IMG/VR virus record: IMGVR_UViG_2698536369_000023
Length of the DNA: 35,821 bases
From: a virus
Taxonomy: Duplodnaviria > Heunggongvirae > Uroviricota > Caudoviricetes
Reading direction: 5' to 3' (one strand)
Shown here: positions 1-35,821 of the stretch, piece by piece
Numbering within the stretch: position 1 is the stretch's first letter
Layout: the number at the start of each line of letters is the position of its first letter
The notes under the pieces: model-generated
Databases searched by the model: none
What the model saw: only the letters and a program-made list of their open reading frames with translations
What the model was told of the DNA's origin: nothing
Program-made: the position numbers and the translations under genes

Positions 1-1020
1 CTACTTGCTAACCACGAGCGGCAGATCCAGTGTTGGTGTGATTTTTGTTTTACGATCGTAAATCAACACCTGATTTTCTGTTTTATGCCCGCTGAAAATT
101 TGTTTGTCGCGACTGCTGCCTTCGTAATCTGAGATCCCCTTGGCTTTTATGTCGTGAAAATTGCACCCGAACGGAACGCCAACTTTTTGCTCGGCTGAGC
201 GTTTAGCCTGATTCCACCAGTTGTTCAGCGTTTTAGCTATGACTTTCCCGCCTTTGGTTGTATTGATCACATATTCGCATGTACAGGAAGATACATTTCG
301 GGCTAACTGGATCGCTGTACGTAATCGCGGTGACCATTCCTTGATTTGTTTGGTGCCGGTTTTGTTTTGCTCAATGTAGATCCCTTTATCCATAATATCC
401 TGCCATTTCAACTCAAGCACATCACCGAGCCTTGCCGCACAGAGATAGGAAATCTCCATTGCAATGCGTAACTGTGGAATTGCTTCCGCATATATCGCTG
501 CATACTGTTCATCGGTGATGTAAACAGTGCGGGCTTTAAGAGAGAATTTTCTGACTCCTTTACATGGGTTATTCTTCACGTATCCACGCTCATATCCCCA
601 CCCGTATACTCGACTCAGGCTTGCCAGTTCATGATTTGCCTGGGTCTTGCTCTCAAGCCCTCGTTTATCCATGAAAATTCTTACCTGCTCAGTTTTGACA
701 TTATCAGCAAGCACTTTTCCGAATACCATCAGCAACGCCTTCTGATGTTGTCGATAATCTTTTTGGGTTCGGGGGGCCAGTTCTGTAAATGCAGGGGAGT
801 CCATAAACATGTGCCATAATTTAGCTACGGTCATTATGTTGTGGAGTTTTGCTTTTTCCAGTTCATAATTTTGCCAGACTTTAGCTACGCTGGTTTTCCG
901 CACTCTTCCTAGCCCTATAGTTCTTGTACTTCCTTCTGGTTTCCACACGTAACTGTAACCATTCGATCTAACCCGCGGTGGCAGTACATTATCTTTTTTA
1001 TTTTTTCTTGGTCTTCCCAT
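1..1020 (-). CDS. int: Tyrosine-type site-specific integrase
   Basis: 339-aa ORF with stop at 1-3; phage integrase-like sequence throughout; first gene at the prophage end, overlapped by a small upstream xis-like gene. Confidence 0.88.
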   Translation of the reverse strand: MGRPRKNKKDNVLPPRVRSNGYSYVWKPEGSTRTIGLGRVRKTSVAKVWQNYELEKAKLHNIMTVAKLWHMFMDSPAFTELAPRTQKDYRQHQKALLMVFGKVLADNVKTEQVRIFMDKRGLESKTQANHELASLSRVYGWGYERGYVKNNPCKGVRKFSLKARTVYITDEQYAAIYAEAIPQLRIAMEISYLCAARLGDVLELKWQDIMDKGIYIEQNKTGTKQIKEWSPRLRTAIQLARNVSSCTCEYVINTTKGGKVIAKTLNNWWNQAKRSAEQKVGVPFGCNFHDIKAKGISDYEGSSRDKQIFSGHKTENQVLIYDRKTKITPTLDLPLVVSK

Positions 1021-1240
1021 TGTTCAGCGCCTCAAAATCGGGTTCAGCAGAAACCAGTTCAGATGTTTTTGGCATCGTTGTCAGTCCGTGTGGAATATCC
1101 CTGCGTAGAACTATTGGTTCGTTTTTAGGACCGATTACAAATGGGATGCCGTGCAGTCTTAACTGGTGTTGCTGTTTTGTGTATCGCTCGTATTTCGTGA
1201 TCTCTTTAATCTCTGCTGGAGATAGAGTTAATTCGTACAT
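998..1240 (-). CDS. xis: Putative excisionase / small DNA-binding protein
   Basis: 80-aa basic ORF immediately upstream of int and overlapping its start by 23 nt; canonical xis position. Sequence not matched to a specific family from memory. Confidence 0.5.
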   Translation of the reverse strand: MYELTLSPAEIKEITKYERYTKQQHQLRLHGIPFVIGPKNEPIVLRRDIPHGLTTMPKTSELVSAEPDFEALNNGKTKKK

Positions 1241-1307
1241 GTGGTCACGTGCCTTTACAGCATGACCGCCGCCACTATAGCTGGTGGGCGGCGATATGGG
1301 TTGAACA

Positions 1308-3800
1308 TTAAAAATCAGCCTGACTCGGGATCAGTTTTTGCCAGATAGCTGAAACGTATTTTGCCTGATAACGGGCGTCATCAAGTGCATTATGGCGCTC
1401 ACCTTCGAATGGGGTAGCAGTTCTGGCATCGAAGTCTATGGCTTTCCCCAGCTCAACGATTGTGCGTACATCGCGATCGTTGTAGTAACGCCACGGGCAG
1501 GGGATCCCCTGCCGTTCGTATGAACGGCGCAAAATCGTGTTGTCGAAGTTGGCTCCATTTCCCCAGACCTGAACAAAAAACTCACCGGAGTTTTCGTCGA
1601 TAAATTCCCGCAATTGTAACAGTGCATCATCTAACGGGATTTCATCGGTCATAATGGCAGACTGCGCTTCACGTGATTGCTTCAGCCACCTTTTAATGAC
1701 GTCACGATCAATGACTCCGCCAGCAGTTTCCAGATCGATAGTCTTACTAAATTCCGGTCCCATATCTCCGGTTTGCGGATCGAAAAATATTGCACCTATT
1801 GAGATAATCGGGGCATCAGGATTTTTTCCCATGGTTTCAAGGTCGATCATTAGATGGTCACACGTCCTGCTGGTGGATGTGATTTCTTGATGACCGTTCA
1901 CCTTAATTGAGTGATCTGCCGTCTCGCCAGTTTCATTATCGCTATCGTGATGCTGATTGCCGCCAGTGTTCTCCTTGTGTGGATGTTCAGCGCCTTCCAT
2001 TTCCTCCGGATCATCTTCCTGAACTTCAGGCTGATACTCTTCATCGAATGTTTCCTGGTATGTTGCGTCGCCCATTACCGCGCCACAATCAGGGCAGTTG
2101 CCGCCGCCGGTCTGACCGCAGGCGGTGCAGACTTTTTCCACTTCCTGTTGCGCCACTGATTCAGGCTGTTTCGTTTCTGGCTCGTTTTGTAACGCATTTG
2201 GGCTGTTTTGTAACGCATTTGGGCTGTTTTGTTCCGCTTTCTGGTCGTTCTGTTCCGTTTCTTGCTGGTTCTGGTTCACAGAATCGCGGGTCTGGTTCCC
2301 CTTAACCCATTTCGGATCATTCGGGTCGCTAATCCCTTCAACAAATTCACCACGTGATACTGCAAGCAGTTCATCGGCGTCAGGCTGGCTGATATTGGCT
2401 GCCTGCATAATTTTGTTTACTTCGTCAGCGGTAACTTTTACTGACCCTGGTTGTGCGGTCGTGTCAGATGCACCAGTATTTTGTTGTGAACCTGAGTATG
2501 TACCGTTTTTGCGGGCGAAATATTCTTCTTTCGTGATTTCAGTAGCCCCAGCAGACAGCGCCTTATCCAGACCAGAAAGTTTGTTTGCGCGACCGTATTT
2601 TTCGCCATCCTTGTCGGTGAAGAGGAAGTAGAACGGCCCCTCACGTTCTACAGATGGTTCGACTTCCACTTTGCATTCGGTTTTTTCGTTGTCCGGAATT
2701 GCCGTTTCCACTGCATCAGTTTCTGGTACTGGCGACGAGAGAGTATCAGTTGCGCTCTGATTTGTTCCTTCATCTTCAAACACGCCCTTTGTAGTCAGGT
2801 ATTCAGTAATGTATTTGTTCAGTGCCACAGGGTCTTTGTGAATGTCGATCGGACGTTCACGGACAAGGCCAAAAATAGTCTGGCGGTCGTAGCGAAGGGC
2901 ATCAGGCTGTTTGCGCATTGATGCCGAGATACGCTTCCAGTCTTCGCGGTCGTTGTCGATAACTTCATTTTTTGCCCAGCGATGGATGCTGCCGTCAATG
3001 TTTCCGGCATCCACATCACCAGGCCAGAGAGCGTAGGCCAGTTCGTCATCCAGTGTTTTCCATGTCTGCTTGTATTCGCGATGAATGGCAGCAATGACCG
3101 GGTTGATTTTTCCTGTTGAATTTTCAGTGTGCTGTTGATTGGCTCTGGCGCGGGCGAGATCAACAACAGACGTGTATTTTCCGGCTTCCTTGCGTTCACC
3201 TTCGCGACGTTTTTTCCAGATGCGCATCTCTGCCTGAATTTCGGGCCATTTGGCACCAGGCTTACATTTATGCTTAACCCACCCGATGGCATGCAGCTTA
3301 AGCTCCGGATACATGGCGTTAACTTCTGGCATTTTCATCAACGCTTCAACGATATGTCCGTCGAATGTTGCCATGTCTTCCTGCAACAGTTCCTGCGCGC
3401 TAATCACCATATCAACGGTGATGTTTTCACATGTGTCGAACTTAACCATGACAGCGTTCTGTACTTCAGGGGCCAGCTTGTCAAAAGTGACGTTCATCGG
3501 ATCTGATTCAGTCTCAACCGGGACAAAGGAAGCAGACGCCTCATCCCAGCGGTTTTCCTGCATATATTCAGCATCCCAGGAATCTAGGGCAGGGCGGGGT
3601 ATACCGGGTTTATCCTCGCAGACAAGAAATTTATAAGCGCAGTCCTGAGCAGCCGGATAATGTTCCAGGAATTGCCAGTGAAATTTTGCGCGGGCGCGAC
3701 GTTCATCACCGGCTTCAATGGCAGTGGCTACAGCGACGGCACCTTCTTCCTTTATTGCCTGTTCGTCCGGAATGGCGGCGCAAATAAAGACTTTACTCAT
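1308..3800 (-). CDS. Large phage exonuclease (exodeoxyribonuclease VIII-like N-terminal region, Cys4 zinc ribbon, C-terminal DEDD-type 3'-5' exonuclease-like domain)
   Basis: 830-aa ORF. C-terminal motifs MIDLETMG ... HNALDDARYQA resemble DnaQ-like exonuclease motifs; CTACGQTGGGNCPDCGA is a zinc ribbon. No bet/recT/erf-type annealing protein is adjacent. Confidence 0.7.
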   Translation of the reverse strand: MSKVFICAAIPDEQAIKEEGAVAVATAIEAGDERRARAKFHWQFLEHYPAAQDCAYKFLVCEDKPGIPRPALDSWDAEYMQENRWDEASASFVPVETESDPMNVTFDKLAPEVQNAVMVKFDTCENITVDMVISAQELLQEDMATFDGHIVEALMKMPEVNAMYPELKLHAIGWVKHKCKPGAKWPEIQAEMRIWKKRREGERKEAGKYTSVVDLARARANQQHTENSTGKINPVIAAIHREYKQTWKTLDDELAYALWPGDVDAGNIDGSIHRWAKNEVIDNDREDWKRISASMRKQPDALRYDRQTIFGLVRERPIDIHKDPVALNKYITEYLTTKGVFEDEGTNQSATDTLSSPVPETDAVETAIPDNEKTECKVEVEPSVEREGPFYFLFTDKDGEKYGRANKLSGLDKALSAGATEITKEEYFARKNGTYSGSQQNTGASDTTAQPGSVKVTADEVNKIMQAANISQPDADELLAVSRGEFVEGISDPNDPKWVKGNQTRDSVNQNQQETEQNDQKAEQNSPNALQNSPNALQNEPETKQPESVAQQEVEKVCTACGQTGGGNCPDCGAVMGDATYQETFDEEYQPEVQEDDPEEMEGAEHPHKENTGGNQHHDSDNETGETADHSIKVNGHQEITSTSRTCDHLMIDLETMGKNPDAPIISIGAIFFDPQTGDMGPEFSKTIDLETAGGVIDRDVIKRWLKQSREAQSAIMTDEIPLDDALLQLREFIDENSGEFFVQVWGNGANFDNTILRRSYERQGIPCPWRYYNDRDVRTIVELGKAIDFDARTATPFEGERHNALDDARYQAKYVSAIWQKLIPSQADF
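2184..2232. repeat. In-frame 21-bp tandem repeat (about 2.3 copies) inside the exonuclease gene
   Basis: gttttgtaacgcatttgggct repeated head-to-tail; on the coding strand it gives the NSPNALQ NSPNALQ peptide repeat. Confidence 0.8.
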
Positions 3801-3879
3801 TTTGTTTTACCTCATTACAGATTTAAGGGTGAACAAATCCCTGCCATTGCTGGCATATAAAAATGAAACTGGATATTAA

Positions 3880-4083
3880 TTACGGCGCTGTTTTTAATCC
3901 TGCCGGGATTTCGTTATTGTCCATGTGAATAACTTTATCGACCGGATAACAGTTGCCGGGAATTTTCTGTTCGGTTGCTGCAGTCATACACTCCTGCATT
4001 GTCCTGTGAACACTGACTGCAATATCAACTGGCTCTCCGGAAACAAGAAAAACTGTCAGAACAAGCGCAAATGCAGAATTCAT
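3880..4083 (-). CDS. ydfD: YdfD-like small secreted/membrane protein (Qin-type dicB operon, last gene)
   Basis: Start at the internal Met MNSAFALVLTVFLVSG (signal-peptide-like) preceded by AAGGA N8 ATG; ATGA overlap with the dicB stop. The track ORF 3880-4137 is the N-extended version. Confidence 0.6.
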   Translation of the reverse strand: MNSAFALVLTVFLVSGEPVDIAVSVHRTMQECMTAATEQKIPGNCYPVDKVIHMDNNEIPAGLKTAP

Positions 4084-4268
4084 TGTGCACATCCTTTTGG
4101 CATCAGACGTAAACGAGCCAGCATTGAAACAATGCATATTTTATTTAATAGCTCCCGTTCTTGTTTTCTCTTGTTAATGGCATCTTCAGTAAATACAGGG
4201 TTACTGATAGTGACACCAATTTCAAAACAACCTTCAGACGTATTAACGTTTGGTAATAACGTTTTCAT
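4083..4268 (-). CDS. dicB: Cell division inhibitor DicB
   Basis: 62-aa product MKTLLPNVNTSEGCFEIGVTISNPVFTEDAINKRKQERELLNKICIVSMLARLRLMPKGCAQ matches recalled DicB; GAGGA N7 ATG RBS. The longer track ORF 4080-4373 is an N-terminal over-extension. Confidence 0.8.
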
Positions 4269-4437
4269 TATCGCGTCCTCAACAATGAATTTTGTGATGC
4301 AGTGCCTGGTGCCTCCAGGTGACGTTAACCAGTTAACAATTAACGCCGGATACAGAGAATCCACCCATAACACTGTTTTTGGTTTTAACTGTTCCGCGTG
4401 CGCTTAGCCGCATTCACCGCATCACAAAATTCACTTT

Positions 4438-4495
4438 AAAAAGGGCGGCAGAGCAGTCACGGAGTAAAACTGATACCGCCAAACGTCACCAGAAA
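4438..4495 (-). ncRNA. dicF: DicF small regulatory RNA (ftsZ-targeting antisense sRNA)
   Basis: Reverse complement of 4438-4495 reads TTTCTGGTGACGTTTGGCGGTATCAGTTTTACTCCGTGACTGCTCTGCCGCCCTTTTT, matching recalled DicF; it lies between ydfC and dicB as in Qin. Confidence 0.75.
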
Positions 4496-4835
4496 ATTGA
4501 TAACAGAGGGCGTTGCAGCGGGGTTGTCACTTAAGCGTATGGTCAACCTGACAACTCGGTGTCCTCAACGGGGAAGGAATAACCCCGCCATACTTACCGC
4601 CGCGCCATTTCGCGGAGTGCCACAACCGGAAGCGCACGGTCGACGAAAATTTAACGACAGGCTATCTATGAACCAGCTACCTCGCCGTGCGCTTTCGCGT
4701 TATGGTCTGACTTTTCAGGGAAATATCCTTTCAGTAAACTGTCAGTGCCGGATGCTCACCCGTGTCCGGCGCACGCACTCCACCTCACCCGTGGAGAACT
4801 CCTTAATTACCAACCTTAGCTTCGTTGGTTAGCTA

Positions 4836-5054
4836 TTAACGCGGGTATGTAATCATTCTGGCAATGCTTAATGCCGCTGCTTTTTCCAGATTGGTGATAT
4901 CCTGCTCCAGAGCGGACAGATTTTCAGCCTGCTTAGCCCTGGCTTCATTGGCCCATTTCAGATCCTGCGCTGCATTAATTTTCTGGCGCATCCACTCATA
5001 AAGTTCATCATCGGTATAGTCTGGCGCGATGATGACGGGTTCTCGTTTCTGCAT
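4836..5054 (-). CDS. ydfC: YdfC-like protein (dicB operon)
   Basis: 72-aa ORF with GAGGA N6 ATG RBS; sequence MQKREPVIIAPDYTDDELYEW... matches recalled YdfC. Confidence 0.7.
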   Translation of the reverse strand: MQKREPVIIAPDYTDDELYEWMRQKINAAQDLKWANEARAKQAENLSALEQDITNLEKAAALSIARMITYPR

Positions 5055-5083
5055 ACTGATTCCTCGCGGTGCTGTTTCGCTTA

Positions 5084-5212
5084 TCAGCCGTTAGATTTTG
5101 CCGAACTGGAAAGCGCCTGTTTAAATTCGTTGAAGCTGAGAGCTTCTTCGCCGTCGGCAAGACCTTCGAAGTATTCTTCGTAAGCCTTTTCCATGATTGT
5201 GTCGAAATCCAT
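5084..5212 (-). CDS. ydfB: YdfB-like small acidic protein (dicB operon)
   Basis: 42-aa ORF MDFDTIMEKAYEEYFEGLADGEEALSFNEFKQALSSSAKSNG found by manual translation (below the track's size cut-off); AGGTGA RBS; starts 2 nt after the ydfA stop. Confidence 0.6.
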   Translation of the reverse strand: MDFDTIMEKAYEEYFEGLADGEEALSFNEFKQALSSSAKSNG

Positions 5213-5213
5213 A

Positions 5214-5369
5214 TCACTCACCTGAGTTTCTTTCCAGCCAGCGACGGGCACCATTTTCGGTTTTAAACGTTTTGCTTTTGGTATACGTCATCACGGTGAA
5301 CGTACCGTCCTGGTTGGGGAACACGCCACATACCAGAGATTCGTTGTTGCCAAGATTGAGCATATCCAT
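5214..5369 (-). CDS. ydfA: YdfA-like protein (first gene of dicB operon)
   Basis: 51-aa product MDMLNLGNNESLVCGVFPNQDGTFTVMTYTKSKTFKTENGARRWLERNSGE with GAGG N5 ATG RBS. The track ORF extends to 5450; that alternative start cannot be excluded. Confidence 0.6.
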   Translation of the reverse strand: MDMLNLGNNESLVCGVFPNQDGTFTVMTYTKSKTFKTENGARRWLERNSGE

Positions 5370-5576
5370 GTTGACCTCATTTCCCCTTAACGCCGGGGTA
5401 GCGGAACAAAAACCTGCTGCATAGTTATTAAAGTTGAACCCTGCCGTCATGTTCTTACGCCTCGGGCTGGCTACTTAACCCCTGACCACTGCCGGGTAAC
5501 TCGAAGTATTGCCTGGCGTTCTGTGGGGCGGGGTGGGTTGATGAATGAACAATACCACTACTATTTAATTATGTAA

Positions 5577-5589
5577 ATAGCATTGCTAT
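5577..5589. promoter_or_regulatory. Candidate leftward operator (O_L-like): 13-bp palindrome ATAGCATTGCTAT upstream of the dicB operon
   Basis: Perfect inverted half-sites ATAGCA / TGCTAT around one central base; the same TGCTAT half-site recurs twice in the repressor-cro intergenic region. Confidence 0.45.
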
Positions 5590-5600
5590 TATCGTGGCAA

Positions 5601-5625
5601 GAAAAAAACCACCCGAAGGTGGTTG
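5601..5625 (-). terminator. Rho-independent terminator ending the repressor-antitoxin-toxin transcript
   Basis: Minus-strand hairpin AACCACC-TTCG-GGTGGTT followed by a run of 7 T, 14 nt downstream of the toxin stop. Confidence 0.65.
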
Positions 5626-5638
5626 TTGACAGGAAGGA

Positions 5639-5929
5639 TTAACAGGTTTTGTTTGGATACTGTCTTCGTGAGTGAACTACATTTACGATCTCGATGTTAG
5701 ATGCTGTTACTCGGTAAAGTATTATGTAGTTAGGATGAGTCACTATCTCACGAAGACTTGGAACTCTTTCGCTCGGTGGGTACAGATAAGGGTGTTCAGT
5801 AAGTGACAAAACTGATGTTTCAATGCGTATTTTTAGTCTACGTGCAGCGGGAGGGTTTTCCTTAGCAATATAGGCTACGATCTGACGTAAATCATCACGT
5901 GCAGAAGGTAGCCATAAAATGGGCAGCAT
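5639..5929 (-). CDS. parE: ParE/RelE-superfamily toxin (ParE2-like)
   Basis: 96-aa ORF with ParE-like sequence (plasmid stabilization toxin family); ATGA overlap with the upstream antitoxin. Confidence 0.75.
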   Translation of the reverse strand: MLPILWLPSARDDLRQIVAYIAKENPPAARRLKIRIETSVLSLTEHPYLYPPSERVPSLREIVTHPNYIILYRVTASNIEIVNVVHSRRQYPNKTC

Positions 5930-6120
5930 TACTCACTCCTGTTCGTTGCAGCTAATTGAGCAATAAGGTTTTCCATTTCAGCCATTACTTCGTCATGTGG
6001 AATTGCAGGACGGGGATCTGAGAGGCTTGCTGCCACTTTGGTTCGCAACCATTCGTTATAGCTGTTTTCTTGTTCGACTGTTTCAAATTCAGAAATTATC
6101 GGGGAAAGGGCTGTACTCAT
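5929..6120 (-). CDS. paaA: PaaA2-like antitoxin (63 aa)
   Basis: 63-aa acidic ORF directly upstream of and overlapping the ParE-like toxin; motif SEFETVEQENSYNEWLRTKV resembles recalled PaaA2 of the O157 paaR2-paaA2-parE2 system. Confidence 0.65.
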   Translation of the reverse strand: MSTALSPIISEFETVEQENSYNEWLRTKVAASLSDPRPAIPHDEVMAEMENLIAQLAATNRSE

Positions 6121-6137
6121 GTTTTTACCTCCTCAGA

Positions 6138-6638
6138 TTAGGCGCGACGACCCTTTTGCGCAGCTAGCCATCGCGCAACGATTTCTTCAATTGATTCTTT
6201 TTTCTCCTTCATTTCCTTAAGCATTTTCTCTTTATCTTCTTTGGGGAAAGCCCTGAACGTCTGGAGCAAATCCCGCTCCATGGGGTCTATATTAAACGGA
6301 AGTTCGTTTTCCGATTGTTCCATATCTGCAGATATAGTGACAACATTGTCCTCCCCAGATTCTTGGGGATACATCCTTACAATTTGTAACAACTCGGCCA
6401 TATCTGGTCTGATTGACTCGGGAGGAACTTGCAGCAACCCTGCGAACTTGATAACAGCCTCAAGATTTAAAGGTGTCTGACCATTTAGATAATGGCTTAC
6501 AGCTCCCTGTGTCGAAAATCCCAGAATTTCTGCCGCACGCTCTTGGGTTAACCCTAGTTGATTTTTTTTCGCCGTCCAGATTTCTTTCAGTCTCTGGGCG
6601 GCTTGCAGGTCGATCTCTGACAGGGATTTTCTTTTCAT
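6138..6638 (-). CDS. paaR: HTH (XRE/Cro-C1 type) transcriptional regulator; PaaR2-like and probably the prophage immunity repressor (no LexA-type peptidase domain)
   Basis: 166 aa with N-terminal HTH (LGLTQERAAEILGFSTQGAVSHYLNG); divergent from a Cro-like gene; 17-nt gap to the antitoxin; the ATG has almost no SD spacing (possibly leaderless). Confidence 0.65.
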   Translation of the reverse strand: MKRKSLSEIDLQAAQRLKEIWTAKKNQLGLTQERAAEILGFSTQGAVSHYLNGQTPLNLEAVIKFAGLLQVPPESIRPDMAELLQIVRMYPQESGEDNVVTISADMEQSENELPFNIDPMERDLLQTFRAFPKEDKEKMLKEMKEKKESIEEIVARWLAAQKGRRA

Positions 6639-6674
6639 ACCTTCAATTCTAATAAGATTATTAATCTCTTTGAA

Positions 6675-6687
6675 ATAGTGATGCTAT
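6675..6687. promoter_or_regulatory. Candidate operator O_R site 1 (ATAGTGATGCTAT)
   Basis: 13-bp near-palindrome sharing the TGCTAT half-site with the O_L candidate; ends on the first base of the proposed -35 of the rightward promoter. Confidence 0.4.
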
Positions 6688-6715
6688 TTACTTTTAAAAA
6701 TAACAATGCTATTAA
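6687..6715 (+). promoter_or_regulatory. Putative P_R-like sigma70 promoter for the cro-like operon
   Basis: -35 TTTACT (6687-6692), 17-nt spacer, -10 TATTAA (6710-6715), followed by RBS GAGGTG and ATG at 6746. Confidence 0.35.
6700..6712. promoter_or_regulatory. Candidate operator O_R site 2 (ATAACAATGCTAT)
   Basis: 13-bp near-palindrome 25 bp from site 1; overlaps the proposed -10 element. Confidence 0.4.
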
Positions 6716-6745
6716 TGATCGTGATGACATCACATGAGGTGAACA

Positions 6746-7021
6746 ATGAATCTTGGAGAATATTTGCATCATTCCGGTATAACTCAGAAGCATTTTGCTG
6801 AAATTGTTGGGGTAACCCAAGGGATGGTAAGCCATGTCATTACCGGACGGGCGAAACTTACGGGGAAAAAAATTTTACGCTGGTGCGAAGCAACAGGCTG
6901 GATAGTAACTCCGCACGAGATTGATGGCAGTACTTATCCCAACCCAACCGACGGCTTACCTGTCGAGTATCAGGCTAACACACAACCAGAGGCGGGGGTG
7001 ATTCATGAAAATCAAGCATGA
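6746..7021 (+). CDS. Cro-like HTH regulator (YdaS/Cro family)
   Basis: 91 aa with HTH motif QKHFAEIVGVTQGMVSHVITG; divergent from the repressor; RBS GAGGTG. Confidence 0.7.
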   Translation: MNLGEYLHHSGITQKHFAEIVGVTQGMVSHVITGRAKLTGKKILRWCEATGWIVTPHEIDGSTYPNPTDGLPVEYQANTQPEAGVIHENQA

Positions 7022-7430
7022 ACACATCCGCATGGCAATGAATGCCTGGGCGCATCCGGACGGCGAAAAAGTACCGGCTGCGAAAATTACCAAAGCGTAT
7101 TTCGAGCTGGGAATGACGTTCCCGGAACTGTATGACGACAGCCATCCGGAAGCCCTGGCTCGCAATACTCAGAAAATTTTCCGCTGGGTGGAGAAAGACA
7201 CCCCTGATGCGGTTAAAAAAATTCAGGCGTTGTTACCAGCTATCGAAAAAGCAATGCCACCTCTGCTGGTGGCCCGAATGCGCAGCCACAGTTCTGAATA
7301 TTACCGTGAGATCGTCGAACGGAGGGATCGGCTGGTGAAGGATGTCGATGATTTTGTTGCGTCAGCGGTTGTTTTGTATGACCAGATGAATCGCGGCGGC
7401 CCGGCAGGGAATGCTGTGGTGATGCACTAA
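7005..7430 (+). CDS. YdaT-family protein (CII-like position)
   Basis: 141 aa starting MKIKHEHI..., matching the recalled Rac YdaT N-terminus; overlaps the cro-like gene end by 17 nt. Confidence 0.55.
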   Translation: MKIKHEHIRMAMNAWAHPDGEKVPAAKITKAYFELGMTFPELYDDSHPEALARNTQKIFRWVEKDTPDAVKKIQALLPAIEKAMPPLLVARMRSHSSEYYREIVERRDRLVKDVDDFVASAVVLYDQMNRGGPAGNAVVMH

Positions 7431-7452
7431 AAGCACGGTGTTCGGGGGTTTT

Positions 7453-8415
7453 ATGAGCAGCAAGCTTCATGGTCTTGTCTGGGAAGGGTGCGCCTTTACC
7501 GGCATGATCTTATCCAGGGTGGCGGTTATGGCCCGTCTTGCAGACTACAGCAATGACGAGGGCGTGTCATGGCCTGCCATTGAAACTATCCGGCGTCAGA
7601 TCGGTGCAAGAAGTGAATCCACAGTGAAATCGGCTATTGCAGAACTGGCGAAAGAGGGCTGGCTGACGAAGGAAGAGCGTAAGGTCGGTGGGCGTAATGT
7701 AAGCAATATCTATCGGCTTAATGTGGAAAAACTCGAAGCAGCTGCGGCGGCGGCGCGTGAGTCATATAAACCGAAAAGAAAAATTAGCCCGGCAAAAAAT
7801 GACCCGTTAACAGTTGACCCGTCAAATATTGACCCCTCAACGGTTGACCCGTCAAATTTTGATGGATCAACTGTTGATAAAAAACTGCCGATTAGGGGGG
7901 CGATGATTGACCCCGATCCGTCAGTATTAAAACCTGATCCGTCAGATAAAAGATCTTCTTGTCCGGACGCTTCGCAACCGGACCCGCAGACGGCTGAACA
8001 GGATTTTTTAACCCGACACCCTGACGCGGTTGTGTTCAGTGCGAAAAAACGCCAGTGGGGAAGTCAGGAAGATTTGGTGTGCGCACAGTGGATCTGGGGA
8101 CGAATCGTGAGTCTTTACGAGCAGGCGGCCAGCTATGATGGCGAGATCACTAGACCGAAAGAACCCAACTGGACAGCATGGGCCAATGACGTTCGCACAA
8201 TGCGGATGCTGGATGGCAGAACTCACAGACAAATTTGTGAAATGTTTGGGCGTCTCCAGCGGGATTCGTTCTGGGTAAAAAACATCATGAGTCCGGCAAA
8301 ACTCCGGGAAAAATGGGATGAACTGGTTATCCGCCTGGGGCGTTCGCCTGCGCAGCGTTGCGTGAATCACATTTCTGAACCGGACACTGAAATACCGCCG
8401 GGATTCAGGGGGTGA
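7453..8415 (+). CDS. Phage replication initiation protein (O-like) with origin iterons embedded in the coding sequence
   Basis: ORF with GGGGG RBS before ATG 7453 (the track starts at a GTG at 7438); N-terminal winged-helix-like region; iteron array inside the gene; followed by a DnaC-like loader. Confidence 0.65.
   Translation: MSSKLHGLVWEGCAFTGMILSRVAVMARLADYSNDEGVSWPAIETIRRQIGARSESTVKSAIAELAKEGWLTKEERKVGGRNVSNIYRLNVEKLEAAAAAARESYKPKRKISPAKNDPLTVDPSNIDPSTVDPSNFDGSTVDKKLPIRGAMIDPDPSVLKPDPSDKRSSCPDASQPDPQTAEQDFLTRHPDAVVFSAKKRQWGSQEDLVCAQWIWGRIVSLYEQAASYDGEITRPKEPNWTAWANDVRTMRMLDGRTHRQICEMFGRLQRDSFWVKNIMSPAKLREKWDELVIRLGRSPAQRCVNHISEPDTEIPPGFRG
7799..7885. repeat. Replication origin iterons: six approximately 15-bp repeats (TTGACCCGTCAAAT-like, each internally palindromic TTGAC..GTCAA) followed by an AT-rich segment
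   Basis: Repeat starts near 7799, 7814, 7829, 7844, 7859 and 7874 at 15-bp periodicity, then ttgataaaaaact; analogous to ori-lambda inside gene O. Confidence 0.7.
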
Positions 8416-8421
8416 CGTGTC

Positions 8422-9168
8422 ATGAAAAACATTGCGGCAGTTGGGGTTCTTGAACGTATTCGCAGACTTGCACCACAGGGGTCGGTTCCACCGTACCGGA
8501 CGGTGGAGGAGTGGCGGGAATGGCAACTTGCTGAAGGACGAAAACGCAGCGAGGAGATTAACCGCCAGAATCGCCAGTTGCGGGTGGAAAAAATCCTGAA
8601 TCGTTCGGGCATCCAGCCTCTGCACAGCAAATGCTCGTTTGCAAATTATCAGGTGCAGAACGACGGGCAAAAATACGCGCTGAGCCAGGCCAAATCCATA
8701 GCTGACGAACTGATGACCGGGTGCACGAATTTTGTGTTCAGCGGTAAAACCGGCACCGGGAAAAATCACCTTGCAGCGGCGATGGGCAACCGGCTGATGG
8801 TGAAGGGGCGCAGCGTGATTATCGTCACCGTGTCTGACGTCATGAGCGTGTTGCATGACAGCTACGACAACGGCAAATCCGGGGAAAAATTTTTACAGGA
8901 GCTTTGCGGGGTTGATTTGCTGGTCCTGGATGAAATAGGCGTTCAGCGGGAGACGAAAAACGAGCAGGTGGTATTGCACCAGATAATTGATCGCCGGACA
9001 GCATCACTGTGCAGTGTCGGGATGTTAACAAACCTGAATCATGCCGCAATGAGTACGCTTCTTGGTGAGAGGATTATGGACCGCATGACCATGAACGGTG
9101 GTCGATGGGTGACGTTTAACTGGGATAGCTGGCGTCCAAATGTCAGCAATATGAGGGTTGTGAAGTAA
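8422..9168 (+). CDS. DnaC-like helicase loader (IstB-type AAA+ ATPase)
   Basis: Walker A GKTGTGKNHLA and Walker B DLLVLDEIG; follows the initiator as in lambdoid O-P / Rac ydaU-ydaV. Confidence 0.85.
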   Translation: MKNIAAVGVLERIRRLAPQGSVPPYRTVEEWREWQLAEGRKRSEEINRQNRQLRVEKILNRSGIQPLHSKCSFANYQVQNDGQKYALSQAKSIADELMTGCTNFVFSGKTGTGKNHLAAAMGNRLMVKGRSVIIVTVSDVMSVLHDSYDNGKSGEKFLQELCGVDLLVLDEIGVQRETKNEQVVLHQIIDRRTASLCSVGMLTNLNHAAMSTLLGERIMDRMTMNGGRWVTFNWDSWRPNVSNMRVVK

Positions 9169-9189
9169 TTTTGTCCGGAGGAAATTTTA

Positions 9190-9960
9190 ATGGAAACCGT
9201 ATCTGACGCACTGAAAGCACTGAAAAAAGCCTCTTCACATGTGGTGGCAGCTCGCCTTGGAATCAGTCGTGAAGAGGCTGTCAACGAGCTGTGGGAACTC
9301 AAAAGAAAAGGCGTCGTTGATAAAACTGGTCACACCTGGTTTCTGGCTGGCGAAGGTGAATCCCGGGTAACCGAAGAGCGGCCAGTAAAATCTGAAGCAC
9401 AGGATATGCTGACCGGGGAGGTCGAACAAAAAGTTACCGCAGACATGATGATTGAGTTTATCGGTCAGGATGGGGCTAAAACGTGTGAGGAACTGGCGGG
9501 TAAGTTCGGTGTCAGTACTCGCAAGGTTGCTTCCACGCTGGCGGTGGTAACCGCAACGGGGCGGCTGGCACGCGTTAATCAGAACGGTAAATTTCGTTAC
9601 TGCATGCCGGGCGATAATTTACCAGCAGAGCCGAAAGCCGCGCTGGTAACGGAAAGTGATGGTAAGGCCTTTCCTCAGCCAGCAGGTGCTGCGTTACCAG
9701 TCCGGGAAGCCGCAACACAGGAAGAAATTAAAACAGAAACTGTGGCGGACATTGTGCAGCCGTTGCCATCGTTTACCGAAACGCAAGCAGATGAGCTGAT
9801 TTTTCCGTCCCTTCGCAGGGCAAACCTGGCGCTGCGCAGGGCGAAAAGTGATGTTCAGAAGTGGGAGCGAGTCTGCGCCGCGCTGCGGGAGCTGAACAAG
9901 CACCGGGATATTGTTCGACAGATTACTGATTCTTCCCGCCGTGTTGTATCGGAAAAGTGA
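9190..9960 (+). CDS. Hypothetical early-region protein (recalled as a DUF1627-type enterobacterial prophage protein)
   Basis: 256-aa ORF with GGAGG RBS; domain name from memory only. Confidence 0.5.
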   Translation: METVSDALKALKKASSHVVAARLGISREEAVNELWELKRKGVVDKTGHTWFLAGEGESRVTEERPVKSEAQDMLTGEVEQKVTADMMIEFIGQDGAKTCEELAGKFGVSTRKVASTLAVVTATGRLARVNQNGKFRYCMPGDNLPAEPKAALVTESDGKAFPQPAGAALPVREAATQEEIKTETVADIVQPLPSFTETQADELIFPSLRRANLALRRAKSDVQKWERVCAALRELNKHRDIVRQITDSSRRVVSEK

Positions 9961-9975
9961 TTGCCGGAGGCGCTT

Positions 9976-10398
9976 ATGGCAAAAGTATTTACACAAGAAG
10001 AGCGGGAAAAAATTAAAGGGCAGGTTGTTGAACTAGTACGCCGGAGTGGGCGCGAGACGTTACGGCAACTGGAAGCCAAGACAGGTGCGACAAGATATCT
10101 GATGAGCGTTCTCGCCAGAGAGCTGGTTGCCAGTGGCGATGTATACAACTCTGGTTACGGGTTATTCCCGTCTGAACAGGCTCGTAAGGACTGGCAAAAT
10201 GCCCGCAAAAAACTATCTAGGGCAAAGGTGAAGAAACCATCTGTGGTTGATCCGGATCTTATCTGGTCATTACCAGACGGAGAAATACGTCGCTACGACA
10301 GGCGTATGAGCATAATCTGTCGCGAGTGCCGGAGAAGTGAAGTTATGCAGCGCGTGCTGGCGTTCTATCAGGGGAATTTTCAGGAGGTGATGCTGTGA
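9976..10398 (+). CDS. Hypothetical protein
   Basis: ATG at 9976 preceded by GGAGG (the track ORF starts at a TTG at 9961); 4-nt overlap with the next gene. Confidence 0.5.
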   Translation: MAKVFTQEEREKIKGQVVELVRRSGRETLRQLEAKTGATRYLMSVLARELVASGDVYNSGYGLFPSEQARKDWQNARKKLSRAKVKKPSVVDPDLIWSLPDGEIRRYDRRMSIICRECRRSEVMQRVLAFYQGNFQEVML

Positions 10399-10883
10399 GT
10401 ACACCGGCAACCATTCTTGATATGTGCTGTGGCAGCCGTATGTTCTGGTTCGATAAGAATGACGACCGGGCGATATTTAGCGATATCAGAAAGGAAGAGC
10501 ATACATTGTGCGATGGGCGACGCCTGATTATTAGCCCTGACCTGATAGCAGATTTTCGTGCATTACCATCTGCAGACGCAACGTTTCCGGTTGTTGTATT
10601 CGACCCTCCGCATCTTGAGCGTATTGGTGATAATGCCTGGATGGGAAAGAAATATGGACGGCTGAATAAAGATACCTGGCGTGATGATTTGCGGCAGGGA
10701 TTTAAAGAAGCCTTTCGTGTGTTGTGGCCACATGGCGTTCTGATTTTTAAATGGAATGAAACGCAAATATCTGTCCGCCAGATATTGGCACTGACCGACG
10801 TGAAACCAATCATCAGCCAGCGCACTGGTAAGAACGATAAAACACATTGGATTATTTTTATGAAGGAGGCAACCAGTGGGTAA
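10395..10883 (+). CDS. Small phage DNA adenine methyltransferase (phage Dam-like; DPPH motif)
   Basis: N-terminal LDMCCGSRM (SAM-binding-like) and VVVFDPPH (D/N-PP-Y/F/H catalytic motif of amino-MTases); AGGAGG N6 GTG start. Confidence 0.6.
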   Translation: MSTPATILDMCCGSRMFWFDKNDDRAIFSDIRKEEHTLCDGRRLIISPDLIADFRALPSADATFPVVVFDPPHLERIGDNAWMGKKYGRLNKDTWRDDLRQGFKEAFRVLWPHGVLIFKWNETQISVRQILALTDVKPIISQRTGKNDKTHWIIFMKEATSG

Positions 10884-11130
10884 ATCAAAATGCCTGGTTT
10901 ATGGCAACAAGATAGAACCGTGTACGGCACTGGCAAAATCCCTTGAGCATGATGCTGAATACACGACGCGAAAAGGTCTGCTGATATACAAAATCTGGAA
11001 TGAGAGTTTAACTCGCGGCCCTGATTTGGTGATGTTGCGTTCCGGTGAATTTTCTAAATCACCAGTGCGGGTTTCATTTTGTCCGTTCTGTGGTGAAAGT
11101 CTGAAAACGTGGGAGAACAGAAATGAATGA
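10876..11130 (+). CDS. Hypothetical protein with a CxxC pair
   Basis: 84-aa ORF, GTG start with GAAGGAGG RBS; contains CPFCGE. Confidence 0.45.
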   Translation: MGKSKCLVYGNKIEPCTALAKSLEHDAEYTTRKGLLIYKIWNESLTRGPDLVMLRSGEFSKSPVRVSFCPFCGESLKTWENRNE

Positions 11131-11434
11131 AATTAAAGAAATACCAGTAGTACGTGATGAATATGGCTGCTGGACGCATCCTGAATATGAAAAATTCTGT
11201 GATGGTAGAGAACATATTTCAACGGAAGAGTTTAACGCATGGATGGAGGAAAATAATCTTCAATGGACCATCAGAACTATGGATGAAGATGATTTTAATC
11301 TGGACGCAGATGGTCCCGATATTGCCGCTTGGGAACCAGAGCGACCAGAGGGCGAAGGCTGGTTTGTTGGCTCTATTCATGACACTGAAGATGGTCCTGT
11401 TTGTGTATGGCTGAGAAATAAGGCTGAAGCATAA
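11123..11434 (+). CDS. Hypothetical acidic phage protein
   Basis: 103-aa ORF with RBS; overlaps the previous gene by 8 nt. Confidence 0.5.
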   Translation: MNEIKEIPVVRDEYGCWTHPEYEKFCDGREHISTEEFNAWMEENNLQWTIRTMDEDDFNLDADGPDIAAWEPERPEGEGWFVGSIHDTEDGPVCVWLRNKAEA

Positions 11435-11563
11435 AGGCGATAAATCACCTGGCAACAAAACACTGAAAAATTTAAATCAGAAGTGAATTTTATTAAATCC
11501 TTAACCGGAGGGATTCCTGCACCCTCAGAACATCAGGAGGCCGCCTGAAAGGGCGGTAATGAA

Positions 11564-11746
11564 ATGCGAAAGTTCAGAATAATAATTGAAACGGGAATGG
11601 CTGGTGGAGATTTTGAGGATGTATTCGAAGTGGATGATGGCGCGACACCAGATGAAATACAGGACGAAGCAAAAGAAATTTTCTTTAACTACTGCAATTA
11701 CTCATATCACGAAATAAAAGACGAGGAGGAAGAACAAAATGGCTGA
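11564..11746 (+). CDS. Small hypothetical acidic protein
   Basis: 60-aa ORF with AAAGGG RBS. Confidence 0.4.
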   Translation: MRKFRIIIETGMAGGDFEDVFEVDDGATPDEIQDEAKEIFFNYCNYSYHEIKDEEEEQNG

Positions 11747-11915
11747 TTTTGGTTCAACTAAATACAACGTCAGTTTTGAAGAATGGCATGAACTGTTAAT
11801 GGACTATGCAGAGTTACGCGGTGGAAGTGCTGCTGATGCTGAAGCATGGCGTGATGATTATGAAGCAGGGAAAACTCCGGTCGAAGCATATTGTGATGAG
11901 TGGGGCGATGAATGA
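11739..11915 (+). CDS. Small hypothetical protein (58 aa; manually detected)
   Basis: ATG 11739 overlaps the previous stop and its stop overlaps the next start (ATGA); product MADFGSTKYNVSFEEWHELLMDYAELRGG... Confidence 0.35.
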   Translation: MADFGSTKYNVSFEEWHELLMDYAELRGGSAADAEAWRDDYEAGKTPVEAYCDEWGDE

Positions 11916-12469
11916 GCGGGATTAACTATCAGATGCTGCGGGATAAGGCAGAGAACGCAACTAAAGGAGGCTACATCGTAGGGCATACATCTGTTAACCA
12001 GCACGGTAATTTAACAGGAGTTTTTGTTTGTCAAAAATGGAAAGGAGAACCAGGTGGCGTGATTGCAGAATGTCATGTTAACTGCCTGGTTGAAACAGAT
12101 GCTCAGGCTTATGCAAACGCAGAATTCATAGCAGAGGCTAGCCCGGCTACCGTGCTGGCACTACTGGATGAACGGGAAGCAGCCAACAAGCGCATAGCAG
12201 AACTGGAAGCACGGGAAATAAAACCAGCCAAAGGCGAAGTTCTTGTCGTTGTATCTGGTTTTACTGGTTGCGGAAAAAGCGCCATCGCCGGGGAAATAGA
12301 AATCGCGATGAAGGCTATTGGTGTACCGGTTAAGTGGACTAATGGCGATGCAGAAAAGCGCATGACTGGCGCTGACTGGCTGACAGCGATTGAGATGTAC
12401 AAACCAACTGTGCGCATCGTGGAAGTTAATGTGCCACGCGCCGCTGGCATTCGCATCAAAGGAGAGTGA
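11912..12469 (+). CDS. Ead/Ea22-like protein
   Basis: Motif PATVLALLDEREAANKRIAELEA resembles the recalled Ead/Ea22-like family of lambdoid prophages. Confidence 0.55.
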   Translation: MSGINYQMLRDKAENATKGGYIVGHTSVNQHGNLTGVFVCQKWKGEPGGVIAECHVNCLVETDAQAYANAEFIAEASPATVLALLDEREAANKRIAELEAREIKPAKGEVLVVVSGFTGCGKSAIAGEIEIAMKAIGVPVKWTNGDAEKRMTGADWLTAIEMYKPTVRIVEVNVPRAAGIRIKGE

Positions 12470-12470
12470 T

Positions 12471-12680
12471 ATGGCTATCGCTGCAAGTTACACCATGCAT
12501 CTCTATTGTGATTGCCTCCAGTGTACAGATGGCAAATATAAGTCGCCAGACTTCGGTGAGTATATAGGTACGTCATGGGCTGGCTGTGCAAAAGAGGCGC
12601 GCAAGGATGGCTGGCGAATAAGCAAAGACAAAACGCGTGCTTTTTCACCCGGGCATAAAGTTTTGAGGATTAACAAATGA
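12471..12680 (+). CDS. Small cysteine-rich hypothetical protein
   Basis: ATG 12471 with AAAGGAGAG RBS (the track ORF 12390-12680 is N-extended); CDCLQC motif. Confidence 0.45.
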   Translation: MAIAASYTMHLYCDCLQCTDGKYKSPDFGEYIGTSWAGCAKEARKDGWRISKDKTRAFSPGHKVLRINK

Positions 12681-13486
12681 CAACATTTACCGACGACGAC
12701 AAGAAACTAATTAAAGAAATCAAAGAGCGTATCAGCAGCCCGGAGGTTCGAGACGATATTGAGCGCCGGGCTTATGAAATAGCGTTAGCCTCGCTGGAAG
12801 CAGAGCCGGTGGCATGGCTGCATTCAGACAATGGCTTAGGTATTCCGGCAATAACGAGGAGTAAAAACATTGCTGACAGTTGGTTATCAAAGAGCTGGTA
12901 TGTTCAGCCGCTATATATAGCCAAGCCAGTGCCGGTGGAGCCAGATGCTCGTCCGTCTTTAAATAATGGCATAGTCGGCTTTGATGAAGGCTGGAACGCT
13001 TGCCGCGCCGCCATGATTCATGCCGGAAACTTTCGGGAAAACTTGAATTCGTCAACCAATAATTTTCGGGAAATTGCGGAAACGTCAATCAACTCTCCGG
13101 TAGTTCCTGGTGAGGTGTTGTCCGCAATCCGGGAGGTTGCCAGGGTTCGTGCCGATTTCGATGATTTTGACGGTGACAGGCGAGGTATCGGTGATTGTCT
13201 GAATGAGTCTGAGCAAGAGCTTATCGTTACCATTAACAAATATGCCAGTCAGATTGCAGCAAAGCCGCCGCAGGAGGAGAAGAGTGGGAACGCTGACTGT
13301 ACCGCCACTTCTGGTAAAACTGACAATCCACAAGCATCCGGAAAACAGGTTGATGAATTAACCATGTTGGTTAAGCGATTAGCCAGTTCGTTAAAAAGCG
13401 TCAATAAATCAAGTAAGCTGCCTGATAAGGCGATGGATTATCTTTTGCGGAACGGACTGGTAAGTGTGGAGGGGAGGGGACGATGA
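12677..13486 (+). CDS. Hypothetical protein (nin-region)
   Basis: 269-aa ORF overlapping the previous stop by 4 nt. Confidence 0.5.
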   Translation: MTTFTDDDKKLIKEIKERISSPEVRDDIERRAYEIALASLEAEPVAWLHSDNGLGIPAITRSKNIADSWLSKSWYVQPLYIAKPVPVEPDARPSLNNGIVGFDEGWNACRAAMIHAGNFRENLNSSTNNFREIAETSINSPVVPGEVLSAIREVARVRADFDDFDGDRRGIGDCLNESEQELIVTINKYASQIAAKPPQEEKSGNADCTATSGKTDNPQASGKQVDELTMLVKRLASSLKSVNKSSKLPDKAMDYLLRNGLVSVEGRGR

Positions 13487-13566
13487 CCTGGCCTGAGGCA
13501 TTTACCACGGTAGGGATTGCAATGGCCGTGGCGTTGGTGGTGTATTCGATTTGCCGCTGGGGGTAA
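13483..13566 (+). CDS. Possible 27-aa single-TM peptide
   Basis: ATGA-coupled to the upstream gene; product MTWPEAFTTVGIAMAVALVVYSICRWG is hydrophobic. Very short, so speculative. Confidence 0.25.
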   Translation: MTWPEAFTTVGIAMAVALVVYSICRWG

Positions 13567-14030
13567 GGTATTAAAGAATGCCCCCGCACACATAAGTTGA
13601 GCGTCTGAGGTGTGGGGATAGGGAGTTAGTTAAATTGTTATACAACAATATCTGATTTTGTATTGAAGCAAGGAAGAGGTTGCCACATATTGAATCATGC
13701 ACGTGTACGTCAAATGTGGGAGGTCATCGTGCTGGTTCTGAAATGTGCGCTGGCTATTGCGGCTGTAATGGCAATTTATTGTCTTGTTATCGTTCTTATG
13801 GATCACCTTTCTGATTGATTTTATATTGGCGAGGTGACGGGAGTTAAGTAGAATTGCTGCGGGTGCTTGAGGCTGTCTGCCTCAGGCATGAACACCAAAA
13901 GGCAGATAGAGAAAAGCCCCAGTTAACATTACGCGTCCTGCAAGACGCTTAACATTAATCTGAGGCCATATCTATGCTCTACACACGTAGGTTAGCCTCT
14001 TACGTGCCGAAAGGCAAGGAGAAGCAGGCT

Positions 14031-14186
14031 ATGAAGCAGCAAAAGGCGATGCTAATCGCCCTGATCGTCATCTGTTTAACCGTCATAGTGACGGCACTGG
14101 TAACGAGGAAAGACCTCTGCGAGGTACGAATCCGAACCGGCCAGACGGAGGTCGTTGTCTTCACAGCTTACGAACCTGAGGAGTAA
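14031..14186 (+). CDS. hok: Hok/Gef-family type I toxin
   Basis: MKQQKAMLIALIVICLTVIVTALVTRKDLCEVRIRTGQTEVVVFTAYEPEE is a Hok/Gef match; the upstream leader has hok-like fold-back elements; a terminator follows. Confidence 0.85.
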   Translation: MKQQKAMLIALIVICLTVIVTALVTRKDLCEVRIRTGQTEVVVFTAYEPEE

Positions 14187-14254
14187 GAGACCCGGCGGGG
14201 GAGAAATCCCTCGCCACCGCTGATGTGTCAGGCATCCTCAACGCACCCGCACTT

Positions 14255-14282
14255 AACCCGCTTCGGCGGGTTTTGTTTTTTC
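14255..14282 (+). terminator. Rho-independent terminator after hok
   Basis: CCCGC-TTCG-GCGGG hairpin followed by TTTTGTTTTT. Confidence 0.7.
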
Positions 14283-14353
14283 TGGTCGTTCTGGTTTACA
14301 ATCCATCCGTCAGCCTGAACAACTGGCACCTGCTGCGCCAGCAGAGAAAACAG

Positions 14354-14632
14354 ATGGCGCACGATACCAAATTTTACAATTCGGATAACTCTGCCGCCCC
14401 TGCCAGCAGGCACGGGCGGCGTTCTCATGCATTCAAATATGACTGGTATCAGCACGATCCCTGCACTGAAGAACAGGCCGAATGGCTGATCCATAACTAC
14501 CGCAGACGTGGGTATGAGTTTAGGAAAGCCCTCAGCCTCGATTATCGTCACTGGATAATCTACGTCAGGCTGCCGTACTCCGAGCGCCCACCGCGTCCGT
14601 CCCGCACATTCCAGCAACGCATCTGGAGGTAA
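14354..14632 (+). CDS. Hypothetical protein (between hok and DUF968)
   Basis: In-frame ATG downstream of the hok terminator; the track ORF from 14225 would read through the terminator and is taken as over-extended. Confidence 0.45.
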   Translation: MAHDTKFYNSDNSAAPASRHGRRSHAFKYDWYQHDPCTEEQAEWLIHNYRRRGYEFRKALSLDYRHWIIYVRLPYSERPPRPSRTFQQRIWR

Positions 14633-14633
14633 C

Positions 14634-15674
14634 GTGCGGGTATTACTTCGACCTGTTCCGGTACCGGAACTTGGGTTGGTGGTCCTTAAACCAGGCCGTG
14701 AATCCATGCAGGTATTCCATAACCCTCGAGTGCTTGTGGAGCCGGAACCGAAAAGCATGCGCGGTCTGCCGTCCGGCATCGCCCCTGCCGTTCGCCAGCC
14801 GCTGGCGGAGGATAAATCATTACTGCCGTTTTTCAGTAACGCACGGGTGATTCGTGCTGCTGGTGCATTGTCTGACTGGCTGTTGCGCCATATTAAATCC
14901 TGCCAGTGGCCACACGGCGATTATCATCACAGCGAAACCGTCATTCACCGTTATGGTACCGGCGCAATGGTGTTGTGCTGGCACTGCGACAACCAGCTGC
15001 GTGACCAGACATCCGAATCACTCGAGCAACTTGCTCATCAAAACCTGTCAGCATGGATGATTGACGTCATACGCCATGCAATGAATGGCACGCAGGAGCG
15101 GGAATTATCTCTGGCTGAATTATCCTGGTGGGCAGTCTGCAATCAGGTGGCGGATGCACTCCCAGAGTCAGTATTACGTCGTTCTCTGGGGTTACGTGCG
15201 GACAAAATCCGCTCAGTGTACCGCGAAAGCGACATTGTACCGGGAGAGCAGAGCGCCACCAGCATACTGAAGCAGCGCACAAAAAATCTTGCGCCGTTGC
15301 TTCACACCCACCAGCCACAGAACCCAGCACAGGAAAAGCAGGTGGTCAGCATTGCCGTTGATCCGGAGTCTCCGGAATCTTTCATGAGGCGACCTAAACG
15401 TCGCCGTTGGGTAAATGAGAAATATACGCGCTGGGTGAAGACACAGCCGTGTGCGTGTTGTGGTCAACCAGCCGACGATCCCCATCACCTGATTGGTCAC
15501 GGTCAGGGAGGGATGGGAACAAAGGCCCACGATATTTTCACGCTACCGTTGTGCCGGGAACATCACAACGAACTTCATGCGGATCCGCTGGCGTTCGAAG
15601 AAAAGCATGGTTCTCAGGTTGATTTAATTTTTCGTTTTCTTGATCACGCCTTTGCAACCGGCGTGCTTGGGTAA
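14634..15674 (+). CDS. DUF968-family protein (YdfU-like) with C-terminal Cys/His HNH-like motif
   Basis: 346 aa, GTG start after GGAGG; C-terminal CACCG...HHLIGHG...CREHHNELH; nin-region position before rusA. Confidence 0.6.
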   Translation: MRVLLRPVPVPELGLVVLKPGRESMQVFHNPRVLVEPEPKSMRGLPSGIAPAVRQPLAEDKSLLPFFSNARVIRAAGALSDWLLRHIKSCQWPHGDYHHSETVIHRYGTGAMVLCWHCDNQLRDQTSESLEQLAHQNLSAWMIDVIRHAMNGTQERELSLAELSWWAVCNQVADALPESVLRRSLGLRADKIRSVYRESDIVPGEQSATSILKQRTKNLAPLLHTHQPQNPAQEKQVVSIAVDPESPESFMRRPKRRRWVNEKYTRWVKTQPCACCGQPADDPHHLIGHGQGGMGTKAHDIFTLPLCREHHNELHADPLAFEEKHGSQVDLIFRFLDHAFATGVLG

Positions 15675-15686
15675 AAGAGGTTACTG

Positions 15687-16058
15687 ATGCGTATAGAGTT
15701 TGTTTTGCCTTATCCGCCGACGGTGAATACTTACTGGCGACGTCGTGGCAGCACATATTTTGTATCAAAAGTCGGTGAGTGTTATCGCCGTGATGTGGCG
15801 CTTATTGTTCGCCAGCAGCGGCTGAAATTAAAACTGTCCGGAAGGCTGGCGATAAAGATTATTGCAGAGCCACCGGATAAGCGCCGCCGCGACCTGGACA
15901 ATATCCTGAAAGCACCACTGGATGCGCTGACGCATGCCGGACTTCTCATAGACGACGAGCAGTTTGATGAAATCAATATTGTGCGCGGTCAGCTCGTTCC
16001 TGGTGGGCGACTGGGCGTGAAGATTTGCGAAATCAGAGGTGATGGTAATGGGGCGTGA
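15687..16058 (+). CDS. rusA: Holliday junction resolvase RusA
   Basis: 123 aa with RusA-like core (DKRRRDLDNILKAPLDALTHAGLLIDDEQ). Confidence 0.85.
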   Translation: MRIEFVLPYPPTVNTYWRRRGSTYFVSKVGECYRRDVALIVRQQRLKLKLSGRLAIKIIAEPPDKRRRDLDNILKAPLDALTHAGLLIDDEQFDEINIVRGQLVPGGRLGVKICEIRGDGNGA

Positions 16059-16398
16059 TATGTATGAGGTTTTAGATCGCTGGGGGGCATGGGCTGCAGC
16101 AGAAAATAGCGGTGTCGATTGGCAACCGATAGCAGCGGGCTTCAAGGGGCTTTTGCCACATGGCAAAAAGTCACGTCTCCAGTGTAATGATGATGAAGGC
16201 ATCATGATAGACGGTTGTGTGGCTCGGTTGCGAAAGTATAAACCAGAGGAATATGAGCTGCTCATAGCTCACTTTGTTATTGGTGTTTCTCTACGCTCAA
16301 TCGCGAAGAAACGCAGGTGCTCAGATGGAACTATAAGAAAGGAGCTGCAAACTGCATTAGGCTTTATTGATGGATGTATATGCTTGATTCTATCATAA
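16048..16398 (+). CDS. Late gene antitermination protein Q (QuuD/phage-82 type)
   Basis: VLDRWGAWAAAENSGVDWQPIAAGFKGLL resembles the recalled QuuD N-terminus; start ambiguous between 16039, 16048 and 16060; overlaps the rusA end. Confidence 0.7.
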   Translation: MGRDMYEVLDRWGAWAAAENSGVDWQPIAAGFKGLLPHGKKSRLQCNDDEGIMIDGCVARLRKYKPEEYELLIAHFVIGVSLRSIAKKRRCSDGTIRKELQTALGFIDGCICLILS

Positions 16399-16411
16399 GT
16401 TATGACTGTTA

Positions 16412-16798
16412 CTACTCGTTTGCTTGAGCTTTCGATTCGGCGTCAGATAAAGCATCAATACGAATATTTATGTTTTTTAATAGCTTATTGTCTAGATCGA
16501 TAAGACATTGGTTGTAGTGCGCAATTTGGTCTGGTGTTAGGTTAGGGTTGGCCAGGCAGTTCGTGATGAATTTTCTGGCCGTTTTTATTTCCCTTTTCAT
16601 TCTTACATCATTAAGCGTAGGCAAACCTATGTAAGCGATAAGAAGAATTACCACATGAGATAAGCCGACAGCAGCTCCAGGCGCCAATGATTTGAAGAAG
16701 GCTAATTGAGGAAGCCAGTCAAAAAGGAAATTCAATCCCGCAGTGATAAGGGTGGTAAACCATGCCTGCATTGCCAGGTAGGATTTAGTGTTCGCCAT
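16412..16798 (-). CDS. Unknown cassette protein C: 128 aa, two predicted N-terminal TM helices and a C-terminal soluble/coiled-coil-like tail
   Basis: Third gene of a tightly packed minus-strand operon; hydrophobic stretches AWFTTLITAGLNFLF and GAAVGLSHVVILLIAYIGL; AT-rich by eye; no family recognised. Confidence 0.6.
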   Translation of the reverse strand: MANTKSYLAMQAWFTTLITAGLNFLFDWLPQLAFFKSLAPGAAVGLSHVVILLIAYIGLPTLNDVRMKREIKTARKFITNCLANPNLTPDQIAHYNQCLIDLDNKLLKNINIRIDALSDAESKAQANE

Positions 16799-17044
16799 TC
16801 ACCTTCCTGCACTTGCTTCGTTGCGAGTTTTGAGTTCGCGTAGCAGTAGCGCCAACTCTTCTGCGTCATTTTCGTTTCTAACGCTGACTTTCCTTTTAGC
16901 GGTTCTGCCTTCAGGATCGGTGTAGGTTAGTTCAATATACGCATTCGGCTTTACCCAAACCAAGAACCTAAGCACAGCATATCTGACCGTCGCTGCGACA
17001 GCCATGAATACAGTGATGTAAAGCATAATGCTTAGGATTGACAT
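16799..17044 (-). CDS. Unknown cassette protein B: 81 aa, one N-terminal TM helix and a charged C-terminus
   Basis: Stop abuts the start of gene C; begins 3 nt after the gene A stop; hydrophobic MSILSIMLYITVFMAVAATV. Confidence 0.55.
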   Translation of the reverse strand: MSILSIMLYITVFMAVAATVRYAVLRFLVWVKPNAYIELTYTDPEGRTAKRKVSVRNENDAEELALLLRELKTRNEASAGR

Positions 17045-17047
17045 GAT

Positions 17048-17926
17048 TTAAAGTAGTTTCCTATCTGCCGCCGCTCTGTGGCGTATAACCTTAGTAATAC
17101 TATAGCGTGGTTTAGACAGCGCGCCATTTGTTTCTTTTGTTGTTTCTGTCAGTTCTACAACAAAAAGATCACCCTTACAGAATGCTGCTTGGTTGTGTTC
17201 AACCCGTTCAAGAAAAGCCTCATCTTTCATAGATGCGCTAACTTCTTCGCCATTTGGCAGGATGATATCCCAGCTTTTGCCTTGCTTGAATCGAACATTA
17301 GCAAAATGTACATTAGCTTGGCGTGTCGTTACGTGCGTTTTCTCGACAAAGGTGGATTTTGCAGTTTTAAAACTTACTGCTTCAGCTTGCGTCACCCTGA
17401 CTACCTTATGCTTCTGCTGTGAAACTGAGAACGTGGATGGTTTTTCAGTCTGCAGGGGTTTATAGATTAATTTATCCAGTTCTTTTCGGATGATTGGACT
17501 GGTTATTAATTTTTGAATGTCGTTACTGCATTTAACCTTCTCACCATCCACTTCGATTTCTGCTGTATCTTTTTGTTCATCGACGACAATGGAGCTGATT
17601 TTACGCCCTTTGAGCCATTCGATTATCCCGAGTACGCCACCTGCGGCAACTCCACCACCTGCAACGAGGCCAAGGGCGTTAATAGTTTTTATGCTCCCCA
17701 TCACAGCAACAAGCAAAGTAAATGAACCTTCTTTTGTTGCCTTGATGTTGACTTTCGGCTCTGCTGTTTCGCCATTAATTATTTTTTCGGCGTGTTCAAT
17801 CAGGGCACTAAGAGAGGTTAAGGCTTCGCCTAATGTTTTCGCGTCGATCTGATTATCTGCGTATGCCTCTCCACCGTAGGCAATTTCGATTTCTGTTATT
17901 GGCATGTTTTCGAGTTGCTGCGTCAT
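17048..17926 (-). CDS. Unknown cassette protein A: about 292 aa with an internal glycine-zipper hydrophobic segment and a beta-rich-looking C-terminal half
   Basis: Start placed at ATG 17926 with AAAGGA N8 RBS (the track ORF begins at a GTG at 17959); segment GLVAGGGVAAGGVLGIIEWL; no recognisable family. Confidence 0.6.
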   Translation of the reverse strand: MTQQLENMPITEIEIAYGGEAYADNQIDAKTLGEALTSLSALIEHAEKIINGETAEPKVNIKATKEGSFTLLVAVMGSIKTINALGLVAGGGVAAGGVLGIIEWLKGRKISSIVVDEQKDTAEIEVDGEKVKCSNDIQKLITSPIIRKELDKLIYKPLQTEKPSTFSVSQQKHKVVRVTQAEAVSFKTAKSTFVEKTHVTTRQANVHFANVRFKQGKSWDIILPNGEEVSASMKDEAFLERVEHNQAAFCKGDLFVVELTETTKETNGALSKPRYSITKVIRHRAAADRKLL

Positions 17927-17971
17927 CAAAAGCATCCTTTGCGCAAGAGAAATAGCCACAGGATACAGATA

Positions 17972-18001
17972 ATTATGAAAAAATCACTAACGCGTACGCA
18001 A
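17972..18001 (-). promoter_or_regulatory. Candidate sigma70 promoter for the three-gene cassette
   Basis: Minus-strand -35 TTGCGT (17996-18001), 18-nt spacer, -10 CATAAT (17972-17977), about 45 nt upstream of the proposed start. Eyeball prediction only. Confidence 0.25.
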
Positions 18002-18046
18002 AAACTATCTTAATCTGTTAAGAGTGGTCGCTTCGCCACACAACTT

Positions 18047-18071
18047 AAACCCGCATCAAGCGGGTTTTTTT
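18047..18071 (+). terminator. Plus-strand rho-independent terminator (tR'-like) upstream of the tRNA/lysis region
   Basis: ACCCGC-ATCAA-GCGGGT hairpin followed by 7 T. Confidence 0.65.
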
Positions 18072-18191
18072 GTGCCACTTATCTCGGATAGACATGGTGA
18101 ATGCGCTGGTGGAGGAGATAAGGGTGATTTTTAACCAGGTGATTTTTGAATGCTTGCAACATTGATTTTGTAACGTTATTATCCTGCGCCC

Positions 18192-18267
18192 GGCCCTTTA
18201 GCTCAGTGGTGAGAGCGAGCGACTCATAATCGCCAGGTCGCTGGTTCAAATCCAGCAAGGGCCACCA
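18192..18267 (+). tRNA. tRNA with anticodon CAT (Ile2/Met type)
   Basis: Cloverleaf foldable by eye: acceptor GGCCCTT/AAGGGCC, anticodon loop CTCATAA, T-loop GGTTCAAATCC, 3' CCA encoded. Confidence 0.85.
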
Positions 18268-18268
18268 G

Positions 18269-18345
18269 CCGCCACTAGCTCATCAGGAAAGAGCGTCAAC
18301 CCTTTAAGTTGAGTGTGCGAGGTTCGAGTCCCCGGTGGCGGTCCA
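18269..18345 (+). tRNA. tRNA with atypical anticodon loop CCTTTAA (UUU/Lys by canonical positions, C at position 33)
   Basis: Perfect 7-bp acceptor stem CCGCCAC/GTGGCGG, D-stem GCTC/GAGC, anticodon stem TCAAC/GTTGA, T-loop TTCGAGT, CCA encoded; one A-C mismatch in the T-stem. Confidence 0.6.
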
Positions 18346-18347
18346 GT

Positions 18348-18423
<76 letters not shown>

Positions 18424-18426
18424 TAT

Positions 18427-18501
<75 letters not shown>

Positions 18502-18507
18502 GTTAGA

Positions 18508-18553
18508 GTCTTTCAGTCTGCGATGATGGGAAATCCCGGAGTGACTGAAAGAC
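18508..18553. repeat. Perfect 11-bp inverted repeat (GTCTTTCAGTC / GACTGAAAGAC) with a nested GGGA..TCCC hairpin, just 3' of the tRNA array
   Basis: Read directly from the sequence; could be a processing or termination structure in the late leader. Confidence 0.6.
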
Positions 18554-18562
18554 GTTTAAGTT

Positions 18563-18631
18563 ATGAATGATCGCTTTTTTTTGCAAAATTGCTGTGCAGA
18601 AATACTAACCTTCGGGCAGGCGATCATTCAT
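18563..18631. repeat. Perfect 12-bp inverted repeat (ATGAATGATCGC / GCGATCATTCAT) flanking a T8-containing 45-nt spacer
   Basis: Read directly from the sequence; lies in the leader upstream of the holin gene. Confidence 0.55.
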
Positions 18632-18792
18632 AAGCACTCTGCTTTATTCCGATTAACTGTGGGTGGTTTGTTGGATAGAGTGCTTCCCTTACTGTATATA
18701 TTGTTTCGCCCGCTTTTGCGGTTTTTTCTTTTCAAATCCCTTTCATTTCTCAGTGTAAAACTACGCCATCCGTTATTTGCGGAGGTGAGGCT

Positions 18793-19008
18793 ATGAAATC
18801 CATGGACAAAATTTCAACGGGCATTGCCTACGGCACCTCCGCAGGCAGTGCTGGCTACTGGTTTTTACAGTGGCTTGATCAGGTCAGTCCGTCACAGTGG
18901 GCTGCGATTGGTGTACTGGGGAGTCTGGTTCTGGGCTTCCTGACTTATCTGACAAATCTGTACTTCAAAATCAGAGAAGACAAACGTAAGGCTGCACGGG
19001 GAGAGTAA
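18793..19008 (+). CDS. S: Class II pinholin (phage 21 S21-type) with dual-start motif
   Basis: 71 aa beginning [27 protein letters not shown]...; the two Met codons (M1, M4) fit the antiholin/holin dual start; GGAGGTGAGG RBS. Confidence 0.85.
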
Positions 19009-19012
19009 TTCA

Positions 19013-19231
19013 ATGACTCAAAAATATGAACTGATTGTGAAAGGGATCCGCAATTTTGAGAATAAAGTTACGGTAATCTTAACGTTACAGGACAACGAAC
19101 GTTTTGCCGGTGAAATTTTTGATCTGAACATCAACCTTGAGCGACTTGAAGGGGCTGGTTTGGATTATTATGAAGTTACTGCGGTAAAACATGCCAAACA
19201 GTTCTTGAGAGATTTGGCTGAAAAAATATAA
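19013..19231 (+). CDS. Hypothetical small protein inserted between holin and endolysin
   Basis: 72-aa ORF with GGGGAGAG N7 ATG RBS, 4 nt after the holin stop; AT-rich by eye; no family recognised. Confidence 0.55.
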   Translation: MTQKYELIVKGIRNFENKVTVILTLQDNERFAGEIFDLNINLERLEGAGLDYYEVTAVKHAKQFLRDLAEKI

Positions 19232-19255
19232 AGCGGCATTACTGCCGCTTAGAAA

Positions 19256-19552
19256 TTATTCAATGTCTGGTAGCTTATCAAAGATTTCAGATACTCTTAT
19301 ATTTGTCATATAAGCAAATTGAGATTCTGCCAGCTCTTTGGGTGATTTTCCCGCTTTTTCTGAGCCAAAAATTGTTTCTAAAGCCAGCATGTTATATTTG
19401 AGAACCTCTTCTCGAGTTTTACCTGATAATTTTGCGGTAACAGCAATATAAAAAGGCAACACTTTATCCAGAAGGTCGTTGTGTTTTGTCAGTTGTGGTA
19501 ATACCACATCAAGTTGCTTACTGATTGGTTTGAATGGATCTATACCGTTCAT
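19256..19552 (-). CDS. Hypothetical protein, convergent with the late operon (moron)
   Basis: 98-aa minus-strand ORF with AAGGGAA N7 ATG RBS; AT-rich by eye; no family recognised. Confidence 0.55.
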   Translation of the reverse strand: MNGIDPFKPISKQLDVVLPQLTKHNDLLDKVLPFYIAVTAKLSGKTREEVLKYNMLALETIFGSEKAGKSPKELAESQFAYMTNIRVSEIFDKLPDIE

Positions 19553-19679
19553 AGTTACATTCCCTTATCAGAGGTAATCAGCCATCCCCCCTTTATTACA
19601 CACGCCAGTATCCACCACTGACGGTCTGAGTGCTTAACATATCTAGAGATTAGAAACTGATAAATCCTGATAAATATCC

Positions 19680-20213
19680 ATGAATGCTAATATCAAATAC
19701 GGCCTGTCAGCAGCCGTTCTGGCGCTGATTGCTGCAGGCGCGTCTGCTCCTCAAATACTCGACCAGTTTCTGGACGAAAAAGAAGGTAACCACACAGCGG
19801 CATACCGCGATGGTTCCGGCATATGGACCATCTGTCGGGGGGCCACGGTGGTGGATGGAAAACCCGTTTTTCCCGGTATGAAACTGTCGAAGGAAAAATG
19901 CGCTCAGGTTAATGCCATTGAGCGTGATAAGGCGCTGGCATGGGTGGAGCGCAATATTAAAGTTCCACTGACCGAGCCACAGAAAGCCGGTATCGCATCA
20001 TTCTGTCCCTATAACATTGGCCCCGGTAAGTGTTTCCCGTCGACGTTTTATAAGCGGCTGAATGCCGGTGATCGTAAGGGTGCATGCGAGGCGATTCGCT
20101 GGTGGATAAAAGATGGTGGGCGCGATTGCCGCATACGTTCAAATAACTGCTATGGACAGGTTATTCGTCGTGACCAGGAAAGCGCATTAGCCTGTTGGGG
20201 GATAGATCAGTGA
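19680..20213 (+). CDS. R: SAR endolysin (T4-lysozyme-like muramidase, R21-type)
   Basis: N-terminal signal-anchor-release segment [15 protein letters not shown] followed by the E...D...T catalytic region ([20 protein letters not shown]). Confidence 0.85.
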
Positions 20214-20674
20214 GCAGAGTCGCCGCGATTATTTATGCTCTGGTTATCTGCATCATCGTCTGCCTGTCGTGGGCGGTCAATCATTACCGTGATAACGCCA
20301 TTGCCTACAAAGAACAGCGTGATAAAAAAGTCAGTGAGCTGAAGCAGGCGAACGCCACCATCGCTGACATGCAGCAGCGTCAGCGTGATGTTGCTGCGCT
20401 CGATGCAAAGTACTCGAGAGAATTAGCCAATGCGAAAGCTGAAAATGAAACTCTGCGCGCTGATGTTGCCGCTGGTCGTCGTCGGTTGCACATCAAAGCA
20501 GTCTGTCAGTCAGTGCGTGAAGCCACCACCGCCTCCGGCGTGGATAATGCAGTCTCCCCCCGACTGGCAGACACCGCTGAACGGGATTATTTCACCCTCA
20601 GAGAGCGGCTGATGACGATGCAGATGCAACTGGAAGGGGCACAGGAGTATATCCGCACTCAATGCATTAAGTAG
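20210..20674 (+). CDS. Rz: Spanin inner-membrane subunit Rz
   Basis: N-terminal TM segment then coiled-coil region resembling recalled RzpD; start chosen at GTG 20210 overlapping the endolysin stop (an in-frame ATG at 20195 is the alternative). Confidence 0.8.
20430..20612 (+). CDS. Rz1: Spanin outer-membrane lipoprotein subunit Rz1 (embedded in +1 frame within Rz)
   Basis: 60 aa with lipobox LVVVGC and proline-rich PPPPPAW segment; fully nested inside Rz. Confidence 0.85.
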
Positions 20675-20716
20675 CCTTTTTATCGTGGTAAACATTTCGC
20701 AGGGTATGAGGTATTT

Positions 20717-21067
20717 ATGCCATCACGAATCCCACGCGCCTGCCGTAAGCGTGGATGTGCAGGTACAACCACAGACAGTTCTGGTTACTGCGATAAACAT
20801 CGTGGCGAAGGATGGGTACAGCATCAACGCGGACTGAGTCGCCACCAGCGTGGCTATGGCTCGAAATGGGATGCCATACGTGCGCGCATACTGAAGCGTG
20901 ATAATCATCTGTGTCAGAACTGCCTGCGCAATGGGAGAGCCGTTGAAGCCAGAACTGTGGACCACATCATTCCGAAAGCTCATGGTGGCACGGATGCAGA
21001 CAGTAACCTGCAGAGTCTGTGCTGGCTCTGCCATAAAGCAAAAACAGCGCGCGAACGCATCAATTGA
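20717..21067 (+). CDS. HNH homing endonuclease (terminase-associated)
   Basis: Cys pairs plus HNH core (DHIIPKAHGGTDADSNLQSLCWLCH); located directly upstream of the terminase small subunit. Confidence 0.8.
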   Translation: MPSRIPRACRKRGCAGTTTDSSGYCDKHRGEGWVQHQRGLSRHQRGYGSKWDAIRARILKRDNHLCQNCLRNGRAVEARTVDHIIPKAHGGTDADSNLQSLCWLCHKAKTARERIN

Positions 21068-21215
21068 TAACAGTTCCCATCTGTAGGAGAGGGGGCGGGT
21101 CAAATCTCTGCAGCCCTGGCAGCTCAGTACCGCCGCCTGACCCTTCCTCGCATCGCCGCAGGTTCGAAAACTTTTTTTTGGAATGTGATTAAATGATTGA
21201 TAGGTAAAACCGATT

Positions 21216-21698
21216 ATGTCCGGACCCCCGAAAACCCCGCCACGCCTGCATTTGATACGAGGCAACCCCTCAAAGCGCCCCGTTAAAGACCCCAAAAAAA
21301 CCGCTAAAAAGGATGAAAAAGGTCTCCCTAAAATTCCGCAACATTTAGGGTCGCAGGGGAAGTACTGGTTCAGGCGAATGGCGGAAGAACTGAATGCGGA
21401 AGGGATCATTTCTCAGCTTGATGCGCGTGCACTCGAGTTACTGGTGGAAGCCTACACCGAATACCGGCATCACTGCGAAACACTTGATGCTGAGGGTTAT
21501 ACCTACCGCACGGAAACGCAGAACGGTGATGTGCTGATTAAGGCACACCCGGCTGCTGCGATGAAGGCGGATGCCTGGAAGCGGATCCGGGCGATGCTTG
21601 CAGAGTTTGGTATGTCACCGGCAAGCCGGGCCAAAGTAAATATTGCCGGACCGGATGATGTTGATCCGCTGGCGGAGCTTTTAAAAGCGAGAGACTGA
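21216..21698 (+). CDS. Terminase small subunit
   Basis: 160-aa basic N-terminus, directly upstream of and ATGA-overlapping the large terminase. Confidence 0.75.
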   Translation: MSGPPKTPPRLHLIRGNPSKRPVKDPKKTAKKDEKGLPKIPQHLGSQGKYWFRRMAEELNAEGIISQLDARALELLVEAYTEYRHHCETLDAEGYTYRTETQNGDVLIKAHPAAAMKADAWKRIRAMLAEFGMSPASRAKVNIAGPDDVDPLAELLKARD

Positions 21699-23455
21699 TG
21701 GCAAAAGTGGCTGACGGGATCCGCTACGCCGAACGTGTTGTTGCAGGAGAAATTGTTGCTGGCGAATTTGTCCGCCTGGCCTGCCAGCGTTTTCTTGATG
21801 ACCTGAAGTACGGCGAAGAGCGGGGGATTTATTTCAGTGAACCCCGTGCGCAGCACATCCTGAATTTCTACAAATTTGTGCCTCATGTAAAAGGGGCGCT
21901 GGCAGGCCAGCCTATTGAGTTGATGGACTGGCATGTATTTATCCTCATTAATATTTTTGGTTTTGTCATTCCGCTGGTCAATGAAGAGACCGGGGAAGTT
22001 GTCATGCGCAGCGATGGCAGCGGGCGCCCGGTGATGGTGCGCCGGTTCCGGACAGCATACAACGAAGTTGCCCGTAAAAACGCAAAATCAACCCTGTCAT
22101 CGGGTATCGGTCTGTATATGACGGGGGCAGATGGTGAAGGCGGGGCTGAGGTGTATTCAGCCGCAACCACGCGTGACCAGGCCAGAATCGTGTTTGAAGA
22201 CGCCAAAAATATGGTCAGAAAAGCCCGGTCGACACTCGGGCGGTTGTTTGATTTCAACAAGCTGGCGATTTACCAGGAGCAGAGCGCATCAAAATTTGAA
22301 CCGCTTTCCTCGGATGCAAACAACCTGGACGGTCTGAACATCCACTGCGCCATTATTGATGAGCTGCATGCACATAAAACCCGCGACGTGTGGGACGTTC
22401 TGGAAACGGCAACCGGTGCCCGTCTGCAGTCCCTTTTATTTGGTATCACCACGGCTGGCTTTAACAAGGAAGGGATTTGTTACGAGCAACGCGATTACGC
22501 CATCAAGGTATTGCGTGGCTATAACAGCGACGTGGATGGCGCGGTAAAAGACGACTCCTACTTTGCGATTATTTACACCCTCGATGAGGGAGATGATCCG
22601 TTTGATGAAACGGTCTGGCAGAAAGCGAATCCTGGCCTGGGCATCTGTAAACGCTGGGATGATCTGCGTCGTCTGGCGAAAAAAGCGAAGGAACAGGTCT
22701 CTGCGCGGGTGAATTTTTTTACCAAACACATGAATGTGTGGGTCACTGCCGAATCTGCCTGGATGGATATGATTAAGTGGGAGAAGTGCGAATACATCGC
22801 TCCACAGCATGAGCTGAAAACGTATCCCATGTGGGTCGGCGTCGACCTTGCTCATAAGATTGATATCTGTGCGGCGGCAAAACTCTGGCGAACGGATAAC
22901 GGGCATGTTCATGCTGATTTTAAATTCTGGCTTCCGGAAGGGCGACTGGAACGGTGTTCACGGCAGCAGGCAGAACTTTACCGGAAGTGGGCGGAGATGG
23001 ATAAGCTCATCCTGACGGATGGTGATGTTATCGATCATGCTCAGATAAAAAGTGACTTACTGGAATGGATTGGCGGTGAAAACCTCAGGGAACTGGGATT
23101 TGACCCGTGGAGCGCAATGCAGTTCAGCCTGGCACTGGCTGAAGAAGGGATACCGCTGGTGGAGGTTCCGCAGACGGTCCGCAATCTGTCAGAGGCCATG
23201 AAGGAAACGGAATCACTGGTCTATGCCGGGCGTTTCCATCACAGCAATCATCCGGTCATGAACTGGATGATGTCTAACGTTACGGTAAAACCGGACAAAA
23301 ACGACAATATCTTCCCGAATAAATCCACGCCGGAAGCCAAAATCGACGGCCCTGTTGCGCTTTTTACAGCCATGAGCCGCTTTCTGGTAAATGGTGGGGG
23401 CGTGAATGACTTTCTGTCCACGCTTGATCCTGATGAGGACCTGTTAATTCTGTGA
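21698..23455 (+). CDS. Terminase large subunit
   Basis: 585-aa ORF in canonical position between small terminase and portal; ATPase and nuclease regions plausible by eye. Confidence 0.85.
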   Translation: MAKVADGIRYAERVVAGEIVAGEFVRLACQRFLDDLKYGEERGIYFSEPRAQHILNFYKFVPHVKGALAGQPIELMDWHVFILINIFGFVIPLVNEETGEVVMRSDGSGRPVMVRRFRTAYNEVARKNAKSTLSSGIGLYMTGADGEGGAEVYSAATTRDQARIVFEDAKNMVRKARSTLGRLFDFNKLAIYQEQSASKFEPLSSDANNLDGLNIHCAIIDELHAHKTRDVWDVLETATGARLQSLLFGITTAGFNKEGICYEQRDYAIKVLRGYNSDVDGAVKDDSYFAIIYTLDEGDDPFDETVWQKANPGLGICKRWDDLRRLAKKAKEQVSARVNFFTKHMNVWVTAESAWMDMIKWEKCEYIAPQHELKTYPMWVGVDLAHKIDICAAAKLWRTDNGHVHADFKFWLPEGRLERCSRQQAELYRKWAEMDKLILTDGDVIDHAQIKSDLLEWIGGENLRELGFDPWSAMQFSLALAEEGIPLVEVPQTVRNLSEAMKETESLVYAGRFHHSNHPVMNWMMSNVTVKPDKNDNIFPNKSTPEAKIDGPVALFTAMSRFLVNGGGVNDFLSTLDPDEDLLIL

Positions 23456-23613
23456 AACAGCTTATTACTGATATGACCGGGCTGATCGGTTTCGGTTTGC
23501 TCACTGCTGGCGTTTATCTTTATGCAGGTCTGCCAGCGTCTCTGATGCTGTCTGGCTGTTTGTTGCTGCTTTATGCACTGGTGGTGTCCATGAGGAGAAA
23601 ACATGCTTCTTGA
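23452..23613 (+). CDS. Possible small two-TM membrane protein between terminase and portal
   Basis: GTG start overlapping the terminase stop; hydrophobic product; overlaps the portal start by 11 nt. Speculative. Confidence 0.25.
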   Translation: MKQLITDMTGLIGFGLLTAGVYLYAGLPASLMLSGCLLLLYALVVSMRRKHAS

Positions 23614-24829
23614 TGCTCTGTTTCGCAGTGAGCCTCTGGAAAATCCCTCGGTTCCGGTAACCGGAGAGGCCGCTGAGACGGATAATATTTTTGCCCGGGA
23701 TGTGTATGTCAGTCCGGAAACATCCATGAAGCTGGCTGCTGTCTATGCCTGTATTTATGTTATTTCATCCAGTGTGGCTCAGATGCCCCTGCATGTGATG
23801 CGAAAAACGAATGAGCATGTTCAGCCGGCACGCGATCATCCGTTGTTCTGGCTCGTTCATGATGAACCTAATGCCTGGCAGACCAGCTATAAGTGGCGGG
23901 AACTGAAGCAGCGTCATGTGCTGGGGTGGGGCAATGGTTATACGTGGGTAAAACGTAATCGTCGTGGCGAGGTTACCAGTCTTGAATGCTGTATGCCATG
24001 GGAAACCACGTTACTTAATACTGGTGGGCGTCATACCTACGGGGTGTATAACGAAGAGGGGGCATTTGCGGTAAGTCCGGACGACATGATCCATATCAGG
24101 GCGCTGGGAAACAATCAAAAAATGGGACTGAGTCCGATCATGCAGCATGCTGAAACCATTGGTATGGGAATGAGTGGTCAGCAGTATACCAGTGCTTTTT
24201 TTAACGGTAATGCCCGTCCTGCCGGGATTATCTCTGTGAAAAATGAACTGAACGAACAGAGCTGGAGCAGGCTCAAGAATATGTGGCAGCGGGCGGTGAC
24301 AGCGCTTCGCAGTCAGGAAAATAAAACCATGCTGCTGCCTGCGCAACTGGATTACCGTGCCCTGACAGTTTCTCCGGTGGATGCTCAGATCATTGATATG
24401 ACCAAGCTGAACCGGTCGATGATTGCCGGAATTTTTAATGTCCCGGCGCACATGATTAATGACCTGGAAAAAGCCACATTTTCGAATATTACGCAGCAGG
24501 CGATTCAGTTTGTTCGCTACACGATGATGCCCTGGGTTGCGAACTGGGAGCAGGAGCTTAACCGTCGCCTGTTTACCCGCACAGAACGGGCTGCCGGGTA
24601 TTACGTTCGTTTCAACCTTACAGGATTGCTCCGCGGGACTCCACAGGAGCGTGCGCAGTTTTATCACTTTGCCATTACAGATGGCTGGATGAGCCGGAAT
24701 GAAGCCAGGGCATTTGAGGACATGAACCCGGTTGATGGTCTGGATGAAATGCTGGTCAGCGTAAATGCAGCAAATCCGTTGAATGATTTTAAAGATACGA
24801 AAGGCAAAGAGGAAAAGAACGATGAATGA
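23603..24829 (+). CDS. Portal protein (HK97 family)
   Basis: 408-aa ORF with GAGGAGAAAAC RBS, positioned between terminase and prohead protease. Confidence 0.85.
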   Translation: MLLDALFRSEPLENPSVPVTGEAAETDNIFARDVYVSPETSMKLAAVYACIYVISSSVAQMPLHVMRKTNEHVQPARDHPLFWLVHDEPNAWQTSYKWRELKQRHVLGWGNGYTWVKRNRRGEVTSLECCMPWETTLLNTGGRHTYGVYNEEGAFAVSPDDMIHIRALGNNQKMGLSPIMQHAETIGMGMSGQQYTSAFFNGNARPAGIISVKNELNEQSWSRLKNMWQRAVTALRSQENKTMLLPAQLDYRALTVSPVDAQIIDMTKLNRSMIAGIFNVPAHMINDLEKATFSNITQQAIQFVRYTMMPWVANWEQELNRRLFTRTERAAGYYVRFNLTGLLRGTPQERAQFYHFAITDGWMSRNEARAFEDMNPVDGLDEMLVSVNAANPLNDFKDTKGKEEKNDE

Positions 24830-25421
24830 CCGTGAAACGCGCTGTTACTGCGGGGAAGTGCGGGCAGAACAATATGATAATGCCCCGACTCATATTTTGG
24901 GGTATGGCTCGGTATTTAACAGTCGTTCAGAACCTCTGTGGGGATTTCGTGAAATCATCAAGCCGGGGGCTTTTGACGACGTGCTGAATGATGATGTACG
25001 TGGCTTGTTTAATCATGATCCTAATTTCATTCTCGGACGAAGTTCTGCCGGCACGTTGTCATTATCAGTGGATGAACGTGGTTTGCGTTATGACATTGTT
25101 GCACCGGATACGCCGACGATTTGTGACCTGGTGCTGTCACCAATGTTGCGTGGTGACATTAATCAGTCCTCGTTCGCGTTTCGCGTCGCCCGTGATGGAG
25201 AGAGCTGGTATGAAGACGACGAGGGGATTGTTATCCGGGAAATCACGCGCATTTCTCGTCTGTATGACGTCAGCCCGGTGACATATCCGGCCTATCAGGA
25301 CGCAGACTCTGGTGTCCGCTCAATGAAAGCCTGGCAGGAAGCGCGGGCGAGTGGTGCGCTGAAGAAAGCTGTTAACGAACGAATGGCGCGTGAGCGTCTT
25401 TTGACCCTTCTTAATGCATAA
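24822..25421 (+). CDS. Prohead maturation protease (HK97 gp4-like)
   Basis: Start at ATG 24822 (overlaps portal stop; GAGGAAAAG RBS); conserved position before the major capsid gene. Confidence 0.8.
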   Translation: MNDRETRCYCGEVRAEQYDNAPTHILGYGSVFNSRSEPLWGFREIIKPGAFDDVLNDDVRGLFNHDPNFILGRSSAGTLSLSVDERGLRYDIVAPDTPTICDLVLSPMLRGDINQSSFAFRVARDGESWYEDDEGIVIREITRISRLYDVSPVTYPAYQDADSGVRSMKAWQEARASGALKKAVNERMARERLLTLLNA

Positions 25422-25435
25422 GGATACTACTGACG

Positions 25436-26653
25436 ATGAAACTTCATGAGATGAAGCAAAAACGAAACACCATTGCAAAGGATATGCGTGCACTGCATGA
25501 AAAAATTGGTGATAACGCATGGACTGATGAGCAACGGGCAGAGTGGAACAGGGCGAAAGCTGAGCTGGATGCGCTGGATGAGCAAATCGCCCGTGAAGAA
25601 GAGTTGCGCCGTCAGGATCAGGCATATGTGGATGAGTCCGGGCCGGAAGAGCGCCAGAATAATGAGGCGGAGAACGGGAAAAAGGCGGTGGAAGAGAAGC
25701 GCGCTGCGGCATTTAACCGTTTTCTGCGTGCCGGATTTGCAGAACTGAATGCTGAAGAGCGTAATCTGATGCGTGAACTGCGGGCTCAGAGTGTAACAAC
25801 GGATTCTCAGGGCGGATATACGGTGCCCACGCAGATGCGTAACAGAATCATTGACACCATGAAGGCTTATGGCGGGATTGCCAGTGTGGCGCAACTTCTG
25901 ACCACATCAACCGGGCAGGATATCACCTGGTCAACGTCTGATGGCACGACTGAAGAGGGCGAACTGCTGGCGGAAAATACAGCCGCAACGGAACAAGATG
26001 TGACGTTCGGGACCGCTATTCTGGGGGCTAAAAAGCTGTCATCAAAAATAATTCGTGTGTCCAATGAGCTGCTCCAGGATAGTGGGGTGGATATTGAATC
26101 TTATCTGGCAAACCGTATTGCCCAGCGTATTGGTCGTGGAGAGGCAAAATATCTGGTTCAGGGGACCGGAACGGGATCACCGTTACAGCCAAAAGGGCTG
26201 GCAGCGTCGGTGACGGGAACCATCCAGACTGCAGCCTCTGCCGCTTTCACCTGGAAAGAAATGAATGCCCTGAAACATGCCATTGATCCGGCATATCGTG
26301 GTGGGCCGAAATACCGCTGGGCATTCAATGATGCCACATTGCAGACTATTGAAGAGATGGAGGATGGACAGAAACGCCCGTTATGGCTGCCGGATATTGC
26401 AGGCGGTACGCCGGCTACTGTGCTGGGGATCCCTTATGTTATTGATCAGGCTATTGACGGGATTGGTACCGGAAAAAAATTCATTTTCCTGGGGGATTTC
26501 AACCGCTTTATCATTCGCCGCGTTACTTATATGGAACTGAAACGTCTGGTTGAGCGTTATGCTGAGTTTGATCAGGTGGCATTTCTGGCTTTCCATCGTT
26601 TTGACTGTGTGCTGGAAGATGTGGCAGCCATCAAGGCGCTCACTGGCAAATAA
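25436..26653 (+). CDS. Major capsid protein (HK97 fold) with N-terminal coiled-coil delta/scaffold domain
   Basis: 405 aa; the first ~100 residues are charged coiled coil, the rest capsid-like; followed by a strong terminator. Confidence 0.85.
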   Translation: MKLHEMKQKRNTIAKDMRALHEKIGDNAWTDEQRAEWNRAKAELDALDEQIAREEELRRQDQAYVDESGPEERQNNEAENGKKAVEEKRAAAFNRFLRAGFAELNAEERNLMRELRAQSVTTDSQGGYTVPTQMRNRIIDTMKAYGGIASVAQLLTTSTGQDITWSTSDGTTEEGELLAENTAATEQDVTFGTAILGAKKLSSKIIRVSNELLQDSGVDIESYLANRIAQRIGRGEAKYLVQGTGTGSPLQPKGLAASVTGTIQTAASAAFTWKEMNALKHAIDPAYRGGPKYRWAFNDATLQTIEEMEDGQKRPLWLPDIAGGTPATVLGIPYVIDQAIDGIGTGKKFIFLGDFNRFIIRRVTYMELKRLVERYAEFDQVAFLAFHRFDCVLEDVAAIKALTGK

Positions 26654-26672
26654 CCACTCGTTGTTCAGTTAC

Positions 26673-26698
26673 AGACCGCGCCGACGCGGTTTTTTTAT
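26673..26698 (+). terminator. Rho-independent terminator after the major capsid gene
   Basis: ACCGCG-CCGA-CGCGGT hairpin followed by 7 T. Confidence 0.7.
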
Positions 26699-26729
26699 GC
26701 CCGCACAGTGTTGCGGGCAGGAGTTTCTG

Positions 26730-27047
26730 ATGGCAGCAATAGTGGAAAAACTCAGGGCGCAGTGCCGTATTGATACAGATGATGCAACTGATGATGAGTT
26801 ACTGATGCTGTATTTCCGGGCTGCCTGCCGCAAGGCAGAAAATTTTATCAACCGTAAGCTTTATGAGGAGACGGTGCCAGAGAGTGATCCTGAAGGGGTG
26901 CTTATAGCTGATGATGTTTTGCTGGCGCTCATGTTGCTGGTCGGGCACTGGTACGAAAACCGGGAAAATTCCTCAGATGTCAGTAAGGCACCAGTCCCGT
27001 TTGGTTTTTCTTCTCTGCTGGAGCCTTATCGTTTTATTCCTTTGTAG
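26730..27047 (+). CDS. Head-tail connector / DNA-packaging protein (gp6-like)
   Basis: ATG 26730 with GCAGGAG RBS, in frame with the over-extended track ORF from 26550; typical position and size. Confidence 0.65.
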   Translation: MAAIVEKLRAQCRIDTDDATDDELLMLYFRAACRKAENFINRKLYEETVPESDPEGVLIADDVLLALMLLVGHWYENRENSSDVSKAPVPFGFSSLLEPYRFIPL

Positions 27048-27055
27048 GAGGAACC

Positions 27056-27394
27056 ATGCAGGCGGGCAGATTACGTGATCGCGTAACTATTCTGAATGTC
27101 ACCACCGCCCGTTCTCCGTCAGGGCATCCGGTGGAGACGGTGACGGAGGGAGCTACCGTATGGGCAGAAGTTAAGGGTATCAGCGGGAGGGAGAGAATCT
27201 CAGGCGGAGCAGAAACCGCTCAGGCTACGGTCAGAGTCTGGACGAGATTCCGGCGCGATGTGACAGCGACTTCACGTCTGAAAGTGCTGACCGGTGCATT
27301 CAAAGGCGCGATTCTGAGTATAGACGGTCCGCCGATACCGGATGCCCGTGCCACCCGGCTTGAGATACTCTGTTCTCAGAAGGGGAATGTGTGA
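27056..27394 (+). CDS. Head closure / head-tail adaptor protein (gp7-like)
   Basis: 112-aa ORF in conserved order with GGAGG RBS. Confidence 0.65.
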   Translation: MQAGRLRDRVTILNVTTARSPSGHPVETVTEGATVWAEVKGISGRERISGGAETAQATVRVWTRFRRDVTATSRLKVLTGAFKGAILSIDGPPIPDARATRLEILCSQKGNV

Positions 27395-27840
27395 TGGATT
27401 TCAGTCTTGATTTTTCAGGTCTGGCGGATATTGCACGGGATCTGGAGACGCTCAGCAGGGCAGAAAACAATAAGGTTCTGCGCGATGCCACCCGTGCCGG
27501 TGCTGAAGCTATGCGGGATGCAGTTGTTGAACGTGCGCCGGAGCGAACCGGGAAACTGAAGAAAAATGTGGTTGTTCTCACTCAGCGTTCAAAGCGTCGG
27601 GGGGAAATTATCTCGGGTGTCCACATTCGCGGACGTAACCTGCGAACCGGAAACAGTGATAACAGCATGAAAGCCAGCGATCCCCGAAATGCGTTTTACT
27701 GGCGCTTTGTGGAGCTGGGAACGATAAACATGCCCGCGCATCCGTTCATTCGCCCGGCTTTCGATACGACAGAGGAACTGGCAGCACAGATTGCCATACA
27801 GCGAATGAATCAGGCTATTGATGAGGTCTTAAGTAAATGA
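27391..27840 (+). CDS. Tail completion / head-tail joining protein (HK97 gp10-like)
   Basis: 149-aa ORF, ATGA-coupled, conserved position. Confidence 0.6.
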   Translation: MMDFSLDFSGLADIARDLETLSRAENNKVLRDATRAGAEAMRDAVVERAPERTGKLKKNVVVLTQRSKRRGEIISGVHIRGRNLRTGNSDNSMKASDPRNAFYWRFVELGTINMPAHPFIRPAFDTTEELAAQIAIQRMNQAIDEVLSK

Positions 27841-28181
27841 GAGAGACCACACTGTATTCCCTGCTGTCTAAACTGGCCGGAGGACAGGTTTATCCTTATG
27901 TGGTCCCGCTGACGGAGGGAAAGCCTGCGGTATCTCCGCCATGGCTGGTATTTTCTGTGGTCTCTGACACGGCATCTGATGTGCTTGATGGTCAGGCTGA
28001 ATCAAGAATTACCGTGCAGATCGATGTCTGGGCGACAGTACCTGATGACGCAGATGATATCCGTGAGCAGGCGCTTGATGCGGTAAGGCAACTGGCACCC
28101 TCCGTTATTTCTAAAACGCAGGGTTATGATCCTGATTCCCGTCTGAGCAGAGCCACGCTTGAATTTCAGGTAATAGCCTGA
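27837..28181 (+). CDS. Tail terminator-like / head-tail joining protein
   Basis: 114-aa ORF, ATGA-coupled, immediately upstream of the major tail gene. Confidence 0.55.
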   Translation: MRETTLYSLLSKLAGGQVYPYVVPLTEGKPAVSPPWLVFSVVSDTASDVLDGQAESRITVQIDVWATVPDDADDIREQALDAVRQLAPSVISKTQGYDPDSRLSRATLEFQVIA

Positions 28182-28200
28182 GATCGTTAATGATTTTACC

Positions 28201-28225
28201 CACCCGCCGCTGGCGGGTTTTTTTA
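28201..28225 (+). terminator. Rho-independent terminator before the major tail gene
   Basis: CCCGCC-GCT-GGCGGG hairpin followed by 8 T. Confidence 0.65.
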
Positions 28226-28241
28226 TTTTCAGGAGACGAGT

Positions 28242-28946
28242 ATGTCCTCTAATTTTGAACGTTCTCAGCAGACCAAAGTCATGATCTCGTCTGCACCGGT
28301 AACGGCAGAAACGCTGAGTTCTGCCAGTTTTCTTGAACTGAGCTGTACGATTAAAGAGGTTCAGTTTACCGCCGGGCAGAAACAGGATATTGATGTCACC
28401 ACGCTGTGTTCTGTTGAGCAGGAAAATATTAACGGTCTTGGTGCCGCGTCAGAGATTTCCATGTCAGGCAACTTTTATCTGAATGCTGCCCAGAACGCGT
28501 TGCGCAGTGCCTATGACAATGACACCACGTATGGCTTTAAAGTTATTTTTCCGTCAGGCAACGGATTTACCTTTATGGCAGAGGTGCGTCAGCATACCTG
28601 GTCTGCAGGAACCAATGGTGTTGTGGCTGCAACGTTTTCCCTGCGTCTGAAAGGTAAACCTGTGCTGACGACAGAGCCGCTGAAAGTGAAGGTCGATTTA
28701 AACAGCACGCTGCAGGTTTCTGCCGGAGCGAAACTCGAAATGGTGGTTGAGGCTGCCGGTGGTGTGCCGCCTTATTCTTATGTCTGGAAGAAAGGTGGTT
28801 CTCCTGTTTCCGGACAGACGGCGGCAACGTTCAGTAAGGCATCCGCAGTATCCGGTGATGCCGGTGCGTATACCTGCGAGATTTCTGATTCAGCAAGCCC
28901 GGTTAGCAAGGTGACCTCCACTTCCTGCACTGTTACCGTCAGTTAA
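28242..28946 (+). CDS. V: Major tail protein with C-terminal Ig-like domain (lambda V-like)
   Basis: 234 aa with GGAG RBS; C-terminal region (YSYVWKKGGSPVSGQTAATF...YTCEISD) looks Ig-like. Confidence 0.8.
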   Translation: MSSNFERSQQTKVMISSAPVTAETLSSASFLELSCTIKEVQFTAGQKQDIDVTTLCSVEQENINGLGAASEISMSGNFYLNAAQNALRSAYDNDTTYGFKVIFPSGNGFTFMAEVRQHTWSAGTNGVVAATFSLRLKGKPVLTTEPLKVKVDLNSTLQVSAGAKLEMVVEAAGGVPPYSYVWKKGGSPVSGQTAATFSKASAVSGDAGAYTCEISDSASPVSKVTSTSCTVTVS

Positions 28947-28960
28947 TGAGGATAGATGTG

Positions 28961-29332
28961 ATGACTAAAAATATCCGTAATCTGGCACTGGCAACGATGT
29001 CGGGGTTTCGCCATAAAACTGTTGATGTGCCTGAATGGGAAGGGGCAACGGTTGTATTACGGGAACCTTCTGCAGAAGCCTGGTTGCGCTGGCAGGAGAT
29101 CGTTAAAGCAAAAGATGATGAGACACCGTTATCCGTTGCGGAGCGCGCCCGCCGAAATCTGGAGGCAGATGTTGAACTGTTCATTGATGTTCTGTGTGAT
29201 ACCGGACTGCAACCTGTATTTTCAGAGGATGATCGTGAACAGGTGATTGCCGTGTATGGCCCGGTGCATGCGCGGCTTCTTCGGCAGTCTCTGGAACTGA
29301 TCAGTGATGCCGGCGAGGTTAAAAAAAAGTAG
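28961..29332 (+). CDS. G: Tail assembly chaperone G
   Basis: ATG 28961 with GAGGA N8 RBS (the track ORF starts at 28946); ends at TAG immediately after the A-AAA-AAG slippery heptamer. Confidence 0.75.
   Translation: MTKNIRNLALATMSGFRHKTVDVPEWEGATVVLREPSAEAWLRWQEIVKAKDDETPLSVAERARRNLEADVELFIDVLCDTGLQPVFSEDDREQVIAVYGPVHARLLRQSLELISDAGEVKKK
29323..29329 (+). other. Programmed -1 ribosomal frameshift slippery site A AAA AAG (G to GT fusion)
   Basis: Heptamer is in the G frame just before its stop; the -1 frame stays open from 29323 through 29634. Same heptamer class as E. coli dnaX. Confidence 0.75.
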
Positions 29333-29634
29333 CGCTTCCGGGGATGCGTTTTCTGATGATGCTGGCGCTCAGGATGGGGCGCACATTGTCAGAGTTACGC
29401 CGGGAAATGTCCGCATCAGAAATCATGATGTGGGCAGAATTTGACAGGTTCAGCCCGCTGGGTGATGAGCGGGCTGATATCCGGGCTGCCCAGATAGTTT
29501 CTGCGGTTTACGGTGCGCAGGGTGTCAAAGTACCACTGAATGATGCGCTTCTTCAGTGGGAACAAGAGCAGACAGAAGGCGTCTCAGATCCATTTGCCGG
29601 ACTGGAAAACGCGCTTTTAATAGTGTCTCAGTGA
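29329..29634 (+). CDS. T: T-frame extension of the tail assembly chaperone (GT frameshift product, C-terminal part)
   Basis: -1 frame ORF with no independent RBS; conserved G/GT arrangement directly upstream of the tape measure gene. Confidence 0.7.
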   Translation, partial: VALPGMRFLMMLALRMGRTLSELRREMSASEIMMWAEFDRFSPLGDERADIRAAQIVSAVYGAQGVKVPLNDALLQWEQEQTEGVSDPFAGLENALLIVSQ

Positions 29635-29642
29635 GTCAACAT

Positions 29643-29663
29643 AACCGCTTCGGCGGTTTTTTT
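29643..29663 (+). terminator. Intrinsic terminator-like hairpin between GT and the tape measure gene
   Basis: AACCGC-TTCG-GCGGTT hairpin followed by 7 T, 10 nt before the tape measure start. Confidence 0.55.
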
Positions 29664-29673
29664 CGTCCGGAGA

Positions 29674-32600
29674 ATGAGTGTGGCGACATTACGTGAACTG
29701 ATTATTAAAATCTCGGCAAATTCCCGGTCATTCCAGTCAGAGATCTCCCGGGCTTCGCGTATGGGGCAGGATTACTACCGTACCATGCAGAACGGAGGCC
29801 GGCAGTCCGCTGCTGCATCCCGTGAAATGCGGCGTGCACTGGCAGAAGTGACGGATCAGATAAATACAGCTAAATCTTCGGCACTGAATATGGCGGGGGC
29901 ATTTGCCGGGGCTTTTGCTACCGGTCATCTTATTTCTCTCGCCGATGAGTGGAATTCAGTAAATGCCCGTCTGAAGCAGGCCTCACAGTCCAGTGATGAT
30001 TTTCAGGCATCACAGCGTGAATTAATGGCGATCAGCCAGAGAACGGGGACGGCGTTTTCTGATAACGCCAGCCTTTTTGCCCGTTCTGCAGCTTCCATGC
30101 GGGAGTATGGCTACAGTTCTGAGGAGGTACTGAAAGTCACCGAGGCGATCTCCACGGGCCTGAAATTATCCGGTGCCAGTACAGCAGAAGCCAGTTCGGT
30201 GATCACGCAGTTCAGTCAGGCACTGGCGCAGGGAGTGCTGCGTGGTGAAGAATTTAACTCTGTGAATGAGAACGGCGATCGTGTTATTCGTGCGCTGGCT
30301 GCGGGAATGGGTGTTGCCCGTAAGGATCTGAAGGCCATGGCGGATAACGGAAAACTGACCGCCGATAAGGTTGTTCCTGCACTGATTAGTCAGCTTGGGG
30401 CGTTACGTGATGAATATGCAACAATGCCTGATACTGTTTCATCCTCTGCAACCAAAGTTGAAAACGCCTTTATGGCCTGGGTTGGTGGTGCGAACGAGGC
30501 AAGCGGAGTGACAAAGACACTCACCGGGGTGTTGAATGGTGTTGCAGGCAATATTGACACCGTGGCAACCGCTGCCGGTGCTCTGGTTGCCGTCGGAGTA
30601 GCCCGATATTTTGGCAATGTGGCGTCTTCTGCTGGATCTGCAACTGCCGGATTAATTACTGCAGCCAGAAACGAAGTGGCTCTTGCTGAAGCGCAACTTC
30701 GGGGGACACAGATAGCAACCGCCAGGGCGCGTGCGGCGGTTTATCGTGCGCAACAGGCGGTTGTTGCTGCTCGCGGTACCGAAAGGCAGGCCGCAGCAGA
30801 AGCGAAGCTGACAGCTGCTCAGGCGTCACTTACCCGTAATATTGCGGCCAGAACAGCGGCACAGACAACGCTGAATACTGTCACGTCAGTGGGGAGTCGT
30901 CTGTTAAGTGGTGCGCTGGGGTTGGTTGGTGGTGTGCCGGGGCTTGTCATGCTGGGGGCTGCGGCCTGGTACACGATGTATCAGAATCAGGAGCAGGCCA
31001 GAGAATCTGCACGCCAGTATGCCGCAACAATCGACGAAATTCGCCAGAAAACGTCGGCAATGTCGCTTCCTGAAGCGTCAGATAATGAGGAAAAGACGCG
31101 ACAGGCACTGAAGGAGCAGAACAGGTTAATTGACGAGCAGAAAAGTAAGATTAAATCCTTACAGGAAAAAATTGCTGGCTATCAGTATGTGCTGGCAAAC
31201 CCGGGCTGGACAACCGATAACGGTTTTATGATTAACCACATGACGTCGGTAAAAACTGTTACAGAAGGGCTTGCAGAAGCAACAAATCAACTGGCAGTTG
31301 AACAGTCCCGTCTCACACAAATGCAGGGCAAAGCGCAATCCATTCAGGATGTGCTTGCCGGGCTGGAGGAGCGACGGGTGGCGTTGATCCGTCAACAGGC
31401 CGCGGAACAAAACAAAGCGTATCAGTCCCTGTTGATCATGAATGGGCAGCATACCGAGTTTAATCGCCTTCTCGGGCTCGGTAATGAATTACTTCAGCAG
31501 CGACAGGGGCTGGTGAATGTACCGTTACGGCTACCACAGGCAACCCTGGATGATAAACAGCAGACCGCACTGAATAACAGCAAGCGCGAACTGGCTCTGT
31601 CCCGCCTTAAGGGGGAAGCGCGTGAGCGTGCCCGACTGGGCTATGCTGCGGATGATCTCGGCTTTGTGGGAGAGGCGTATCAGACAGCCAGACAGAATTA
31701 TATCAATAACTCACTGGATGCCTGGCGAAATAACCAGGCAAATAAACCCAAAGCGCATAAAAAGACCGAAGCGGAAAAAACAGAAGATATTTATAAACGG
31801 CTGATTAAACAGCAGAAAGAGCAGATAGCACTGGCAGGGCAGAATACTGAACTGGCTAAGATGAAATATCAGGTCAGTCAGGGCGAATTATCAACCCTGT
31901 CAGAAGCGCAGAAAAAAACGCTTTTGCAGAATGCAGCACTCATCGACCAGAAAAAGATTCGTGAGCAGCTTGCTGCATATGAGAGCAGTCTGGCGGACAG
32001 TAATGCCAGTGCCCGGGCATCTGACGAAGCGCAGTTGCTGGGATATGGTGAAGGCTCACGGATGCGTGAACGACTCCAGGAAATGTGGAGTATCCGGCAG
32101 GCGTTTGAGCAGAAAAATAACGAGCTGCTGAGACAGTATCAGGCCGGAGAAATTGAAGAAGCCCTGTGGAAACAGGAAAAATCGCTGAATGAAAAATATC
32201 TGGAAGAGCGTCTCAGCGATCAGCAGGATTATTATGCAAAGGCCGATGCTTTACGCAGTAACTGGAATGCCGGACTCCAGGAGGGGCTGACGAACTGGGC
32301 AGACAGTGCCACTGATTATGCTTCGCAGGCGGCAGATGCTGTCGTTTCCACTATGGACGGGCTGGTATCAAATATTTCCGATGCACTGGCCGGAAATGTT
32401 GTGGACTGGAGAAACTGGGGGAGTTCAATTCTCCAGGAAGTTTCAAAAATTCTGATGAACGCTGCCATCGTTAACGGGCTGAAGTCACTTTCCAAAAGCA
32501 TGTCCGGTGCCGGAGGATGGCTTGGTACGGTCGGCGACTGGCTTTCCGGTACAGTGGCAAACGCAAAAGGTGGTGTTTATACATCGGCAAATCTGAGTGC

Positions 32601-32919
32601 TTACAGTAACACCATTGTGGATACCCCGACGTATTTTGCTTTTGCGAAAGGTGCCGGGCTGATGGGCGAGGCAGGGCCTGAAGCTATCATGCCACTGACC
32701 CGGGCAGCGGACGGCTCTCTTGGAGTCAGAGCCATTGGCAATGTGAATGGTGGCGGGGGATTTGTTTATTCTCCCGTGTATCACATCAGTATTCAGAATA
32801 AAGGGAGCAATGGCGAGATAGATACGCAGTCAGCCAGGGGGCTGGTGGAACTGATCGACAGCAGGGTTGTGTCAATTATGCAGTCATCACGTCGGGACGG
32901 AGGATTATGCAGTGCCTGA
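29674..32919 (+). CDS. H: Tail tape measure protein
   Basis: 1081 aa, long Ala/Gln-rich coiled-coil regions, in canonical position after G/GT. Confidence 0.9.
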   Translation: MSVATLRELIIKISANSRSFQSEISRASRMGQDYYRTMQNGGRQSAAASREMRRALAEVTDQINTAKSSALNMAGAFAGAFATGHLISLADEWNSVNARLKQASQSSDDFQASQRELMAISQRTGTAFSDNASLFARSAASMREYGYSSEEVLKVTEAISTGLKLSGASTAEASSVITQFSQALAQGVLRGEEFNSVNENGDRVIRALAAGMGVARKDLKAMADNGKLTADKVVPALISQLGALRDEYATMPDTVSSSATKVENAFMAWVGGANEASGVTKTLTGVLNGVAGNIDTVATAAGALVAVGVARYFGNVASSAGSATAGLITAARNEVALAEAQLRGTQIATARARAAVYRAQQAVVAARGTERQAAAEAKLTAAQASLTRNIAARTAAQTTLNTVTSVGSRLLSGALGLVGGVPGLVMLGAAAWYTMYQNQEQARESARQYAATIDEIRQKTSAMSLPEASDNEEKTRQALKEQNRLIDEQKSKIKSLQEKIAGYQYVLANPGWTTDNGFMINHMTSVKTVTEGLAEATNQLAVEQSRLTQMQGKAQSIQDVLAGLEERRVALIRQQAAEQNKAYQSLLIMNGQHTEFNRLLGLGNELLQQRQGLVNVPLRLPQATLDDKQQTALNNSKRELALSRLKGEARERARLGYAADDLGFVGEAYQTARQNYINNSLDAWRNNQANKPKAHKKTEAEKTEDIYKRLIKQQKEQIALAGQNTELAKMKYQVSQGELSTLSEAQKKTLLQNAALIDQKKIREQLAAYESSLADSNASARASDEAQLLGYGEGSRMRERLQEMWSIRQAFEQKNNELLRQYQAGEIEEALWKQEKSLNEKYLEERLSDQQDYYAKADALRSNWNAGLQEGLTNWADSATDYASQAADAVVSTMDGLVSNISDALAGNVVDWRNWGSSILQEVSKILMNAAIVNGLKSLSKSMSGAGGWLGTVGDWLSGTVANAKGGVYTSANLSAYSNTIVDTPTYFAFAKGAGLMGEAGPEAIMPLTRAADGSLGVRAIGNVNGGGGFVYSPVYHISIQNKGSNGEIDTQSARGLVELIDSRVVSIMQSSRRDGGLCSA

Positions 32920-33253
32920 GTCTGAAGTTTTTAACTGGATCCCCCGCGAGGGGATGGAGACGACACGAAAGCCATCTGTTATTACGGTAAAGTTCGGTGA
33001 CGGATATGAACAGCGACGGGCTGGTGGTCTGAATGCGGATCTGAAAACGTTTAAACCGGTATTTCGTGTCACAGATGAATATTCCCGTGCCGCGCTGGAC
33101 AGTTTTTTATCCCGTCATGCCGGGATTCGTGCTTTTTTGTGGCGTCCGCCAAAACACAACAGGACTGTCCGGGTTGTCTGCAGGGAGTGGAGCATTTCGG
33201 ATAATGCCATGTATACCGATTTTAACTGTACCTTTGAAGAGGTCACTCACTGA
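32912..33253 (+). CDS. M: Minor tail protein M
   Basis: GTG 32912 with GGAGGA RBS, overlapping the tape measure stop; KFGDGYEQRRAGGLNADLKT resembles recalled lambda M. Confidence 0.8.
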   Translation: MPESEVFNWIPREGMETTRKPSVITVKFGDGYEQRRAGGLNADLKTFKPVFRVTDEYSRAALDSFLSRHAGIRAFLWRPPKHNRTVRVVCREWSISDNAMYTDFNCTFEEVTH

Positions 33254-33951
33254 TGCAGGATATACAGCAGGAAACACTCAATGAGTGCACTAAAACGGAG
33301 CAATCCGCGCTGGTCGTGCTCTGGGAAATTGATCTGACAGAGGTCGGCGGAGATCGTTATTTCTTCTGTAATGAGCAGAACGAAAAAGGTGAAGCAGTCA
33401 CCTGGCAGGGGCGGCAGTATCAGGCCTATCCCATTCAGGGAAGTGGATTTGAGATGAACGGCAAAGGAGCCAGTGCAAGGCCAACGCTGAAAGTCTCTAA
33501 TATGCACGGCATGGTCACAGGGATGGCGGAAGATCTGCAGAGTCTGGTCGGCGGAACGGTGGTCCGGCGTAAGGTTTACGCCCGTTTTCTGGATGCGGTG
33601 AACTTCGTCAACGGAAACAGCGAAGCCGATCCGGAGCAGGAGGTAATCAGCCGCTGGCGCATCGAGCAGTGCAGCGAACTGAGCGCGGTGAGTGCCTCCT
33701 TTGTACTGTCCACGCCGACGGAAACGGATGGCGCTGTTTTTCCGGGGCGCATCATGCTGGCCAACACCTGCACCTGGACCTATCGTGGTGATGAGTGTGG
33801 TTATAGCGGTCCGGCGGTCGCGGATGAATATGACCAGCCGACGTCCGATATCACGAAGGATAAATGCAGCAAATGCCTGAGTGGCTGTAAGTTTCGCAAT
33901 AATGTCGGCAACTTTGGCGGCTTCCTTTCCATTAACAAACTTTCGCAGTAA
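33253..33951 (+). CDS. L: Minor tail protein L
   Basis: 232 aa with C-terminal Cys cluster (CSKCLSGCKF); lambda L-like order and size. Confidence 0.8.
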   Translation: MQDIQQETLNECTKTEQSALVVLWEIDLTEVGGDRYFFCNEQNEKGEAVTWQGRQYQAYPIQGSGFEMNGKGASARPTLKVSNMHGMVTGMAEDLQSLVGGTVVRRKVYARFLDAVNFVNGNSEADPEQEVISRWRIEQCSELSAVSASFVLSTPTETDGAVFPGRIMLANTCTWTYRGDECGYSGPAVADEYDQPTSDITKDKCSKCLSGCKFRNNVGNFGGFLSINKLSQ

Positions 33952-33956
33952 ATCCC

Positions 33957-34700
33957 ATGACAGAGACAGAATCAGCGATTCTGGCGCACGCCCGGCGATG
34001 TGCGCCAGCGGAGTCGTGCGGCTTCGTGGTGAGAACGCCGGAGGAGGAAAGATATTTTCCCTGCGTGAATATCTCCGGTGAACCGGAGGATTATTTCCGG
34101 ATGGCTCCGGAGGACTGGCTGCAGGCCAAAATGCAGGGTGAGATTGTGGCGCTGGTCCACAGCCACCCCGGTGGTCTGCCCTGGCTGAGTGAGGCTGACC
34201 GGCGGCTGCAGGTGCAGAGTGATTTGCCGTGGTGGCTGGTCTGCCGGGGTGAGATTCACAAGTTCCGCTGTGTGTCGCATCTCACCGGGCGTCGCTTTGA
34301 GTACGGGGTGACGGACTGTTACACGCTGTTCCGGGATGCTTACCATCTGGCGGGGATTGAGATGCCGGATTTTCATCGCGGGGATGACTGGTGGCGTAAC
34401 GGCCAGAATCTCTATCTTGACAATATGGAGGCGACTGGTTTTTACCGTGTCGCACTGACAGAGGCGCAGCCGGGCGATGTGCTGCTGTGCTGCTTTGGAT
34501 CATCGGTGCCGAATCATGCCGCCATTTACTGTGGCGGCGGCGAGCTGCTGCACCATATTCCTGAACAACTGAGCAAACGAGAGAGGTATACCGACAAATG
34601 GCAGCGACGCACACACTCCCTCTGGCGTCACCGGGCATGGCACGCATCTGCCTTTACGGGGATTTGCAACGATTTGGCCGCCGCATCGACCTTCGTGTGA
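33957..34700 (+). CDS. K: Tail assembly protein K (JAB/MPN plus NlpC/P60-like)
   Basis: 247 aa with HSHPGG (JAMM-like) and later Cys/His residues; lambda K-like. Confidence 0.8.
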   Translation: MTETESAILAHARRCAPAESCGFVVRTPEEERYFPCVNISGEPEDYFRMAPEDWLQAKMQGEIVALVHSHPGGLPWLSEADRRLQVQSDLPWWLVCRGEIHKFRCVSHLTGRRFEYGVTDCYTLFRDAYHLAGIEMPDFHRGDDWWRNGQNLYLDNMEATGFYRVALTEAQPGDVLLCCFGSSVPNHAAIYCGGGELLHHIPEQLSKRERYTDKWQRRTHSLWRHRAWHASAFTGICNDLAAASTFV

Positions 34701-35245
34701 AAACGGGGGCCGAAGCCATCCGGGCGCTGGCCACACAGCTCCCGGCGTTTCGTCAGAAACTGAATGAGGGCTGGTATCAGGTGCGCATTGCCGGGCGTGA
34801 TGCAGGCGAAAATGAATTATCTGCCCGTCTTAATGAGCCGCTGGCAAATGGTGCCGTGATCCACATCGTGCCGCGTCTGGCGGGAGCTAAAAGTGGCGGT
34901 GTGTTTCAGGTGGTGCTTGGGGCGGCGCTGATTGCGGTGGCATGGTGGAACCCTGTGGGCTGGCTGGGGGCCGCGGCTGTATCGGGCATGTATGCGGCAG
35001 GGGCCAGTATGATCCTGGGCGGAGTGGCGCAGATGCTGGCACCGAAAGCCAGGACGCCCACGGCAGCCAGTACAGATAACGGCAAACAGAACACCTATTT
35101 TTCCTCACTGGATAACATGGTTGCTCAGGGCAATGTTTTGCCTGTTCTGTACGGTGAAATGCGTGTGGGGTCGCGGGTGGTTTCTCAGGAGATCAGCACG
35201 GCAGACGAAGGGGACGGTGGTCAGGTTGTGGTGATTGGTCGCTGA
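34598..35245 (+). CDS. I: Tail assembly protein I
   Basis: Starts MAATHTLPLASPGMARICLYGDLQRFGRRIDL..., matching recalled lambda I; overlaps the K end as in lambda. Confidence 0.8.
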   Translation: MAATHTLPLASPGMARICLYGDLQRFGRRIDLRVKTGAEAIRALATQLPAFRQKLNEGWYQVRIAGRDAGENELSARLNEPLANGAVIHIVPRLAGAKSGGVFQVVLGAALIAVAWWNPVGWLGAAAVSGMYAAGASMILGGVAQMLAPKARTPTAASTDNGKQNTYFSSLDNMVAQGNVLPVLYGEMRVGSRVVSQEISTADEGDGGQVVVIGR

Positions 35246-35263
35246 TGCAAAATGTTTTATGTG

Positions 35264-35287
35264 AAACCGCCTGCGGGCGGTTTTGTC
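35264..35287 (+). terminator. Terminator-like hairpin between I and J
   Basis: AAACCGCC-TGCG-GGCGGTTT hairpin followed by a T-rich stretch (TTTTGTCGTTT). Confidence 0.5.
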
Positions 35288-35305
35288 GTTTATGGAGCGT
35301 GAGGA

Positions 35306-35821
35306 ATGGGTAAAGGCAGCAGTAAGGGGCATACCCCGCGCGAAGCGAAGGACAACCTGAAATCATCCCAGATGCTGAGCGTGATAGACGCCATCAGTGA
35401 AGGGCCGATTGAAGGTCCGGTGGACGGATTAAAAAGTGTGCTGCTGAACAGTACGCCAGTGCTGGACAGTGAGGGGAATACCAATATCTCCGGTGTCACG
35501 GTGGTTTTCCGGGCAGGTGAGCAGGAGCAGACACCGCCGGAGGGATTTGAATCCTCCGGCTCCGAGACGGTGCTGGGTACGGAAGTGAAGTGCGACACGC
35601 CGATTACCCGGACCATCACGTCTGCAAACATCGACCGTCTGCGCTTTACCTTCGGTGTGCAGGCACTGGTGGAAACCACCTCAAAGGGGGACCGGAATCC
35701 GTCGGAAGTCCGCCTGCTGGTTCAGATACAGCGTAACGGTGGCTGGGTGACGGAAAAAGACATCACCATTAAGGGCAAAACCACCTCGCAGTATCTGGCC
35801 TCGGTGGTGGTGGATAACCTG
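35306..35821 (+). CDS. J: Host specificity / central tail fibre protein J (N-terminal fragment; truncated by window end)
   Basis: Begins MGKGSSKGHTPREAKDNLKS..., a lambda J-like N-terminus; GAGG RBS; the ORF runs off the window. Confidence 0.85.
   Translation, partial: MGKGSSKGHTPREAKDNLKSSQMLSVIDAISEGPIEGPVDGLKSVLLNSTPVLDSEGNTNISGVTVVFRAGEQEQTPPEGFESSGSETVLGTEVKCDTPITRTITSANIDRLRFTFGVQALVETTSKGDRNPSEVRLLVQIQRNGGWVTEKDITIKGKTTSQYLASVVVDNL

Follow-up and report, generated by a model that had tools for sequence, protein, structure and literature searches.

An intact dicBF operon in the probable leftward early unit of a lambda-like prophage with CP-933P-type immunity

Introduction

The DNA analysed here is a stretch of 35,821 nucleotides of a Caudoviricetes virus (IMG/VR record IMGVR_UViG_2698536369_000023), referred to as the window. 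An initial annotation placed in it a complete Qin-type dicB operon, coding for the small RNA DicF and the division inhibitor DicB, and described it as intact, as opposed to the K-12 copy in a defective prophage. This raises the question of whether the operon is indeed undamaged, what controls it, and how it relates to the early transcription and the recombination genes of the phage. The answer reached below is that the region very probably represents a complete, undamaged ydfABC-dicF-dicB-ydfD cell-division-inhibition operon, carried as cargo of the leftward early unit of a lambda-like prophage.

Results

The operon is colinear with the K-12 Qin operon

A single BLASTN alignment joins the minus strand of the window, 5407..3034, to the ydfA–ydfE segment of the K-12 Qin prophage (locus L001 5471-7845), with 96.2% identity over 2375 columns and one gap. 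The Qin-type gene order ydfA-ydfB-ydfC-dicF-dicB-ydfD is found on one strand, with every reading frame open and colinear with K-12. Every element named in the initial annotation was recovered on the minus strand, with positions that agree to within a few bases:

5369..5214, minus strand: ydfA, 51 aa, DUF1391 (Pfam PF07151, E = 1.2e-27), 92.3% nucleotide identity to K-12, 5 amino-acid changes
5212..5084, minus strand: ydfB, 42 aa, 96.1% identity to K-12, 2 changes (PHROG 2061, E = 3.8e-27)
5054..4836, minus strand: ydfC, 72 aa, 99.1% nucleotide identity, protein identical to K-12 (PHROG 1744)
4835..4496, minus strand: untranslated spacer, DicF precursor region, 340 nt, 97.4% identical to K-12, ungapped
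4495..4443, minus strand: DicF sRNA, 53 nt, 53/53 identical to K-12, with a terminator hairpin at about 4480-4444 and a U-tract at 4442-4438 just outside
4442..4276, minus strand: DicF-dicB intergenic region, with a predicted 28-bp helix (arms 4442-4415 and 4304-4276) enclosing three small hairpins
4268..4080, minus strand: dicB, 62 aa, Pfam PF05358 over its full length (1-62/62, E = 1.9e-40), 188/189 nt (99.5%), protein identical to K-12
4083..3880, minus strand: ydfD, 67 aa, DUF1482 (Pfam PF07358), 94.3% identity to K-12, 4-nt overlap with dicB

The alignment reveals no divergence in DicF and no frameshift that disrupts a small open reading frame. The sole indel relative to K-12, a single base near the 3' end of ydfD (K-12 locus position 6980), disrupts no gene. 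It gives YdfD a C-terminus ending in ...PAGLKTAP and a length of 67 aa, a 4-residue extension of the 63-aa protein in K-12. Similar to the window, K-12 has a 340-nt spacer, equal intergenic processing regions and a downstream gene from the same exonuclease family (ydfE). Longer reading frames are mechanically present for ydfA (from 5450), dicB (from 4373) and ydfD (from 4137). For these three genes, it is the proposed short forms that match K-12 colinearly and that are annotated by RefSeq in the closest genome. The alternative in-frame start of ydfA at 5450 would yield 78 aa; the reading frame of this extension is uninterrupted in most related loci, yet it has no bias by codon position (third position), and the 78-aa form is absent from K-12.

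The segment 4438-4495 had been identified as DicF, and the 53/53 match at 4495..4443 leaves only bases of the terminator U-tract. The Rfam model RF00039 is matched at 4494..4443 over positions 1-52 of 52 with 76.7 bits, against a gathering score of 48 (E = 2e-15). Given the identity to the K-12 RNA, the target-pairing regions (the 3' region for ftsZ and the 5' end for xylR/pykA) and the terminator hairpin with the U-tract that serves Hfq binding are intact. The initial annotation was mistaken in placing the ftsZ pairing at the DicF 5' end, as it is the 3' region that pairs with the ftsZ ribosome-binding site, while the 5' end pairs with xylR (PMC5069750). The error is without consequence here because DicF is identical to its K-12 counterpart throughout. 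The energy of the DicF-ftsZ duplex did not discriminate between DicF and shuffled versions of it, 48 of 500 shuffles being equally good.

A search of 3700-5750 against other Rfam families at E up to 5 returned, besides DicF, only a sub-threshold match to STnc100 (4445-4236, 34.8 bits versus a gathering score of 47). We treat the match as a weak resemblance rather than as membership; the loci published for STnc100 and PasD are close to Q and the lysis genes, unlike the match here.

The control region is of the CP-933P type

The similarity to K-12 Qin ends at window position 5407, 38 nt upstream of ydfA, and BLASTN found nothing homologous further upstream. The region beyond contains the following features:

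5541..5370, minus strand: leader of about 170 nt, homologous to K-12 only from 5407 and shared by many other prophages from about 5540
5577..5549, minus strand: predicted sigma-70-like pL promoter from a consensus scan, with -35 TTTACA at 5577-5572, a 17-nt spacer and an extended -10 TGgTATTGT ending at 5549
5551..5590, no strand assigned: OL, two 15-bp palindromes AATAGCANTGCTATT at 5551-5565 and 5576-5590, 25 bp from start to start
5607..5624, minus strand: intrinsic-terminator-like hairpin and T-run, ending the repressor-paaA2-parE transcript just upstream of OL/pL
5639..6638, minus strand: immunity operon with repressor, PaaA2-type antitoxin and ParE toxin (Pfam HTH_3, PaaA2, ParE_toxin)
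5929..5639, minus strand: ParE toxin (Pfam ParE_toxin, E = 6.6e-18)
6120..5929, minus strand: PaaA2-type antitoxin (Pfam PaaA2, E = 1e-21)
6638..6138, minus strand: CI-like HTH repressor, 166 aa, with an N-terminal domain that matches that of lambda CI (E = 9e-10)
6674..6713, no strand assigned: OR, two sites at 6674-6688 and 6699-6713, between the repressor gene and the cro-like gene
6746-7021, plus strand: cro-like gene (Pfam HTH_3)

The operon thus carries a Qin-type cargo under a control region that is not of the Qin type, since there is no homology upstream of 5407 and the neighbouring repressor gene, which precedes those for PaaA2 and ParE, codes for another HTH protein. The control region is a CP-933P-type module (CI-like repressor–PaaA2–ParE), not DicA/DicC, and promoter, operators and repressor are all unrelated to dicBp and DicA/DicC of K-12.

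The consensus scan yielded 5 promoter-like sites, compared with 5.2 expected by chance. The assignment of 5551..5590 as OL/pL is suggested by the operators: the palindrome pair recurs with 25-bp spacing between the divergent repressor and cro-like genes. When up to 3 mismatches are allowed, AATAGCANTGCTATT has five matches in the 35.8-kb window, four of which fall in the two 40-bp blocks at OL and OR. The two blocks were also recovered as repeats D1 and I1, with identical 25-bp spacing. Both pL hexamers overlap an operator site, and the layout of site, -35 and -10 at pL mirrors that of the rightward promoter, as read by eye. The proposal that the operon lies immediately under O_L is therefore borne out, the promoter overlapping two palindromes that are repeated at OR. 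Position and repetition of the sites, rather than site homology, suggest that the repressor binds at OL, and transcription from pL would start near 5541.

The arrangement resembles that of CP-933P / Sp12 of E. coli O157:H7 (paaR2-paaA2-parE2, ydaS-ydaT, PL933P). In both, the repressor, a PaaA2-type antitoxin, a ParE toxin and a terminator are followed by a PL with OR-repeated operators, and division-inhibitor genes are located downstream of the repressor operon. Both also have divergent cro-like and YdaT/CII-like genes; in the window, the gene with the YdaT_toxin and PHROG CII-like assignments is divergent from the repressor operon, as is the cro-like gene. A promoter-like site at 6674-6646 ends 7 nt before the repressor ATG, which suggests a leaderless repressor mRNA, as shown for paaR2 (PMC8630535). 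In CP-933P, PaaR2 and YdaS were shown to repress the PL located after the toxin-antitoxin genes, and dicB/kil was noted downstream (PMC8630535). However, the published operators of CP-933P are 18-bp palindromes with the consensus GTTTAGTAA (PMC8630535), while those in the window are AATAGCANTGCTATT, with two sites per operator. The architecture is therefore shared with CP-933P, but the immunity specificity should be different.

The repressor contains no LexA-type cleavage/peptidase domain according to Pfam. We considered a Rem-like antirepressor next to hok/sok, as in Qin, but ORF 14225-14632 shows no similarity to K-12 Rem and has no Pfam match. No N-like antiterminator gene was found between pL and ydfA in the list of reading frames or with Pfam, ydfA being the first open reading frame after pL. 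The pL leader (5542-5360) was also considered as a put- or nut-like antitermination RNA, and the idea was rejected, as the fold is not more stable than shuffled sequences (z = +1.5) and the consensus fold across 30 distinct sequences is weak.

Two predicted long helices flank DicF

In K-12, RNase III cleaves 137 nt before the start of DicF and so releases a 190-nt precursor, and RNase E cuts at the DicF 5' end (PMC10448788). This agrees with the suggestion that the spacer at 4496-4835 holds the processed DicF precursor. Minimum-free-energy folds and pair counts over 106 distinct sequences place a candidate processing site in the spacer:

4620..4705, minus strand: predicted long helix, candidate upstream RNase III site (arms 4705-4682 and 4643-4620)

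The published 5' end of the 190-nt precursor (PMC10448788) maps to window position 4632, within the 3' arm of this helix. A 72-nt DicF species arises from an RNase III cut 19 nt beyond the 53-nt end (PMC5069750; PMC9438474), and its 3' end maps to about 4424, within the 5' arm of the DicF-dicB intergenic helix. Folds and pair counts extend the 3' arm of the latter into the Shine-Dalgarno sequence of dicB, GAGGA (4280-4276). The differences between the window and K-12 inside the two helices (4687 and 4419) keep the pairing. There is no covariation support for either long helix, as their columns hardly vary and such changes as occur affect one side only and preserve wobble pairs.

The 3' ~220 nt of the spacer, DicF and the DicF-dicB intergenic region travel together among prophages and are more conserved than dicB and ydfD; in other prophages, no part of the spacer except these 3' ~220 nt is found with DicF every time. 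A hidden small reading frame in the spacer or in the intergenic region was considered and rejected: across 94 sequences, variation shows three-base periodicity in dicB and ydfD, but not in the spacer (0.065/0.066/0.060) or the intergenic region (0.016/0.018/0.016). The conservation of the flanks and the recombination breakpoints fit a cassette for processing whose limits are set by two RNase III helices.

The genes downstream and the extent of the transcript

Three genes follow the operon on the same strand:

3800..1308, minus strand: exonuclease, 830 aa, the intact counterpart of the K-12 ydfE pseudogene (Pfam Rv2179c-like domain at residues 649-820, E = 3e-63; PHROG 2082 over its full length)
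1240..998, minus strand: excisionase (xis), 80 aa (PHROG 1266, E = 1.9e-23)
1020..1, minus strand: tyrosine integrase (int), 339 aa (Pfam PF00589)

The initial annotation had put the operon directly upstream of exo-xis-int, which holds for gene order and strand. The name "exo" is misleading, as the protein is neither lambda Exo nor RecE, its C-terminal domain being that of an Rv2179c-like DEDDh 3'-5' exonuclease. As far as the IS2 junction, the gene shares 95.3% identity with K-12 ydfE. While exonuclease, xis and int are intact in the window, they are IS2-cut or pseudogenes in K-12.

In K-12, no transcript reaching ydfE (ydfABC-dicFB-ydfDE) was detected (PMC10448788), and in the window ydfD is separated from the exonuclease gene by a weak terminator-like hairpin (3855-3842), so exo-xis-int may be outside the operon transcript. 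The two could then be separate transcription units related by adjacency only, with pL transcripts stopping at the DicF terminator or after ydfD, and with the recombination genes expressed from promoters of their own, activated for example by the CII-like YdaT. The strong intrinsic terminator at the DicF 3' end and the lack of an N-like gene between pL and ydfA point in the same direction. Yet we regard full separation as somewhat unlikely. The YdaT site TTGATTN6AATCAA, which was tried and rejected as a marker of pI- or pRE-like promoters, has one match with 1 mismatch in the window (6998-7015), at chance level and away from exo, xis and int. No minus-strand promoter-like site was found in 3700-4300 by the consensus scan, and read-through past the DicF terminator is documented and needed for both the 72-nt species and dicB expression (PMC5069750).

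Relatives of the operon and the state of the prophage

Of 5426 complete E. coli genomes, 4769 carry the operon. The order CI repressor, ydfA, ydfB, ydfC, DicF, dicB, ydfD, exonuclease, xis and int is also seen in Escherichia phage Tritos (OV696610), mEp460_ev081, vB_EcoS-689R5, vB_EcoM-606R7 and PhiR42_1. Tritos and its relatives were deposited as complete phage genomes and are 96-97% identical over 85-91% of a 1.9-kb query; DicF is annotated by name in the Tritos genome, and the literature names mEp460_ev081 as a functional temperate phage with dicB and dicF (PMC10448788). Their immunity modules differ from that of the window; in Tritos, a 139-aa CI directly precedes ydfA and there is no toxin-antitoxin pair.

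The broad distribution could mean that the operon is mainly a cassette of benefit to the lysogen, with leaky or stress-induced expression supplying DicF for metabolic and virulence regulation and DicB for exclusion of ManYZ-dependent phages, so that it would be selection acting on the host and not on the phage that maintains it intact. We consider this possible, although we would not call it probable. The genomes often hold several copies, many of them in defective prophages (PMC5069750), DicF accumulates in stationary phase in K-12, where dicBp is spontaneously on in about 1% of cells (PMC10448788), and DicB protects against phage infection (PMC6832061). However, a lytic early operon would be expected to sit where this one does, just below OL/pL and ahead of exo-xis-int. 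Moreover, the operon is very toxic when fully expressed (PMC5069750), and it has been kept in the complete genomes of Tritos, vB_EcoS-689R5, vB_EcoM-606R7 and PhiR42_1, and in mEp460_ev081, described as functional. That the element is a decaying remnant as in K-12, with an operon that is intact in sequence but no longer part of a working phage, seems quite unlikely. The window ends within the tail-tip genes, the rest of the prophage lying beyond view, and in the closest chromosomal relative (H1) the integrase is truncated, with an IS66-family element next to it downstream. Nevertheless, the int, xis, exonuclease, repressor, cro-like, CII-like, replication, Q, lysis, terminase, portal, capsid and tail genes are all long uninterrupted reading frames in the window, and 57% of its first 25 kb matches phage Evi at 94% identity.

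Benefit to the lysogen and use in the lytic cycle are mutually compatible as readings of the operon.

Discussion

The preferred reading, an undamaged operon in the leftward early unit, suggests how the locus may work. In the lysogen, the CI-like repressor would keep the operon off by binding the paired palindromes over both pL hexamers, as suggested by the sequence and by the experiments on the CP-933P homologue. Upon loss of the repressor, transcription would proceed from about 5541 through ydfA, ydfB, ydfC and the untranslated spacer. RNase III would cut the long helix at about 4632, giving the 190-nt precursor, which RNase E would trim to the DicF 5' end at 4495. The 3' end would have two possible origins: intrinsic termination at the hairpin and U-tract, which gives 53 nt, and RNase III cleavage of the second helix on read-through transcripts, which gives 72 nt. 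The processing steps have been shown for K-12 and are presumed to apply here on account of the near-identical sequence.

DicF together with Hfq would block ftsZ translation via its 3' region, and would block xylR, pykA and manX via other contacts. Read-through transcripts would yield DicB, which with MinC would block Z-ring formation. DicB would also inhibit ManYZ and thereby exclude phages injecting through ManYZ, and the statement that it blocks DNA entry by this route has support in the literature (PMC6832061). The same transcripts would give YdfD, a lysis protein reported to inhibit IspG (PMC8835842). The DicF terminator probably serves as an attenuator limiting the expression of dicB, ydfD and any downstream exo-xis-int.

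In this way, the operon would play the role that kil has in the pL operon of lambda, namely to stop host division during lytic growth, while leaky expression in lysogens would give some superinfection exclusion. Each is a leftward early operon under repressor control, in which a division inhibitor directed at FtsZ lies upstream of the genes for recombination and integration. The analogy is functional, as there is no sequence homology, and neither an N gene nor a nut site was found in the window. Division would be blocked here by an sRNA and by DicB/MinC, but in lambda by Kil, and an intrinsic terminator, the DicF 3' end, lies mid-operon here.

A more speculative and, taken as a whole, unlikely extension is that DicF moves between prophages not alone but as a ~440-nt cassette (4715-4276) bounded by the two long RNase III helices. 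The downstream helix would pair the terminator U-tract and the next 23 nt with sequence reaching into the dicB Shine-Dalgarno. This would mask DicB translation on read-through transcripts up to the point of RNase III cleavage, and the activation of dicB would thereby be coupled to the release of the 72-nt DicF. The DicF terminator would then meter dicB, ydfD, exo, xis and int in phages that lack N. One modest new point is that the untranslated flanks of DicF are more conserved than the adjacent genes and that recombination breakpoints respect them; it also points to a link, open to testing, between dicB translation and cleavage by RNase III.

The intact dicBF operon under a prophage pL is a correct but ordinary observation, as the arrangement is already on record in thousands of E. 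coli genomes and several sequenced phages, and the contrast with the defective K-12 prophage, although true, was known. The native pL setting is likewise documented already, by sequenced phages such as Tritos and mEp460_ev081 and by the literature on CP-933P and Qin. The locus has little significance beyond its correct annotation; in it, the dicBF operon can be seen where it natively belongs, as pL operon in a lambdoid prophage that appears complete and has CP-933P-type immunity. As such, it could serve as a natural system for asking how DicF, DicB and YdfD benefit the phage rather than the host.

The dicBF operon is intact and collinear with that of Qin

The initial annotation had proposed a complete Qin-type dicB operon, and this is confirmed by alignment, Rfam and Pfam, with all important coordinates right. 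The locus in Qin, the cryptic prophage of E. coli K-12 (5471-7845), aligns to window positions 5407-3034 as a single block of 2375 columns with 96.2% identity and one gap.

5369..5214, minus strand, ydfA, 92.3% identity to K-12
5212..5084, minus strand, ydfB, 96.1% identity
5054..4836, minus strand, ydfC, 99.1% identity
4835..4496, minus strand, spacer of exactly 340 nt, 97.4% identity, ungapped
4495..4443, minus strand, DicF, 53/53 identical
4442..4269, minus strand, DicF-dicB intergenic region, 98.9% identity
4268..4080, minus strand, dicB, 99.5% identity
4083..3880, minus strand, ydfD, 94.3% identity

The proteins YdfC and DicB are unchanged relative to K-12, and Pfam matches were obtained for YdfA (DUF1391), DicB (full length) and YdfD (DUF1482). 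Segment 4438-4495 had been read as DicF; consistently, Rfam RF00039 is matched over the whole model at 4494..4443 on the minus strand (76.7 bits versus a gathering score of 48, E = 2e-15). Neither divergence of DicF nor disruption of the small ORFs by frameshifts was seen, and the sole indel is one base near the end of ydfD, which gives a product of 67 aa here versus 63 aa in K-12. The ftsZ-pairing region, previously assigned to the 5' end of DicF, is instead its 3' region (PMC5069750).

An in-frame ATG upstream of ydfA (5370-5450, minus strand) would add 27 residues to give a YdfA of 78 aa, the form annotated in the record of phage Tritos. Most related loci keep the extension frame open, but it varies without codon bias, and the sequence is absent from K-12.

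The control region resembles that of CP-933P

The homology to K-12 stops at 5407, 38 nt upstream of the ydfA start, and no dicA or dicC is present upstream of the operon in the window. Judged from its sequence, the control region is of the type of the E. coli O157:H7 prophage CP-933P, with an embedded PaaA2-ParE module.

6638..6138, minus strand, HTH protein (repressor), 166 aa, Pfam
6120..5929, minus strand, PaaA2-type antitoxin, 63 aa, Pfam
5929..5639, minus strand, ParE toxin, 96 aa, Pfam
5624-5607, minus strand, clean terminator-like hairpin with a T-run
6746-7021, divergent from the repressor gene, cro-like HTH gene
7005-7430, divergent from the repressor gene, YdaT/CII-like gene

The N-terminal domain of the repressor shows homology to the DNA-binding domain of lambda CI (E = 9e-10), and no peptidase (cleavage) domain was found in the protein with Pfam. 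A promoter-like site ends 7 nt ahead of its ATG, which suggests that the mRNA is leaderless, like that of paaR2, for which this was established by experiment (PMC8630535).

Right after the terminator-like hairpin there is a promoter-like site, pL, with a -35 hexamer TTTACA at 5577-5572 and an extended -10 that ends at 5549. Both hexamers overlap 15-bp palindromes, located at 5576-5590 (perfect AATAGCATTGCTATT) and 5551-5565. At three mismatches or fewer, this palindrome has five matches in the window, four of which form two pairs with a 25-bp spacing in each, and the second pair (6674-6688 and 6699-6713) is placed in the repressor/cro intergenic region. The pairs at 5551-5590 and 6674-6713 correspond to the OL/OR arrangement of lambdoid immunity regions, in agreement with the earlier placement of the operon under a candidate O_L. 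In CP-933P, PaaR2 and YdaS repress the PL promoter beyond paaA2-parE2, and division-inhibitor genes have been noted downstream (PMC8630535). The OL/OR and repressor-PaaA2-ParE architecture reproduces this experimentally shown layout. However, the immunity specificity would differ within the same architecture, because the operator sequence departs from the CP-933P consensus.

The PaaA2-ParE pair (5639-6120, minus strand) lies between the repressor gene and OL/pL, where lambda has rexAB. The gene order is that of the three-gene paaR2-paaA2-parE2 arrangement of CP-933P.

Conserved flanks and predicted helices around DicF

Public collections were scanned with a DicF core pattern, which together with the loci of K-12 and H1, the closest chromosomal relative, gave 130 DicF-bearing sequences. 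Their comparison with the window reveals a mosaic with recurrent breakpoints at ~5540, 5407, 4815-4715, 4284 and 3809-3796, and in many prophages ydfB and ydfC are missing or have other genes in their place. Roughly 220 nt upstream of DicF are kept in all but one locus, a DicF-only match in Salmonella, and ~160 nt downstream are kept in most. Among 94 distinct sequences, conservation is higher in the untranslated flanks than in the genes, although the selection of loci by exact identity to 22 nt of DicF raises the apparent conservation of DicF itself and, by linkage, to some extent that of its surroundings.

Mean major-allele frequency (94 sequences)
4555-4496, 0.997
4355-4269, 0.988
dicB, 0.902
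ydfD, 0.875

No codon periodicity was detected in the DicF flanks of these 94 sequences. The 340-nt spacer had been taken as the precursor region; its length is correct, but the conserved processing region comprises only the 3' two-thirds.

Near-identical E. coli-type DicF loci in metagenome-assembled genomes labelled Veillonella parvula (L007) and Collinsella sp. (L009) most likely represent binning contamination by Enterobacteriaceae prophage DNA.

The fold of the 567-nt untranslated stretch is more stable than that of shuffled sequences (z = -4.0). Two long helices are prominent in the prediction: in helix 1, 4705-4682 pairs with 4643-4620, and in helix 2, 4442-4415 pairs with 4304-4276 (28 pairs, including G-U). 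The published 5' end of the 190-nt DicF precursor, an RNase III cut between transcript positions 813 and 814 (PMC10448788), maps onto the 3' arm of helix 1, at 4632. The 72-nt DicF, cut by RNase III 19 nt past the 53-nt form (PMC5069750; PMC9438474), ends at ~4424, inside the 5' arm of helix 2, while the 3' arm of this helix reaches the dicB Shine-Dalgarno GAGGA (4280-4276), paired weakly with the terminator U-tract. On its upstream side the conserved cassette is bounded at ~4715, ~10 nt 5' of helix 1, and the ~4284 breakpoint is located in the 3' arm of helix 2. The window differs from K-12 at two helix positions (4687 and 4419), both one-sided and pairing-preserving, and variation among the relatives is also one-sided with pairing kept, such as C-G to U-G at 4702/4623, 4419/4300 and 4418/4301. 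Since compensatory double changes are absent from both helices among the relatives, the comparison neither proves nor contradicts them. It is a rather doubtful proposition that RNase III cleavage and dicB translation are coupled through helix 2 and that the DicF terminator acts as the attenuator of a pL operon that lacks N, unlike that of lambda.

A sub-threshold match to STnc100 (Rfam; 34.8 bits versus a gathering score of 47, E = 2e-5 to 8e-6) at 4236-4445 on the minus strand extends across the region between DicF and dicB and 32 nt into dicB; GGUGAAU and the hairpin CACCUGGAGGCACCAGGCAC are among the stretches in common. The resemblance may reflect a distant relative or chance, since the published STnc100 and PasD loci are near Q and lysis genes.

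Downstream genes and the rest of the window

The operon had been described as followed by exo-xis-int. An exonuclease, an excisionase and an integrase are indeed present, but the "exo" is a DEDDh-domain exonuclease.

3800..1308, minus strand, exonuclease gene
1240..998, minus strand, excisionase
1020..1, minus strand, tyrosine integrase

The exonuclease (830 aa) carries an Rv2179c-like DEDDh 3'-5' exonuclease domain at its C-terminus (Pfam, E = 3e-63), and PHROG 2082 is matched along the whole protein. Over its first 765 nt, as far as the IS2 junction, the gene shares 95.3% identity with the K-12 ydfE pseudogene. These matches identify it as the intact form of ydfE. An identity with lambda Exo is ruled out by the DEDDh domain and the ydfE match. 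A weak terminator-like hairpin (3855-3842) lies ahead of the gene, and in K-12 no transcript joining the dicBF operon to the exo-xis-int side was seen (PMC10448788), so exo-xis-int may not share a transcript with the operon.

Elsewhere in the window, long open frames belong to replication functions, hok/sok, DUF968 and Q, and to lysis, terminase, portal, capsid and tail proteins. The type I toxin-antitoxin locus hok/sok (13861-14186, plus strand; sok RF01794 at 117.8 bits) contains a Hok/Gef-family ORF (13974-14186, plus strand) with an upstream mok-like extension and precedes a DUF968 (YdfU-like) gene, an order also present in Qin. The ORF that separates them (14225-14632) does not resemble Rem, the antirepressor of Qin, and the search for a Rem homologue was negative. 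A compact cluster of four tRNA genes (Met-CAT, Lys-TTT, Thr-TGT and Gly-TCC; 18192-18501, plus strand) separates the Q antiterminator region from the lysis genes. A 303-aa ORF with a GTG start and no Pfam family (17048-17959, minus strand), opposite to the late genes, sits between Q (16039-16398) and the tRNA cluster and may be a moron gene or spurious.

Distribution and proposed function

The 1.9-kb region is matched in 4769 of 5426 complete E. coli genomes, 2032 of which hold at least 80% of it (best match 97.4% identity over 100%). Sixty records in the phage collection match, and at least 80% is contained in four: Tritos, vB_EcoS-689R5, vB_EcoM-606R7 and PhiR42_1. Phage Evi resembles the first 25 kb of the window over 57% at 94% identity. 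A 2016 paper reported having detected neither DicF nor DicB among about 2,000 phage genomes (PMC5069750), and by 2023 the same laboratory had pointed out that the functional temperate phage mEp460_ev081 carries dicB and dicF (PMC10448788). In Tritos, the identical order is annotated: CI, three small proteins, "DicF antisense sRNA", dicB, ydfD, exonuclease, excisionase and integrase. The intact operon in this prophage setting is thus correct but already known, given this annotation, the E. coli matches and the mEp460_ev081 report.

Overall, the initial interpretation of the operon is supported. In the account with the most support, the CI-like repressor would keep pL off via OL, and upon its loss transcription would start near 5541. 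Cleavage by RNase III and then RNase E would release DicF, whose hairpin and U-tract would terminate a share of the transcripts; read-through transcripts would receive a second RNase III cut and express dicB and ydfD. With Hfq, DicF represses ftsZ via its 3' region, and also xylR, pykA and manX (PMC5069750; PMC9438474). DicB acts with MinC to block division and inhibits ManYZ, so that some phages are excluded (PMC6832061; PMC10448788), and YdfD causes lysis through IspG inhibition (PMC8835842). From the sequence identity, these K-12 activities would carry over to this phage, and the dicBF operon would be the functional counterpart of kil in the lambda pL operon.

Follow-up and report, generated by a model that had tools for sequence, protein, structure and literature searches.

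Paired palindromes at both ends of a prophage immunity region as probable operators of a lambda-type switch

The immunity region in the window, a 35,821-nucleotide stretch of Caudoviricetes DNA (IMG/VR record IMGVR_UViG_2698536369_000023), carries at each end a pair of short palindromes that, judged from the sequence and its conservation, are very probably the operators of a lambda-type immunity switch in which one repressor, with a Cro-like rival, controls both early operons. The switch itself is an ordinary one and leaves the understanding of lambda-type switches unchanged; the binding sequence is new to the literature searched, in which the operator variants were not found and the one match was an unrelated primer. 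An operator sequence and a full OR/OL map are thereby defined for this E. coli immunity type, along with a lambda-cI-type DNA-binding domain with a new half-site that is useful for specificity studies.

Operator sites and the promoters they overlap

The repressor gene heads a leftward operon in the order regulator, PaaA2-family antitoxin, and ParE toxin, and is separated from a divergent Cro-like gene by a 107-bp intergenic region (6639-6745) with back-to-back promoters, a layout kept in all homologous loci. The genes and terminator of the region are as follows.

5607..5624, minus strand: intrinsic terminator that ends the repressor-paaA-parE operon, just upstream of OL/PL
5639..5929, minus strand: ParE-family toxin gene, 96 aa (Pfam PF05016, E 6.6e-18; PDB 5CW7, ParE2, E 2.6e-35)
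5929..6120, minus strand: PaaA2-family antitoxin gene, 63 aa (Pfam PF21217, E 1e-21; PDB 3ZBE, PaaA2, E 2.5e-22)
6138..6638, minus strand: repressor gene, 166 aa, encoding an N-terminal DNA-binding domain like that of lambda cI, then a disordered linker, and at the C-terminus a two-helix module of the PaaR type
6746..7021, plus strand: Cro-like (YdaS-type) helix-turn-helix gene, 91 aa (Pfam HTH_3), recognition helix TQGMVSHV
7005..7430, plus strand: YdaT (CII-equivalent) gene, 141 aa (Pfam PF06254; ~96% identical to PDB 8BT1, E 3.5e-90)

All four palindromes of the original prediction lie exactly at the coordinates it gave: ATAGCATTGCTAT at 5577-5589, ATAGTGATGCTAT at 6675-6687, and ATAACAATGCTAT at 6700-6712, as read from the window sequence, and a different perfect palindrome, GTGATGACATCAC, at 6721-6733. 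The ATAGCA-N-TGCTAT palindromes are the core of a 15-bp operator, AATA-RCA-N-TGY-TATT. A scan of the 35.8 kb with ATAGCANTGCTAT, allowing up to 2 mismatches, returns 5 matches (1.2 expected), and four of the five form two pairs, each with a spacing of exactly 25 bp (5552/5577 and 6675/6700); the site at 5552-5564 is a fourth strong one, absent from the original prediction. Two pairs at 24 to 26 bp arose in none of 1,000 dinucleotide-preserving shuffles, and a single pair in one. A weight matrix built only from the sites of other loci, with the window's own sites left out, ranks these four first (17.2-24.7 bits), and the next match scores 12.3 bits. This fifth-ranked match, at 12830, falls within an ORF, is unpaired, and departs from the invariant AATA block; it is treated as chance. 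The sites and the remaining palindrome, none of which is assigned a strand, are listed here.

5551..5565 (core 5552-5564): OL proximal operator AATACCACTACTATT, 17.2-17.7 bits; overlaps the PL -10 and is 25 bp from 5576-5590
5576..5590: OL distal operator AATAGCATTGCTATT, 24.9 bits (the top score in the window); perfectly palindromic over 15 bp and adjoining the PL -35
6651..6665: weak OR3-like site AATAAGATTATTAAT, 8.0 bits; inside PRM, centre approximately -20 from the repressor ATG
6674..6688: OR2-like operator AATAGTGATGCTATT, 20.3 bits; lies between the -35 elements of PR and PRM and abuts both
6699..6713: OR1-like operator AATAACAATGCTATT, 23.8 bits; overlaps the extended -10 of PR
6721..6733: GTGATGACATCAC, perfectly palindromic, where the PR transcript is predicted to begin; judged incidental

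The OR3-like site ranks seventh among ~35,800 positions, with 5 of its 14 specified positions off consensus. A perfect palindrome at 6655-6667, AGATTATTAATCT, overlaps it and was rejected as the third OR site, as it is confined to a close E. coli lineage; the overlapping AATA..TAAT site is preferred because it recurs in distant loci. Three promoters are predicted among these sites.

5549..5577, minus strand: PL, with TTTACA (5577..5572), a 17-nt spacer, and TG-g-TATTGT (5554..5549); promoter scan, TG extended -10
6646..6674, minus strand: PRM, with TTCAAA (6674..6669), a 17-nt spacer, and TAGAAT (6651..6646); promoter scan
6687..6715, plus strand: PR, with TTTACT (6687-6692), a 17-nt spacer, and TG-c-TATTAA (6710-6715); read from the sequence

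At OL, two sites 25 bp apart lie over the -35 and -10 of PL, which reads leftward into a DUF1391/ydfA-like gene, the DicF RNA, and dicB. At OR, OR1 and OR2 are 25 bp apart over PR, OR3 is a further 23 bp away inside PRM, and the centre of OR2 is at about -43 relative to the PRM start. The predicted OL/OR layout therefore holds as to paired operators at both ends but was incomplete, with two sites rather than one at OL and a weak third site at OR. The proposal that 6675-6687 and 6700-6712 overlap the -35 and -10 of a rightward promoter fits the PR hexamers that are readable there. PR, with a predicted start near 6722, is a poor match to consensus (4/6 and 4/6) that is rescued only by its TG extended -10, and it was not called by the promoter scan because the sixth base of its -10 is A, not T; its sequence aligns with that of PL, and this conservation extends across loci.

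The PRM -10 is only 7 nt from the A of the repressor ATG (6638), and a leaderless repressor mRNA is therefore predicted. A TAnAAT-type -10 is located 6 to 7 nt upstream of the repressor ATG in 10 of 10 distinct loci, and across these the bases between the two are variable and contain no common Shine-Dalgarno sequence. The earlier suggestion that an ATG without Shine-Dalgarno spacing reflects a leaderless PRM-type mRNA is thus backed by the conserved -10 geometry, by the lack of a common Shine-Dalgarno sequence, and by precedent in CP-933P, as described below.

The regulators and a proposed switch

The N-terminal domain of the repressor matches PDB 1LMB (E 2e-9), with ~37 to 38% identity to lambda, and Foldseek places its AF2 model on 1LMB with a TM score of 0.86 and an rmsd of 1.9 Å; acidic residues are retained where lambda has E34 and D38. 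In Pfam the repressor matches HTH_3 and HTH_31 only, with no S24 protease domain. Its C-terminal domain is modeled by AF2 as two helices, and the 44 C-terminal aa share 55% identity with PaaR2 (E 3e-16), a protein also reported to have no peptidase motif (PMC8630535). By BLASTP, the N-terminal domain is not homologous to PaaR2, and with homology limited to 44 C-terminal residues, any oligomerisation and looping by the repressor rest on analogy.

The helix-turn-helix segment of the repressor, GF.TQGAVSHY.N, is invariant across homologues with the motif, and the Cro-like proteins, which co-occur with the repressor and were aligned from all the loci, share TQGMVSHV. As the helix motif TQGxVSH is present in both the repressor and the Cro-like protein, the two probably read the same ATAGCA-type sites, and for the Cro-like protein this is the most likely assignment, although repressor sites and Cro sites are inseparable from sequence alone. 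A different arrangement, in which the palindromes are read by only one regulator, such as the Cro-like (YdaS-type) protein, and the repressor recognises some other sequence, such as direct repeats, draws on CP-933P, where direct repeats are debated for PaaR2 and the authors noted two overlapping repeat classes without assigning exact sequences (PMC8630535); the constant co-occurrence of the Cro-like protein with the motif also fits it. It is nonetheless unlikely, as the repressor has a lambda-cI-type dimeric helix-turn-helix domain with a recognition helix that is the same in every locus with the motif, a 15-bp two-fold symmetric site with half-sites ~11 bp apart suits such a dimer, the TQGxVSH motif is common to both proteins, and the aligned OR and OL regions contain no second conserved repeat class.

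The analysis itself establishes the sites and their statistics, how they are placed around the promoters, how well they are conserved, that they accompany this type of regulator, and the protein homologies. In the proposed switch, for which we infer the protein bound, the order of occupancy, PRM activation, looping, and leaderless translation, the 166-aa repressor would bind as dimers to 15- to 17-bp sites of two-fold symmetry (consensus A-AATA-R-C-A-N-T-G-Y-TATT), which the Cro-like protein of 91 aa would probably bind too. Occupancy of OR1 (6699-6713) and OR2 (6674-6688) would cover the extended -10 and the edge of the -35 and so block PR, and occupancy of the OL pair (5551-5565 and 5576-5590) would block PL and silence the ydfA-like/DicF/dicB operon. 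Repressor at OR2, beside the PRM -35, could activate PRM as lambda cI does, and OR3 (6651-6665), inside PRM, could mediate shut-off by the Cro-like protein or by abundant repressor. Transcription of the repressor gene is expected to begin at the A of its ATG, giving an mRNA without a leader that reads on across paaA and parE and ends at the terminator (5607-5624), such that the toxin-antitoxin pair would ride on it, like rexAB in lambda. The PaaR-type C-terminal module, and not an S24 domain, would be the source of cooperative binding and of possible looping between OL and OR over ~1.1 kb; with this module in place of S24, neither RecA-mediated self-cleavage nor SOS induction is expected. A ParE toxin module and the cell-division inhibitors of DicF/dicB would also be under the control of this prophage repressor.

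Conservation across related loci

The comparison covers 10 distinct homologous loci, collected through a protein database and contig look-ups, with repressors 46 to 89% identical to that of the window (the window itself being 100%). All 10 have paired sites 24 to 26 bp apart both in the repressor/cro intergenic region and just past the repressor-operon terminator, and the intergenic DNA outside the operator sites is diverged. OR1- and OR2-like operators are present in every homologous locus, as is an equivalent of the second OL site at 5551..5565 (10 of 10 distinct loci); most loci also keep an OL distal operator (5576..5590 in the window) past the repressor-operon terminator, and a hairpin and T-run equivalent to the terminator at 5607..5624 is likewise visible in most. 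The motif scan of related prophages that the original prediction had proposed thus finds the same paired sites at both ends of the immunity region in each homologous locus examined. Among close relatives, OR1 is nearly invariant and the inner left half of OR2 is hypervariable. The bases kept across distant loci are the symmetric AATA/TATT blocks, although the apparent invariance of ATA...TAT owes partly to the site-picking filter used. An OR3-equivalent site, left out when the matrix was built, is found 23 to 24 bp from OR2 in 9 of the 10 loci at 8.0 to 17.2 bits, a conservation that could instead reflect constraint on the PRM spacer and -10 rather than binding.

The immunity type is present in 72 of 5,426 complete E. 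coli genomes, and relatives occur in E. albertii, Shigella, Salmonella, and metagenomes. Searching genome contigs with the repressor found no relative, and megablast against a phage collection found no phage carrying the immunity region of the window; in that collection, only N-terminal-domain homologues of the repressor were found, at no more than 52% identity.

With the matrix, no position in the two heteroimmune PaaR-type loci, L002 and L025, exceeds 5.5 bits. L002 bears its own distinct repeats at both ends, and L025, which is of the CP-933P type, shows TTTAGTAA/CACTAAAC repeats instead of window-type sites; CP-933P has been reported to have its own, different operator repeats at both ends (PMC8630535). 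The AACTGT/ACAGTT repeats of the L002 type were not found near the promoters of double-helix-turn-helix homologues. The presence of paired sites in homologous loci and their absence from heteroimmune ones support the claim that one repressor's predicted operators occur at both OR and OL, the latter upstream of the dicB operon.

These comparisons also bear on two readings in which the sites are not operators of the repressor. Some of the likeness between 5550-5590 and 6674-6715 could be that of duplicated or recombined promoter DNA, or of chance palindromes in AT-rich sequence, without operator function; the region is AT-rich, and PL and PR share flanking bases past the palindromes (ATGCTATTTAC). 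Such an origin is very improbable given that the pairs are reproduced in 0 of 1,000 shuffles, that the symmetric AATA/TATT blocks are kept across distant loci in which spacers and 5' untranslated regions (UTRs) diverge, and that heteroimmune loci with the same gene layout carry different repeats. The sites also flank the toxin-antitoxin operon in the window, as would autoregulatory operators of a PaaA-ParE complex in the style of classical type II systems, but the paired operators persist whatever the cargo, be it PaaA/ParE, HipA_2 with DUF3037, HigBA, or none. Their presence in loci without PaaA/ParE effectively refutes autoregulation by that complex, which has only the slightest probability; moreover, PaaA2 lacks a DNA-binding domain or motif, and the regulators in CP-933P are PaaR2, YdaS, and YdaT (PMC8630535).

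The palindrome GTGATGACATCAC fares differently from the operators. It had been proposed as a Cro or second-regulator site, and its position at the predicted PR +1, its perfect 13-bp symmetry, and the recurrence of its GTGATG within OR2 favor such a site or a lineage-specific 5' stabilising hairpin. Conservation fails, however, even between loci with identical regulators: the palindrome is broken to GTAATGACATCAC in L017 and L018, whose repressor and Cro proteins are identical to those of the window, and none of the more distant homologues has it, unrelated sequence standing in its place. The window has no further copy at up to 1 mismatch and no partner at OL, and perfect 6-N-6 palindromes are common in it (18, with ~8.7 expected). 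The PR leader RNA is predicted to fold weakly (-2.7 kcal/mol) and without involving the palindrome, which could give a weak hairpin at best; the loci share no conserved 5' UTR structure, and the YdaT site is elsewhere and different. With negative results for a repeated motif, a conserved element, and a conserved 5' RNA hairpin, GTGATGACATCAC is probably a chance palindrome, and either function is improbable.

Relation to known immunity switches

The closest parallel in gene order is the immunity region of CP-933P (Sp12) of E. coli O157:H7, in which paaR2-paaA2-parE2 is divergent from ydaS-ydaT (Jurenas et al. 2021; PMC8630535). There, footprints of PaaR2 and YdaS cover the intergenic region, both proteins repress PR and PL, PaaR2 forms octamers and at low levels activates PRM, and the paaR2 mRNA is leaderless by 5' RACE (PMC8630535). 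Operator binding by repressor and Cro and the bistability it gives have been demonstrated for this homologue. Both regions have a repressor, a PaaA antitoxin, a ParE toxin, a terminator, and PL, with YdaS (Cro) and YdaT (CII) divergent; both have an intergenic region of ~100 bp with back-to-back PR and PRM, a leaderless repressor start (predicted in the window), and operator repeats common to OR and OL, and both repressors lack an S24 domain. There is clear homology in ParE and PaaA, YdaT is ~96% identical, and an OM-type site is present in each. They differ in the DNA-binding domain, which is the short helix-turn-helix of a 123-aa PaaR2 in CP-933P and a lambda-cI-type N-terminal domain of a 166-aa protein in the window, in the operators (GTTTAGTAA-type half-site repeats versus AATAGCA-N-TGCTATT), and in the recognition helix of the Cro-like protein, and the window element is therefore presumably heteroimmune to CP-933P. 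The two form a natural comparison, with the same circuit and the same CII-like YdaT but a swapped DNA-binding specificity. A search of the literature on paaR1/paaA1/parE1 found nothing specific.

The parallels with lambda lie in the DNA-binding domain and operator architecture. The repressor N-terminal domains are homologous, with a five-helix fold and an N-terminal basic arm, and the operators resemble each other in length and two-fold symmetry. The centre spacings in the tripartite OR are 24 and 23 bp in lambda and 25 and 23 bp in the window, and in both, OR2 adjoins the PRM -35, a weak OR3 is inside PRM, accessory genes are co-transcribed with the repressor, and the repressor mRNA is leaderless (predicted in the window). 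The operator sequence is different, lambda has three OL sites whereas two are recognisable in the window, the S24 self-cleaving dimerisation domain of lambda contrasts with a short helical PaaR-type C-terminal module, and the role of CII is taken by YdaT. In phage 434, repressor and Cro have near-identical recognition helices and share operators, and by analogy TQGAVSHY and TQGMVSHV in the window would imply a common reading of the half-site; the 434 operators have no sequence relationship to those of the window. The leftward operon is of the ydfA-like/DicF/dicB type found in the Qin prophage of E. coli K-12, but neither the repressor nor the operators are of the DicA type of Qin dicA-dicC, the immunity module having been exchanged.

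A broader and rather doubtful reading is that the lambda-type N-terminal domain, the AATAGCA-N-TGCTATT operators, and the matching Cro constitute a portable specificity cassette, joined repeatedly to different C-terminal ends and cargo, with OR2 hypervariability tuning the switch. If so, the C-terminal partners would be the PaaR-type helical module, a second-helix-turn-helix form, and possibly S24 (Stx2 phage F039), the cargo would be various co-transcribed toxin or defence genes, and the hypervariability of the OR2 inner half among near-identical prophages would reflect selection on the set-point of a bistable switch that is independent of SOS.

A further regulatory site is predicted at the end of the Cro-like gene.

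6998..7015, no strand assigned: probable YdaT (CII-like) operator GTGATTCATGAAAATCAA, 1 mismatch from TTGATTN6AATCAA

This is the sole match in the window to TTGATTN6AATCAA at up to 2 mismatches, and it lies where the cro-like gene ends, in agreement with the OM site mapped by footprinting in CP-933P (PMC9986795).

Organization of the immunity region

The immunity region shares its gene layout with the cryptic prophage CP-933P (paaR2-paaA2-parE2 / ydaS-ydaT), for which experiments have shown PaaR2 to be the counterpart of cI, YdaS that of Cro, and YdaT that of CII, and in which operator repeats are located in the intergenic region and at the PL promoter downstream of the toxin-antitoxin (TA) genes (PMC8630535). 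The kind of system is well known, from lambda as well as CP-933P, but the switch in the window differs in its DNA-binding domain and operator; the operator sequence was not found in the literature searched, nor the immunity region in any phage of the phage collection.

Features of the immunity region
4080-4268, - strand, dicB
4443-4494, - strand, DicF RNA (Rfam RF00039, 76.7 bits)
left of 5577, DUF1391/ydfA-like gene
PL, - strand, TTTACA (5577..5572), 17 nt, TATTGT (5554..5549), TG extended -10, by promoter scan
5607-5624, - strand, intrinsic terminator
5639-5929, - strand, ParE toxin
5929-6120, - strand, PaaA2-family antitoxin
6138-6638, - strand, 166-aa helix-turn-helix (HTH) protein (repressor)
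PRM, - strand, TTCAAA (6674..6669), 17 nt, TAGAAT (6651..6646), by promoter scan
PR, + strand, TTTACT (6687-6692), 17 nt, TG-c-TATTAA (6710-6715), read from the sequence
6746-7021, + strand, 91-aa Cro/YdaS-like HTH protein, divergent from the repressor
6998-7015, candidate YdaT site GTGATTCATGAAAATCAA, one mismatch to TTGATTN6AATCAA
7005-7430, + strand, YdaT-family protein

The operon downstream of PL contains the DicF sRNA and dicB, and the repressor thus presumably controls two cell-division inhibitors. From approximately 5250 to 8400 the window is collinear with and nearly identical to E. coli FDAARGOS_401, the exception being 18 substitutions clustered within ydaT (7000-7400). No complete E. 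coli genome matches this ydaT at greater than 96.2% identity, suggesting a small recombination patch.

Probable operators at both ends of the immunity region

All four palindromic sequences of the original prediction are present in the window (5577-5589, 6675-6687, 6700-6712, and 6721-6733), and the OL/OR layout that it proposed is supported, except that a second OL site (5552-5564, + strand ATACCACTACTAT) had been missed. When up to two mismatches are allowed, ATAGCANTGCTAT matches at five positions in the 35.8 kb, versus 1.2 expected, and four of these form two pairs with spacings of exactly 25 bp (5552/5577 and 6675/6700); OL has two recognizable sites. Among 1,000 dinucleotide-preserving shuffles of the window, none contained two pairs at 24 to 26 bp and one contained a single pair.

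Repressor homologues and their genomic contexts were gathered to give 10 distinct loci including the window, the other nine repressors having 46 to 89% identity to that of the window. The intergenic DNA of these loci is diverged apart from the sites, and paired sites 24 to 26 bp apart are present at two places in all 10, in the repressor/cro intergenic region and, overlying a PL-like promoter, directly past the terminator of the repressor operon. The consensus of 40 sites (35 unique) is A-AATA-R-C-A-N-T-G-Y-TATT-K, in which the invariance of ATA/TAT is partly a product of the site-selection filter, and the 13-mer first described is thus the core of a putative 15- to 17-bp symmetric operator. 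A matrix excluding the window's own sites ranks its four sites at the top (17.2 to 24.7 bits), the next match (12.3 bits) falling within an ORF. The matrix gives no more than 5.5 bits in two heteroimmune loci that share this architecture, one encoding the O157 PaaR paralogue and one of the CP-933P PaaR2 type. The former (L002, O157:H7) has long inverted repeats, ACAATAAAAAACTGT ... ACAGTTTTT.ATTGT (2160-2197 and 3193-3232), at the PL side (OL) and in the repressor/cro intergenic region (OR), a two-ended layout with a different sequence; the latter has its own different repeats in the regulatory regions, and CP-933P operators are reported at both OR and PL (PMC8630535).

A weaker site, AATAAGATTATTAAT (6651-6665; 8.0 bits, rank 7 in the window), is located 23 bp from the site at 6674-6688 and within PRM, with its center near -20. 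Comparable sites, none of which contributed to the matrix, occupy the equivalent position in nine of the 10 distinct loci (8.0 to 17.2 bits), and are the fifth-best match in seven of the other nine; all have ..TAAT, and the strong sites ..TATT. This recurrence points to a tripartite OR (OR1, 6699-6713; OR2, 6674-6688; OR3, 6651-6665) with spacings of 25 and 23 bp, closely resembling the 24 and 23 bp of lambda OR.

Other variation in this region includes the inner left half of OR2 (6678-6682), which provides the most variable columns (GTGAT, GTAAT, GTGGC, GCGAT, GCTAT, GCAGT, GCATC, and others) in an alignment of intergenic regions from close relatives that are otherwise 90 to 100% identical; OR1 is almost invariant. 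Another perfect palindrome, AGATTATTAATCT (6655-6667), lies in the PRM spacer overlapping the weak OR3 and is retained, with its center base changed, only among close relatives. In loci L003 to L015, the slot from the repressor gene to the terminator and PL contains PaaA/ParE, HipA_2 plus DUF3037, or HigB/HigA, or is empty, and the flanking operators are unchanged whatever the cargo; the slot appears to be a hotspot for cargo and can be compared with rexAB of lambda.

Predicted promoters, the repressor transcript, and candidate regulator sites

PL and PR share one design, with one operator abutting the -35 and another 25 bp downstream that contributes the TGnTAT within the extended -10; PR is unlisted by the promoter scan because its final -10 base is A. 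Relative to the PRM start, the sites at 6674-6688 and 6699-6713 are centered at about -43 and -68. Seven nucleotides separate the PRM -10 from the A of the repressor ATG (6638), and a TAnAAT-type -10 is located 6 to 7 nt 5' of this codon in all 10 distinct loci, including two in which the called ORF extends upstream but the MKRK start nonetheless aligns with the others. No Shine-Dalgarno sequence common to the 10 loci was found between the -10 and the ATG, where the bases are variable, and the CP-933P paaR2 mRNA is leaderless by 5' RACE (PMC8630535). Together these support the earlier suggestion of a leaderless repressor mRNA, which is the predicted form at this locus.

The palindrome GTGATGACATCAC (6721-6733), put forward as a Cro-like or second-regulator site, is judged incidental. 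It is a single copy, no second copy with at most one mismatch being found, and belongs to a common class, with 18 perfect 6-N-6 palindromes in the window versus ∼8.7 expected. The intergenic region is present in 72 complete E. coli genomes, and two loci drawn from these (L017 and L018) have identical repressor (WP_000824162.1) and Cro (WP_001048458.1) proteins, yet GTAATGACATCAC replaces GTGATGACATCAC; other relatives have unrelated sequence at this position, and no conserved 5' untranslated region hairpin was found across the loci. The YdaT site is probably elsewhere, as GTGATTCATGAAAATCAA is the sole match in the window with up to two mismatches to TTGATTN6AATCAA, which was footprinted as the YdaT operator in CP-933P (PMC9986795). 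The candidate shares the position of that operator, overlapping the start of ydaT where the cro-like gene ends, and the YdaT encoded in the window has ∼96% identity to PDB 8BT1.

The repressor, the Cro-like protein, and the proposed switch

Repressor residues 1 to ∼90 match the lambda cI N-terminal domain, including its basic N-terminal arm (PDB 1LMB, E = 2e-9). An AlphaFold model (16 sequences, mean pLDDT 77) predicts an N-terminal domain of five helices, joined by a disordered linker (90-114) to a C-terminal part of two helices, and Foldseek places the modelled N-terminal domain on 1LMB with a TM score of 0.86 and an rmsd of 1.9 Å. Repressor residues E33 and E37 align with the positive-control residues E34 and D38 of lambda and are acidic (E or D) in every homologue. 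The HTH segment GF.TQGAVSHY.N is invariant throughout the repressor homologues, whose loci also encode homologous Cro-like proteins (47 to 83% identity) with a TQGMVSHV close to the repressor TQGAVSHY; the heteroimmune L002 pair shares QQTV.QW instead, which argues that repressor and Cro-like protein would read the same half-sites. The final 44 repressor residues have 55% identity to PaaR2, and are similar to the L002 paralogue; PaaR2 is reported to octamerize and to lack a self-cleavage motif (PMC8630535).

We infer a switch in which repressor dimers would fill OR1, OR2, and the two OL sites, blocking PR and PL, with repressor on OR2 possibly activating PRM and OR3 providing for PRM shut-off by excess repressor or Cro-like protein. 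The PaaR-type C-terminal module would confer cooperativity and possibly OL-OR looping over ∼1.1 kb, and the TA pair would ride on the leaderless repressor transcript. With no S24 peptidase domain found in the repressor by Pfam search, a response of the switch to RecA is not expected.

Some homologous repressors (P0014, P0018, P0019, P0020, and P0022, of loci L007 to L010 and L015) are 240 to 255 aa long; separating the lambda-like domain from the PaaR C-terminal module, they have an inserted second HTH domain that resembles the N terminus of the O157 PaaR paralogue. L002-type repeats were not found in their regulatory DNA, which has AATAGCA-type sites only. The Stx2-converting phage F039 (LC710660.1) codes for an S24-type cI with an N-terminal domain 52% identical to that of the window, and has one strong related site, AATAGTCTAGCTATT (2442-2456 of its locus), abutting TTGACA in the cI/cro intergenic region, suggesting that this DNA-binding domain and operator type are common to S24-type and PaaR-type repressors.

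Follow-up and report, generated by a model that had tools for sequence, protein, structure and literature searches.

The locus lies in a window (the whole 35,821-nt stretch of DNA analysed) that holds integrase, replication, Q, lysis, terminase, portal, capsid and tail genes and ends within the tail genes. Three minus-strand ORFs follow one another there: a 166-aa helix-turn-helix (HTH) regulator, a 63-aa antitoxin and a 96-aa ParE toxin. Seventeen nucleotides (6121-6137) separate the regulator gene from the antitoxin gene, and the antitoxin and toxin genes overlap by 1 nt in a TAATG at 5929. The ORFs thus have the coordinates and the 17-nt and -1-nt spacings given in an earlier sequence-only reading. 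Across an intergenic region of 107 bp, the regulator gene is divergent from a Cro-like gene and the gene for YdaT, a CII analogue. The coding features are as follows.

5639-5929, minus strand: ParE-family toxin, 96 aa, pI 9.7 (Pfam, PDB match)
5929-6120, minus strand: PaaA-type antitoxin, 63 aa, pI 4.4, without a DNA-binding domain (Pfam, PDB, NCBIfam)
6138-6638, minus strand: predicted immunity repressor and regulator of the toxin-antitoxin (TA) operon, 166 aa (domain, profile and structure comparisons)
6746-7021, plus strand: Cro/YdaS-analogue HTH protein, 91 aa (Pfam HTH_3; phrog_35)
7005-7430, plus strand: YdaT, functional analogue of CII, 141 aa (Pfam YdaT_toxin; PDB 8bt1)

The toxin matches the Pfam ParE_toxin profile (PF05016) from end to end (positions 1-89 of 89; 65.5 bits, cutoff 23, 6.6e-18), and its residues 1-92 are 65% identical to crystallised ParE2 (PDB 5cw7; E 5e-36). 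The sole Pfam match of the antitoxin is PaaA2 (PF21217; 77.1 bits, cutoff 27, 1e-21), and it also matches the PaaA2 structure 3zbe (E 2e-22) and the NCBIfam family TA_RelB_antitoxin (92.8 bits). The antitoxin is acidic, as had been claimed, and the toxin basic. SD-like sequences stand 6-7 nt upstream of both ATGs (GAGGAGG for the antitoxin, AGGAG for the toxin). The operon has the order regulator-antitoxin-toxin, with a separate upstream HTH regulator and a single terminator past the toxin gene, and the proposal of a three-component PaaR/PaaA/ParE-type module is upheld. The TA pair resembles a second O157 paralogue (84-85% identity) more than it does PaaA2/ParE2 (62-65%). Toxicity relieved by the cognate antitoxin is demonstrated only for ParE2.

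The regulator consists of a lambda-CI-type N-terminal domain (residues 1-90), a disordered linker (90-118) and a two-helix C-terminal tail of PaaR/DicA type (119-166). The N-terminal domain is 40% identical to lambda CI chains over 86 columns (phmmer, E 9e-10 to 1.5e-9), and Foldseek placed the AF2 model on the lambda CI N-terminal domain with a TM-score of 0.86-0.93 relative to the target and an rmsd of 1.1-1.7 A. It is 52% identical to the N-terminal domain of Stx2a-phage CI. The closest phage relatives of this DNA-binding half are the SOS-cleavable Stx2a-phage repressors; the other half is a non-cleavable PaaR/DicA tail.

That the regulator has no cleavable repressor domain agrees with three lines of evidence. 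HTH_3 is its only Pfam match, and a search for the Peptidase_S24 domain that bears the Ser-Lys dyad and cleavage site of such repressors gave no match to PF00717; its alignments with CI proteins end at about residue 90-115; and in the AF2 model the disordered linker is followed by two helices only. The last 44-50 or so residues are 55% identical to PaaR2 (44 aa) and 68-70% identical to regulators of 132/133 aa, whereas the DNA-binding domain cannot be aligned with that of PaaR2 and there is no full-length homology to it. Since only this C-terminal stretch aligns, the protein joins a PaaR-type tail to a DNA-binding domain of another kind. The description of the regulator as PaaR2-like is therefore sound for the C-terminal 50 or so residues and fails as a statement of orthology. 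The tail also matches phrog_5736 and the DicA C-terminus (NCBIfam NF007257, E 1.5e-7); membership in the DicA family was rejected, the match being confined to positions 75-130 and scoring 31.2 bits where the family cutoff is 101. Searched by sequence for a solved structure, the tail alone gave chance-level matches only, and for a PaaR-type regulator of 133 aa the matches were confined to HTH domains, among them that of the 434 repressor. At the level of sequence, then, the regulator is a mosaic of a CI-type DNA-binding domain and a PaaR-type tail.

The control features of the region are these.

5549-5577, minus strand: predicted PL analogue, TTTACA-17 nt-TATTGT, with extended TG (promoter scan, 9/12)
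5551-5565, no strand: operator copy OL-b, AATACCACTACTATT, 3 mismatches, covering the PL -10 (motif scan)
5576-5590, no strand: operator copy OL-a, AATAGCATTGCTATT, an exact palindrome about its central base, covering the PL -35 (motif scan)
5597-5624, minus strand: intrinsic-terminator-like hairpin, stem 5607-5624, U-tract 5597-5606 (sequence, folding energy)
6646-6674, minus strand: predicted PRM analogue, TTCAAA-17 nt-TAGAAT (promoter scan, sequence)
6651-6665, no strand: weak third operator candidate, AATAAGATTATTAAT, 10/15 matches, covering the PRM -10 (direct reading)
6674-6688, no strand: OR2-like operator, AATAGTGATGCTATT, abutting the PRM -35 and overlapping the PR -35 (motif scan)
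6687-6715, plus strand: candidate PR, TTTACT-17 nt-TATTAA (by eye, 8/12)
6699-6713, no strand: OR1-like operator, AATAACAATGCTATT, covering the PR spacer and -10 (motif scan)
6998-7015, no strand: predicted YdaT operator (OM-like), GTGATTCATGAAAATCAA (motif search)

The operator-like palindromes reported between the regulator and Cro-like genes are indeed present in the 107-bp intergenic region. A 15-bp palindrome, AATAGCATTGCTATT, is confined to OR and OL/PL, the latter just past the terminator. When the 35.8 kb were scanned with up to 3 mismatches, four sites were found, every one at OR or OL (8 strand-hits against 1.26 expected; 1 of 100 shuffles gave as many as 8). The OR1-like and OR2-like operators are 25 bp apart, centre to centre, and OL carries two sites only. 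The third candidate at PRM is tentative because it falls below the 3-mismatch threshold of the scan, and PR is put forward by inference because 8/12 falls below that of the promoter scan. Only 7 nt lie between the PRM -10 and the regulator ATG, and a leaderless mRNA is therefore predicted; such a start has been established by experiment for paaR2 only (PMC8630535 / PMC9986795). Another palindrome, GTGATGACATCAC, of 13 bp in the cro leader (6721-6733), was considered as an extra operator and rejected, as it is not conserved in the closest locus of the same type (L006).

The hairpin lies 15 nt past the toxin stop and has a 7-bp stem, a UUCG loop and a U7 tract. It looks canonical, but its energy of only -10.4 kcal/mol (z = -1.5) does not bear out the word "strong" of the earlier reading.

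The divergent Cro-like gene is also real, matching HTH_3 and the transcriptional repressors of phrog_35 (3.6e-20). The Cro analogue co-varies with the N-terminal type of the regulator across loci, and so do the operators: L002/L005, L003/L004, L006 and CP-933P (L007) each have a type-specific motif common to their own OL and OR, and the motif that we found for CP-933P agrees with the published footprinted consensus. YdaT matches the CP-933P YdaT structure (PDB 8bt1, E 3.5e-90) and is 96.5% identical to the YdaT of CP-933P/Sp12 encoded in L007. Its predicted operator, GTGATTCATGAAAATCAA, has one mismatch to the published motif TTGATTN6AATCAA (PMC9986795). Downstream of PL, and presumably driven by it, is the operon ydfA-ydfC-dicF-dicB, in which DUF1391, DicF and DicB were identified.

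This is the setting of a lambdoid immunity region: ydaS/cro and ydaT face the regulator gene, and past the toxin gene come OL and PL. The assignment of the TA genes to the rexAB position was correct: the pair lies between the repressor gene and the terminator, directly after which comes a leftward promoter with the operators of OR. In our view the locus very probably represents the immunity region of an E. coli prophage of lambdoid (Qin/CP-933P-like) type, in which a PaaA/ParE type II TA pair is co-transcribed with the repressor.

We infer from the sequence that the 15-bp palindromes, at OR (6674-6713) as well as at OL (5551-5590), are bound by the regulator, the sites and their co-variation being what is observed. 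The anatomy of the locus and the experiments on PaaR2 suggest that binding would shut the rightward promoter for cro, ydaT and the replication genes and the leftward promoter for ydfA, dicF, dicB, exo, xis and int, and that the regulator would control its own PRM-like, probably leaderless promoter. By analogy with the reported octamerisation of PaaR2 (PMC8630535 / PMC9986795), the conserved helical C-terminal tail may serve for oligomerisation and might link OL to OR across the 1.1 kb between them. The paaA and parE genes would be carried on the repressor transcript, translationally coupled and ending at the hairpin at 5597-5624, and the antitoxin would neutralise the toxin by direct binding, as in the homologous PaaA2-ParE2 crystal complex. 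Because the pair would share the repressor transcript and its antitoxin lacks a DNA-binding domain, its transcription would depend on the phage switch.

Plasmid stabilisation data exist for the CP-933P homologue (PMC8630535 / PMC9986795) and suggest that ParE would be set free whenever the cassette was lost or replaced, the antitoxin being probably labile, and that the cassette and the prophage would thus be addictive. An addiction role is a proposal even in CP-933P, because ParE2 activity went undetected there in either state of the switch (PMC8630535 / PMC9986795). What is presumed for the present locus, by transfer from CP-933P, is that the regulator binds DNA and represses, that its mRNA is leaderless, that the toxin is toxic and that the antitoxin is labile.

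Alternatively, the TA pair might serve mainly for phage exclusion or abortive infection, as a RexAB-like module on the lysogenic promoter rather than for addiction, and this would be compatible with the explanation given above. The pair has the place of rexAB, with the repressor gene on one side and OL/PL on the other, and its co-expression with the repressor also speaks for this role, as does the use of the post-repressor slot for other cargo, in the manner of a defence/moron hotspot. The cargo that follows the repressor in the related loci L012 and L013 is HipA_2 plus DUF3037. However, no PADLOC model matched the regulator, the antitoxin or the toxin, and no homology to RexA or RexB was found among the module proteins, which are PaaA and ParE and have position alone in common with RexAB. 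The experiments on the family concern plasmid stabilisation and addiction only, with exclusion unreported in PMC8630535 and PMC9986795. We therefore think exclusion unlikely as the main role.

The module proteins are 100% identical to their counterparts in E. coli O104:H4. Compared with the prophage of O104:H4 2009EL-2071, all five proteins are intact, four of the five at 100% identity and YdaT at 97%. A related full cassette occurs in 72 complete genomes (matches covering 80% or more of the 2.1-kb query). In the phage collection the flanks alone matched at the DNA level (27% coverage), and at the protein level no record spanned at least 80% of the regulator; a PaaR2-type cassette is present in the deposited phage genome Evi. 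These observations bear on the idea that the module is an inactive remnant of a decaying, cryptic prophage, which can be argued from the cryptic state of the model system CP-933P and from the absence of detected steady-state ParE2 activity there (PMC8630535 / PMC9986795). We hold it to be very improbable, given ORFs that are all full length with good translation signals, the identity with the O104:H4 set, the occurrence of related cassettes in complete genomes and of a PaaR2-type one in a phage genome, and a window stocked with genes from integrase to tail. The host prophage looks complete, unlike cryptic CP-933P.

No separate canonical cI was found within the window, which ends in tail genes. 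Pfam and PHROGs searches of the early-region ORFs revealed no S24 domain that would mark a second repressor and no Ant, Rha or KilAC protein that would mark an antirepressor; nor did the annotated O104:H4 prophage show another repressor, S24 domain or antirepressor. A LexA-controlled antirepressor is likewise unsupported: the window has no match to the 20-mer LexA-box consensus with up to 3 mismatches, and its single CTGT-N8-ACAG (24569) lies inside structural genes and is at chance level. With no S24 autocleavage domain in the regulator, induction through RecA-stimulated self-cleavage is not to be expected. A "split antitoxin" role, in which the 166-aa protein would control no more than the TA operon it belongs to and immunity would be left to another repressor, is very improbable, for although HTH_3 domains are common in type II antitoxins and the far right end of the prophage is outside the window, the same operators recur at the leftward early promoter 1.1 kb off and outside the TA operon, OL and OR operators co-vary in every immunity type, the gene is exactly in the cI/dicA position facing cro and ydaT, no rival switch protein was found in the window or the O104:H4 prophage, and PaaR2 has been shown to repress PR and PL (PMC8630535; PMC9986795).

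The TA genes and the tail-coding segment form a conserved core flanked by two specificity islands, one made up of OL and one of the N-terminal domain with OR and cro. Since these islands lie on both sides of the core, a recombinational immunity swap would have to carry the TA pair along or lose it. A joint reading, in which a natural CI/PaaR-tail chimera governs an apparently complete prophage and the TA pair either polices cassette swaps or, through ParE release, cross-induces other prophages, is one that we regard as improbable. A pair that does police replacement of the immunity cassette would belong to the working parts of the prophage switch rather than being cargo merely carried along. 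It would equally do so if ParE set free on derepression raised the SOS response and cross-induced SOS-dependent prophages resident in the same cell, for example the Stx2a phage of O104:H4. The modularity itself, a constant TA pair and repressor tail with interchangeable DNA-binding domains and matching OL/OR operators, offers a natural heteroimmune set that should be useful for probing the published idea that the TA pair guards the immunity region against replacement. The system also gives a route to the question of how a repressor without an S24 domain is inactivated.

Among known systems, classical parDE (RK2) has a toxin of the same ParE superfamily (PF05016). In contrast to parDE, the antitoxin here is without a DNA-binding domain, so that control of transcription falls to a third, separate protein instead of the antitoxin-toxin complex. 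Qin of E. coli K-12 (DicA/DicC-dicBF) shares the leftward operon ydfA-ydfC-DicF-dicB-DUF1482 and the match of the regulator tail to the DicA C-terminus, but the DicA score of 31 bits is far under the cutoff of 101 and the N-terminal domain differs; Qin is not known to carry a TA pair in the interval from dicA to the dicB promoter. Lambda cI-rexA-rexB has a homologous repressor N-terminal domain (40% identity, five-helix fold, basic N-terminal arm), divergent PRM/PR with operators 23-25 bp apart and a second operator set at PL, cargo co-transcribed with the repressor, a terminator before PL, and a leaderless repressor mRNA, which is predicted here. It differs in that the present regulator has no S24 C-terminal domain, and therefore no RecA-dependent cleavage, in that the cargo is a ParE TA pair and not RexAB, and in that the CII function comes from the unrelated YdaT.

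Among loci with a different repressor type, the closest TA pair is that of O157:H7 Sakai locus L002, which is probably paaR1-paaA1-parE1 of CP-933M. Its antitoxin is 84%, its toxin 85%, its regulator tail 68% and its YdaT 89% identical, whereas the HTH of its regulator (133 aa) resembles that of the 434 repressor and the operator motif is a different one, CAATAAAAAACTG.

The nearest paradigm is the paaR2-paaA2-parE2 system of CP-933P/Sp12 in E. coli O157:H7 (Hallez 2010, as cited in PMC8630535). There PaaR2 is a CI analogue without an S24 peptidase that represses PR and PL, and paaA2-parE2 takes the place of rexAB (Jurenas et al. 2021, PMC8630535; Prolic-Kalinsek et al. 2023, PMC9986795). The two loci agree in the regulator-antitoxin-toxin order, divergent from a Cro analogue and YdaT, in OL/PL just beyond the toxin gene, in an S24-less regulator with a conserved tail (55% over 44 aa), in YdaT (96.5%) with its operator present, and in flanking DNA that is 97-99.6% identical. 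They differ in the DNA-binding domain, which is unrelated in sequence and here of lambda-CI type in a protein of 166 aa versus 123 aa, in Cro (24% identical), in the operators (AATAGCATTGCTATT here, GTTTAGTAA-type there) and in the antitoxin and toxin (62% and 65% identical). The dual role of the regulator, the missing cleavage domain and the replacement of rexAB, all proposed in the sequence-only reading, are thus well founded as a reading and not as a novelty, having been shown or stated for CP-933P (PMC8630535; PMC9986795). The arrangement is one already worked out experimentally in a related O157:H7 prophage; the present locus adds a further instance, in which the repressor has another specificity, and no new kind of system is revealed. 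What is new here are the AATAGCATTGCTATT operators at OL and OR, the motif proper to each immunity type and the mosaic regulator. Their value is modest: the CP-933P paradigm, a TA pair wired into a lambdoid CI/Cro/CII-like switch, now covers a second immunity specificity, and the prophage concerned looks intact and is found also in the O104:H4 outbreak lineage.

We suggest that the module is part of a lambdoid switch that has a toxin-antitoxin (TA) pair encoded in its repressor operon. Its three reading frames lie on the minus strand exactly where the sequence-only reading had put them.

The module and its divergent neighbours
6138-6638, minus strand: regulator, 166 aa
5929-6120, minus strand: antitoxin, 63 aa
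5639-5929, minus strand: toxin, 96 aa
6746-7021, divergent from the regulator: Cro analogue, an HTH protein of 91 aa
7005-7430, divergent from the regulator: YdaT-family protein, 141 aa

The gap between regulator and antitoxin is 17 nt, the antitoxin stop and toxin start share one base (TAATG), and SD-like sequences lie 6-7 nt 5' of the ATG of both TA genes. With pI values of 4.4 and 9.7, the antitoxin and toxin are acidic and basic, respectively. A hairpin 3' of the toxin stop (5597-5624; 7-bp stem, UUCG loop, U7 tract) looks like a canonical terminator, but at -10.4 kcal/mol (z = -1.5) its earlier description as strong is unsupported.

The toxin matched Pfam ParE_toxin (65.5 bits) and crystallised E. 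coli O157 ParE2 (5cw7; E 5e-36, 65% identity), and the antitoxin, in which no DNA-binding domain was detected, matched Pfam PaaA2 (77 bits) and PaaA2 itself (3zbe; E 2e-22). YdaT matched the CP-933P YdaT crystal structure 8bt1 (E 3.5e-90). Only HTH_3/HTH_31 were found by Pfam in the regulator, and Peptidase_S24 was absent, in line with the claim that it has no LexA-like autocleavage domain; induction through RecA-stimulated self-cleavage would not be expected. Regulator residues 2-90 align with the lambda CI N-terminal domain (E ~1e-9, 40% identity, 86 columns). In its AlphaFold model (mean pLDDT 75), residues 8-89 form five helices and residues 119-165 a further two, joined by a disordered linker (90-118). 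The 10 best PDB matches in Foldseek were chains that each include the lambda CI N-terminal domain (for isolated domain chains, TM 0.81-0.93 relative to the target, with rmsd 1.1-1.7 A for most). Towards its C-terminus (residues 107-162) the regulator matches the closing part of the DicA model, at a score far under the DicA family cutoff, as well as the last part of a 133-aa phage regulator family.

The related paaR2-paaA2-parE2 locus has been studied in the immunity region of the cryptic prophage CP-933P, where PaaR2 is a functional CI analogue, YdaS the Cro analogue and YdaT the CII analogue (Jurenas et al. 2021, PMC8630535). That switch is bistable and paaR2 has no leader; footprints of PaaR2 and of YdaS fall in the intergenic region, and a PL promoter beyond the TA pair is repressed by both proteins too. 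PaaR2, which has no peptidase motif, does not respond to mitomycin C, and the locus stabilises plasmids (PMC8630535). Moreover, paaA2-parE2 replace rexA and rexB, PaaR2 replaces CI, and the YdaT operator is defined as TTGATTN6AATCAA (Prolic-Kalinsek et al. 2023, PMC9986795). Therefore, while the overall observation is confirmed and its interpretation supported, three points that the sequence-only reading took for its own inferences (dual role, lack of a cleavage domain, rexAB position) were already in print for this model locus.

We used as CP-933P/Sp12 reference the locus of O157:H7 Sakai (L007), whose PaaR2 starts MQKKE as in PMC8630535, and compared it alongside a second locus of Sakai (L002) and four further variants.

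Identity of the window's proteins to L007 (CP-933P); to L002
YdaT: 96.5%; 89%
Toxin: 65%; 85%
Antitoxin: 62%; 84%
Cro analogue: 24%; 37%
Regulator: only the C-terminal 44 residues align, 55%; C-terminal tail, 68%

The second Sakai locus is presumably the paaR1 locus. The proposed PaaR2-PaaA2-ParE2 likeness thus holds for antitoxin and toxin, and for the regulator fails outside its C-terminal 44 residues.

The palindrome AATAGCATTGCTATT, with at most three mismatches, occurs at four sites only in the 35.8-kb window, two of them between the regulator and the Cro-like gene, where operator-like palindromes had been noticed before.

Operators, promoters and leftward genes
6674-6688 and 6699-6713: AATAGCATTGCTATT-type OR sites, divergent intergenic region, centres 25 bp apart
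6651-6665: weaker third OR site candidate, called by eye
5551-5565 and 5576-5590: AATAGCATTGCTATT-type OL sites, directly past the terminator
6674-6646: predicted PRM analogue, TTCAAA-17-TAGAAT, ending 7 nt short of the regulator ATG
6687-6715: candidate PR, TTTACT-17-TATTAA, callable by eye only
5577-5549, minus strand: predicted PL analogue, TTTACA-17-TATTGT, overlapped by both OL sites
4443-4494, minus strand: DicF sRNA, upstream of dicB, Rfam 76.7 bits
4080-4373: dicB, Pfam 9.6e-40

The 7-nt PRM spacing predicts a leaderless regulator transcript, as for cI and paaR2. PL is followed by DUF1391/ydfA, a ydfC-like gene, DicF, dicB, DUF1482, exonuclease, excisionase and integrase; the leftward early operon under this putative promoter appears to be a Qin-type dicBF cell-division-inhibitor operon (ydfA-ydfC-dicF-dicB-DUF1482). 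A YdaT operator with one mismatch lies at the cro/ydaT junction (6998-7015). The exact 13-bp palindrome GTGATGACATCAC (6721-6733; cro leader, 3' of the candidate PR -10 and 5' of the cro SD) is probably no operator, because it is absent from the closest same-type locus, L006.

In each other immunity type, OL and OR contain one type-specific motif: CAATAAAAAACTG in L002 and L005, CACTTTTAAAGT in L003 and L004, AATAGCATCGCTATT in L006, and ACTAAAC in CP-933P, which agrees with the published footprinted consensus. This co-variation with the regulator N-terminal domain, newly described here with the operators and promoters, is the best evidence short of experiment and points to control of both early promoters by the 166-aa protein; such control would in turn point to an immunity repressor. 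In the window and in the annotated O104:H4 prophage we found no further repressor, no S24 domain, no antirepressor and no credible LexA box, so no separate canonical cI was found to speak against that role.

Against CP-933P, the flanks are 97-99.6% identical and the replaced block (5541-6998) runs from OL to the YdaT operator. Against types with 132/133-aa regulators, similarity of 72-81% extends from ydfA across the TA pair and the last ~50 regulator codons, is lost at ~6270-6930 (N-terminal domain, OR, cro HTH) and returns at 6931, with OL a small diverged island in an otherwise similar block. Therefore, the TA pair and tail-coding segment form a conserved core with a specificity island on each side. 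The closest overall backbone to the window's left half (1-18000; 90% coverage, 96.5% identity), E. coli Z1323CEC0003 (L003), has a different immunity type, with a 132-aa regulator and other operators, and this comparison shows cassette exchange on an otherwise near-identical prophage. The L003 chromosome has a second paaA-parE locus ~44 kb away. A G-rich block, GGGGCGGGGTGGGT (5527-5541), lies directly left of OL, is conserved in all seven loci compared and would mark the cassette's left recombination boundary.

An E. coli O104:H4 2009EL-2071 prophage beside potC encodes the identical regulator, antitoxin, toxin and Cro analogue (100% in protein) and a YdaT with 97% identity. Among 5,426 complete E. 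coli genomes, 72 contain a related cassette in full (covering at least 80% of a 2.1-kb query) and 842 contain paaA-parE-like DNA of any type. Escherichia phage Evi (LR597642.1, 1916-2776) encodes a PaaR2 98% identical to that of CP-933P and has a paaA2-like gene as well as a parE2-like ORF that lacks annotation (65% to the window toxin by tblastn); Evi was deposited as a phage, and therefore PaaR2-type immunity regions are not restricted to cryptic prophages.

Database relatives of the regulator include 166-aa forms (E. coli, E. albertii, Shigella), forms of 147-154 aa that share the N-terminal domain but end in another short helical tail, and forms of 244-255 aa (P0013-P0022; L009-L013) in which the CI-like domain precedes a complete PaaR-type protein, giving two different HTH domains in tandem. 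The last, which occupy the cI slot opposite cro and ydaT, may be dual-specificity repressors. In these loci the position behind the repressor carries variable cargo: HipA_2 and DUF3037 for L012 and L013, whereas L009-L011 have no recognisable TA pair there but a Rha/ASH-domain gene further along. In a phage collection the full-length regulator matched no record; for its N-terminal domain, identity to CI of Stx2a-converting phages is 52%, and this CI gene is annotated as a LexA-family regulator in one or more of their records.

The evidence best supports a lambdoid CI/Cro/CII-like switch with the PaaA/ParE pair included in its repressor operon. The pair would not autoregulate, its transcription depending on the phage switch, and addiction to the immunity cassette or prophage would be a likely consequence. 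A RexAB-like exclusion role is less likely; it is supported only by position, and no PADLOC model fits regulator, antitoxin or toxin. Regulation of the TA pair only, by a protein with candidate sites at both OR and OL, is poorly supported, as is a dead remnant.

A second TA system in the same prophage, the type I hok/sok, lies at 13861-14186 on the plus strand (Rfam sok 117.8 bits; Pfam HOK_GEF 1.4e-21). A Q-like antiterminator (16039-16398) and the tRNA cluster flank three ORFs on the minus strand: one of 303 aa (17048-17959), which is the largest and matches PDC-S42, a PADLOC candidate defence family (E 3e-53), and two small ones (16412-16798, 16799-17044) with neither Pfam nor PADLOC match. 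The set (16412-17959) looks like a putative defence-type moron in the late-promoter region. Four plus-strand tRNA genes (18192-18501; Met-CAT, Lys-TTT, Thr-TGT, Gly-TCC) lie just 5' of the lysis genes, replaced by Ile, Arg and Arg in the O104:H4 prophage.

Whereas CP-933P is cryptic, the window prophage is apparently complete, with integrase, replication genes, Q, tRNA cluster, lysis, terminase, portal, capsid and tail genes, the window stopping inside the tail region. The module is a further member of an already characterised system, set apart by its immunity specificity and by a DNA-binding domain of CI type.

Follow-up and report, generated by a model that had tools for sequence, protein, structure and literature searches.

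The hok/sok (parB) locus of plasmid R1 is the type system of its family, and its mechanism was reportedly established by Gerdes and co-workers. Relatives of this locus are carried by prophages, among them hokD (relF) in Qin and Qin-like prophages; in the Qin prophage of K-12, the genes upstream of hokD are presumably relBE. Another relative is the hokW-mokW-sokW locus of the Stx2 phages 933W and Sakai prophage 5 (Takada et al. 2021, PMC8621323; GenBank AF125520). HokW is only 44% identical to R1 Hok, hokW-sokW was demonstrated by experiment to be a type I toxin-antitoxin pair, a mutant of the sokW -10 element lost antitoxin activity, and the pair assists lysis and phage release after induction rather than post-segregational killing (PMC8621323). 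In the present study, a locus of this family was analysed in the window, i.e. the whole stretch of 35,821 nucleotides, where it lies within the nin-type early region of a lambdoid prophage of E. coli. We read the region as three independent modules in tandem, namely a hok/mok/sok cassette, a 27-aa ORF and a 29-aa ORF, and assign a probability of roughly 0.8 to this full joint reading. The hok/sok part is known, since it represents an intact allele from a thoroughly studied family in which a prophage copy nearly identical to it was tested before. The sequence elements of the cassette and the folds that they form were observed as follows, the two RNAs themselves being predicted:

13826 to 13854, plus strand: hok promoter, with -35 TTGGCG, a 17-nt spacer and -10 TAGAAT (promoter scan).
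13861 to 14282, plus strand: predicted hok mRNA of about 420 nt, with tac, the metastable 5' hairpin, the Sok target/mok start region, mok, hok, fbi and the terminator (Rfam and folds).
13861 to 13872, plus strand: tac element, within the 5' end of the hok mRNA.
13863 to 13889, plus strand: metastable 5' hairpin of the hok mRNA (fold).
13912 to 13982, minus strand (13982 to 13912): predicted Sok RNA of about 71 nt (sokW mapping, fold).
13974 to 14186, plus strand: mok frame, 70 aa, in frame with hok, with the ribosome-binding site GAGG at 13962 to 13965 (ORF list, alignment to annotated mokW).
13989 to 14017, minus strand: sok promoter, with -35 TTGCCT (14017 to 14012), a 17-nt spacer and -10 TAACCT (13994 to 13989) (sequence, conservation, identity to 933W sokW).
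14031 to 14186, plus strand: hok toxin gene, 51 aa, with the ribosome-binding site AAGGAG at 14016 to 14021 (Pfam, PHROG, alignment).
14236 to 14248, plus strand: fbi element, the partner of tac (minimum-free-energy fold).
14255 to 14282, plus strand: intrinsic terminator of the hok mRNA (terminator scan).

Several results identify this cassette. First, the 51-aa product matches the Pfam family HOK_GEF (PF01848) at E = 5.8e-22 (77.5 bits; cut-off, 22) and phrog_251, 'MokW-like host killing', at 1.9e-32, and in alignment it is identical to HokD at 50 of 51 residues and to HokW at 46 of 51. The first-pass annotation, which had named a Hok/Gef homologue at this position and a type I toxin locus, is fully supported. 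Second, a covariance-model search of Rfam, proposed at that stage as a check for hok/sok RNA, returned a full-length match to RF01794 at 13861-14036 (117.8 bits; gathering score, 59), which begins 6 nt 3' of the -10 element of the hok promoter; because the match lies on the plus strand, that of hok, it identifies the leader and not the Sok gene as such. Besides this leader and a sub-threshold match to isrK, the Rfam search of the region at a permissive threshold yielded only noise. Third, the TGAGGC-TGTCT-GCCTCA stem noticed earlier near 13867 is real and forms part of a longer, 11-bp hairpin, in which 13863-13873 pairs with 13879-13889 (-19.6 kcal/mol, z = -5.2). In the minimum-free-energy fold of the full-length hok mRNA, 13861-72 pairs with 14236-48 (z = -6.7), and each of the 12 tac-fbi pairs is retained in 97-99% of 102 distinct loci, among which no covariation is visible, the search pattern having fixed the tac side. 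The GAGG motif lies 8 nt upstream of the mok ATG at 13974, which is invariant across the 102 loci, and the mok frame overlaps hok and is collinear with the annotated mokW of 933W. The 3' terminator was also present as first described, as a stem at 14255-14272 with a T-run after it. No regulatory part expected of a hok/mok/sok cassette is missing, and the cassette is, by its sequence, a complete type I toxin-antitoxin system of the HokD/HokW type.

The Sok gene was the part of the locus for which the first-pass annotation could not place a promoter, and the RNA had been expected on the minus strand around 13955-14030. A predicted antisense gene could be placed on that strand, and the expected coordinates were about 45 nt too far towards hok: the expected interval contains the promoter and the 5' end of the RNA, and the RNA body runs from 13982 to 13912. 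The promoter was placed at 14017 to 13989, in a stretch identical to that of sokW, and the annotated sokW of 933W corresponds to 13912-13982. The fold of the predicted RNA is stable (-32.2 kcal/mol, z = -5.0): 15 unpaired nucleotides at the 5' end, complementary to the mok start region, lead into a long hairpin, which is followed by a U-run. Among the 102 distinct loci, the sok -35 element is invariant and the -10 element nearly so, and variation is concentrated in the Sok 5' tail, with the sok -35 element, the mok ATG and fbi conserved. By consensus the promoter is weak, matching at 4/6 positions in the -35 and 3/6 in the -10 element; as the consensus promoter scan applied a cut-off of 9/12, it missed both this promoter and the promoter-like element of the 29-aa ORF described below, which also scores below that cut-off, and the two were located by eye and by conservation.

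A mechanism for the cassette can be proposed by analogy with the R1 system. Transcription of the hok mRNA (13861-14282) would start 6 nt past the promoter TTGGCG-17-TAGAAT, and the 5' end of the nascent transcript would form the metastable hairpin. In the full-length mRNA, the 5' tac would pair with the 3' fbi to give a closed and inert form, as in plasmid R1 hok, and subsequent 3' trimming would open the mok start region. The Sok RNA, made from its own constitutive promoter, would bind this region through its 5' tail, and the pairing would block mok translation and trigger cleavage by RNase III; with mok translation blocked, the coupled translation of hok would also be blocked. When the labile Sok RNA is lost, e.g. 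upon prophage induction, Hok would be made, insert into the inner membrane and depolarise the cell. The toxicity of Hok and the action of Sok in this scheme are taken from the knowledge of R1 hok/sok and from hokW-sokW (PMC8621323).

Upstream of the cassette lies the first of the two small ORFs, together with the gene that precedes it:

12677 to 13486, plus strand: 269-aa mosaic Ea22/ead-like ORF (PHROG matches; context only).
13483 to 13566, plus strand: 27-aa small membrane-protein gene (predicted) of the 'WPEAF' family, MTWPEAFTTVGIAMAVALVVYSICRWG (conservation, pN/pS).

The 269-aa ORF matches at least five different PHROGs along its length, and in the closest genome the PGAP annotation over this stretch consists of pseudogene pieces only. 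As originally described, the 27-aa ORF is coupled to this gene, its ATG overlapping the TGA as ATGA. It belongs to a family with the pattern M-[TSN]-WPEAF-xx-VG followed by one predicted transmembrane helix, of which about 40 peptide variants were found; among 119 loci, the length is 27 aa in 108 and the ATGA junction is present in 112, behind at least five unrelated upstream gene families. The ORF is present in 94 phage records and in 1532 of 5426 E. coli genomes (about 28% of the complete genomes); it is carried by many lambdoid phages, Stx phages among them, and by some virulent phages, e.g. Av-05. When the second codon is serine, it is AGY in 25 of 25 cases, so that the overlapping TGA is preserved, and a ribosome-binding site precedes the ORF in 62 of 66 contexts. 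The pN/pS ratio is 0.35 in frame, compared with 1.05-1.7 off-frame; since the loci were collected with an anchor pattern inside the ORF (codons 3-11), codons 12-27 were also considered alone and gave 0.45, compared with 1.06-1.71 off-frame. Thus, the peptide is kept in frame across the 119 loci, and the suggestion that this might be a chance ORF is rejected, because frame, length, start and purifying selection are all conserved across divergent homologues. On this comparative evidence, the 27-aa ORF would be a real small single-pass membrane protein of a widespread phage family. It would be the last cistron of 'ea'-type operons, translated by termination-reinitiation at the ATGA.

The earlier grouping of this ORF with the hok locus is misleading. 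A hok leader lies within 50 nt 3' of the ORF in 33 of the 119 loci and is absent in 76; the ORF is found with or without hok and is therefore not a hok component, but a module in its own right, which lacks an accompanying hok in about two thirds of the sampled loci. The idea that fusion to the upstream gene is the normal state of the ORF was also rejected, since such a fusion was observed in only one locus of about 125, where it arose through an indel. A protein homology search with a 41-aa in-frame extension of the ORF returned only entries named 'hypothetical', 'bacteriophage protein' or, mislabelled, 'DUF551, partial'; among these homologues, a Pfam domain is present on a single 71-aa match only.

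The second small ORF is located between the 27-aa ORF and the hok promoter, and is preceded by a promoter-like element:

13663 to 13691, plus strand: promoter-like element of the 29-aa ORF, with -35 TTGAAG (13663 to 13668), a variable 17-nt spacer and -10 CATATT (13686 to 13691) (conservation).
13729 to 13818, plus strand: 29-aa GTG-initiated small membrane-protein ORF (predicted), V/M-LVLKCALAIAAVMAIYCLVIVLMDHLSD (conservation, substitution pattern).

The GTG start and the GGGAGG ribosome-binding site (13718-23; GGAGG at 13719-23), 5 nt before the GTG, are present as given in the first-pass annotation. Both hexamers of the promoter-like element are kept across at least three otherwise divergent upstream families while the spacer varies, and the ORF would be expressed from this weak promoter of its own. 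The ORF was found in 2643 of 5426 E. coli genomes (about half) and is confined to Escherichia and Shigella. When loci were collected by an anchor in the 5' UTR, and thus outside the ORF, the GTG was retained in all 125 and the ORF was intact in 124. Together with the excess of synonymous variants (P = 0.002) described below, these counts make a chance ORF, as the earlier annotation had allowed, unlikely, and the peptide is kept in frame across homologous loci.

A different reading of the same conservation is that the ORF is untranslated and that the block is a DNA or RNA sequence serving hok, either as the promoter of a 5'-extended transcript or as an upstream activating region, with the frame incidental. 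Such a role would suit the position of the block: its GTG lies 132 nt from the start of the hok transcript, a distance fixed in 67 of 68 loci, the sequence and terminator scan found no terminator between the ORF and the hok promoter, and the last ~20 nt of the block stay with this promoter even where the rest is replaced. The 3' conservation of the ORF may indeed be due in part to the flank of the hok promoter. The GTG start and the very short length of the ORF point in the same direction, as does the all-pairs pN/pS of 0.43, barely apart from the 0.49-0.68 of the other frames at this low divergence (pS ~0.11). The pattern of the individual variants, however, is that of a coding sequence. There are 19 synonymous variants where 10.5 are expected, 18 non-synonymous and no stop (permutation P = 0.002), they are distributed over the three codon positions as 10/7/20, and the +1 frame would gain six stops; moreover, the non-synonymous changes are conservative (A/V/T, I/V/M, D/E/N, H/R). 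The GGAG(G) motif is invariant at optimal spacing and the GTG is invariant while the 4-5 nt between them vary, and within the module the ORF varies least (0.43 variants per site, compared with 1.36 in the 5' flank). We consider a purely regulatory block unlikely, and the 29-aa ORF is probably a real small inner-membrane protein, as judged from its pattern of conservation.

The relationship of the 29-aa ORF to hok requires a separate explanation. In the sets sampled the ORF was never seen away from hok, and this strict linkage holds in about half of the E. coli genomes, in three Escherichia species and in Shigella. The peptide might be proposed as a functional partner of Hok that makes the Qin-type hok/sok system a three-component one, either as a membrane modulator or an antidote of Hok, as a second lytic peptide, or as a cistron that tunes the system by read-through transcription across the hok and sok promoters. 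In addition, another lineage has a second, unrelated small membrane ORF at the same place by the hok promoter; in a weaker version of the proposal, two sequence-unrelated ORFs, each abutting the hok promoter in different lineages, may reflect a need for a small membrane peptide beside hok. If a third component were confirmed, about half of the E. coli genomes would carry a three-gene hok/sok variant that went unnoticed because K-12 apparently lacks the module. Nevertheless, two neighbouring morons that move as one block would be linked in any case, the complementarity of the module to the hok mRNA or Sok is not above that of shuffled sequence, and hok/sok loci without the 29-aa ORF, e.g. that of 933W and Sakai prophage 5, are fully functional (PMC8621323). 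About 50 hok loci retain only the last ~7 codons of the ORF, and hok therefore does not need it. A working third component is thus quite improbable in our view, and we favour independent modules, in which the 29-aa ORF is physically welded to the hok promoter and co-inherited with it, with no recognisable regulatory tie. The module was also compared with hok as a possible relic duplicate, a candidate that was rejected with nucleotide and peptide alignments at or below shuffled controls.

Finally, the suggestion that the small ORFs might be further membrane toxins, i.e. that one or both are extra type I toxins with their own antisense RNAs in a multi-toxin cluster with hok, is unsupported and very improbable: although both encode a single hydrophobic helix of 27-29 aa, the size class of TisB, ShoB and ZorO, and a minus-strand promoter-like match (TTAACT-18-TAAAAT, 13847 to 13818) would yield an antisense RNA against the 29-aa ORF, the promoter scan found three sites where 1.5 +/- 1.4 are expected by chance, and the -10 of this match is polymorphic, the consensus of the 102 loci being TGAAAT with the A at position 2 lost; the 27-aa ORF lacks both a promoter and a 5' UTR of its own and has no minus-strand promoter-like site nearby in the promoter scan, is coupled through ATGA to ordinary phage genes and occurs in virulent phages too; the RNA of the 29-aa gene (5' UTR and ORF, 13698-13830) folds like shuffled sequence (z = +0.47); and the two peptides resemble neither Hok nor each other beyond the level of shuffled sequences. 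The promoter scan and Rfam revealed no convincing antisense RNA gene for either ORF, the minus-strand match by the 29-aa ORF being the one candidate. No significant match to either peptide, to a toxin family or any other, was obtained in Pfam, NCBIfam, PHROG or PADLOC-type families, in which only chance-level matches to KdpF and ATP synthase c appeared; the best PHROG match of the 27-aa peptide, phrog_4612, was not significant at E = 0.019. Neither peptide string was found in a literature search or in the Sakai small-gene Ribo-seq supplements (PMC5597208), and neither ORF is annotated by PGAP in the genomes examined.

Both small ORFs are conserved, and no finding links either of them to the hok/sok control circuit. 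Transcription, translation and membrane insertion would be expected for the products of all three modules. The new by-products of the analysis are two conserved small membrane-protein genes (predicted) that RefSeq/PGAP leaves unannotated. They are modest leads for small-protein work that are cheap to test, and such tests could reveal extra membrane-active partners of prophage hok cassettes.

In comparison with known systems, the two small ORFs have no sequence similarity to named small-protein families, and they are unlike the similarly sized type I toxins TisB, ShoB and ZorO, in that no convincing antisense RNA gene and no structured leader was found for them. Their likeness is to the E. coli small inner-membrane proteins revealed by ribosome profiling and tagging (Weaver et al., bioRxiv 10.1101/511675), which share the length of 27-29 aa, the single predicted transmembrane helix and the omission from standard annotation. 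The cassette has the elements of plasmid R1 hok/sok, i.e. a Hok/Gef toxin, mok, a Sok tail and terminator hairpin, the tac/fbi closure and the metastable 5' hairpin, and differs in its location on a prophage instead of a plasmid. The hokW-mokW-sokW locus of 933W and Sakai prophage 5, likewise on a lambdoid prophage, has the same architecture, with ~93% nucleotide identity over 13841-14259 and a 70-aa mok in frame with hok, and a 27-aa WPEAF ORF lies directly upstream of hokW, where it is also unannotated. Several differences from 933W were observed: 8 substitutions fall in the ~22-nt Sok 5' tail/mok start region, suggesting that antisense specificity is probably separate; the Hok C-terminus, the 3' end and the terminator differ; the 29-aa module is absent from 933W; and the 933W cassette is located at the far end of the leftward early operon, by the attachment site, whereas that of the window lies between the replication genes and Q. 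In K-12-type Qin, homology to the window begins only at 14017, in the hok ribosome-binding site, the leader, mok and sok that the window carries in full being replaced; judging from these match boundaries, the 29-aa module is apparently absent as well, and small-protein screens in K-12 would have missed the ORF. The hokD loci of Qin and Qin-like prophages encode a toxin that differs from the Hok of the window at a single residue (A42V, WP_000813254.1), and they share its downstream neighbours, namely a 92-aa ORF, DUF968/YdfU, RusA and Q. In REL606, BL21, BL21(DE3), UTI89 and about half of the E. coli genomes, the same 29-aa module precedes hokD.

The two short ORFs upstream of hok, encoding peptides of 27 aa (13483-13566, plus strand) and 29 aa (13729-13818, plus strand), represent uncharacterised small-protein families that merit a simple experiment; the hok/sok cassette itself is already known. 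First, comparison across loci indicates that the 27-aa ORF is a genuine small-protein gene, apparently the last cistron of ea-type operons, translationally coupled and independent of hok. The ATG overlaps the TGA of the preceding 269-aa ORF as ATGA, and in seven related loci homology extends from ~15 nt 5' of the ATG to the stop codon, while the upstream genes vary (DUF551, 933W L0139, Ea22-like family). An IMG/VR scan fixing only the pattern WPEAF-xx-VG gave 119 usable loci with ~40 peptide variants (e.g. MNWPEAFTAVGVAIAVAFILYSLFRWG, MSWPEAFAIVGVAMAIAAIFIFWG, MGWPEAFASVGGGICFVAFAYVLCRYF); the length was exactly 27 aa in 108 and the start was ATGA in 112. Serine second codons were AGY in 25/25 and never TCN, and the overlapping TGA is thereby kept. 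A ribosome-binding-site core was observed 3-12 nt 5' of the ORF in 62 of 66 distinct contexts. The pN/pS was 0.35 in frame versus 1.05-1.7 in the other frames, except the antisense frame sharing third positions, and 0.45 for codons 12-27, outside the anchored motif. Downstream, 46 distinct contexts were observed, and the hok leader followed within 50 nt in 33 loci, after 200-300 nt in 10 and was absent in 76. Thus, the ORF, grouped with the hok locus in the first-pass annotation, is not a hok element. The peptide was detected by tblastn in 94 phage records, including the Stx phages 933W, VT2-Sakai, BP-4795 and Min27 and the virulent Vequintavirinae phage Av-05, and its DNA in 1532/5426 E. coli genomes. 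In every phage record inspected, the ORF directly follows an annotated CDS and carries no annotation of its own; the exact peptide appears in GenBank only as "bacteriophage protein", "hypothetical protein" or the mislabelled "DUF551, partial", and a literature search found no paper containing its sequence. From the acidic N-terminus and the sole positive charge in the C-terminal RWG, we infer an N-out, C-in topology. At a single locus (IMG/VR UViG_2861053794_000003, 9987-10012, minus strand), an indel near the 3' end of the Ea22-like upstream gene fuses the ORF to it in frame, and such fusions may be the source of the PGAP label "DUF551 domain-containing protein, partial" on peptide fragments. 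The 269-aa ORF (12677-13486, plus strand) is a mosaic: its segments match five or more different PHROGs, all of unknown function.

Second, the 29-aa ORF is probably a real gene (probability about 0.7). Its 181-nt module (13660-13840) is present in 2643/5426 E. coli genomes with no annotation over it, and in only 4 phage records. In a one-genome-per-species collection, it was restricted to E. albertii, E. ruysiae, Shigella flexneri and, apparently as E. coli contamination, three short MAG contigs. The alignment of 37 distinct sequences, whose upstream parts fall into three or more unrelated families, revealed these conserved blocks:

5' part: TTGAAT/G, exactly 17 variable nt, invariant CATATT
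3' part: GTGTACGTC(C/A)AAT, GGAG(G), 4-5 variable nt, invariant GTG, ORF

These blocks are the signature of a predicted promoter, ribosome-binding site and start codon. Collecting loci by an anchor in the 5'-UTR, which takes no account of the ORF, gave 125; the GTG was kept in all, 29 codons to the same stop in 124, and no frameshift or premature stop was found. The pooled variant alleles (n=37) comprised 19 synonymous and 18 non-synonymous changes, none of which creates a stop, distributed 10/7/20 over the codon positions; moving each substitution to another same-base site gave a mean of 10.5 synonymous changes versus the 19 observed (P=0.002), and the non-synonymous changes were conservative. 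The RNA of this region is not unusually structured (z=+0.47). The GTG lies 132 nt from the hok transcript start in 67/68 loci. Three points weaken the case for a gene: divergence is low, and the all-pairs pN/pS of 0.43 is barely apart from that of other frames (0.49-0.68); no terminator was found between the ORF and the hok promoter; and in ~50 loci only the last ~7 codons remain beside this promoter, with unrelated sequence upstream. The N-terminal K5 and the acidic C-terminal tail DHLSD point to a predicted N-in, C-out topology. The possibility, raised in the first-pass annotation, that the small ORFs arose by chance was not borne out, as both appear real and are conserved in frame. In different lineages, two unrelated small membrane ORFs each adjoin the hok promoter, and both are present in tandem in the window. 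An imperfect inverted repeat, CCCCGCACAC...GTGTGGGG, lies in the spacer between the two modules (13567-13660); its fold is not significant (z=-1.65), and the order 27-aa ORF, spacer, 29-aa ORF and hok is rare, with at least 80% of 13400-14300 covered in only 22 genomes.

Third, the hok type I toxin locus was confirmed, and a putative gene for its antisense RNA, Sok, could be placed:

13826-13854, sigma-70-like hok promoter (TTGGCG-17-TAGAAT), ending 6 nt before the first base of the RF01794 match
13974, plus strand, ATG of mok, GAGG 8 nt upstream, 70 codons, in frame into hok
14031-14186, plus strand, hok, 51-aa Hok/Gef protein (Pfam HOK_GEF, E=5.8e-22; phrog_251 "MokW-like host killing", 1.9e-32)
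14255-14272, intrinsic terminator followed by a T-run, as noted in the first-pass annotation
14017->14012 (-35 TTGCCT), 17 nt, 13994->13989 (-10 TAACCT), minus strand, putative sok promoter
~13982 to ~13912, minus strand, predicted Sok RNA: 15-nt single-stranded tail, long hairpin (13967->13916), U-run

The covariance-model search that had been proposed gave a full-length match to RF01794, the Rfam "sok" model (13861-14036, 117.8 bits, gathering score 59); lying on the plus strand and ending at the hok AUG, this match identifies the hok mRNA leader and not the Sok gene itself. Sok had been expected on the minus strand at 13955-14030; the strand was correct, but this interval covers the promoter and the Sok 5' end, not the RNA body. 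The RNA from ~13982 folds at -32.2 kcal/mol (z=-5.0), and the mok AUG and its flanks are complementary to the Sok tail. In the minimum-free-energy structure of 13861-14280 (z=-6.7; 0/100 shuffles as good), the first 12 nt (the 5' element tac) pair with 14236-14248 (its 3' partner fbi). Among 102 distinct hok loci, no variation was seen in the sok -35 or the mok ATG, and little or none in the hok ribosome-binding site and fbi; the most variable part is 13967-13988 (Sok tail/mok start), which suggests that antisense specificity may be diverging among paralogous or co-resident hok/sok copies. The hok 3' UTR (fbi and terminator, 14195-14276, plus strand) matches isrK, a small RNA family of Salmonella prophages, below threshold (RF01394, 27.2 bits vs gathering score 50, E=0.0013), which could reflect either a common terminator-type structure or a true relationship.

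It is unlikely that the 29-aa ORF is a third component of hok/sok: its module is not complementary to hok mRNA or Sok relative to shuffled controls, and the hok/sok of Sakai prophage 5 (Sp5) is functional without it (PMC8621323). Still less probable is that one or both peptides are additional type I toxins, as neither resembles Hok or the other beyond shuffled controls, the 27-aa ORF lacks a separate transcription unit, and the sole minus-strand promoter-like site (13847->13818) has a polymorphic -10 and is within chance (3 sites found vs 1.5 +/- 1.4 expected). Both readings are therefore minority ones, and we favor two separate small-protein genes.

The window is an E. coli lambdoid prophage, and its closest complete genome is E. 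coli Z1323CEC0003 (NZ_CP148493.1; 99.3% identity over window 6931-14022, 99.0% over 14017-19132). The gene order there (int, exo, dicB, repressor, replication genes, ea-like genes, hokD, DUF968, RusA, Q, four tRNAs, lysis genes, head genes) places hok and the small ORFs within the rightward early region, with the replication genes on one side and Q on the other. In the window, four tandem tRNA genes (18192-18498, plus strand; Ile, Lys, Thr and Gly per the relative's annotation) lie 3' of the Q antiterminator, and a full-length DicF small RNA (4443-4494, minus strand, 76.7 bits) lies within a dicB-type operon. Near its immunity region, the relative has genes for a RelE/ParE toxin and a YdaT-family protein; over the equivalent of 12677-13486, PGAP annotates only pseudogene fragments in it. 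In this genome, a ~1.1-kb IS element (minus-strand "integrase core domain" CDS) is inserted exactly at window 14017-14022, the hok ribosome-binding site and sok -35, separating hok from its leader; the locus in the window is uninterrupted. Chromosomal hok loci knocked out by IS elements are known from K-12.

The cassette is common, a homologous stretch being present in 4792/5426 complete E. coli genomes (median two places per genome). The hok mRNA of R1 has a metastable 5' hairpin, and the first 30 nt of the present mRNA alone form an 11-bp hairpin (-19.6 kcal/mol, z=-5.2) that would correspond to it. This hairpin includes the TGAGGC-TGTCT-GCCTCA fold-back recognised in the first-pass annotation, and in the full-length fold its bases have other pairing partners. 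The hok product is identical to HokD at 50/51 positions and to HokW at 46/51, and the mok frame runs collinear with mokW as annotated in phage 933W. The 71-nt sokW annotated in 933W maps to the equivalent of 13912-13982, allowing for a 1-nt indel, and all but one base of the 54 nt holding the sok promoter are identical between the window and 933W. In the homologous cassette of Sp5, toxicity was demonstrated for HokW, as was its neutralisation by sokW when expressed from the native sokW promoter; a -10 mutant loses this neutralising activity, and RNase III and Hfq contribute; after mitomycin C, hokW-sokW led to faster lysis and doubled phage release (Takada et al., PMC8621323).

Follow-up and report, generated by a model that had tools for sequence, protein, structure and literature searches.

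The Q-adjacent operon and its signals

The window, by which we mean the entire 35,821-nt phage sequence that was analysed, carries three genes on the minus strand next to the Q antiterminator gene (16039-16398, plus strand; PF06530, 119 aa), with which the last of the three is convergent. Gene A (17048-17926) encodes the core protein of the unit, 292 aa long and assigned to the PDC-S42 / LAPAL_fam / phrog_3243 family. Gene B (16799-17044) encodes 81 aa and matches phrog_27630, and gene C (16412-16798) encodes 128 aa and matches phrog_26468. The reading frame of A can be extended to an upstream GTG (17048-17959, giving a 303-aa form), but the ATG at 17926 is the likelier start: it has an AAGGA Shine-Dalgarno sequence 8 nt upstream, and it is also the start chosen by PGAP. 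Gene B is frequently missed in PGAP annotation.

A preliminary description of this locus had read the genes as a tightly coupled minus-strand operon, and the open reading frames and the spacing from stop to start (3 nt between A and B, 0 nt between B and C) are as described there. It had also allowed that the frames might prove non-coding; instead, comparison of diverged alleles gave dN/dS values of 0.03-0.05 (A), 0.06-0.15 (B) and 0.04-0.06 (C). A, B and C are thus genuine genes, under strong purifying selection, in a single translationally coupled operon. The AT-richness that had been noted is present, but only moderate: the window as a whole has a GC content of 49.9% and the cassette one of 43.4%, which places it among the lowest 2.6% of sliding windows of equal length.

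A consensus promoter scan of the minus strand called no promoter for the operon. By eye, a candidate leftward promoter can be read at 17972-18001 on the minus strand (TTGCGT at 18001-17996, an 18-nt spacer and CATAAT at 17977-17972; 8/12). This candidate spans the junction of the inserted DNA described below and consists mostly of flanking, Q-linked sequence, and its -35 element overlaps a palindrome, GCGTACGC (17992-17999), that also belongs to the Q-linked DNA; we regard it as a weak candidate for the operon promoter. The transcription start of the operon is predicted near 17965. The sole non-coding DNA that the insert holds upstream of A is the 42-nt leader of this gene (17927-17968, minus strand), which is cassette-specific and includes the Shine-Dalgarno sequence. 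With only 42 nt available, a self-contained promoter is unlikely, and the plausible promoter of its own that had been ascribed to the cassette was not borne out. An Rfam scan of the leader and the intergenic regions for structured RNA returned tRNAs only, and the fold of the leader has a z-score of -0.64, so that a structured RNA in the leader was rejected.

On the plus strand, a promoter-like TTGATG-18-TATCAT lies in the 3' end of Q (16367-16396) and is also found in a cassette-free relative; its score is no higher than would be expected by chance. It is possible that this site is pR', in which case the late transcript would run antisense across the cassette.

A cargo slot between Q and its downstream block

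When the window is aligned with a cassette-free relative whose Q is 95% identical, 1,563 bp of inserted DNA stand out (16406-17968), and the cassette is by this alignment a precise 1.56-kb insertion between Q and the native downstream block of Q. An imperfect direct repeat marks the two insertion junctions on the plus strand. The left copy, ATAAGTTATGA (16395-16405), overlaps the stop codon of Q (16396-16398); the right copy, ATAATTATGA, lies at 17969-17978. The 10-bp flanking repeat is clean in the present allele only, and a search of the insert for terminal inverted repeats or a transposon-like structure found none.

The Q-linked block (17969-18075, plus strand) ends in an intrinsic terminator, with a stem at 18047-18067 followed by a T run. 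In cassette-free relatives these roughly 100 nt lie directly 3' of the stop codon of Q, and they are plausibly the late-promoter leader with the qut and tR' region. We also considered a conserved block of about 110 nt upstream of A as the control region of the cassette, and rejected it, since from 17969 on this is the native downstream DNA of Q. Q itself is co-inherited with the cassette: where A is 84-100% identical, Q is 83-100% identical. Further to the right, a promoter-like TTGCAA-17-TATTAT followed by four tRNA genes (18154-18501, plus strand) forms a flank that is common to phages with a different Q and without the cassette. The class II holin gene of the window lies at 18793-19008.

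The preliminary description had placed a foreign cassette in a moron hotspot and had proposed a comparison of the interval across related prophages. Such a comparison bears this out. One relative (L053) is free of the cassette at the Q site, while in an ST131 prophage (L054) methylase/nuclease cargo occupies the slot of the cassette; the junctions are precise. The cargo found in the slot downstream of a related Q comprises Dcm, an antisense HEPN-like nuclease and DUF262, and there are phages that have another Q and no cargo. The Q-to-lysis interval is thus variable, with or without cargo at the same position, as expected of a lambdoid moron slot. Cassette-free sibling phages are common. We also note a ParE toxin gene elsewhere in the same prophage.

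The better-known cargo site of such phages lies after the terminator and houses toxin genes. Distinct from it, the gap of a few bases between Q and the leader downstream of Q is a recurrent landing site, which receives methylase and nuclease genes among others, and its recognition should help in reading the cargo of pathogenic E. coli prophages. The insertion also raises the question of how late transcription proceeds through 1.6 kb of inserted antisense DNA.

The three proteins and the spread of the triad

Judged by profile comparison, A is a full-length member of PDC-S42: the PADLOC model PDLC05015 matches residues 22-299 of the 303-aa form with an E-value of 3.3e-53, and the PDC-S42 match recurs in all 67 of 67 diverse relatives. 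A also scores 225.3 bits against NCBIfam NF053583 (LAPAL_fam; cut-off 60) and matches phrog_3243 (PHROG 3243) from end to end. The family is widespread and counts about 2,900 representatives at 50% identity. The column of its LAPAL motif falls on residues 32-36 of A, which read LGEAL, and the literal LAPAL is found in 11 of the 67 relatives. In about half of the relatives the N-terminal ~90 residues touch the Pfam family DUF7946, in matches that are partial and mostly under the Pfam cut-off. B and C match unannotated PHROG families only, and neither is matched by PADLOC or known defence models. Where no family had been recognised for any of the three proteins, there is now one for A, and B and C are placed in PHROGs that carry no function. 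Literature searches with PDC-S42, the LAPAL motif, DUF7946, the accessions and the model ids returned nothing, and found no experiment on PDC-S42, B or C.

From the N- to the C-terminus, A consists of an alpha/beta domain, a hydrophobic Gly/Ala-rich stretch, a hairpin-helix domain and a beta-rich C-terminus that resembles an OB/S1-like barrel in fold comparison. Residues W219, D235, F238 and RHR (282-284) of A are conserved. The hydrophobic stretch (approximately residues 69-105; KD 1.97) is conserved and is a hallmark of the family, with a median KD of 1.62 against 0.79 in the rest of the protein. These features agree with the glycine-zipper segment and beta-rich C-terminal half first seen in A. 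In the AlphaFold model, however, the stretch is not seen as a single transmembrane helix, and A is therefore unproven as a membrane protein; the earlier prediction of three membrane proteins holds for B, with one transmembrane helix, and for C, with a helical hairpin.

B is predicted to be a single-pass protein (N-out, C-in) composed of an N-terminal transmembrane helix, a conserved LVW-KP motif, a beta-hairpin (..D..G..) and a short helix. A paralogous relationship between B and the hydrophobic-plus-hairpin region of A was considered and rejected; the hhalign probability of 6.8% (E 0.005) is a hint at most. C is predicted to form a two-helix membrane hairpin (residues 3-57), with a strongly hydrophobic second helix and a conserved PG..V..SH motif, followed by two long helices (62-127) that make up a basic, helical and presumably cytoplasmic tail. 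Identities as RexA, a holin or a toxin-antitoxin (TA) protein were also rejected, because neither fold comparison nor searches of Pfam, NCBIfam, PADLOC and PHROGs gave such a match.

The three genes stay together over a large evolutionary distance. B and C follow A in 39 of 39 loci whose A is at least 43% identical, two of these being contigs that end early, and the same architecture is found in all five sampled relatives with an A of 28-37% identity (L046, L047, L052, L055 and L056). A occurs without B and C only among remoter relatives. A-B-C is thus a conserved triad, found from E. coli to Orbaceae, and is new relative to the catalogue, which records no B or C. Its conservation makes the labels 'single-gene' and 'phage structural protein' unfit for the triad clade. 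An XRE-type regulator precedes one remote A.

Within lambdoid prophages the triad takes four positions, in either orientation: behind Q, behind hok in the nin region, ahead of the lysis genes, and next to a cI/Cro region (as in L052); outside prophages we found it in a VapE/P4-like island, on a contig with the relaxase MobA and in a TniB (Tn7-like) element. The placement on the strand opposite to the flanking phage genes, to which attention had been drawn, holds in the window but not in the nin-region variants (~52% identity, with hok as neighbour) or in the bee-gut variants (Gilliamella/Orbaceae), which are co-oriented with their neighbours, the latter lying immediately ahead of genes for a membrane protein, an SLT lysozyme and Rz/Rz1. 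The cassette was present in 37 of 5,426 E. coli genomes, in nearly identical copies; such rarity and near-identity are typical of accessory cargo.

Possible roles and relation to known systems

We see an even chance that A, B and C are co-evolving genes of a mobile accessory operon (a 'moron') whose most likely role is anti-phage defence or exclusion at the inner membrane. Defence or exclusion is our leading hypothesis because A is, by its sequence, a full-length member of a PADLOC candidate family. Such candidates (PDCs) were chosen because they occur embedded within BREX, DISARM or type I RM loci; of 9 analogous candidates that Payne et al. put to the test, 7 were active (bioRxiv 10.1101/2024.01.29.577857). 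Guilt by embedding is the only ground for the PDC status of this family, and in none of the loci that we fetched does the triad lie within an RM or BREX locus. Several positions of the triad adjoin lysis genes or Q, which speaks against defence and also fits a phage-serving role. The suggestion of a novel exclusion or abortive-infection module thus survives as the leading hypothesis, but the idea of defence is not itself new, since A belongs to PDC-S42 and is in this way already in a public catalogue.

If the triad acts in defence, A may be a largely cytoplasmic sensor-effector, in which the OB/S1-like C-terminal barrel and the alpha/beta N-domain would recognise phage-derived nucleic acid or protein, and the Gly/Ala-rich hydrophobic stretch would serve as a membrane-associating or membrane-inserting element. 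The soluble parts of B (N-out, C-in) and of C (hairpin plus basic tail) would face the cytoplasm, and the two proteins could anchor A to the membrane or control it there, and contribute to forming a membrane lesion. Upon infection, an A-B-C complex would then compromise the integrity or energisation of the membrane, leading to abortive infection. Where B and C are missing, in remote members of the family, sensing and membrane action might both be carried out by the A-type protein alone. A fuller proposal, which we consider possible rather than probable, is that A-B-C constitutes a new three-component membrane-acting anti-phage system: A would be a sensor-effector whose membrane-inserting segment is latent and whose OB-like domain serves in recognition, while two fast-evolving small membrane proteins would control it; one of these, B, may mimic the hydrophobic-segment-plus-hairpin module of A. 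This would redefine the 'single-gene' PDC-S42 as a system whose vehicles are prophages, satellites, plasmids and Tn7-like transposons. If active, it would give a large candidate entry of the catalogue, with about 2,900 representative sequences, the status of a defined three-protein system whose membrane mechanism can be tested, and the database labels 'single gene' and 'phage structural protein' would both be corrected.

SieA, Imm and HK97 gp15 block incoming phage at the inner membrane without killing the host. The triad could do the same, with B, C and a membrane-associated A blocking genome entry or early steps while the cell survives. Such superinfection exclusion, in place of abortive infection, would suit two small inner-membrane proteins with predicted cytoplasmic tails, carriage by prophages at classic moron sites (for instance beside cI/Cro in L052) and an orientation in the window that is compatible with expression independent of the lytic programme. 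We nevertheless consider it unlikely, as the module is also found in the Tn7-like element, the relaxase contig and the P4-like island, A has solo homologues without membrane partners, and no similarity to known Sie proteins was seen in PADLOC, Pfam or PHROGs. The same three elements, in which lysis genes are absent, speak against the idea that A-B-C is no defence system but serves its carrier by tuning lysis timing or late expression, through holin/antiholin-like proteins and a regulator. The size and layout of B and C do recall holin-class proteins, the Gilliamella/Orbaceae variants sit co-oriented directly upstream of lysis genes, and the insert of the window separates Q from the putative late leader. 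Yet the window and each bee-gut locus already have a holin candidate of their own, B and C match no holin family in Pfam, PHROGs or NCBIfam, the triad also lies in nin and immunity regions, and siblings do without the cassette, all of which makes this role rather improbable.

The exclusive association of the triad with mobile elements could also reflect an addiction or TA-like module that maintains its element, one membrane protein being a toxin restrained by the other components. Small hydrophobic proteins are indeed present, hok neighbours the nin-region variants, the prophage of the window encodes ParE elsewhere, and one remote A follows an XRE-type regulator. However, known membrane TA systems do not resemble a three-gene unit in which a conserved multi-domain protein of 290 aa comes first, and matches to TA families are absent; we give this explanation little credence, and it overlaps the main one, since many TA-like modules are themselves defence systems. 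Finally, NF053583 bears the name 'LAPAL motif-containing putative phage structural protein', and the 225 bits of A against a cut-off of 60 would suggest that A is a virion protein and that B and C are unrelated small ORFs. This is very improbable: in none of more than 45 loci does A lie in a head or tail module, it is present in elements without virion genes, its coupling to B and C, both under purifying selection, is constant within the triad clade, and its hydrophobic stretch is of transmembrane strength.

Returning to the leading hypothesis of defence or exclusion, several known systems invite comparison. EACC1 (PF19953) is a pore-forming effector with a toxic C-terminal part (bioRxiv 10.1101/2025.11.14.688446), and like A it combines a hydrophobic segment with beta strands. 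Residues 81-140 of A, counted from the ATG at 17926 (92-151 from the GTG), score 15.5 bits against the toxic part of PF19953, below the cut-off of 23.6, and a match is found in 1 of 67 family members; we rejected homology and take this to be a chance compositional match. Unlike EACC1, which has an activating partner protease next to it, the cassette has no protease in or beside it in any locus examined.

The likeness to RexA/RexB, raised in the preliminary description, is one of outline: a ~290-aa non-membrane protein together with small membrane protein(s) in a lambdoid prophage. Support from fold and topology is absent. PDB sequence and fold searches revealed no similarity of A to RexA, RexB has four transmembrane helices where B has one and C two, the RexA/RexB operon occupies a different position from that of the cassette in the window, and A has a hydrophobic stretch of its own. 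Closer in layout is Rst_2TM_1TM_TIR, reportedly a P4-hotspot system described by Rousset and colleagues in 2022, with a 2-TM protein, a 1-TM protein and a larger soluble protein; the three-gene arrangement is similar, and one variant of the triad lies in a P4-like island. Its PADLOC models are not matched by A, B or C, however, and A has no TIR domain.

Among database families, A matches NF053583 and PHROG 3243, and about half of its relatives touch DUF7946; to none of these is a function attached, and the 'structural protein' label of NF053583 is at odds with the genomic context of A, which includes non-phage elements and no virion modules. The closest counterpart is PDC-S42, a phage defence candidate catalogued in PADLOC by 'guilt-by-embedding' (Payne et al., bioRxiv 10.1101/2024.01.29.577857), of which A is a full-length member. 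B and C, unlike A, have no PADLOC model, and whereas PADLOC lists PDC-S42 as a single-gene ('S' class) candidate, the unit here comprises three genes in a large clade.

An operon inserted directly after Q

Three minus-strand genes, A, B and C, lie between the late-gene antiterminator gene Q (16039-16398, plus strand; PF06530, E 1e-45) and four plus-strand tRNA genes (18192-18501). A spans 17048-17926 if read from an ATG (292 aa) or 17048-17959 if read from a GTG; the ATG at 17926 is the likelier start, with an AAGGA Shine-Dalgarno sequence 8 nt upstream, and PGAP also calls the 292-aa form. B (16799-17044, 81 aa) and C (16412-16798, 128 aa) follow after gaps of 3 nt and 0 nt. All three genes are coding, with dN/dS values across diverged alleles of 0.03-0.05 (A), 0.06-0.15 (B) and 0.04-0.06 (C). 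These data confirm the three open reading frames of the preliminary description, as well as the AT-richness it ascribed to them, which is moderate: GC is 0.434 in the cassette versus 0.499 in the window, a value among the lowest 2.6% for windows of this size. Public records under-annotate the operon. Every public source names A, B and C hypothetical, and PGAP leaves B uncalled in many RefSeq genomes (e.g. NZ_CP104509.1) despite its conservation and purifying selection.

Comparison across related prophages revealed the Q-to-tRNA interval to be variable, as had been suspected: it can hold the cassette, other cargo or none. In a cassette-free relative (L053, NZ_CP019243.1), whose Q is 95% identical, the Q stop is directly followed by GTTATGAAAAAATCACTAACGCGTACGCAAAAACTAT..GTTAAGAGTGGT..CTTCGCCACACAACTTAAACCCGC and an intrinsic terminator. 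Up to 16405 the window is identical to this locus, and the match resumes at 17969, which by sequence comparison delimits an insert of 1,563 bp (16406-17968), flanked by ATAAGTTATGA (16395-16405) on the left and ATAATTATGA (17969-17978) on the right. We looked for terminal inverted repeats of the insert and found none; diverged alleles share the insertion site but not a clean flanking repeat. The insert is almost pure operon, with 6 nt beyond the C stop and 42 nt before the A start.

An E. coli ST131 prophage (L054, NZ_CP049085.2; Q 86% identical) carries a cytosine methyltransferase (Dcm) between Q and the same downstream block (L054:4431-7289), together with an antisense HEPN-like nuclease and a DUF262 protein. 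In L053, ArtAB-like toxin genes (an ADP-ribosyltransferase and an AB5 binding subunit) lie just after the terminator (L053:4577-5863). Cargo appears to occupy two separate slots, on either side of the terminator. Phages whose Q is a different one, of 229 aa, carry no cargo here, and about 200 bp at most separate their Q from the same tRNA-proximal DNA. Two loci whose A is 84% identical (L028, at about 2305-2345, and L030) have an additional GC-rich hairpin, AATAACCGGGC..GCTCGGTTATT, in the space where Q and C converge, which is absent from the window allele and could be a bidirectional terminator dividing two transcription units.

Protein families and conservation of the triad

The preliminary description recognised no family for these proteins. 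For A this does not hold: it matches the PADLOC phage-defence candidate family PDC-S42 (PDLC05015, E 3.3e-53), the NCBIfam model NF053583, named "LAPAL motif-containing putative phage structural protein" (225 bits; cut-off 60), and, end to end, phrog_3243. A profile of close homologues retrieved 2,900 family representatives at 50% identity, 1,464 of them with E no higher than 1e-10; almost all the representatives are 280-315 aa long and matched over their full length; all 67 sampled members match PDC-S42. An AlphaFold model of A (pLDDT 77.5, pTM 0.68) starts with an alpha/beta N-domain. This is followed by a Gly/Ala-rich hydrophobic stretch, rendered as short helices and a loop of low confidence; a hairpin-helix middle and a beta-rich C-terminus complete the four parts. 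Scored by the maximum 19-residue Kyte-Doolittle value in the 67 members, the hydrophobic stretch has a median of 1.62, versus 0.79 elsewhere in the protein, reaching at least 1.6 in 35 and never falling below 1.0. Judged from these sequences, it is a hallmark of the family.

For B and C, the sole match in each case is to a PHROG of unknown function. B has a transmembrane (TM) helix at its N-terminus, followed by the conserved motif LVW-KP, a D..G hairpin and a short helix; C is a two-helix membrane hairpin with a basic helical tail. Profile-profile comparison (hhalign) aligned B residues 2-46 with A residues 78-119 (E 0.005, probability 6.8%), pairing the TM helix, LVWVKP and first strand of B with the hydrophobic stretch, IEWLKGRK and first strand of A. 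This resemblance may be a duplication remnant or mimicry, and is too weak to claim.

A, B and C directly adjoin in this order in all 39 fetched loci with A at least 43% identical (two on contigs that end early), with B and C diverging faster than A (for example 52% identity for A, 38% for B and 41% for C). All five relatives sampled with A at 28-37% identity keep B-like partners (71-81 aa, one TM, hairpin and helix) and C-like partners (116-134 aa, TM segments, charged helical tail); the B and C profiles match them weakly, but in the correct order. Because B and C regularly follow A over both identity ranges, the triad is, on sequence grounds, a unit for which the PADLOC "single-gene" label is unfit in this clade. 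Remoter relatives of A (about 21-29% identical) are solo or have other neighbours.

Of 5,426 complete E. coli genomes, 37 carry the exact cassette, in each case with at least 99% identity; a DNA-level search of deposited phage genomes did not find it. In the window and all alleles with A at least 84% identical, it directly follows one Q allele and is convergent with it. Elsewhere the triad sits within the nin region, flanked by hok and DUF968-RusA-Q; directly upstream of lysis genes in Gilliamella and Orbaceae prophages; beside a cI-like/Cro region; in an Enterobacter VapE/P4-like island, at its cargo end; on a contig that also encodes a MobA/MobL relaxase; and in a TniB (Tn7-like) element. 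Given these varied settings, neither orientation relative to phage genes nor proximity to lysis or virion genes is a conserved feature. The opposite orientation noted earlier is thus true of the window but is no trait of the module, the nin and bee-gut-type (Gilliamella/Orbaceae) variants being co-oriented. The window's own nin region carries a hok/gef-type type I toxin gene (PGAP: hokD; about 14022-14177, plus strand), and in other prophages an approximately 52%-identical A-B-C variant sits immediately after the corresponding hok gene.

Transcription and neighbouring genes

The proposal that the cassette has its own promoter fared poorly. The best leftward candidate, TTGCGT-18-CATAAT, matches at 8 of 12 positions, straddles the insert junction and was not reported by a promoter scan. 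A plus-strand promoter-like sequence, TTGATG-18-TATCAT, lies at the Q end (16367-16396) in both the window and L053, and an alternative -10, GATAAT (17968-17973), at the right junction; the scores of all these sites are no better than expected by chance. We also considered the ~110 nt preceding A, which hardly vary, as a cassette control region and rejected this, as from 17969 this is Q's native downstream block.

If the Q-end site is the late promoter pR', late transcripts would cross A-B-C antisense, and Q-dependent late expression in cassette-bearing prophages would need explaining. The cassette would then part this promoter from its conserved leader and terminator (17969-18075) by 1.56 kb. 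A 36-aa "antiterminator" called by PGAP in RefSeq genomes (18024-18134, plus strand) shares sequence with the intrinsic terminator (18047-18075), and the peptide it would encode is of low complexity; it is therefore probably spurious.

Several other genes of the prophage deserve mention. The CAT-anticodon tRNA (18192-18267, plus strand), tRNA-Met by ARAGORN versus tRNA-Ile by PGAP, may by analogy with that of Stx phages be a lysidine-modified Ile2 type. An antisense, very AT-rich (GC 0.357) 98-aa reading frame (19256-19552, minus strand) lies in the lysis region between a DUF1327/YdfR-like gene and lysozyme, with no family match in Pfam or PADLOC. An HNH endonuclease gene (20717-21067, plus strand; PF01844, E 3e-16) immediately precedes the terminase genes, as is usual for HNH-terminase pairs; the matches to ZorE/REase in PADLOC were dismissed as generic HNH matches. 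A ParE-family toxin gene (5639-5929, minus strand; PF05016, E 7e-18) adjoins the immunity region, and in a related prophage (L007) the corresponding position holds ParE together with a PaaA2 antitoxin.

Likely role of the cassette

In the fetched loci the triad is always on mobile elements, at cargo sites. According to its source, the PADLOC candidate family of A was chosen for having members that lie embedded in BREX, DISARM or type I RM loci, and the same selection method, applied to a related Hma-embedded set, gave 7 active systems among 9 tested (bioRxiv 10.1101/2024.01.29.577857). Mobile carriage, cargo sites, selection by embedding and the success of the method favour an anti-phage defence or exclusion module, to which we give about even chances. 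Within such a module, exclusion could operate rather than abortive infection. Less probably, the triad could serve the phage itself as a lysis or late-expression accessory, or could be an addiction module. A could also be a structural protein, as its NF053583 name has it; the genomic context speaks strongly against this. For a defence or exclusion module, the architecture of the proteins suggests that A would be a sensor-effector whose hydrophobic stretch lets it associate with the membrane or insert into it, with B and C as its membrane partners or regulators.

A literature search on PDC-S42, the LAPAL family, DUF7946 and these accessions found no paper. A-B-C is a well-supported, experimentally tractable candidate, but one of many. 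Both the A family and the idea of its being a defence candidate are already in PADLOC, so that the system is not categorically new; what appears new is the conserved organisation in three genes, the variety of elements over which it has spread and the exact insertion site.

Follow-up and report, generated by a model that had tools for sequence, protein, structure and literature searches.

The window, by which we mean the whole stretch of 35,821 nucleotides that was analysed, belongs to an Escherichia coli prophage and carries a lysis cassette in which two small genes, here called X and Y, lie between the holin and endolysin genes. The features of this interval and its flanks are the following:

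18793–19008, plus strand: phage-21-type holin S (Pfam PF04971 Phage_holin_2_1, 1.4e-35; PHROG holin)
19013–19231, plus strand: X, a 72-aa ORF, short-form DUF1327/YdfR (Pfam PF07041, 4.2e-27)
19221–19250, minus strand: terminator-like hairpin, with the stem at 19250–19231 and then the T-run TATATTTTTT
19256–19552, minus strand: Y, a 98-aa ORF antisense to the late operon (PHROG 25324 only)
19550–19632, minus strand: conserved structured leader of Y (covariance model R1)
19633–19679, minus strand: presumed Y promoter region, with a -10-like TATGTT at 19641–19636 and ATATCAGG conserved upstream
19680–20213, plus strand: endolysin R (Pfam Phage_lysozyme, 6.5e-24)
20195–20674, plus strand: Rz (Pfam Phage_lysis, 3.9e-50)
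20430–20612, plus strand: Rz1 (Pfam Rz1, 3.2e-19)

X starts 4 nt past the holin stop and is separated from the convergent Y by a gap of 24 nt that contains a GC hairpin. The ribosome-binding site of Y (AAGGGA) lies 8 nt 5' of its ATG, and 127 nt of non-coding DNA (19553–19679) separate Y from R. The GC content of 19013–19679 is 0.376 as against 0.50 in S, 0.52 in R and 0.50 in the window (S, R and Rz range from about 0.50 to 0.53), and that of Y taken by itself is 0.36 versus 0.52 in its flanks. The ORFs, their coordinates, the 4-nt spacing, the ribosome-binding site of Y and the low GC had all been pointed out in the original prediction, and all hold in the sequence. A T-run follows the 19231–19250 hairpin on the minus strand (TATATTTTTT) and is lacking on the plus strand; hence, this hairpin is oriented as a terminator for Y. 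Modules from Cronobacter and from locus L029 have a counterpart GC hairpin between Y and X. In phage Evi (L001 3338–3361) the stem is identical to that of the window, with the 4-nt loop inverted (GTAA in the window, TTAC in Evi).

The surroundings of the cassette show further features of their own. Just 5' of the holin are two tRNA genes (18348–18420 and 18427–18498, plus strand; Rfam tRNA, 73.8 and 64.9 bits), and phage 606R7 has three tRNAs at the matching position. Still further 5' of the tRNAs and the holin, a 303-aa ORF on the minus strand (17048–17959) lies in lower-GC DNA and matches both the PADLOC defence candidate PDC-S42 (3e-53) and the NCBIfam model "LAPAL motif-containing putative phage structural protein" (1e-66); it has the look of a further moron-like insert, located between the lysis genes and the Q region. 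On the other side, a Cys/His-rich 116-aa ORF (20717–21067, plus strand) is found between Rz and a 160-aa ORF (21216–21698), at the place that in 606R7 is taken by an annotated homing (HNH) endonuclease, with the gene for the small terminase subunit coming next.

Both X and Y are real genes under purifying selection, as both have homologues and dN/dS values well below 1: 0.19–0.43 for X, where dS is measurable, and 0.04–0.19 for Y, where dS is estimable, most Y pairs being saturated in dS. The original prediction held that neither gene had recognisable homology, which does not apply to X, a match to DUF1327/YdfR (4e-27). This match to PF07041 (94.6 bits, cut-off 25) covers profile positions 1–72 of 93, and X likewise matches the first ~70 positions of the longer profiles of several PHROGs without assigned function. 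It does not have the full-length DUF1327 architecture (core plus C-terminal tail, ~93–116 aa) and ends after the core helix. The AF2 model of X is a β-β-β-α structure (pLDDT 74), and an HMM search of PADLOC with X gave a single chance-level match (0.009).

The reference family for X is thus the YdfR/DUF1327 family, which includes ydfR of the K-12 Qin prophage, between essQ and rrrQ, and gp55 of mEp460. X occupies the same slot as ydfR, 4 nt past an S21-type holin and before the endolysin, and its first ~120 nt are near-identical to it. It differs from the usual 103–116-aa YdfR in lacking the 30–45-aa C-terminal tail, in having a C-terminal helix of the "module" type as in Cronobacter, and in being followed by a terminator and a convergent gene. 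A 104–116-aa "YdfR family protein" takes up this very S-R slot in related phages (vB_EcoM-606R7, mEp460), and mEp460 and 606R7 are among the phages annotated with the S-ydfR-R order. Of 5426 complete E. coli genomes, 2144 contain the first 128 nt of X, mostly annotated as YdfR or DUF1327, and about 100 phage records encode an X relative. With ydfR in ~40% of the complete E. coli genomes, the S-ydfR-R order is common, and the premise that S, R and Rz are normally contiguous therefore falls: a gene between S and R, namely ydfR, is normal in lysis cassettes of the 21/Qin type and hence not new. What is unusual in the interval is Y, which is rare (62 of the 5426 genomes).

Some biochemistry is available for the K-12 member of the family. 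A 2026 paper reports that YdfR interacts through residues 1–72 with RNase E, in its catalytic half, and with RNase G, that the Strep-tagged full-length protein co-purifies with RNA, and that over-production of YdfR affects the transcriptome little (PMC13232886). X corresponds to these residues 1–72, the reported RNase E-binding part (PMC13232886).

Y, on the other hand, belongs to a very small orphan family, with 16 clusters among 5.8e9 proteins and, in a profile search, six representatives among 1.84e9 proteins. Its homologues are all ~98–100 aa long with many invariant positions, and the full-length ones share 56–85% identity. Y is predicted to be soluble and acidic, and neither Y nor X has a predicted transmembrane or signal segment. 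The structure prediction that had been suggested as a check gave a confident four-helix AF2 model for Y (pLDDT 86). Searches of Pfam, NCBIfam and PADLOC with Y, and a profile search of PDB sequences with the Y alignment, returned nothing meaningful, fold searches of PDB and BFVD gave no informative match, and the sole PHROG match, 25324, is without an assigned function. Likewise, Y shows no sequence or fold similarity to any defence protein in PADLOC, NCBIfam, Pfam or PDB. The moron concept is reportedly that of Juhala et al. 2000, who, along with Casjens et al. 2005, are said to have described the morons of HK97, HK022 and ES18. Y has features of a moron: it is an extra gene that collinear relatives do not have, its base composition is deviant, and it ends in a terminator of its own. 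Along with this terminator, the low GC, a separate ribosome-binding site and the conservation of the region upstream support the view that Y is an independent moron-type unit. A scan of the minus strand for sigma-70 consensus sites found none; hence, we infer its promoter, and a conserved block with a -10-like TATGTT/TAAnGT is seen ~3–11 nt 5' of the leader motif in all lineages.

Comparison with phages that carry ydfR alone delineates the inserted DNA. DNA identity to them is high across S and the first ~120 nt of X, fades over the next ~90 nt of X, is then lost and resumes at 19664, 16 nt before the start of R; the shared stretch 19664–19679 is also the conserved plus-strand ribosome-binding-site region of R. 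The new segment accordingly runs from ~19130–19220, inside the ydfR-like gene, to 19663, and the novelty lies in Y with its terminator and the region upstream of it, together with the end of X. Y is absent from otherwise collinear phages. The exact block recurs in phage Evi, 96% identical over 1.8 kb, and in the 62 E. coli genomes mentioned above, where it and Y are chromosomal every time; among 50,697 phage records, Y is encoded in that of Evi alone. In alignments, X is chimeric, with the first ~40 codons near-identical to the resident E. coli ydfR and the remainder resembling the X of the Cronobacter module, a pattern that recombination inside a resident ydfR would account for. DNA homology between the window and Cronobacter extends from the promoter block through exactly the X start codon, and the mobile unit therefore comprises Y with its promoter, leader and terminator, plus X. 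Recombination within a resident ydfR seems to be the way by which this module came into the S-R slot of E. coli.

Homologues of Y occur in Cronobacter, Serratia, Escherichia sp., Buttiauxella, Yersinia and metagenomic contigs, span at least six genera and lie at diverse sites: at the junction of the tape-measure gene with M (H-M), at the M-L and I-J tail junctions, before holins, after an Rz remnant and in the S-R gap. Without exception they run antisense to the late genes. A small ORF on the late strand, ending 13–49 nt from the Y stop, accompanies Y in 22 of 23 distinct pairs, and the Y family nearly always travels with such a convergent partner. The partner is either a 71–73-aa DUF1327 protein or a 93–95-aa protein that we term type B; where DUF1327 is missing, another small late-strand gene holds the same position, 13–21 nt from Y. 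The exception (L044, 162–464) is a Y homologue followed directly by a tail-I-like gene, without a small partner. Profile-profile comparison of type B with DUF1327 does not show relatedness (global E 0.61; local E 0.09, with the last helix alone aligned). Among 36 pairs of the DUF1327 type, the identities of X and Y co-vary (r = 0.98), X diverging faster. Since tail and lysis operons harbour X-Y pairs at many different sites, X and Y move together as one unit, in agreement with the earlier suggestion of a coupled convergent pair.

The most strongly conserved part of the module is non-coding. In all Y lineages, conservation is much higher over the ~83 nt that precede the Y start than over the Y coding sequence, and this leader is strongly constrained whereas the synonymous sites of Y are saturated. 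A covariance model (R1) scores the leader of the window at 68.4 bits (E 9e-18) and finds no other copy in the window. From 5' to 3', the leader comprises TCAGCCCG, a variable hairpin and a 12–19-nt linker ending in GGAGGG, after which come ATGGCTGAT(T/C)ACCTCTG, the Shine-Dalgarno sequence (SD) and the ATG. Its elements in the window, all on the minus strand, are:

19629–19624, minus strand: 5' strand of P1, TCAGAC
19623–19603, minus strand: P2 hairpin, covarying
19583–19578, minus strand: 3' strand of P1, GGCTGA
19574–19570, minus strand: anti-SD-like CCTCT
19566–19561, minus strand: SD, AAGGGA
19552–19550, minus strand: Y start codon, ATG

The P2 hairpin is the best-supported of the helices. 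Across the alignment, 95.5% of its cells are paired and five of eight pairs show compensatory double changes (e.g. A-U in 21 versus C-G in 15); the observed covariation values were reached in none of 500 shuffles, and controls with a slid register collapse. A repeat with 63 distinct sequences, which is independent of Y as they were found via a different part of the leader, gave 96.9% pairing and again compensatory changes in five of eight pairs. The frequent G.U pairs in P2 place the fold on the Y-sense strand. The UCAGCC/GGCUGA pairing of P1 is invariant, with a C-to-A mismatch in the copy of the window, and since it never varies, covariation neither supports nor contradicts it; the P1 count was left out for the model-made alignment, in which the P1 columns are out of register. 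A pseudoknot helix P3 between GGAGG and CCUCU, 78% paired and with mostly one-sided changes, is a weak candidate. When folded as a single sequence, the leader of the window is no more stable than shuffled sequences (z = +0.56), so the evidence for structure rests on covariation rather than on folding energy. RNAalifold on the first MAFFT alignment missed P2 on account of misregister in that alignment. A search of 19550–19632 against Rfam gave no match even at E <= 10. Seven leader copies (L175, L193, L203, L214, L260, L266 and L273) are ~16 nt shorter, score 41–52 bits and have gaps over the P2 columns; these appear to be a variant without P2.

The leader also holds a mini-ORF, ATG GCT GAT TAC CTC TGA (MADYL*; 19585–19568, minus strand), which overlaps the invariant GGCTGA and CCTCT. 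We considered and rejected it as a conserved peptide: its start is GTG, CTG or ATA in some lineages, its length ranges from three to more than 12 codons, and the SD-like run stops 1 nt before its ATG. Given this variation in length and start codon, it is probably the RNA and not a peptide that is constrained. The motif GAUUACCUCUGA (19570–19581, minus strand) contains an invariant GAUYACCUCU, with the SD-like GGAGG on one side and the actual SD on the other. GAUYACCUCU resembles GAUCACCUCCUUA, the 3' end of 16S rRNA; its position suggests a switch that could sequester one SD or the other.

This leader is not confined to Y. Together with the conserved block just upstream, it precedes other genes in 147 instances in the loci examined, with 83 distinct cargos that fall into at least 19 unrelated families, mostly of 63–100 aa. 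The hits of a loose pattern scan were mostly chance matches and were filtered. An exact 18-mer of the leader occurs in more than 120 IMG/VR contigs among the matches listed. The leader is found before srb (gp23) of HK022 and gp25 of ES18, and also in mEp043, mEp213, HK633 and SPN3UB; the genes it precedes in these phages are annotated only as morons, possible morons or hypothetical proteins. Large ORFs flanking the leader cassettes are on the opposite strand in 484 cases versus the same strand in 122. Most cargos face a convergent small ORF on the late strand, which often overlaps the 3' end of the cargo. Many of the late-strand partners of different cargo families share the N-terminus MTLEQRVEALEK and have a variable C-terminus (L177, L181, L188, L207, L235, L264 and others). 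The ~40 nt upstream of the MTLEQRVEALEK start are conserved too, reading "MNRYHDKAERRE" in L025, L182, L184 and L186. With conserved flanks on both sides of a variable centre, homologous recombination could exchange the contents of the cassettes.

The closest architectural relatives of the X-Y pair are srb/gp22 of HK022 (L170, 2501–2918) and gp25/gp24 of ES18 (L171, 2001–2649), which have the same leader with its promoter, the same antisense placement in a late operon and the same convergent small partner. ES18 gp24, the partner of gp25, is itself a DUF1327 protein, 30% identical to X. Their cargo proteins, however, are unrelated to Y (no similarity was found between Y and ES18 gp25), and their cassettes are in tail operons, whereas the X-Y pair of the window is in the lysis cassette.

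Two characterized defence systems offer parallels in logic. In phi80, the defence gene TaiEcA, which acts by tail-assembly inhibition, is embedded in the Q operon in the opposite orientation; the lysogen expresses it constitutively, expression of Q lowers it, and next to it is a late-strand counter-defence gene, AtiEcA (PMC11364771). X-Y resembles this pair in having an opposite-strand gene embedded in a Q-controlled late operon beside a small late-strand gene, and by analogy could share its logic, whereby the lysogen is defended and an antidote is made in the lytic cycle. The two differ in that TaiEcA has 204 aa versus the 98 aa of Y, and the phi80 genes are divergent and overlapping while X and Y are convergent; BLASTP gave no alignment of Y with TaiEcA or X with AtiEcA at E <= 100. 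In the Pseudomonas phage JBD26, Tab is an 83-aa orphan moron in a late operon, with a late-expressed anti-Tab (PMC10884400). Y is similar to Tab as a very small orphan moron protein in a late operon with a late counter-protein, whereas the Tab/anti-Tab pair differs in its Pseudomonas host and in its site between the terminase genes.

We propose, with a probability of roughly 0.5, that X-Y is a mobile convergent moron cassette of the "noncontiguous operon" kind, in which Y would be a small factor for phage defence or exclusion and X the cognate, late-expressed protein that neutralises it, by analogy with the above systems. Y would be transcribed alone from a weak promoter, through the ~83-nt leader, and end at the 19250–19231 hairpin; it is thus probably made in the lysogen. 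X, lacking a promoter of its own, would be made only from the antiterminated late transcript S-X-(antisense Y)-R, and the same late read-through should also silence Y through collision or antisense pairing. Most likely, Y would then act against a late step of related phages, and X would neutralise it and so protect the prophage's own lytic cycle. We infer the timing of expression, the defence phenotype, the binding of X to Y and any sensing by the leader. Of the three functions put forward in the original prediction, the "exclusion moron" is the best. Several points count against our proposal: the searches above linked Y to no defence protein; the minus strand yielded no canonical sigma-70 promoter for Y; the Y homologue of L044 has no small partner; linkage alone would lead one to expect X and Y to diverge together; the occurrence of DUF1327 alone in ~40% of E. 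coli genomes argues for an X-type function independent of Y; and the RNase E binding of YdfR 1–72, with the co-purification of RNA, points to an RNA-related role rather than protein neutralisation (PMC13232886).

The main rival is that X and Y are functionally independent neighbours, which we regard as possible though not the likelier account. X would here be a resident ydfR-type late gene with a job such as RNase E or RNA binding late in infection, Y a lysogenic-conversion moron like bor or lom, and their linkage a product of hitch-hiking and recombination through the conserved 5' end of ydfR. The solitary ydfR genes in the 2144 genomes and ~100 phage records, the chimerism of the window X with the resident ydfR, the binding of YdfR 1–72 to the N-terminal domain of RNase E and to RNA (PMC13232886), and the many leader-driven cargos with non-DUF1327 neighbours are all in its favour. 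It is harder to reconcile with the retention of the pairing, despite divergence of X as well as Y, in at least six genera and at six or more points of insertion, with a shared DNA block that stops exactly at the X start codon, and with the substitution of DUF1327, where it is missing, by another small late-strand gene 13–21 nt from Y.

A broader reading, which we advance tentatively and consider rather doubtful, centres on the leader instead of on Y. The leader would be a new cis-regulatory RNA, built of the covarying hairpin, the invariant UCAGCC/GGCUGA pairing and GAUYACCUCU, and with the conserved late-strand flank it would form an exchange platform for dozens of small defence/antidote pairs carried by lambdoid prophages of Enterobacterales. 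DUF1327 proteins might in that case be late-phase factors that act on leader-bearing mRNAs and not on the Y protein.

The convergent-cassette proposal is to be set against two further functions that had been suggested for the pair. A toxin-antitoxin or addiction module of type I or II that stabilises the prophage is improbable. The pair is small and convergent, the convergent ORFs of related cassettes overlap at their 3' ends as in type I systems, and defence/counter-defence pairs are described as acting like addiction modules (PMC10884400); however, X and Y are not co-transcribed, neither a DNA-binding antitoxin fold nor any match to a toxin family emerged from Pfam, PADLOC or NCBIfam, the soluble and acidic Y is unlike a hydrophobic type I toxin, and the X-Y gap contains only the terminator. 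We consider a pair for lysis timing or another accessory role in lysis, antiholin-like or endolysin-regulating, similarly improbable: its appeal lies in the position inside the lysis cassette and the typical placement of DUF1327 genes between S and R, yet the same X-Y pairs also occur at a distance from lysis genes, within tail operons, both proteins lack membrane and signal segments, Y is encoded on the strand opposite to the lysis transcript, and no homology to known lysis accessory proteins or any lysis family was found in Pfam or PHROG. That one or both are chance ORFs of AT-rich spacer DNA, as their shortness, base composition and the lack of a Pfam family for Y might suggest, is ruled out by the full-length homologues of Y and its dN/dS, and sits ill with the confident AF2 model of Y and the score of X far above the Pfam threshold.

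Neither the S-ydfR-R arrangement nor the moron concept is new. The Y family, its pairing with a small late-strand partner and the leader that links at least 19 cargo families appear to be undescribed; for the leader sequence, DUF1327 and HK022 srb, we found no functional description in the literature, in a search whose coverage of subscription journals (the HK022 and ES18 genome papers) was thin, such that a prior mention is possible. A promoter and leader are thus common to at least 19 unrelated small genes, including those of well-studied phages such as HK022, ES18 and mEp043, and the leader is a candidate for a new regulatory RNA, one whose structure is clear and open to testing. Should the defence/antidote reading prove correct, the leader model would provide a sequence handle for many tiny anti-phage proteins and their cognate inhibitors, and ydfR, present and unexplained in ~40% of E. 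coli genomes, would gain a testable role.
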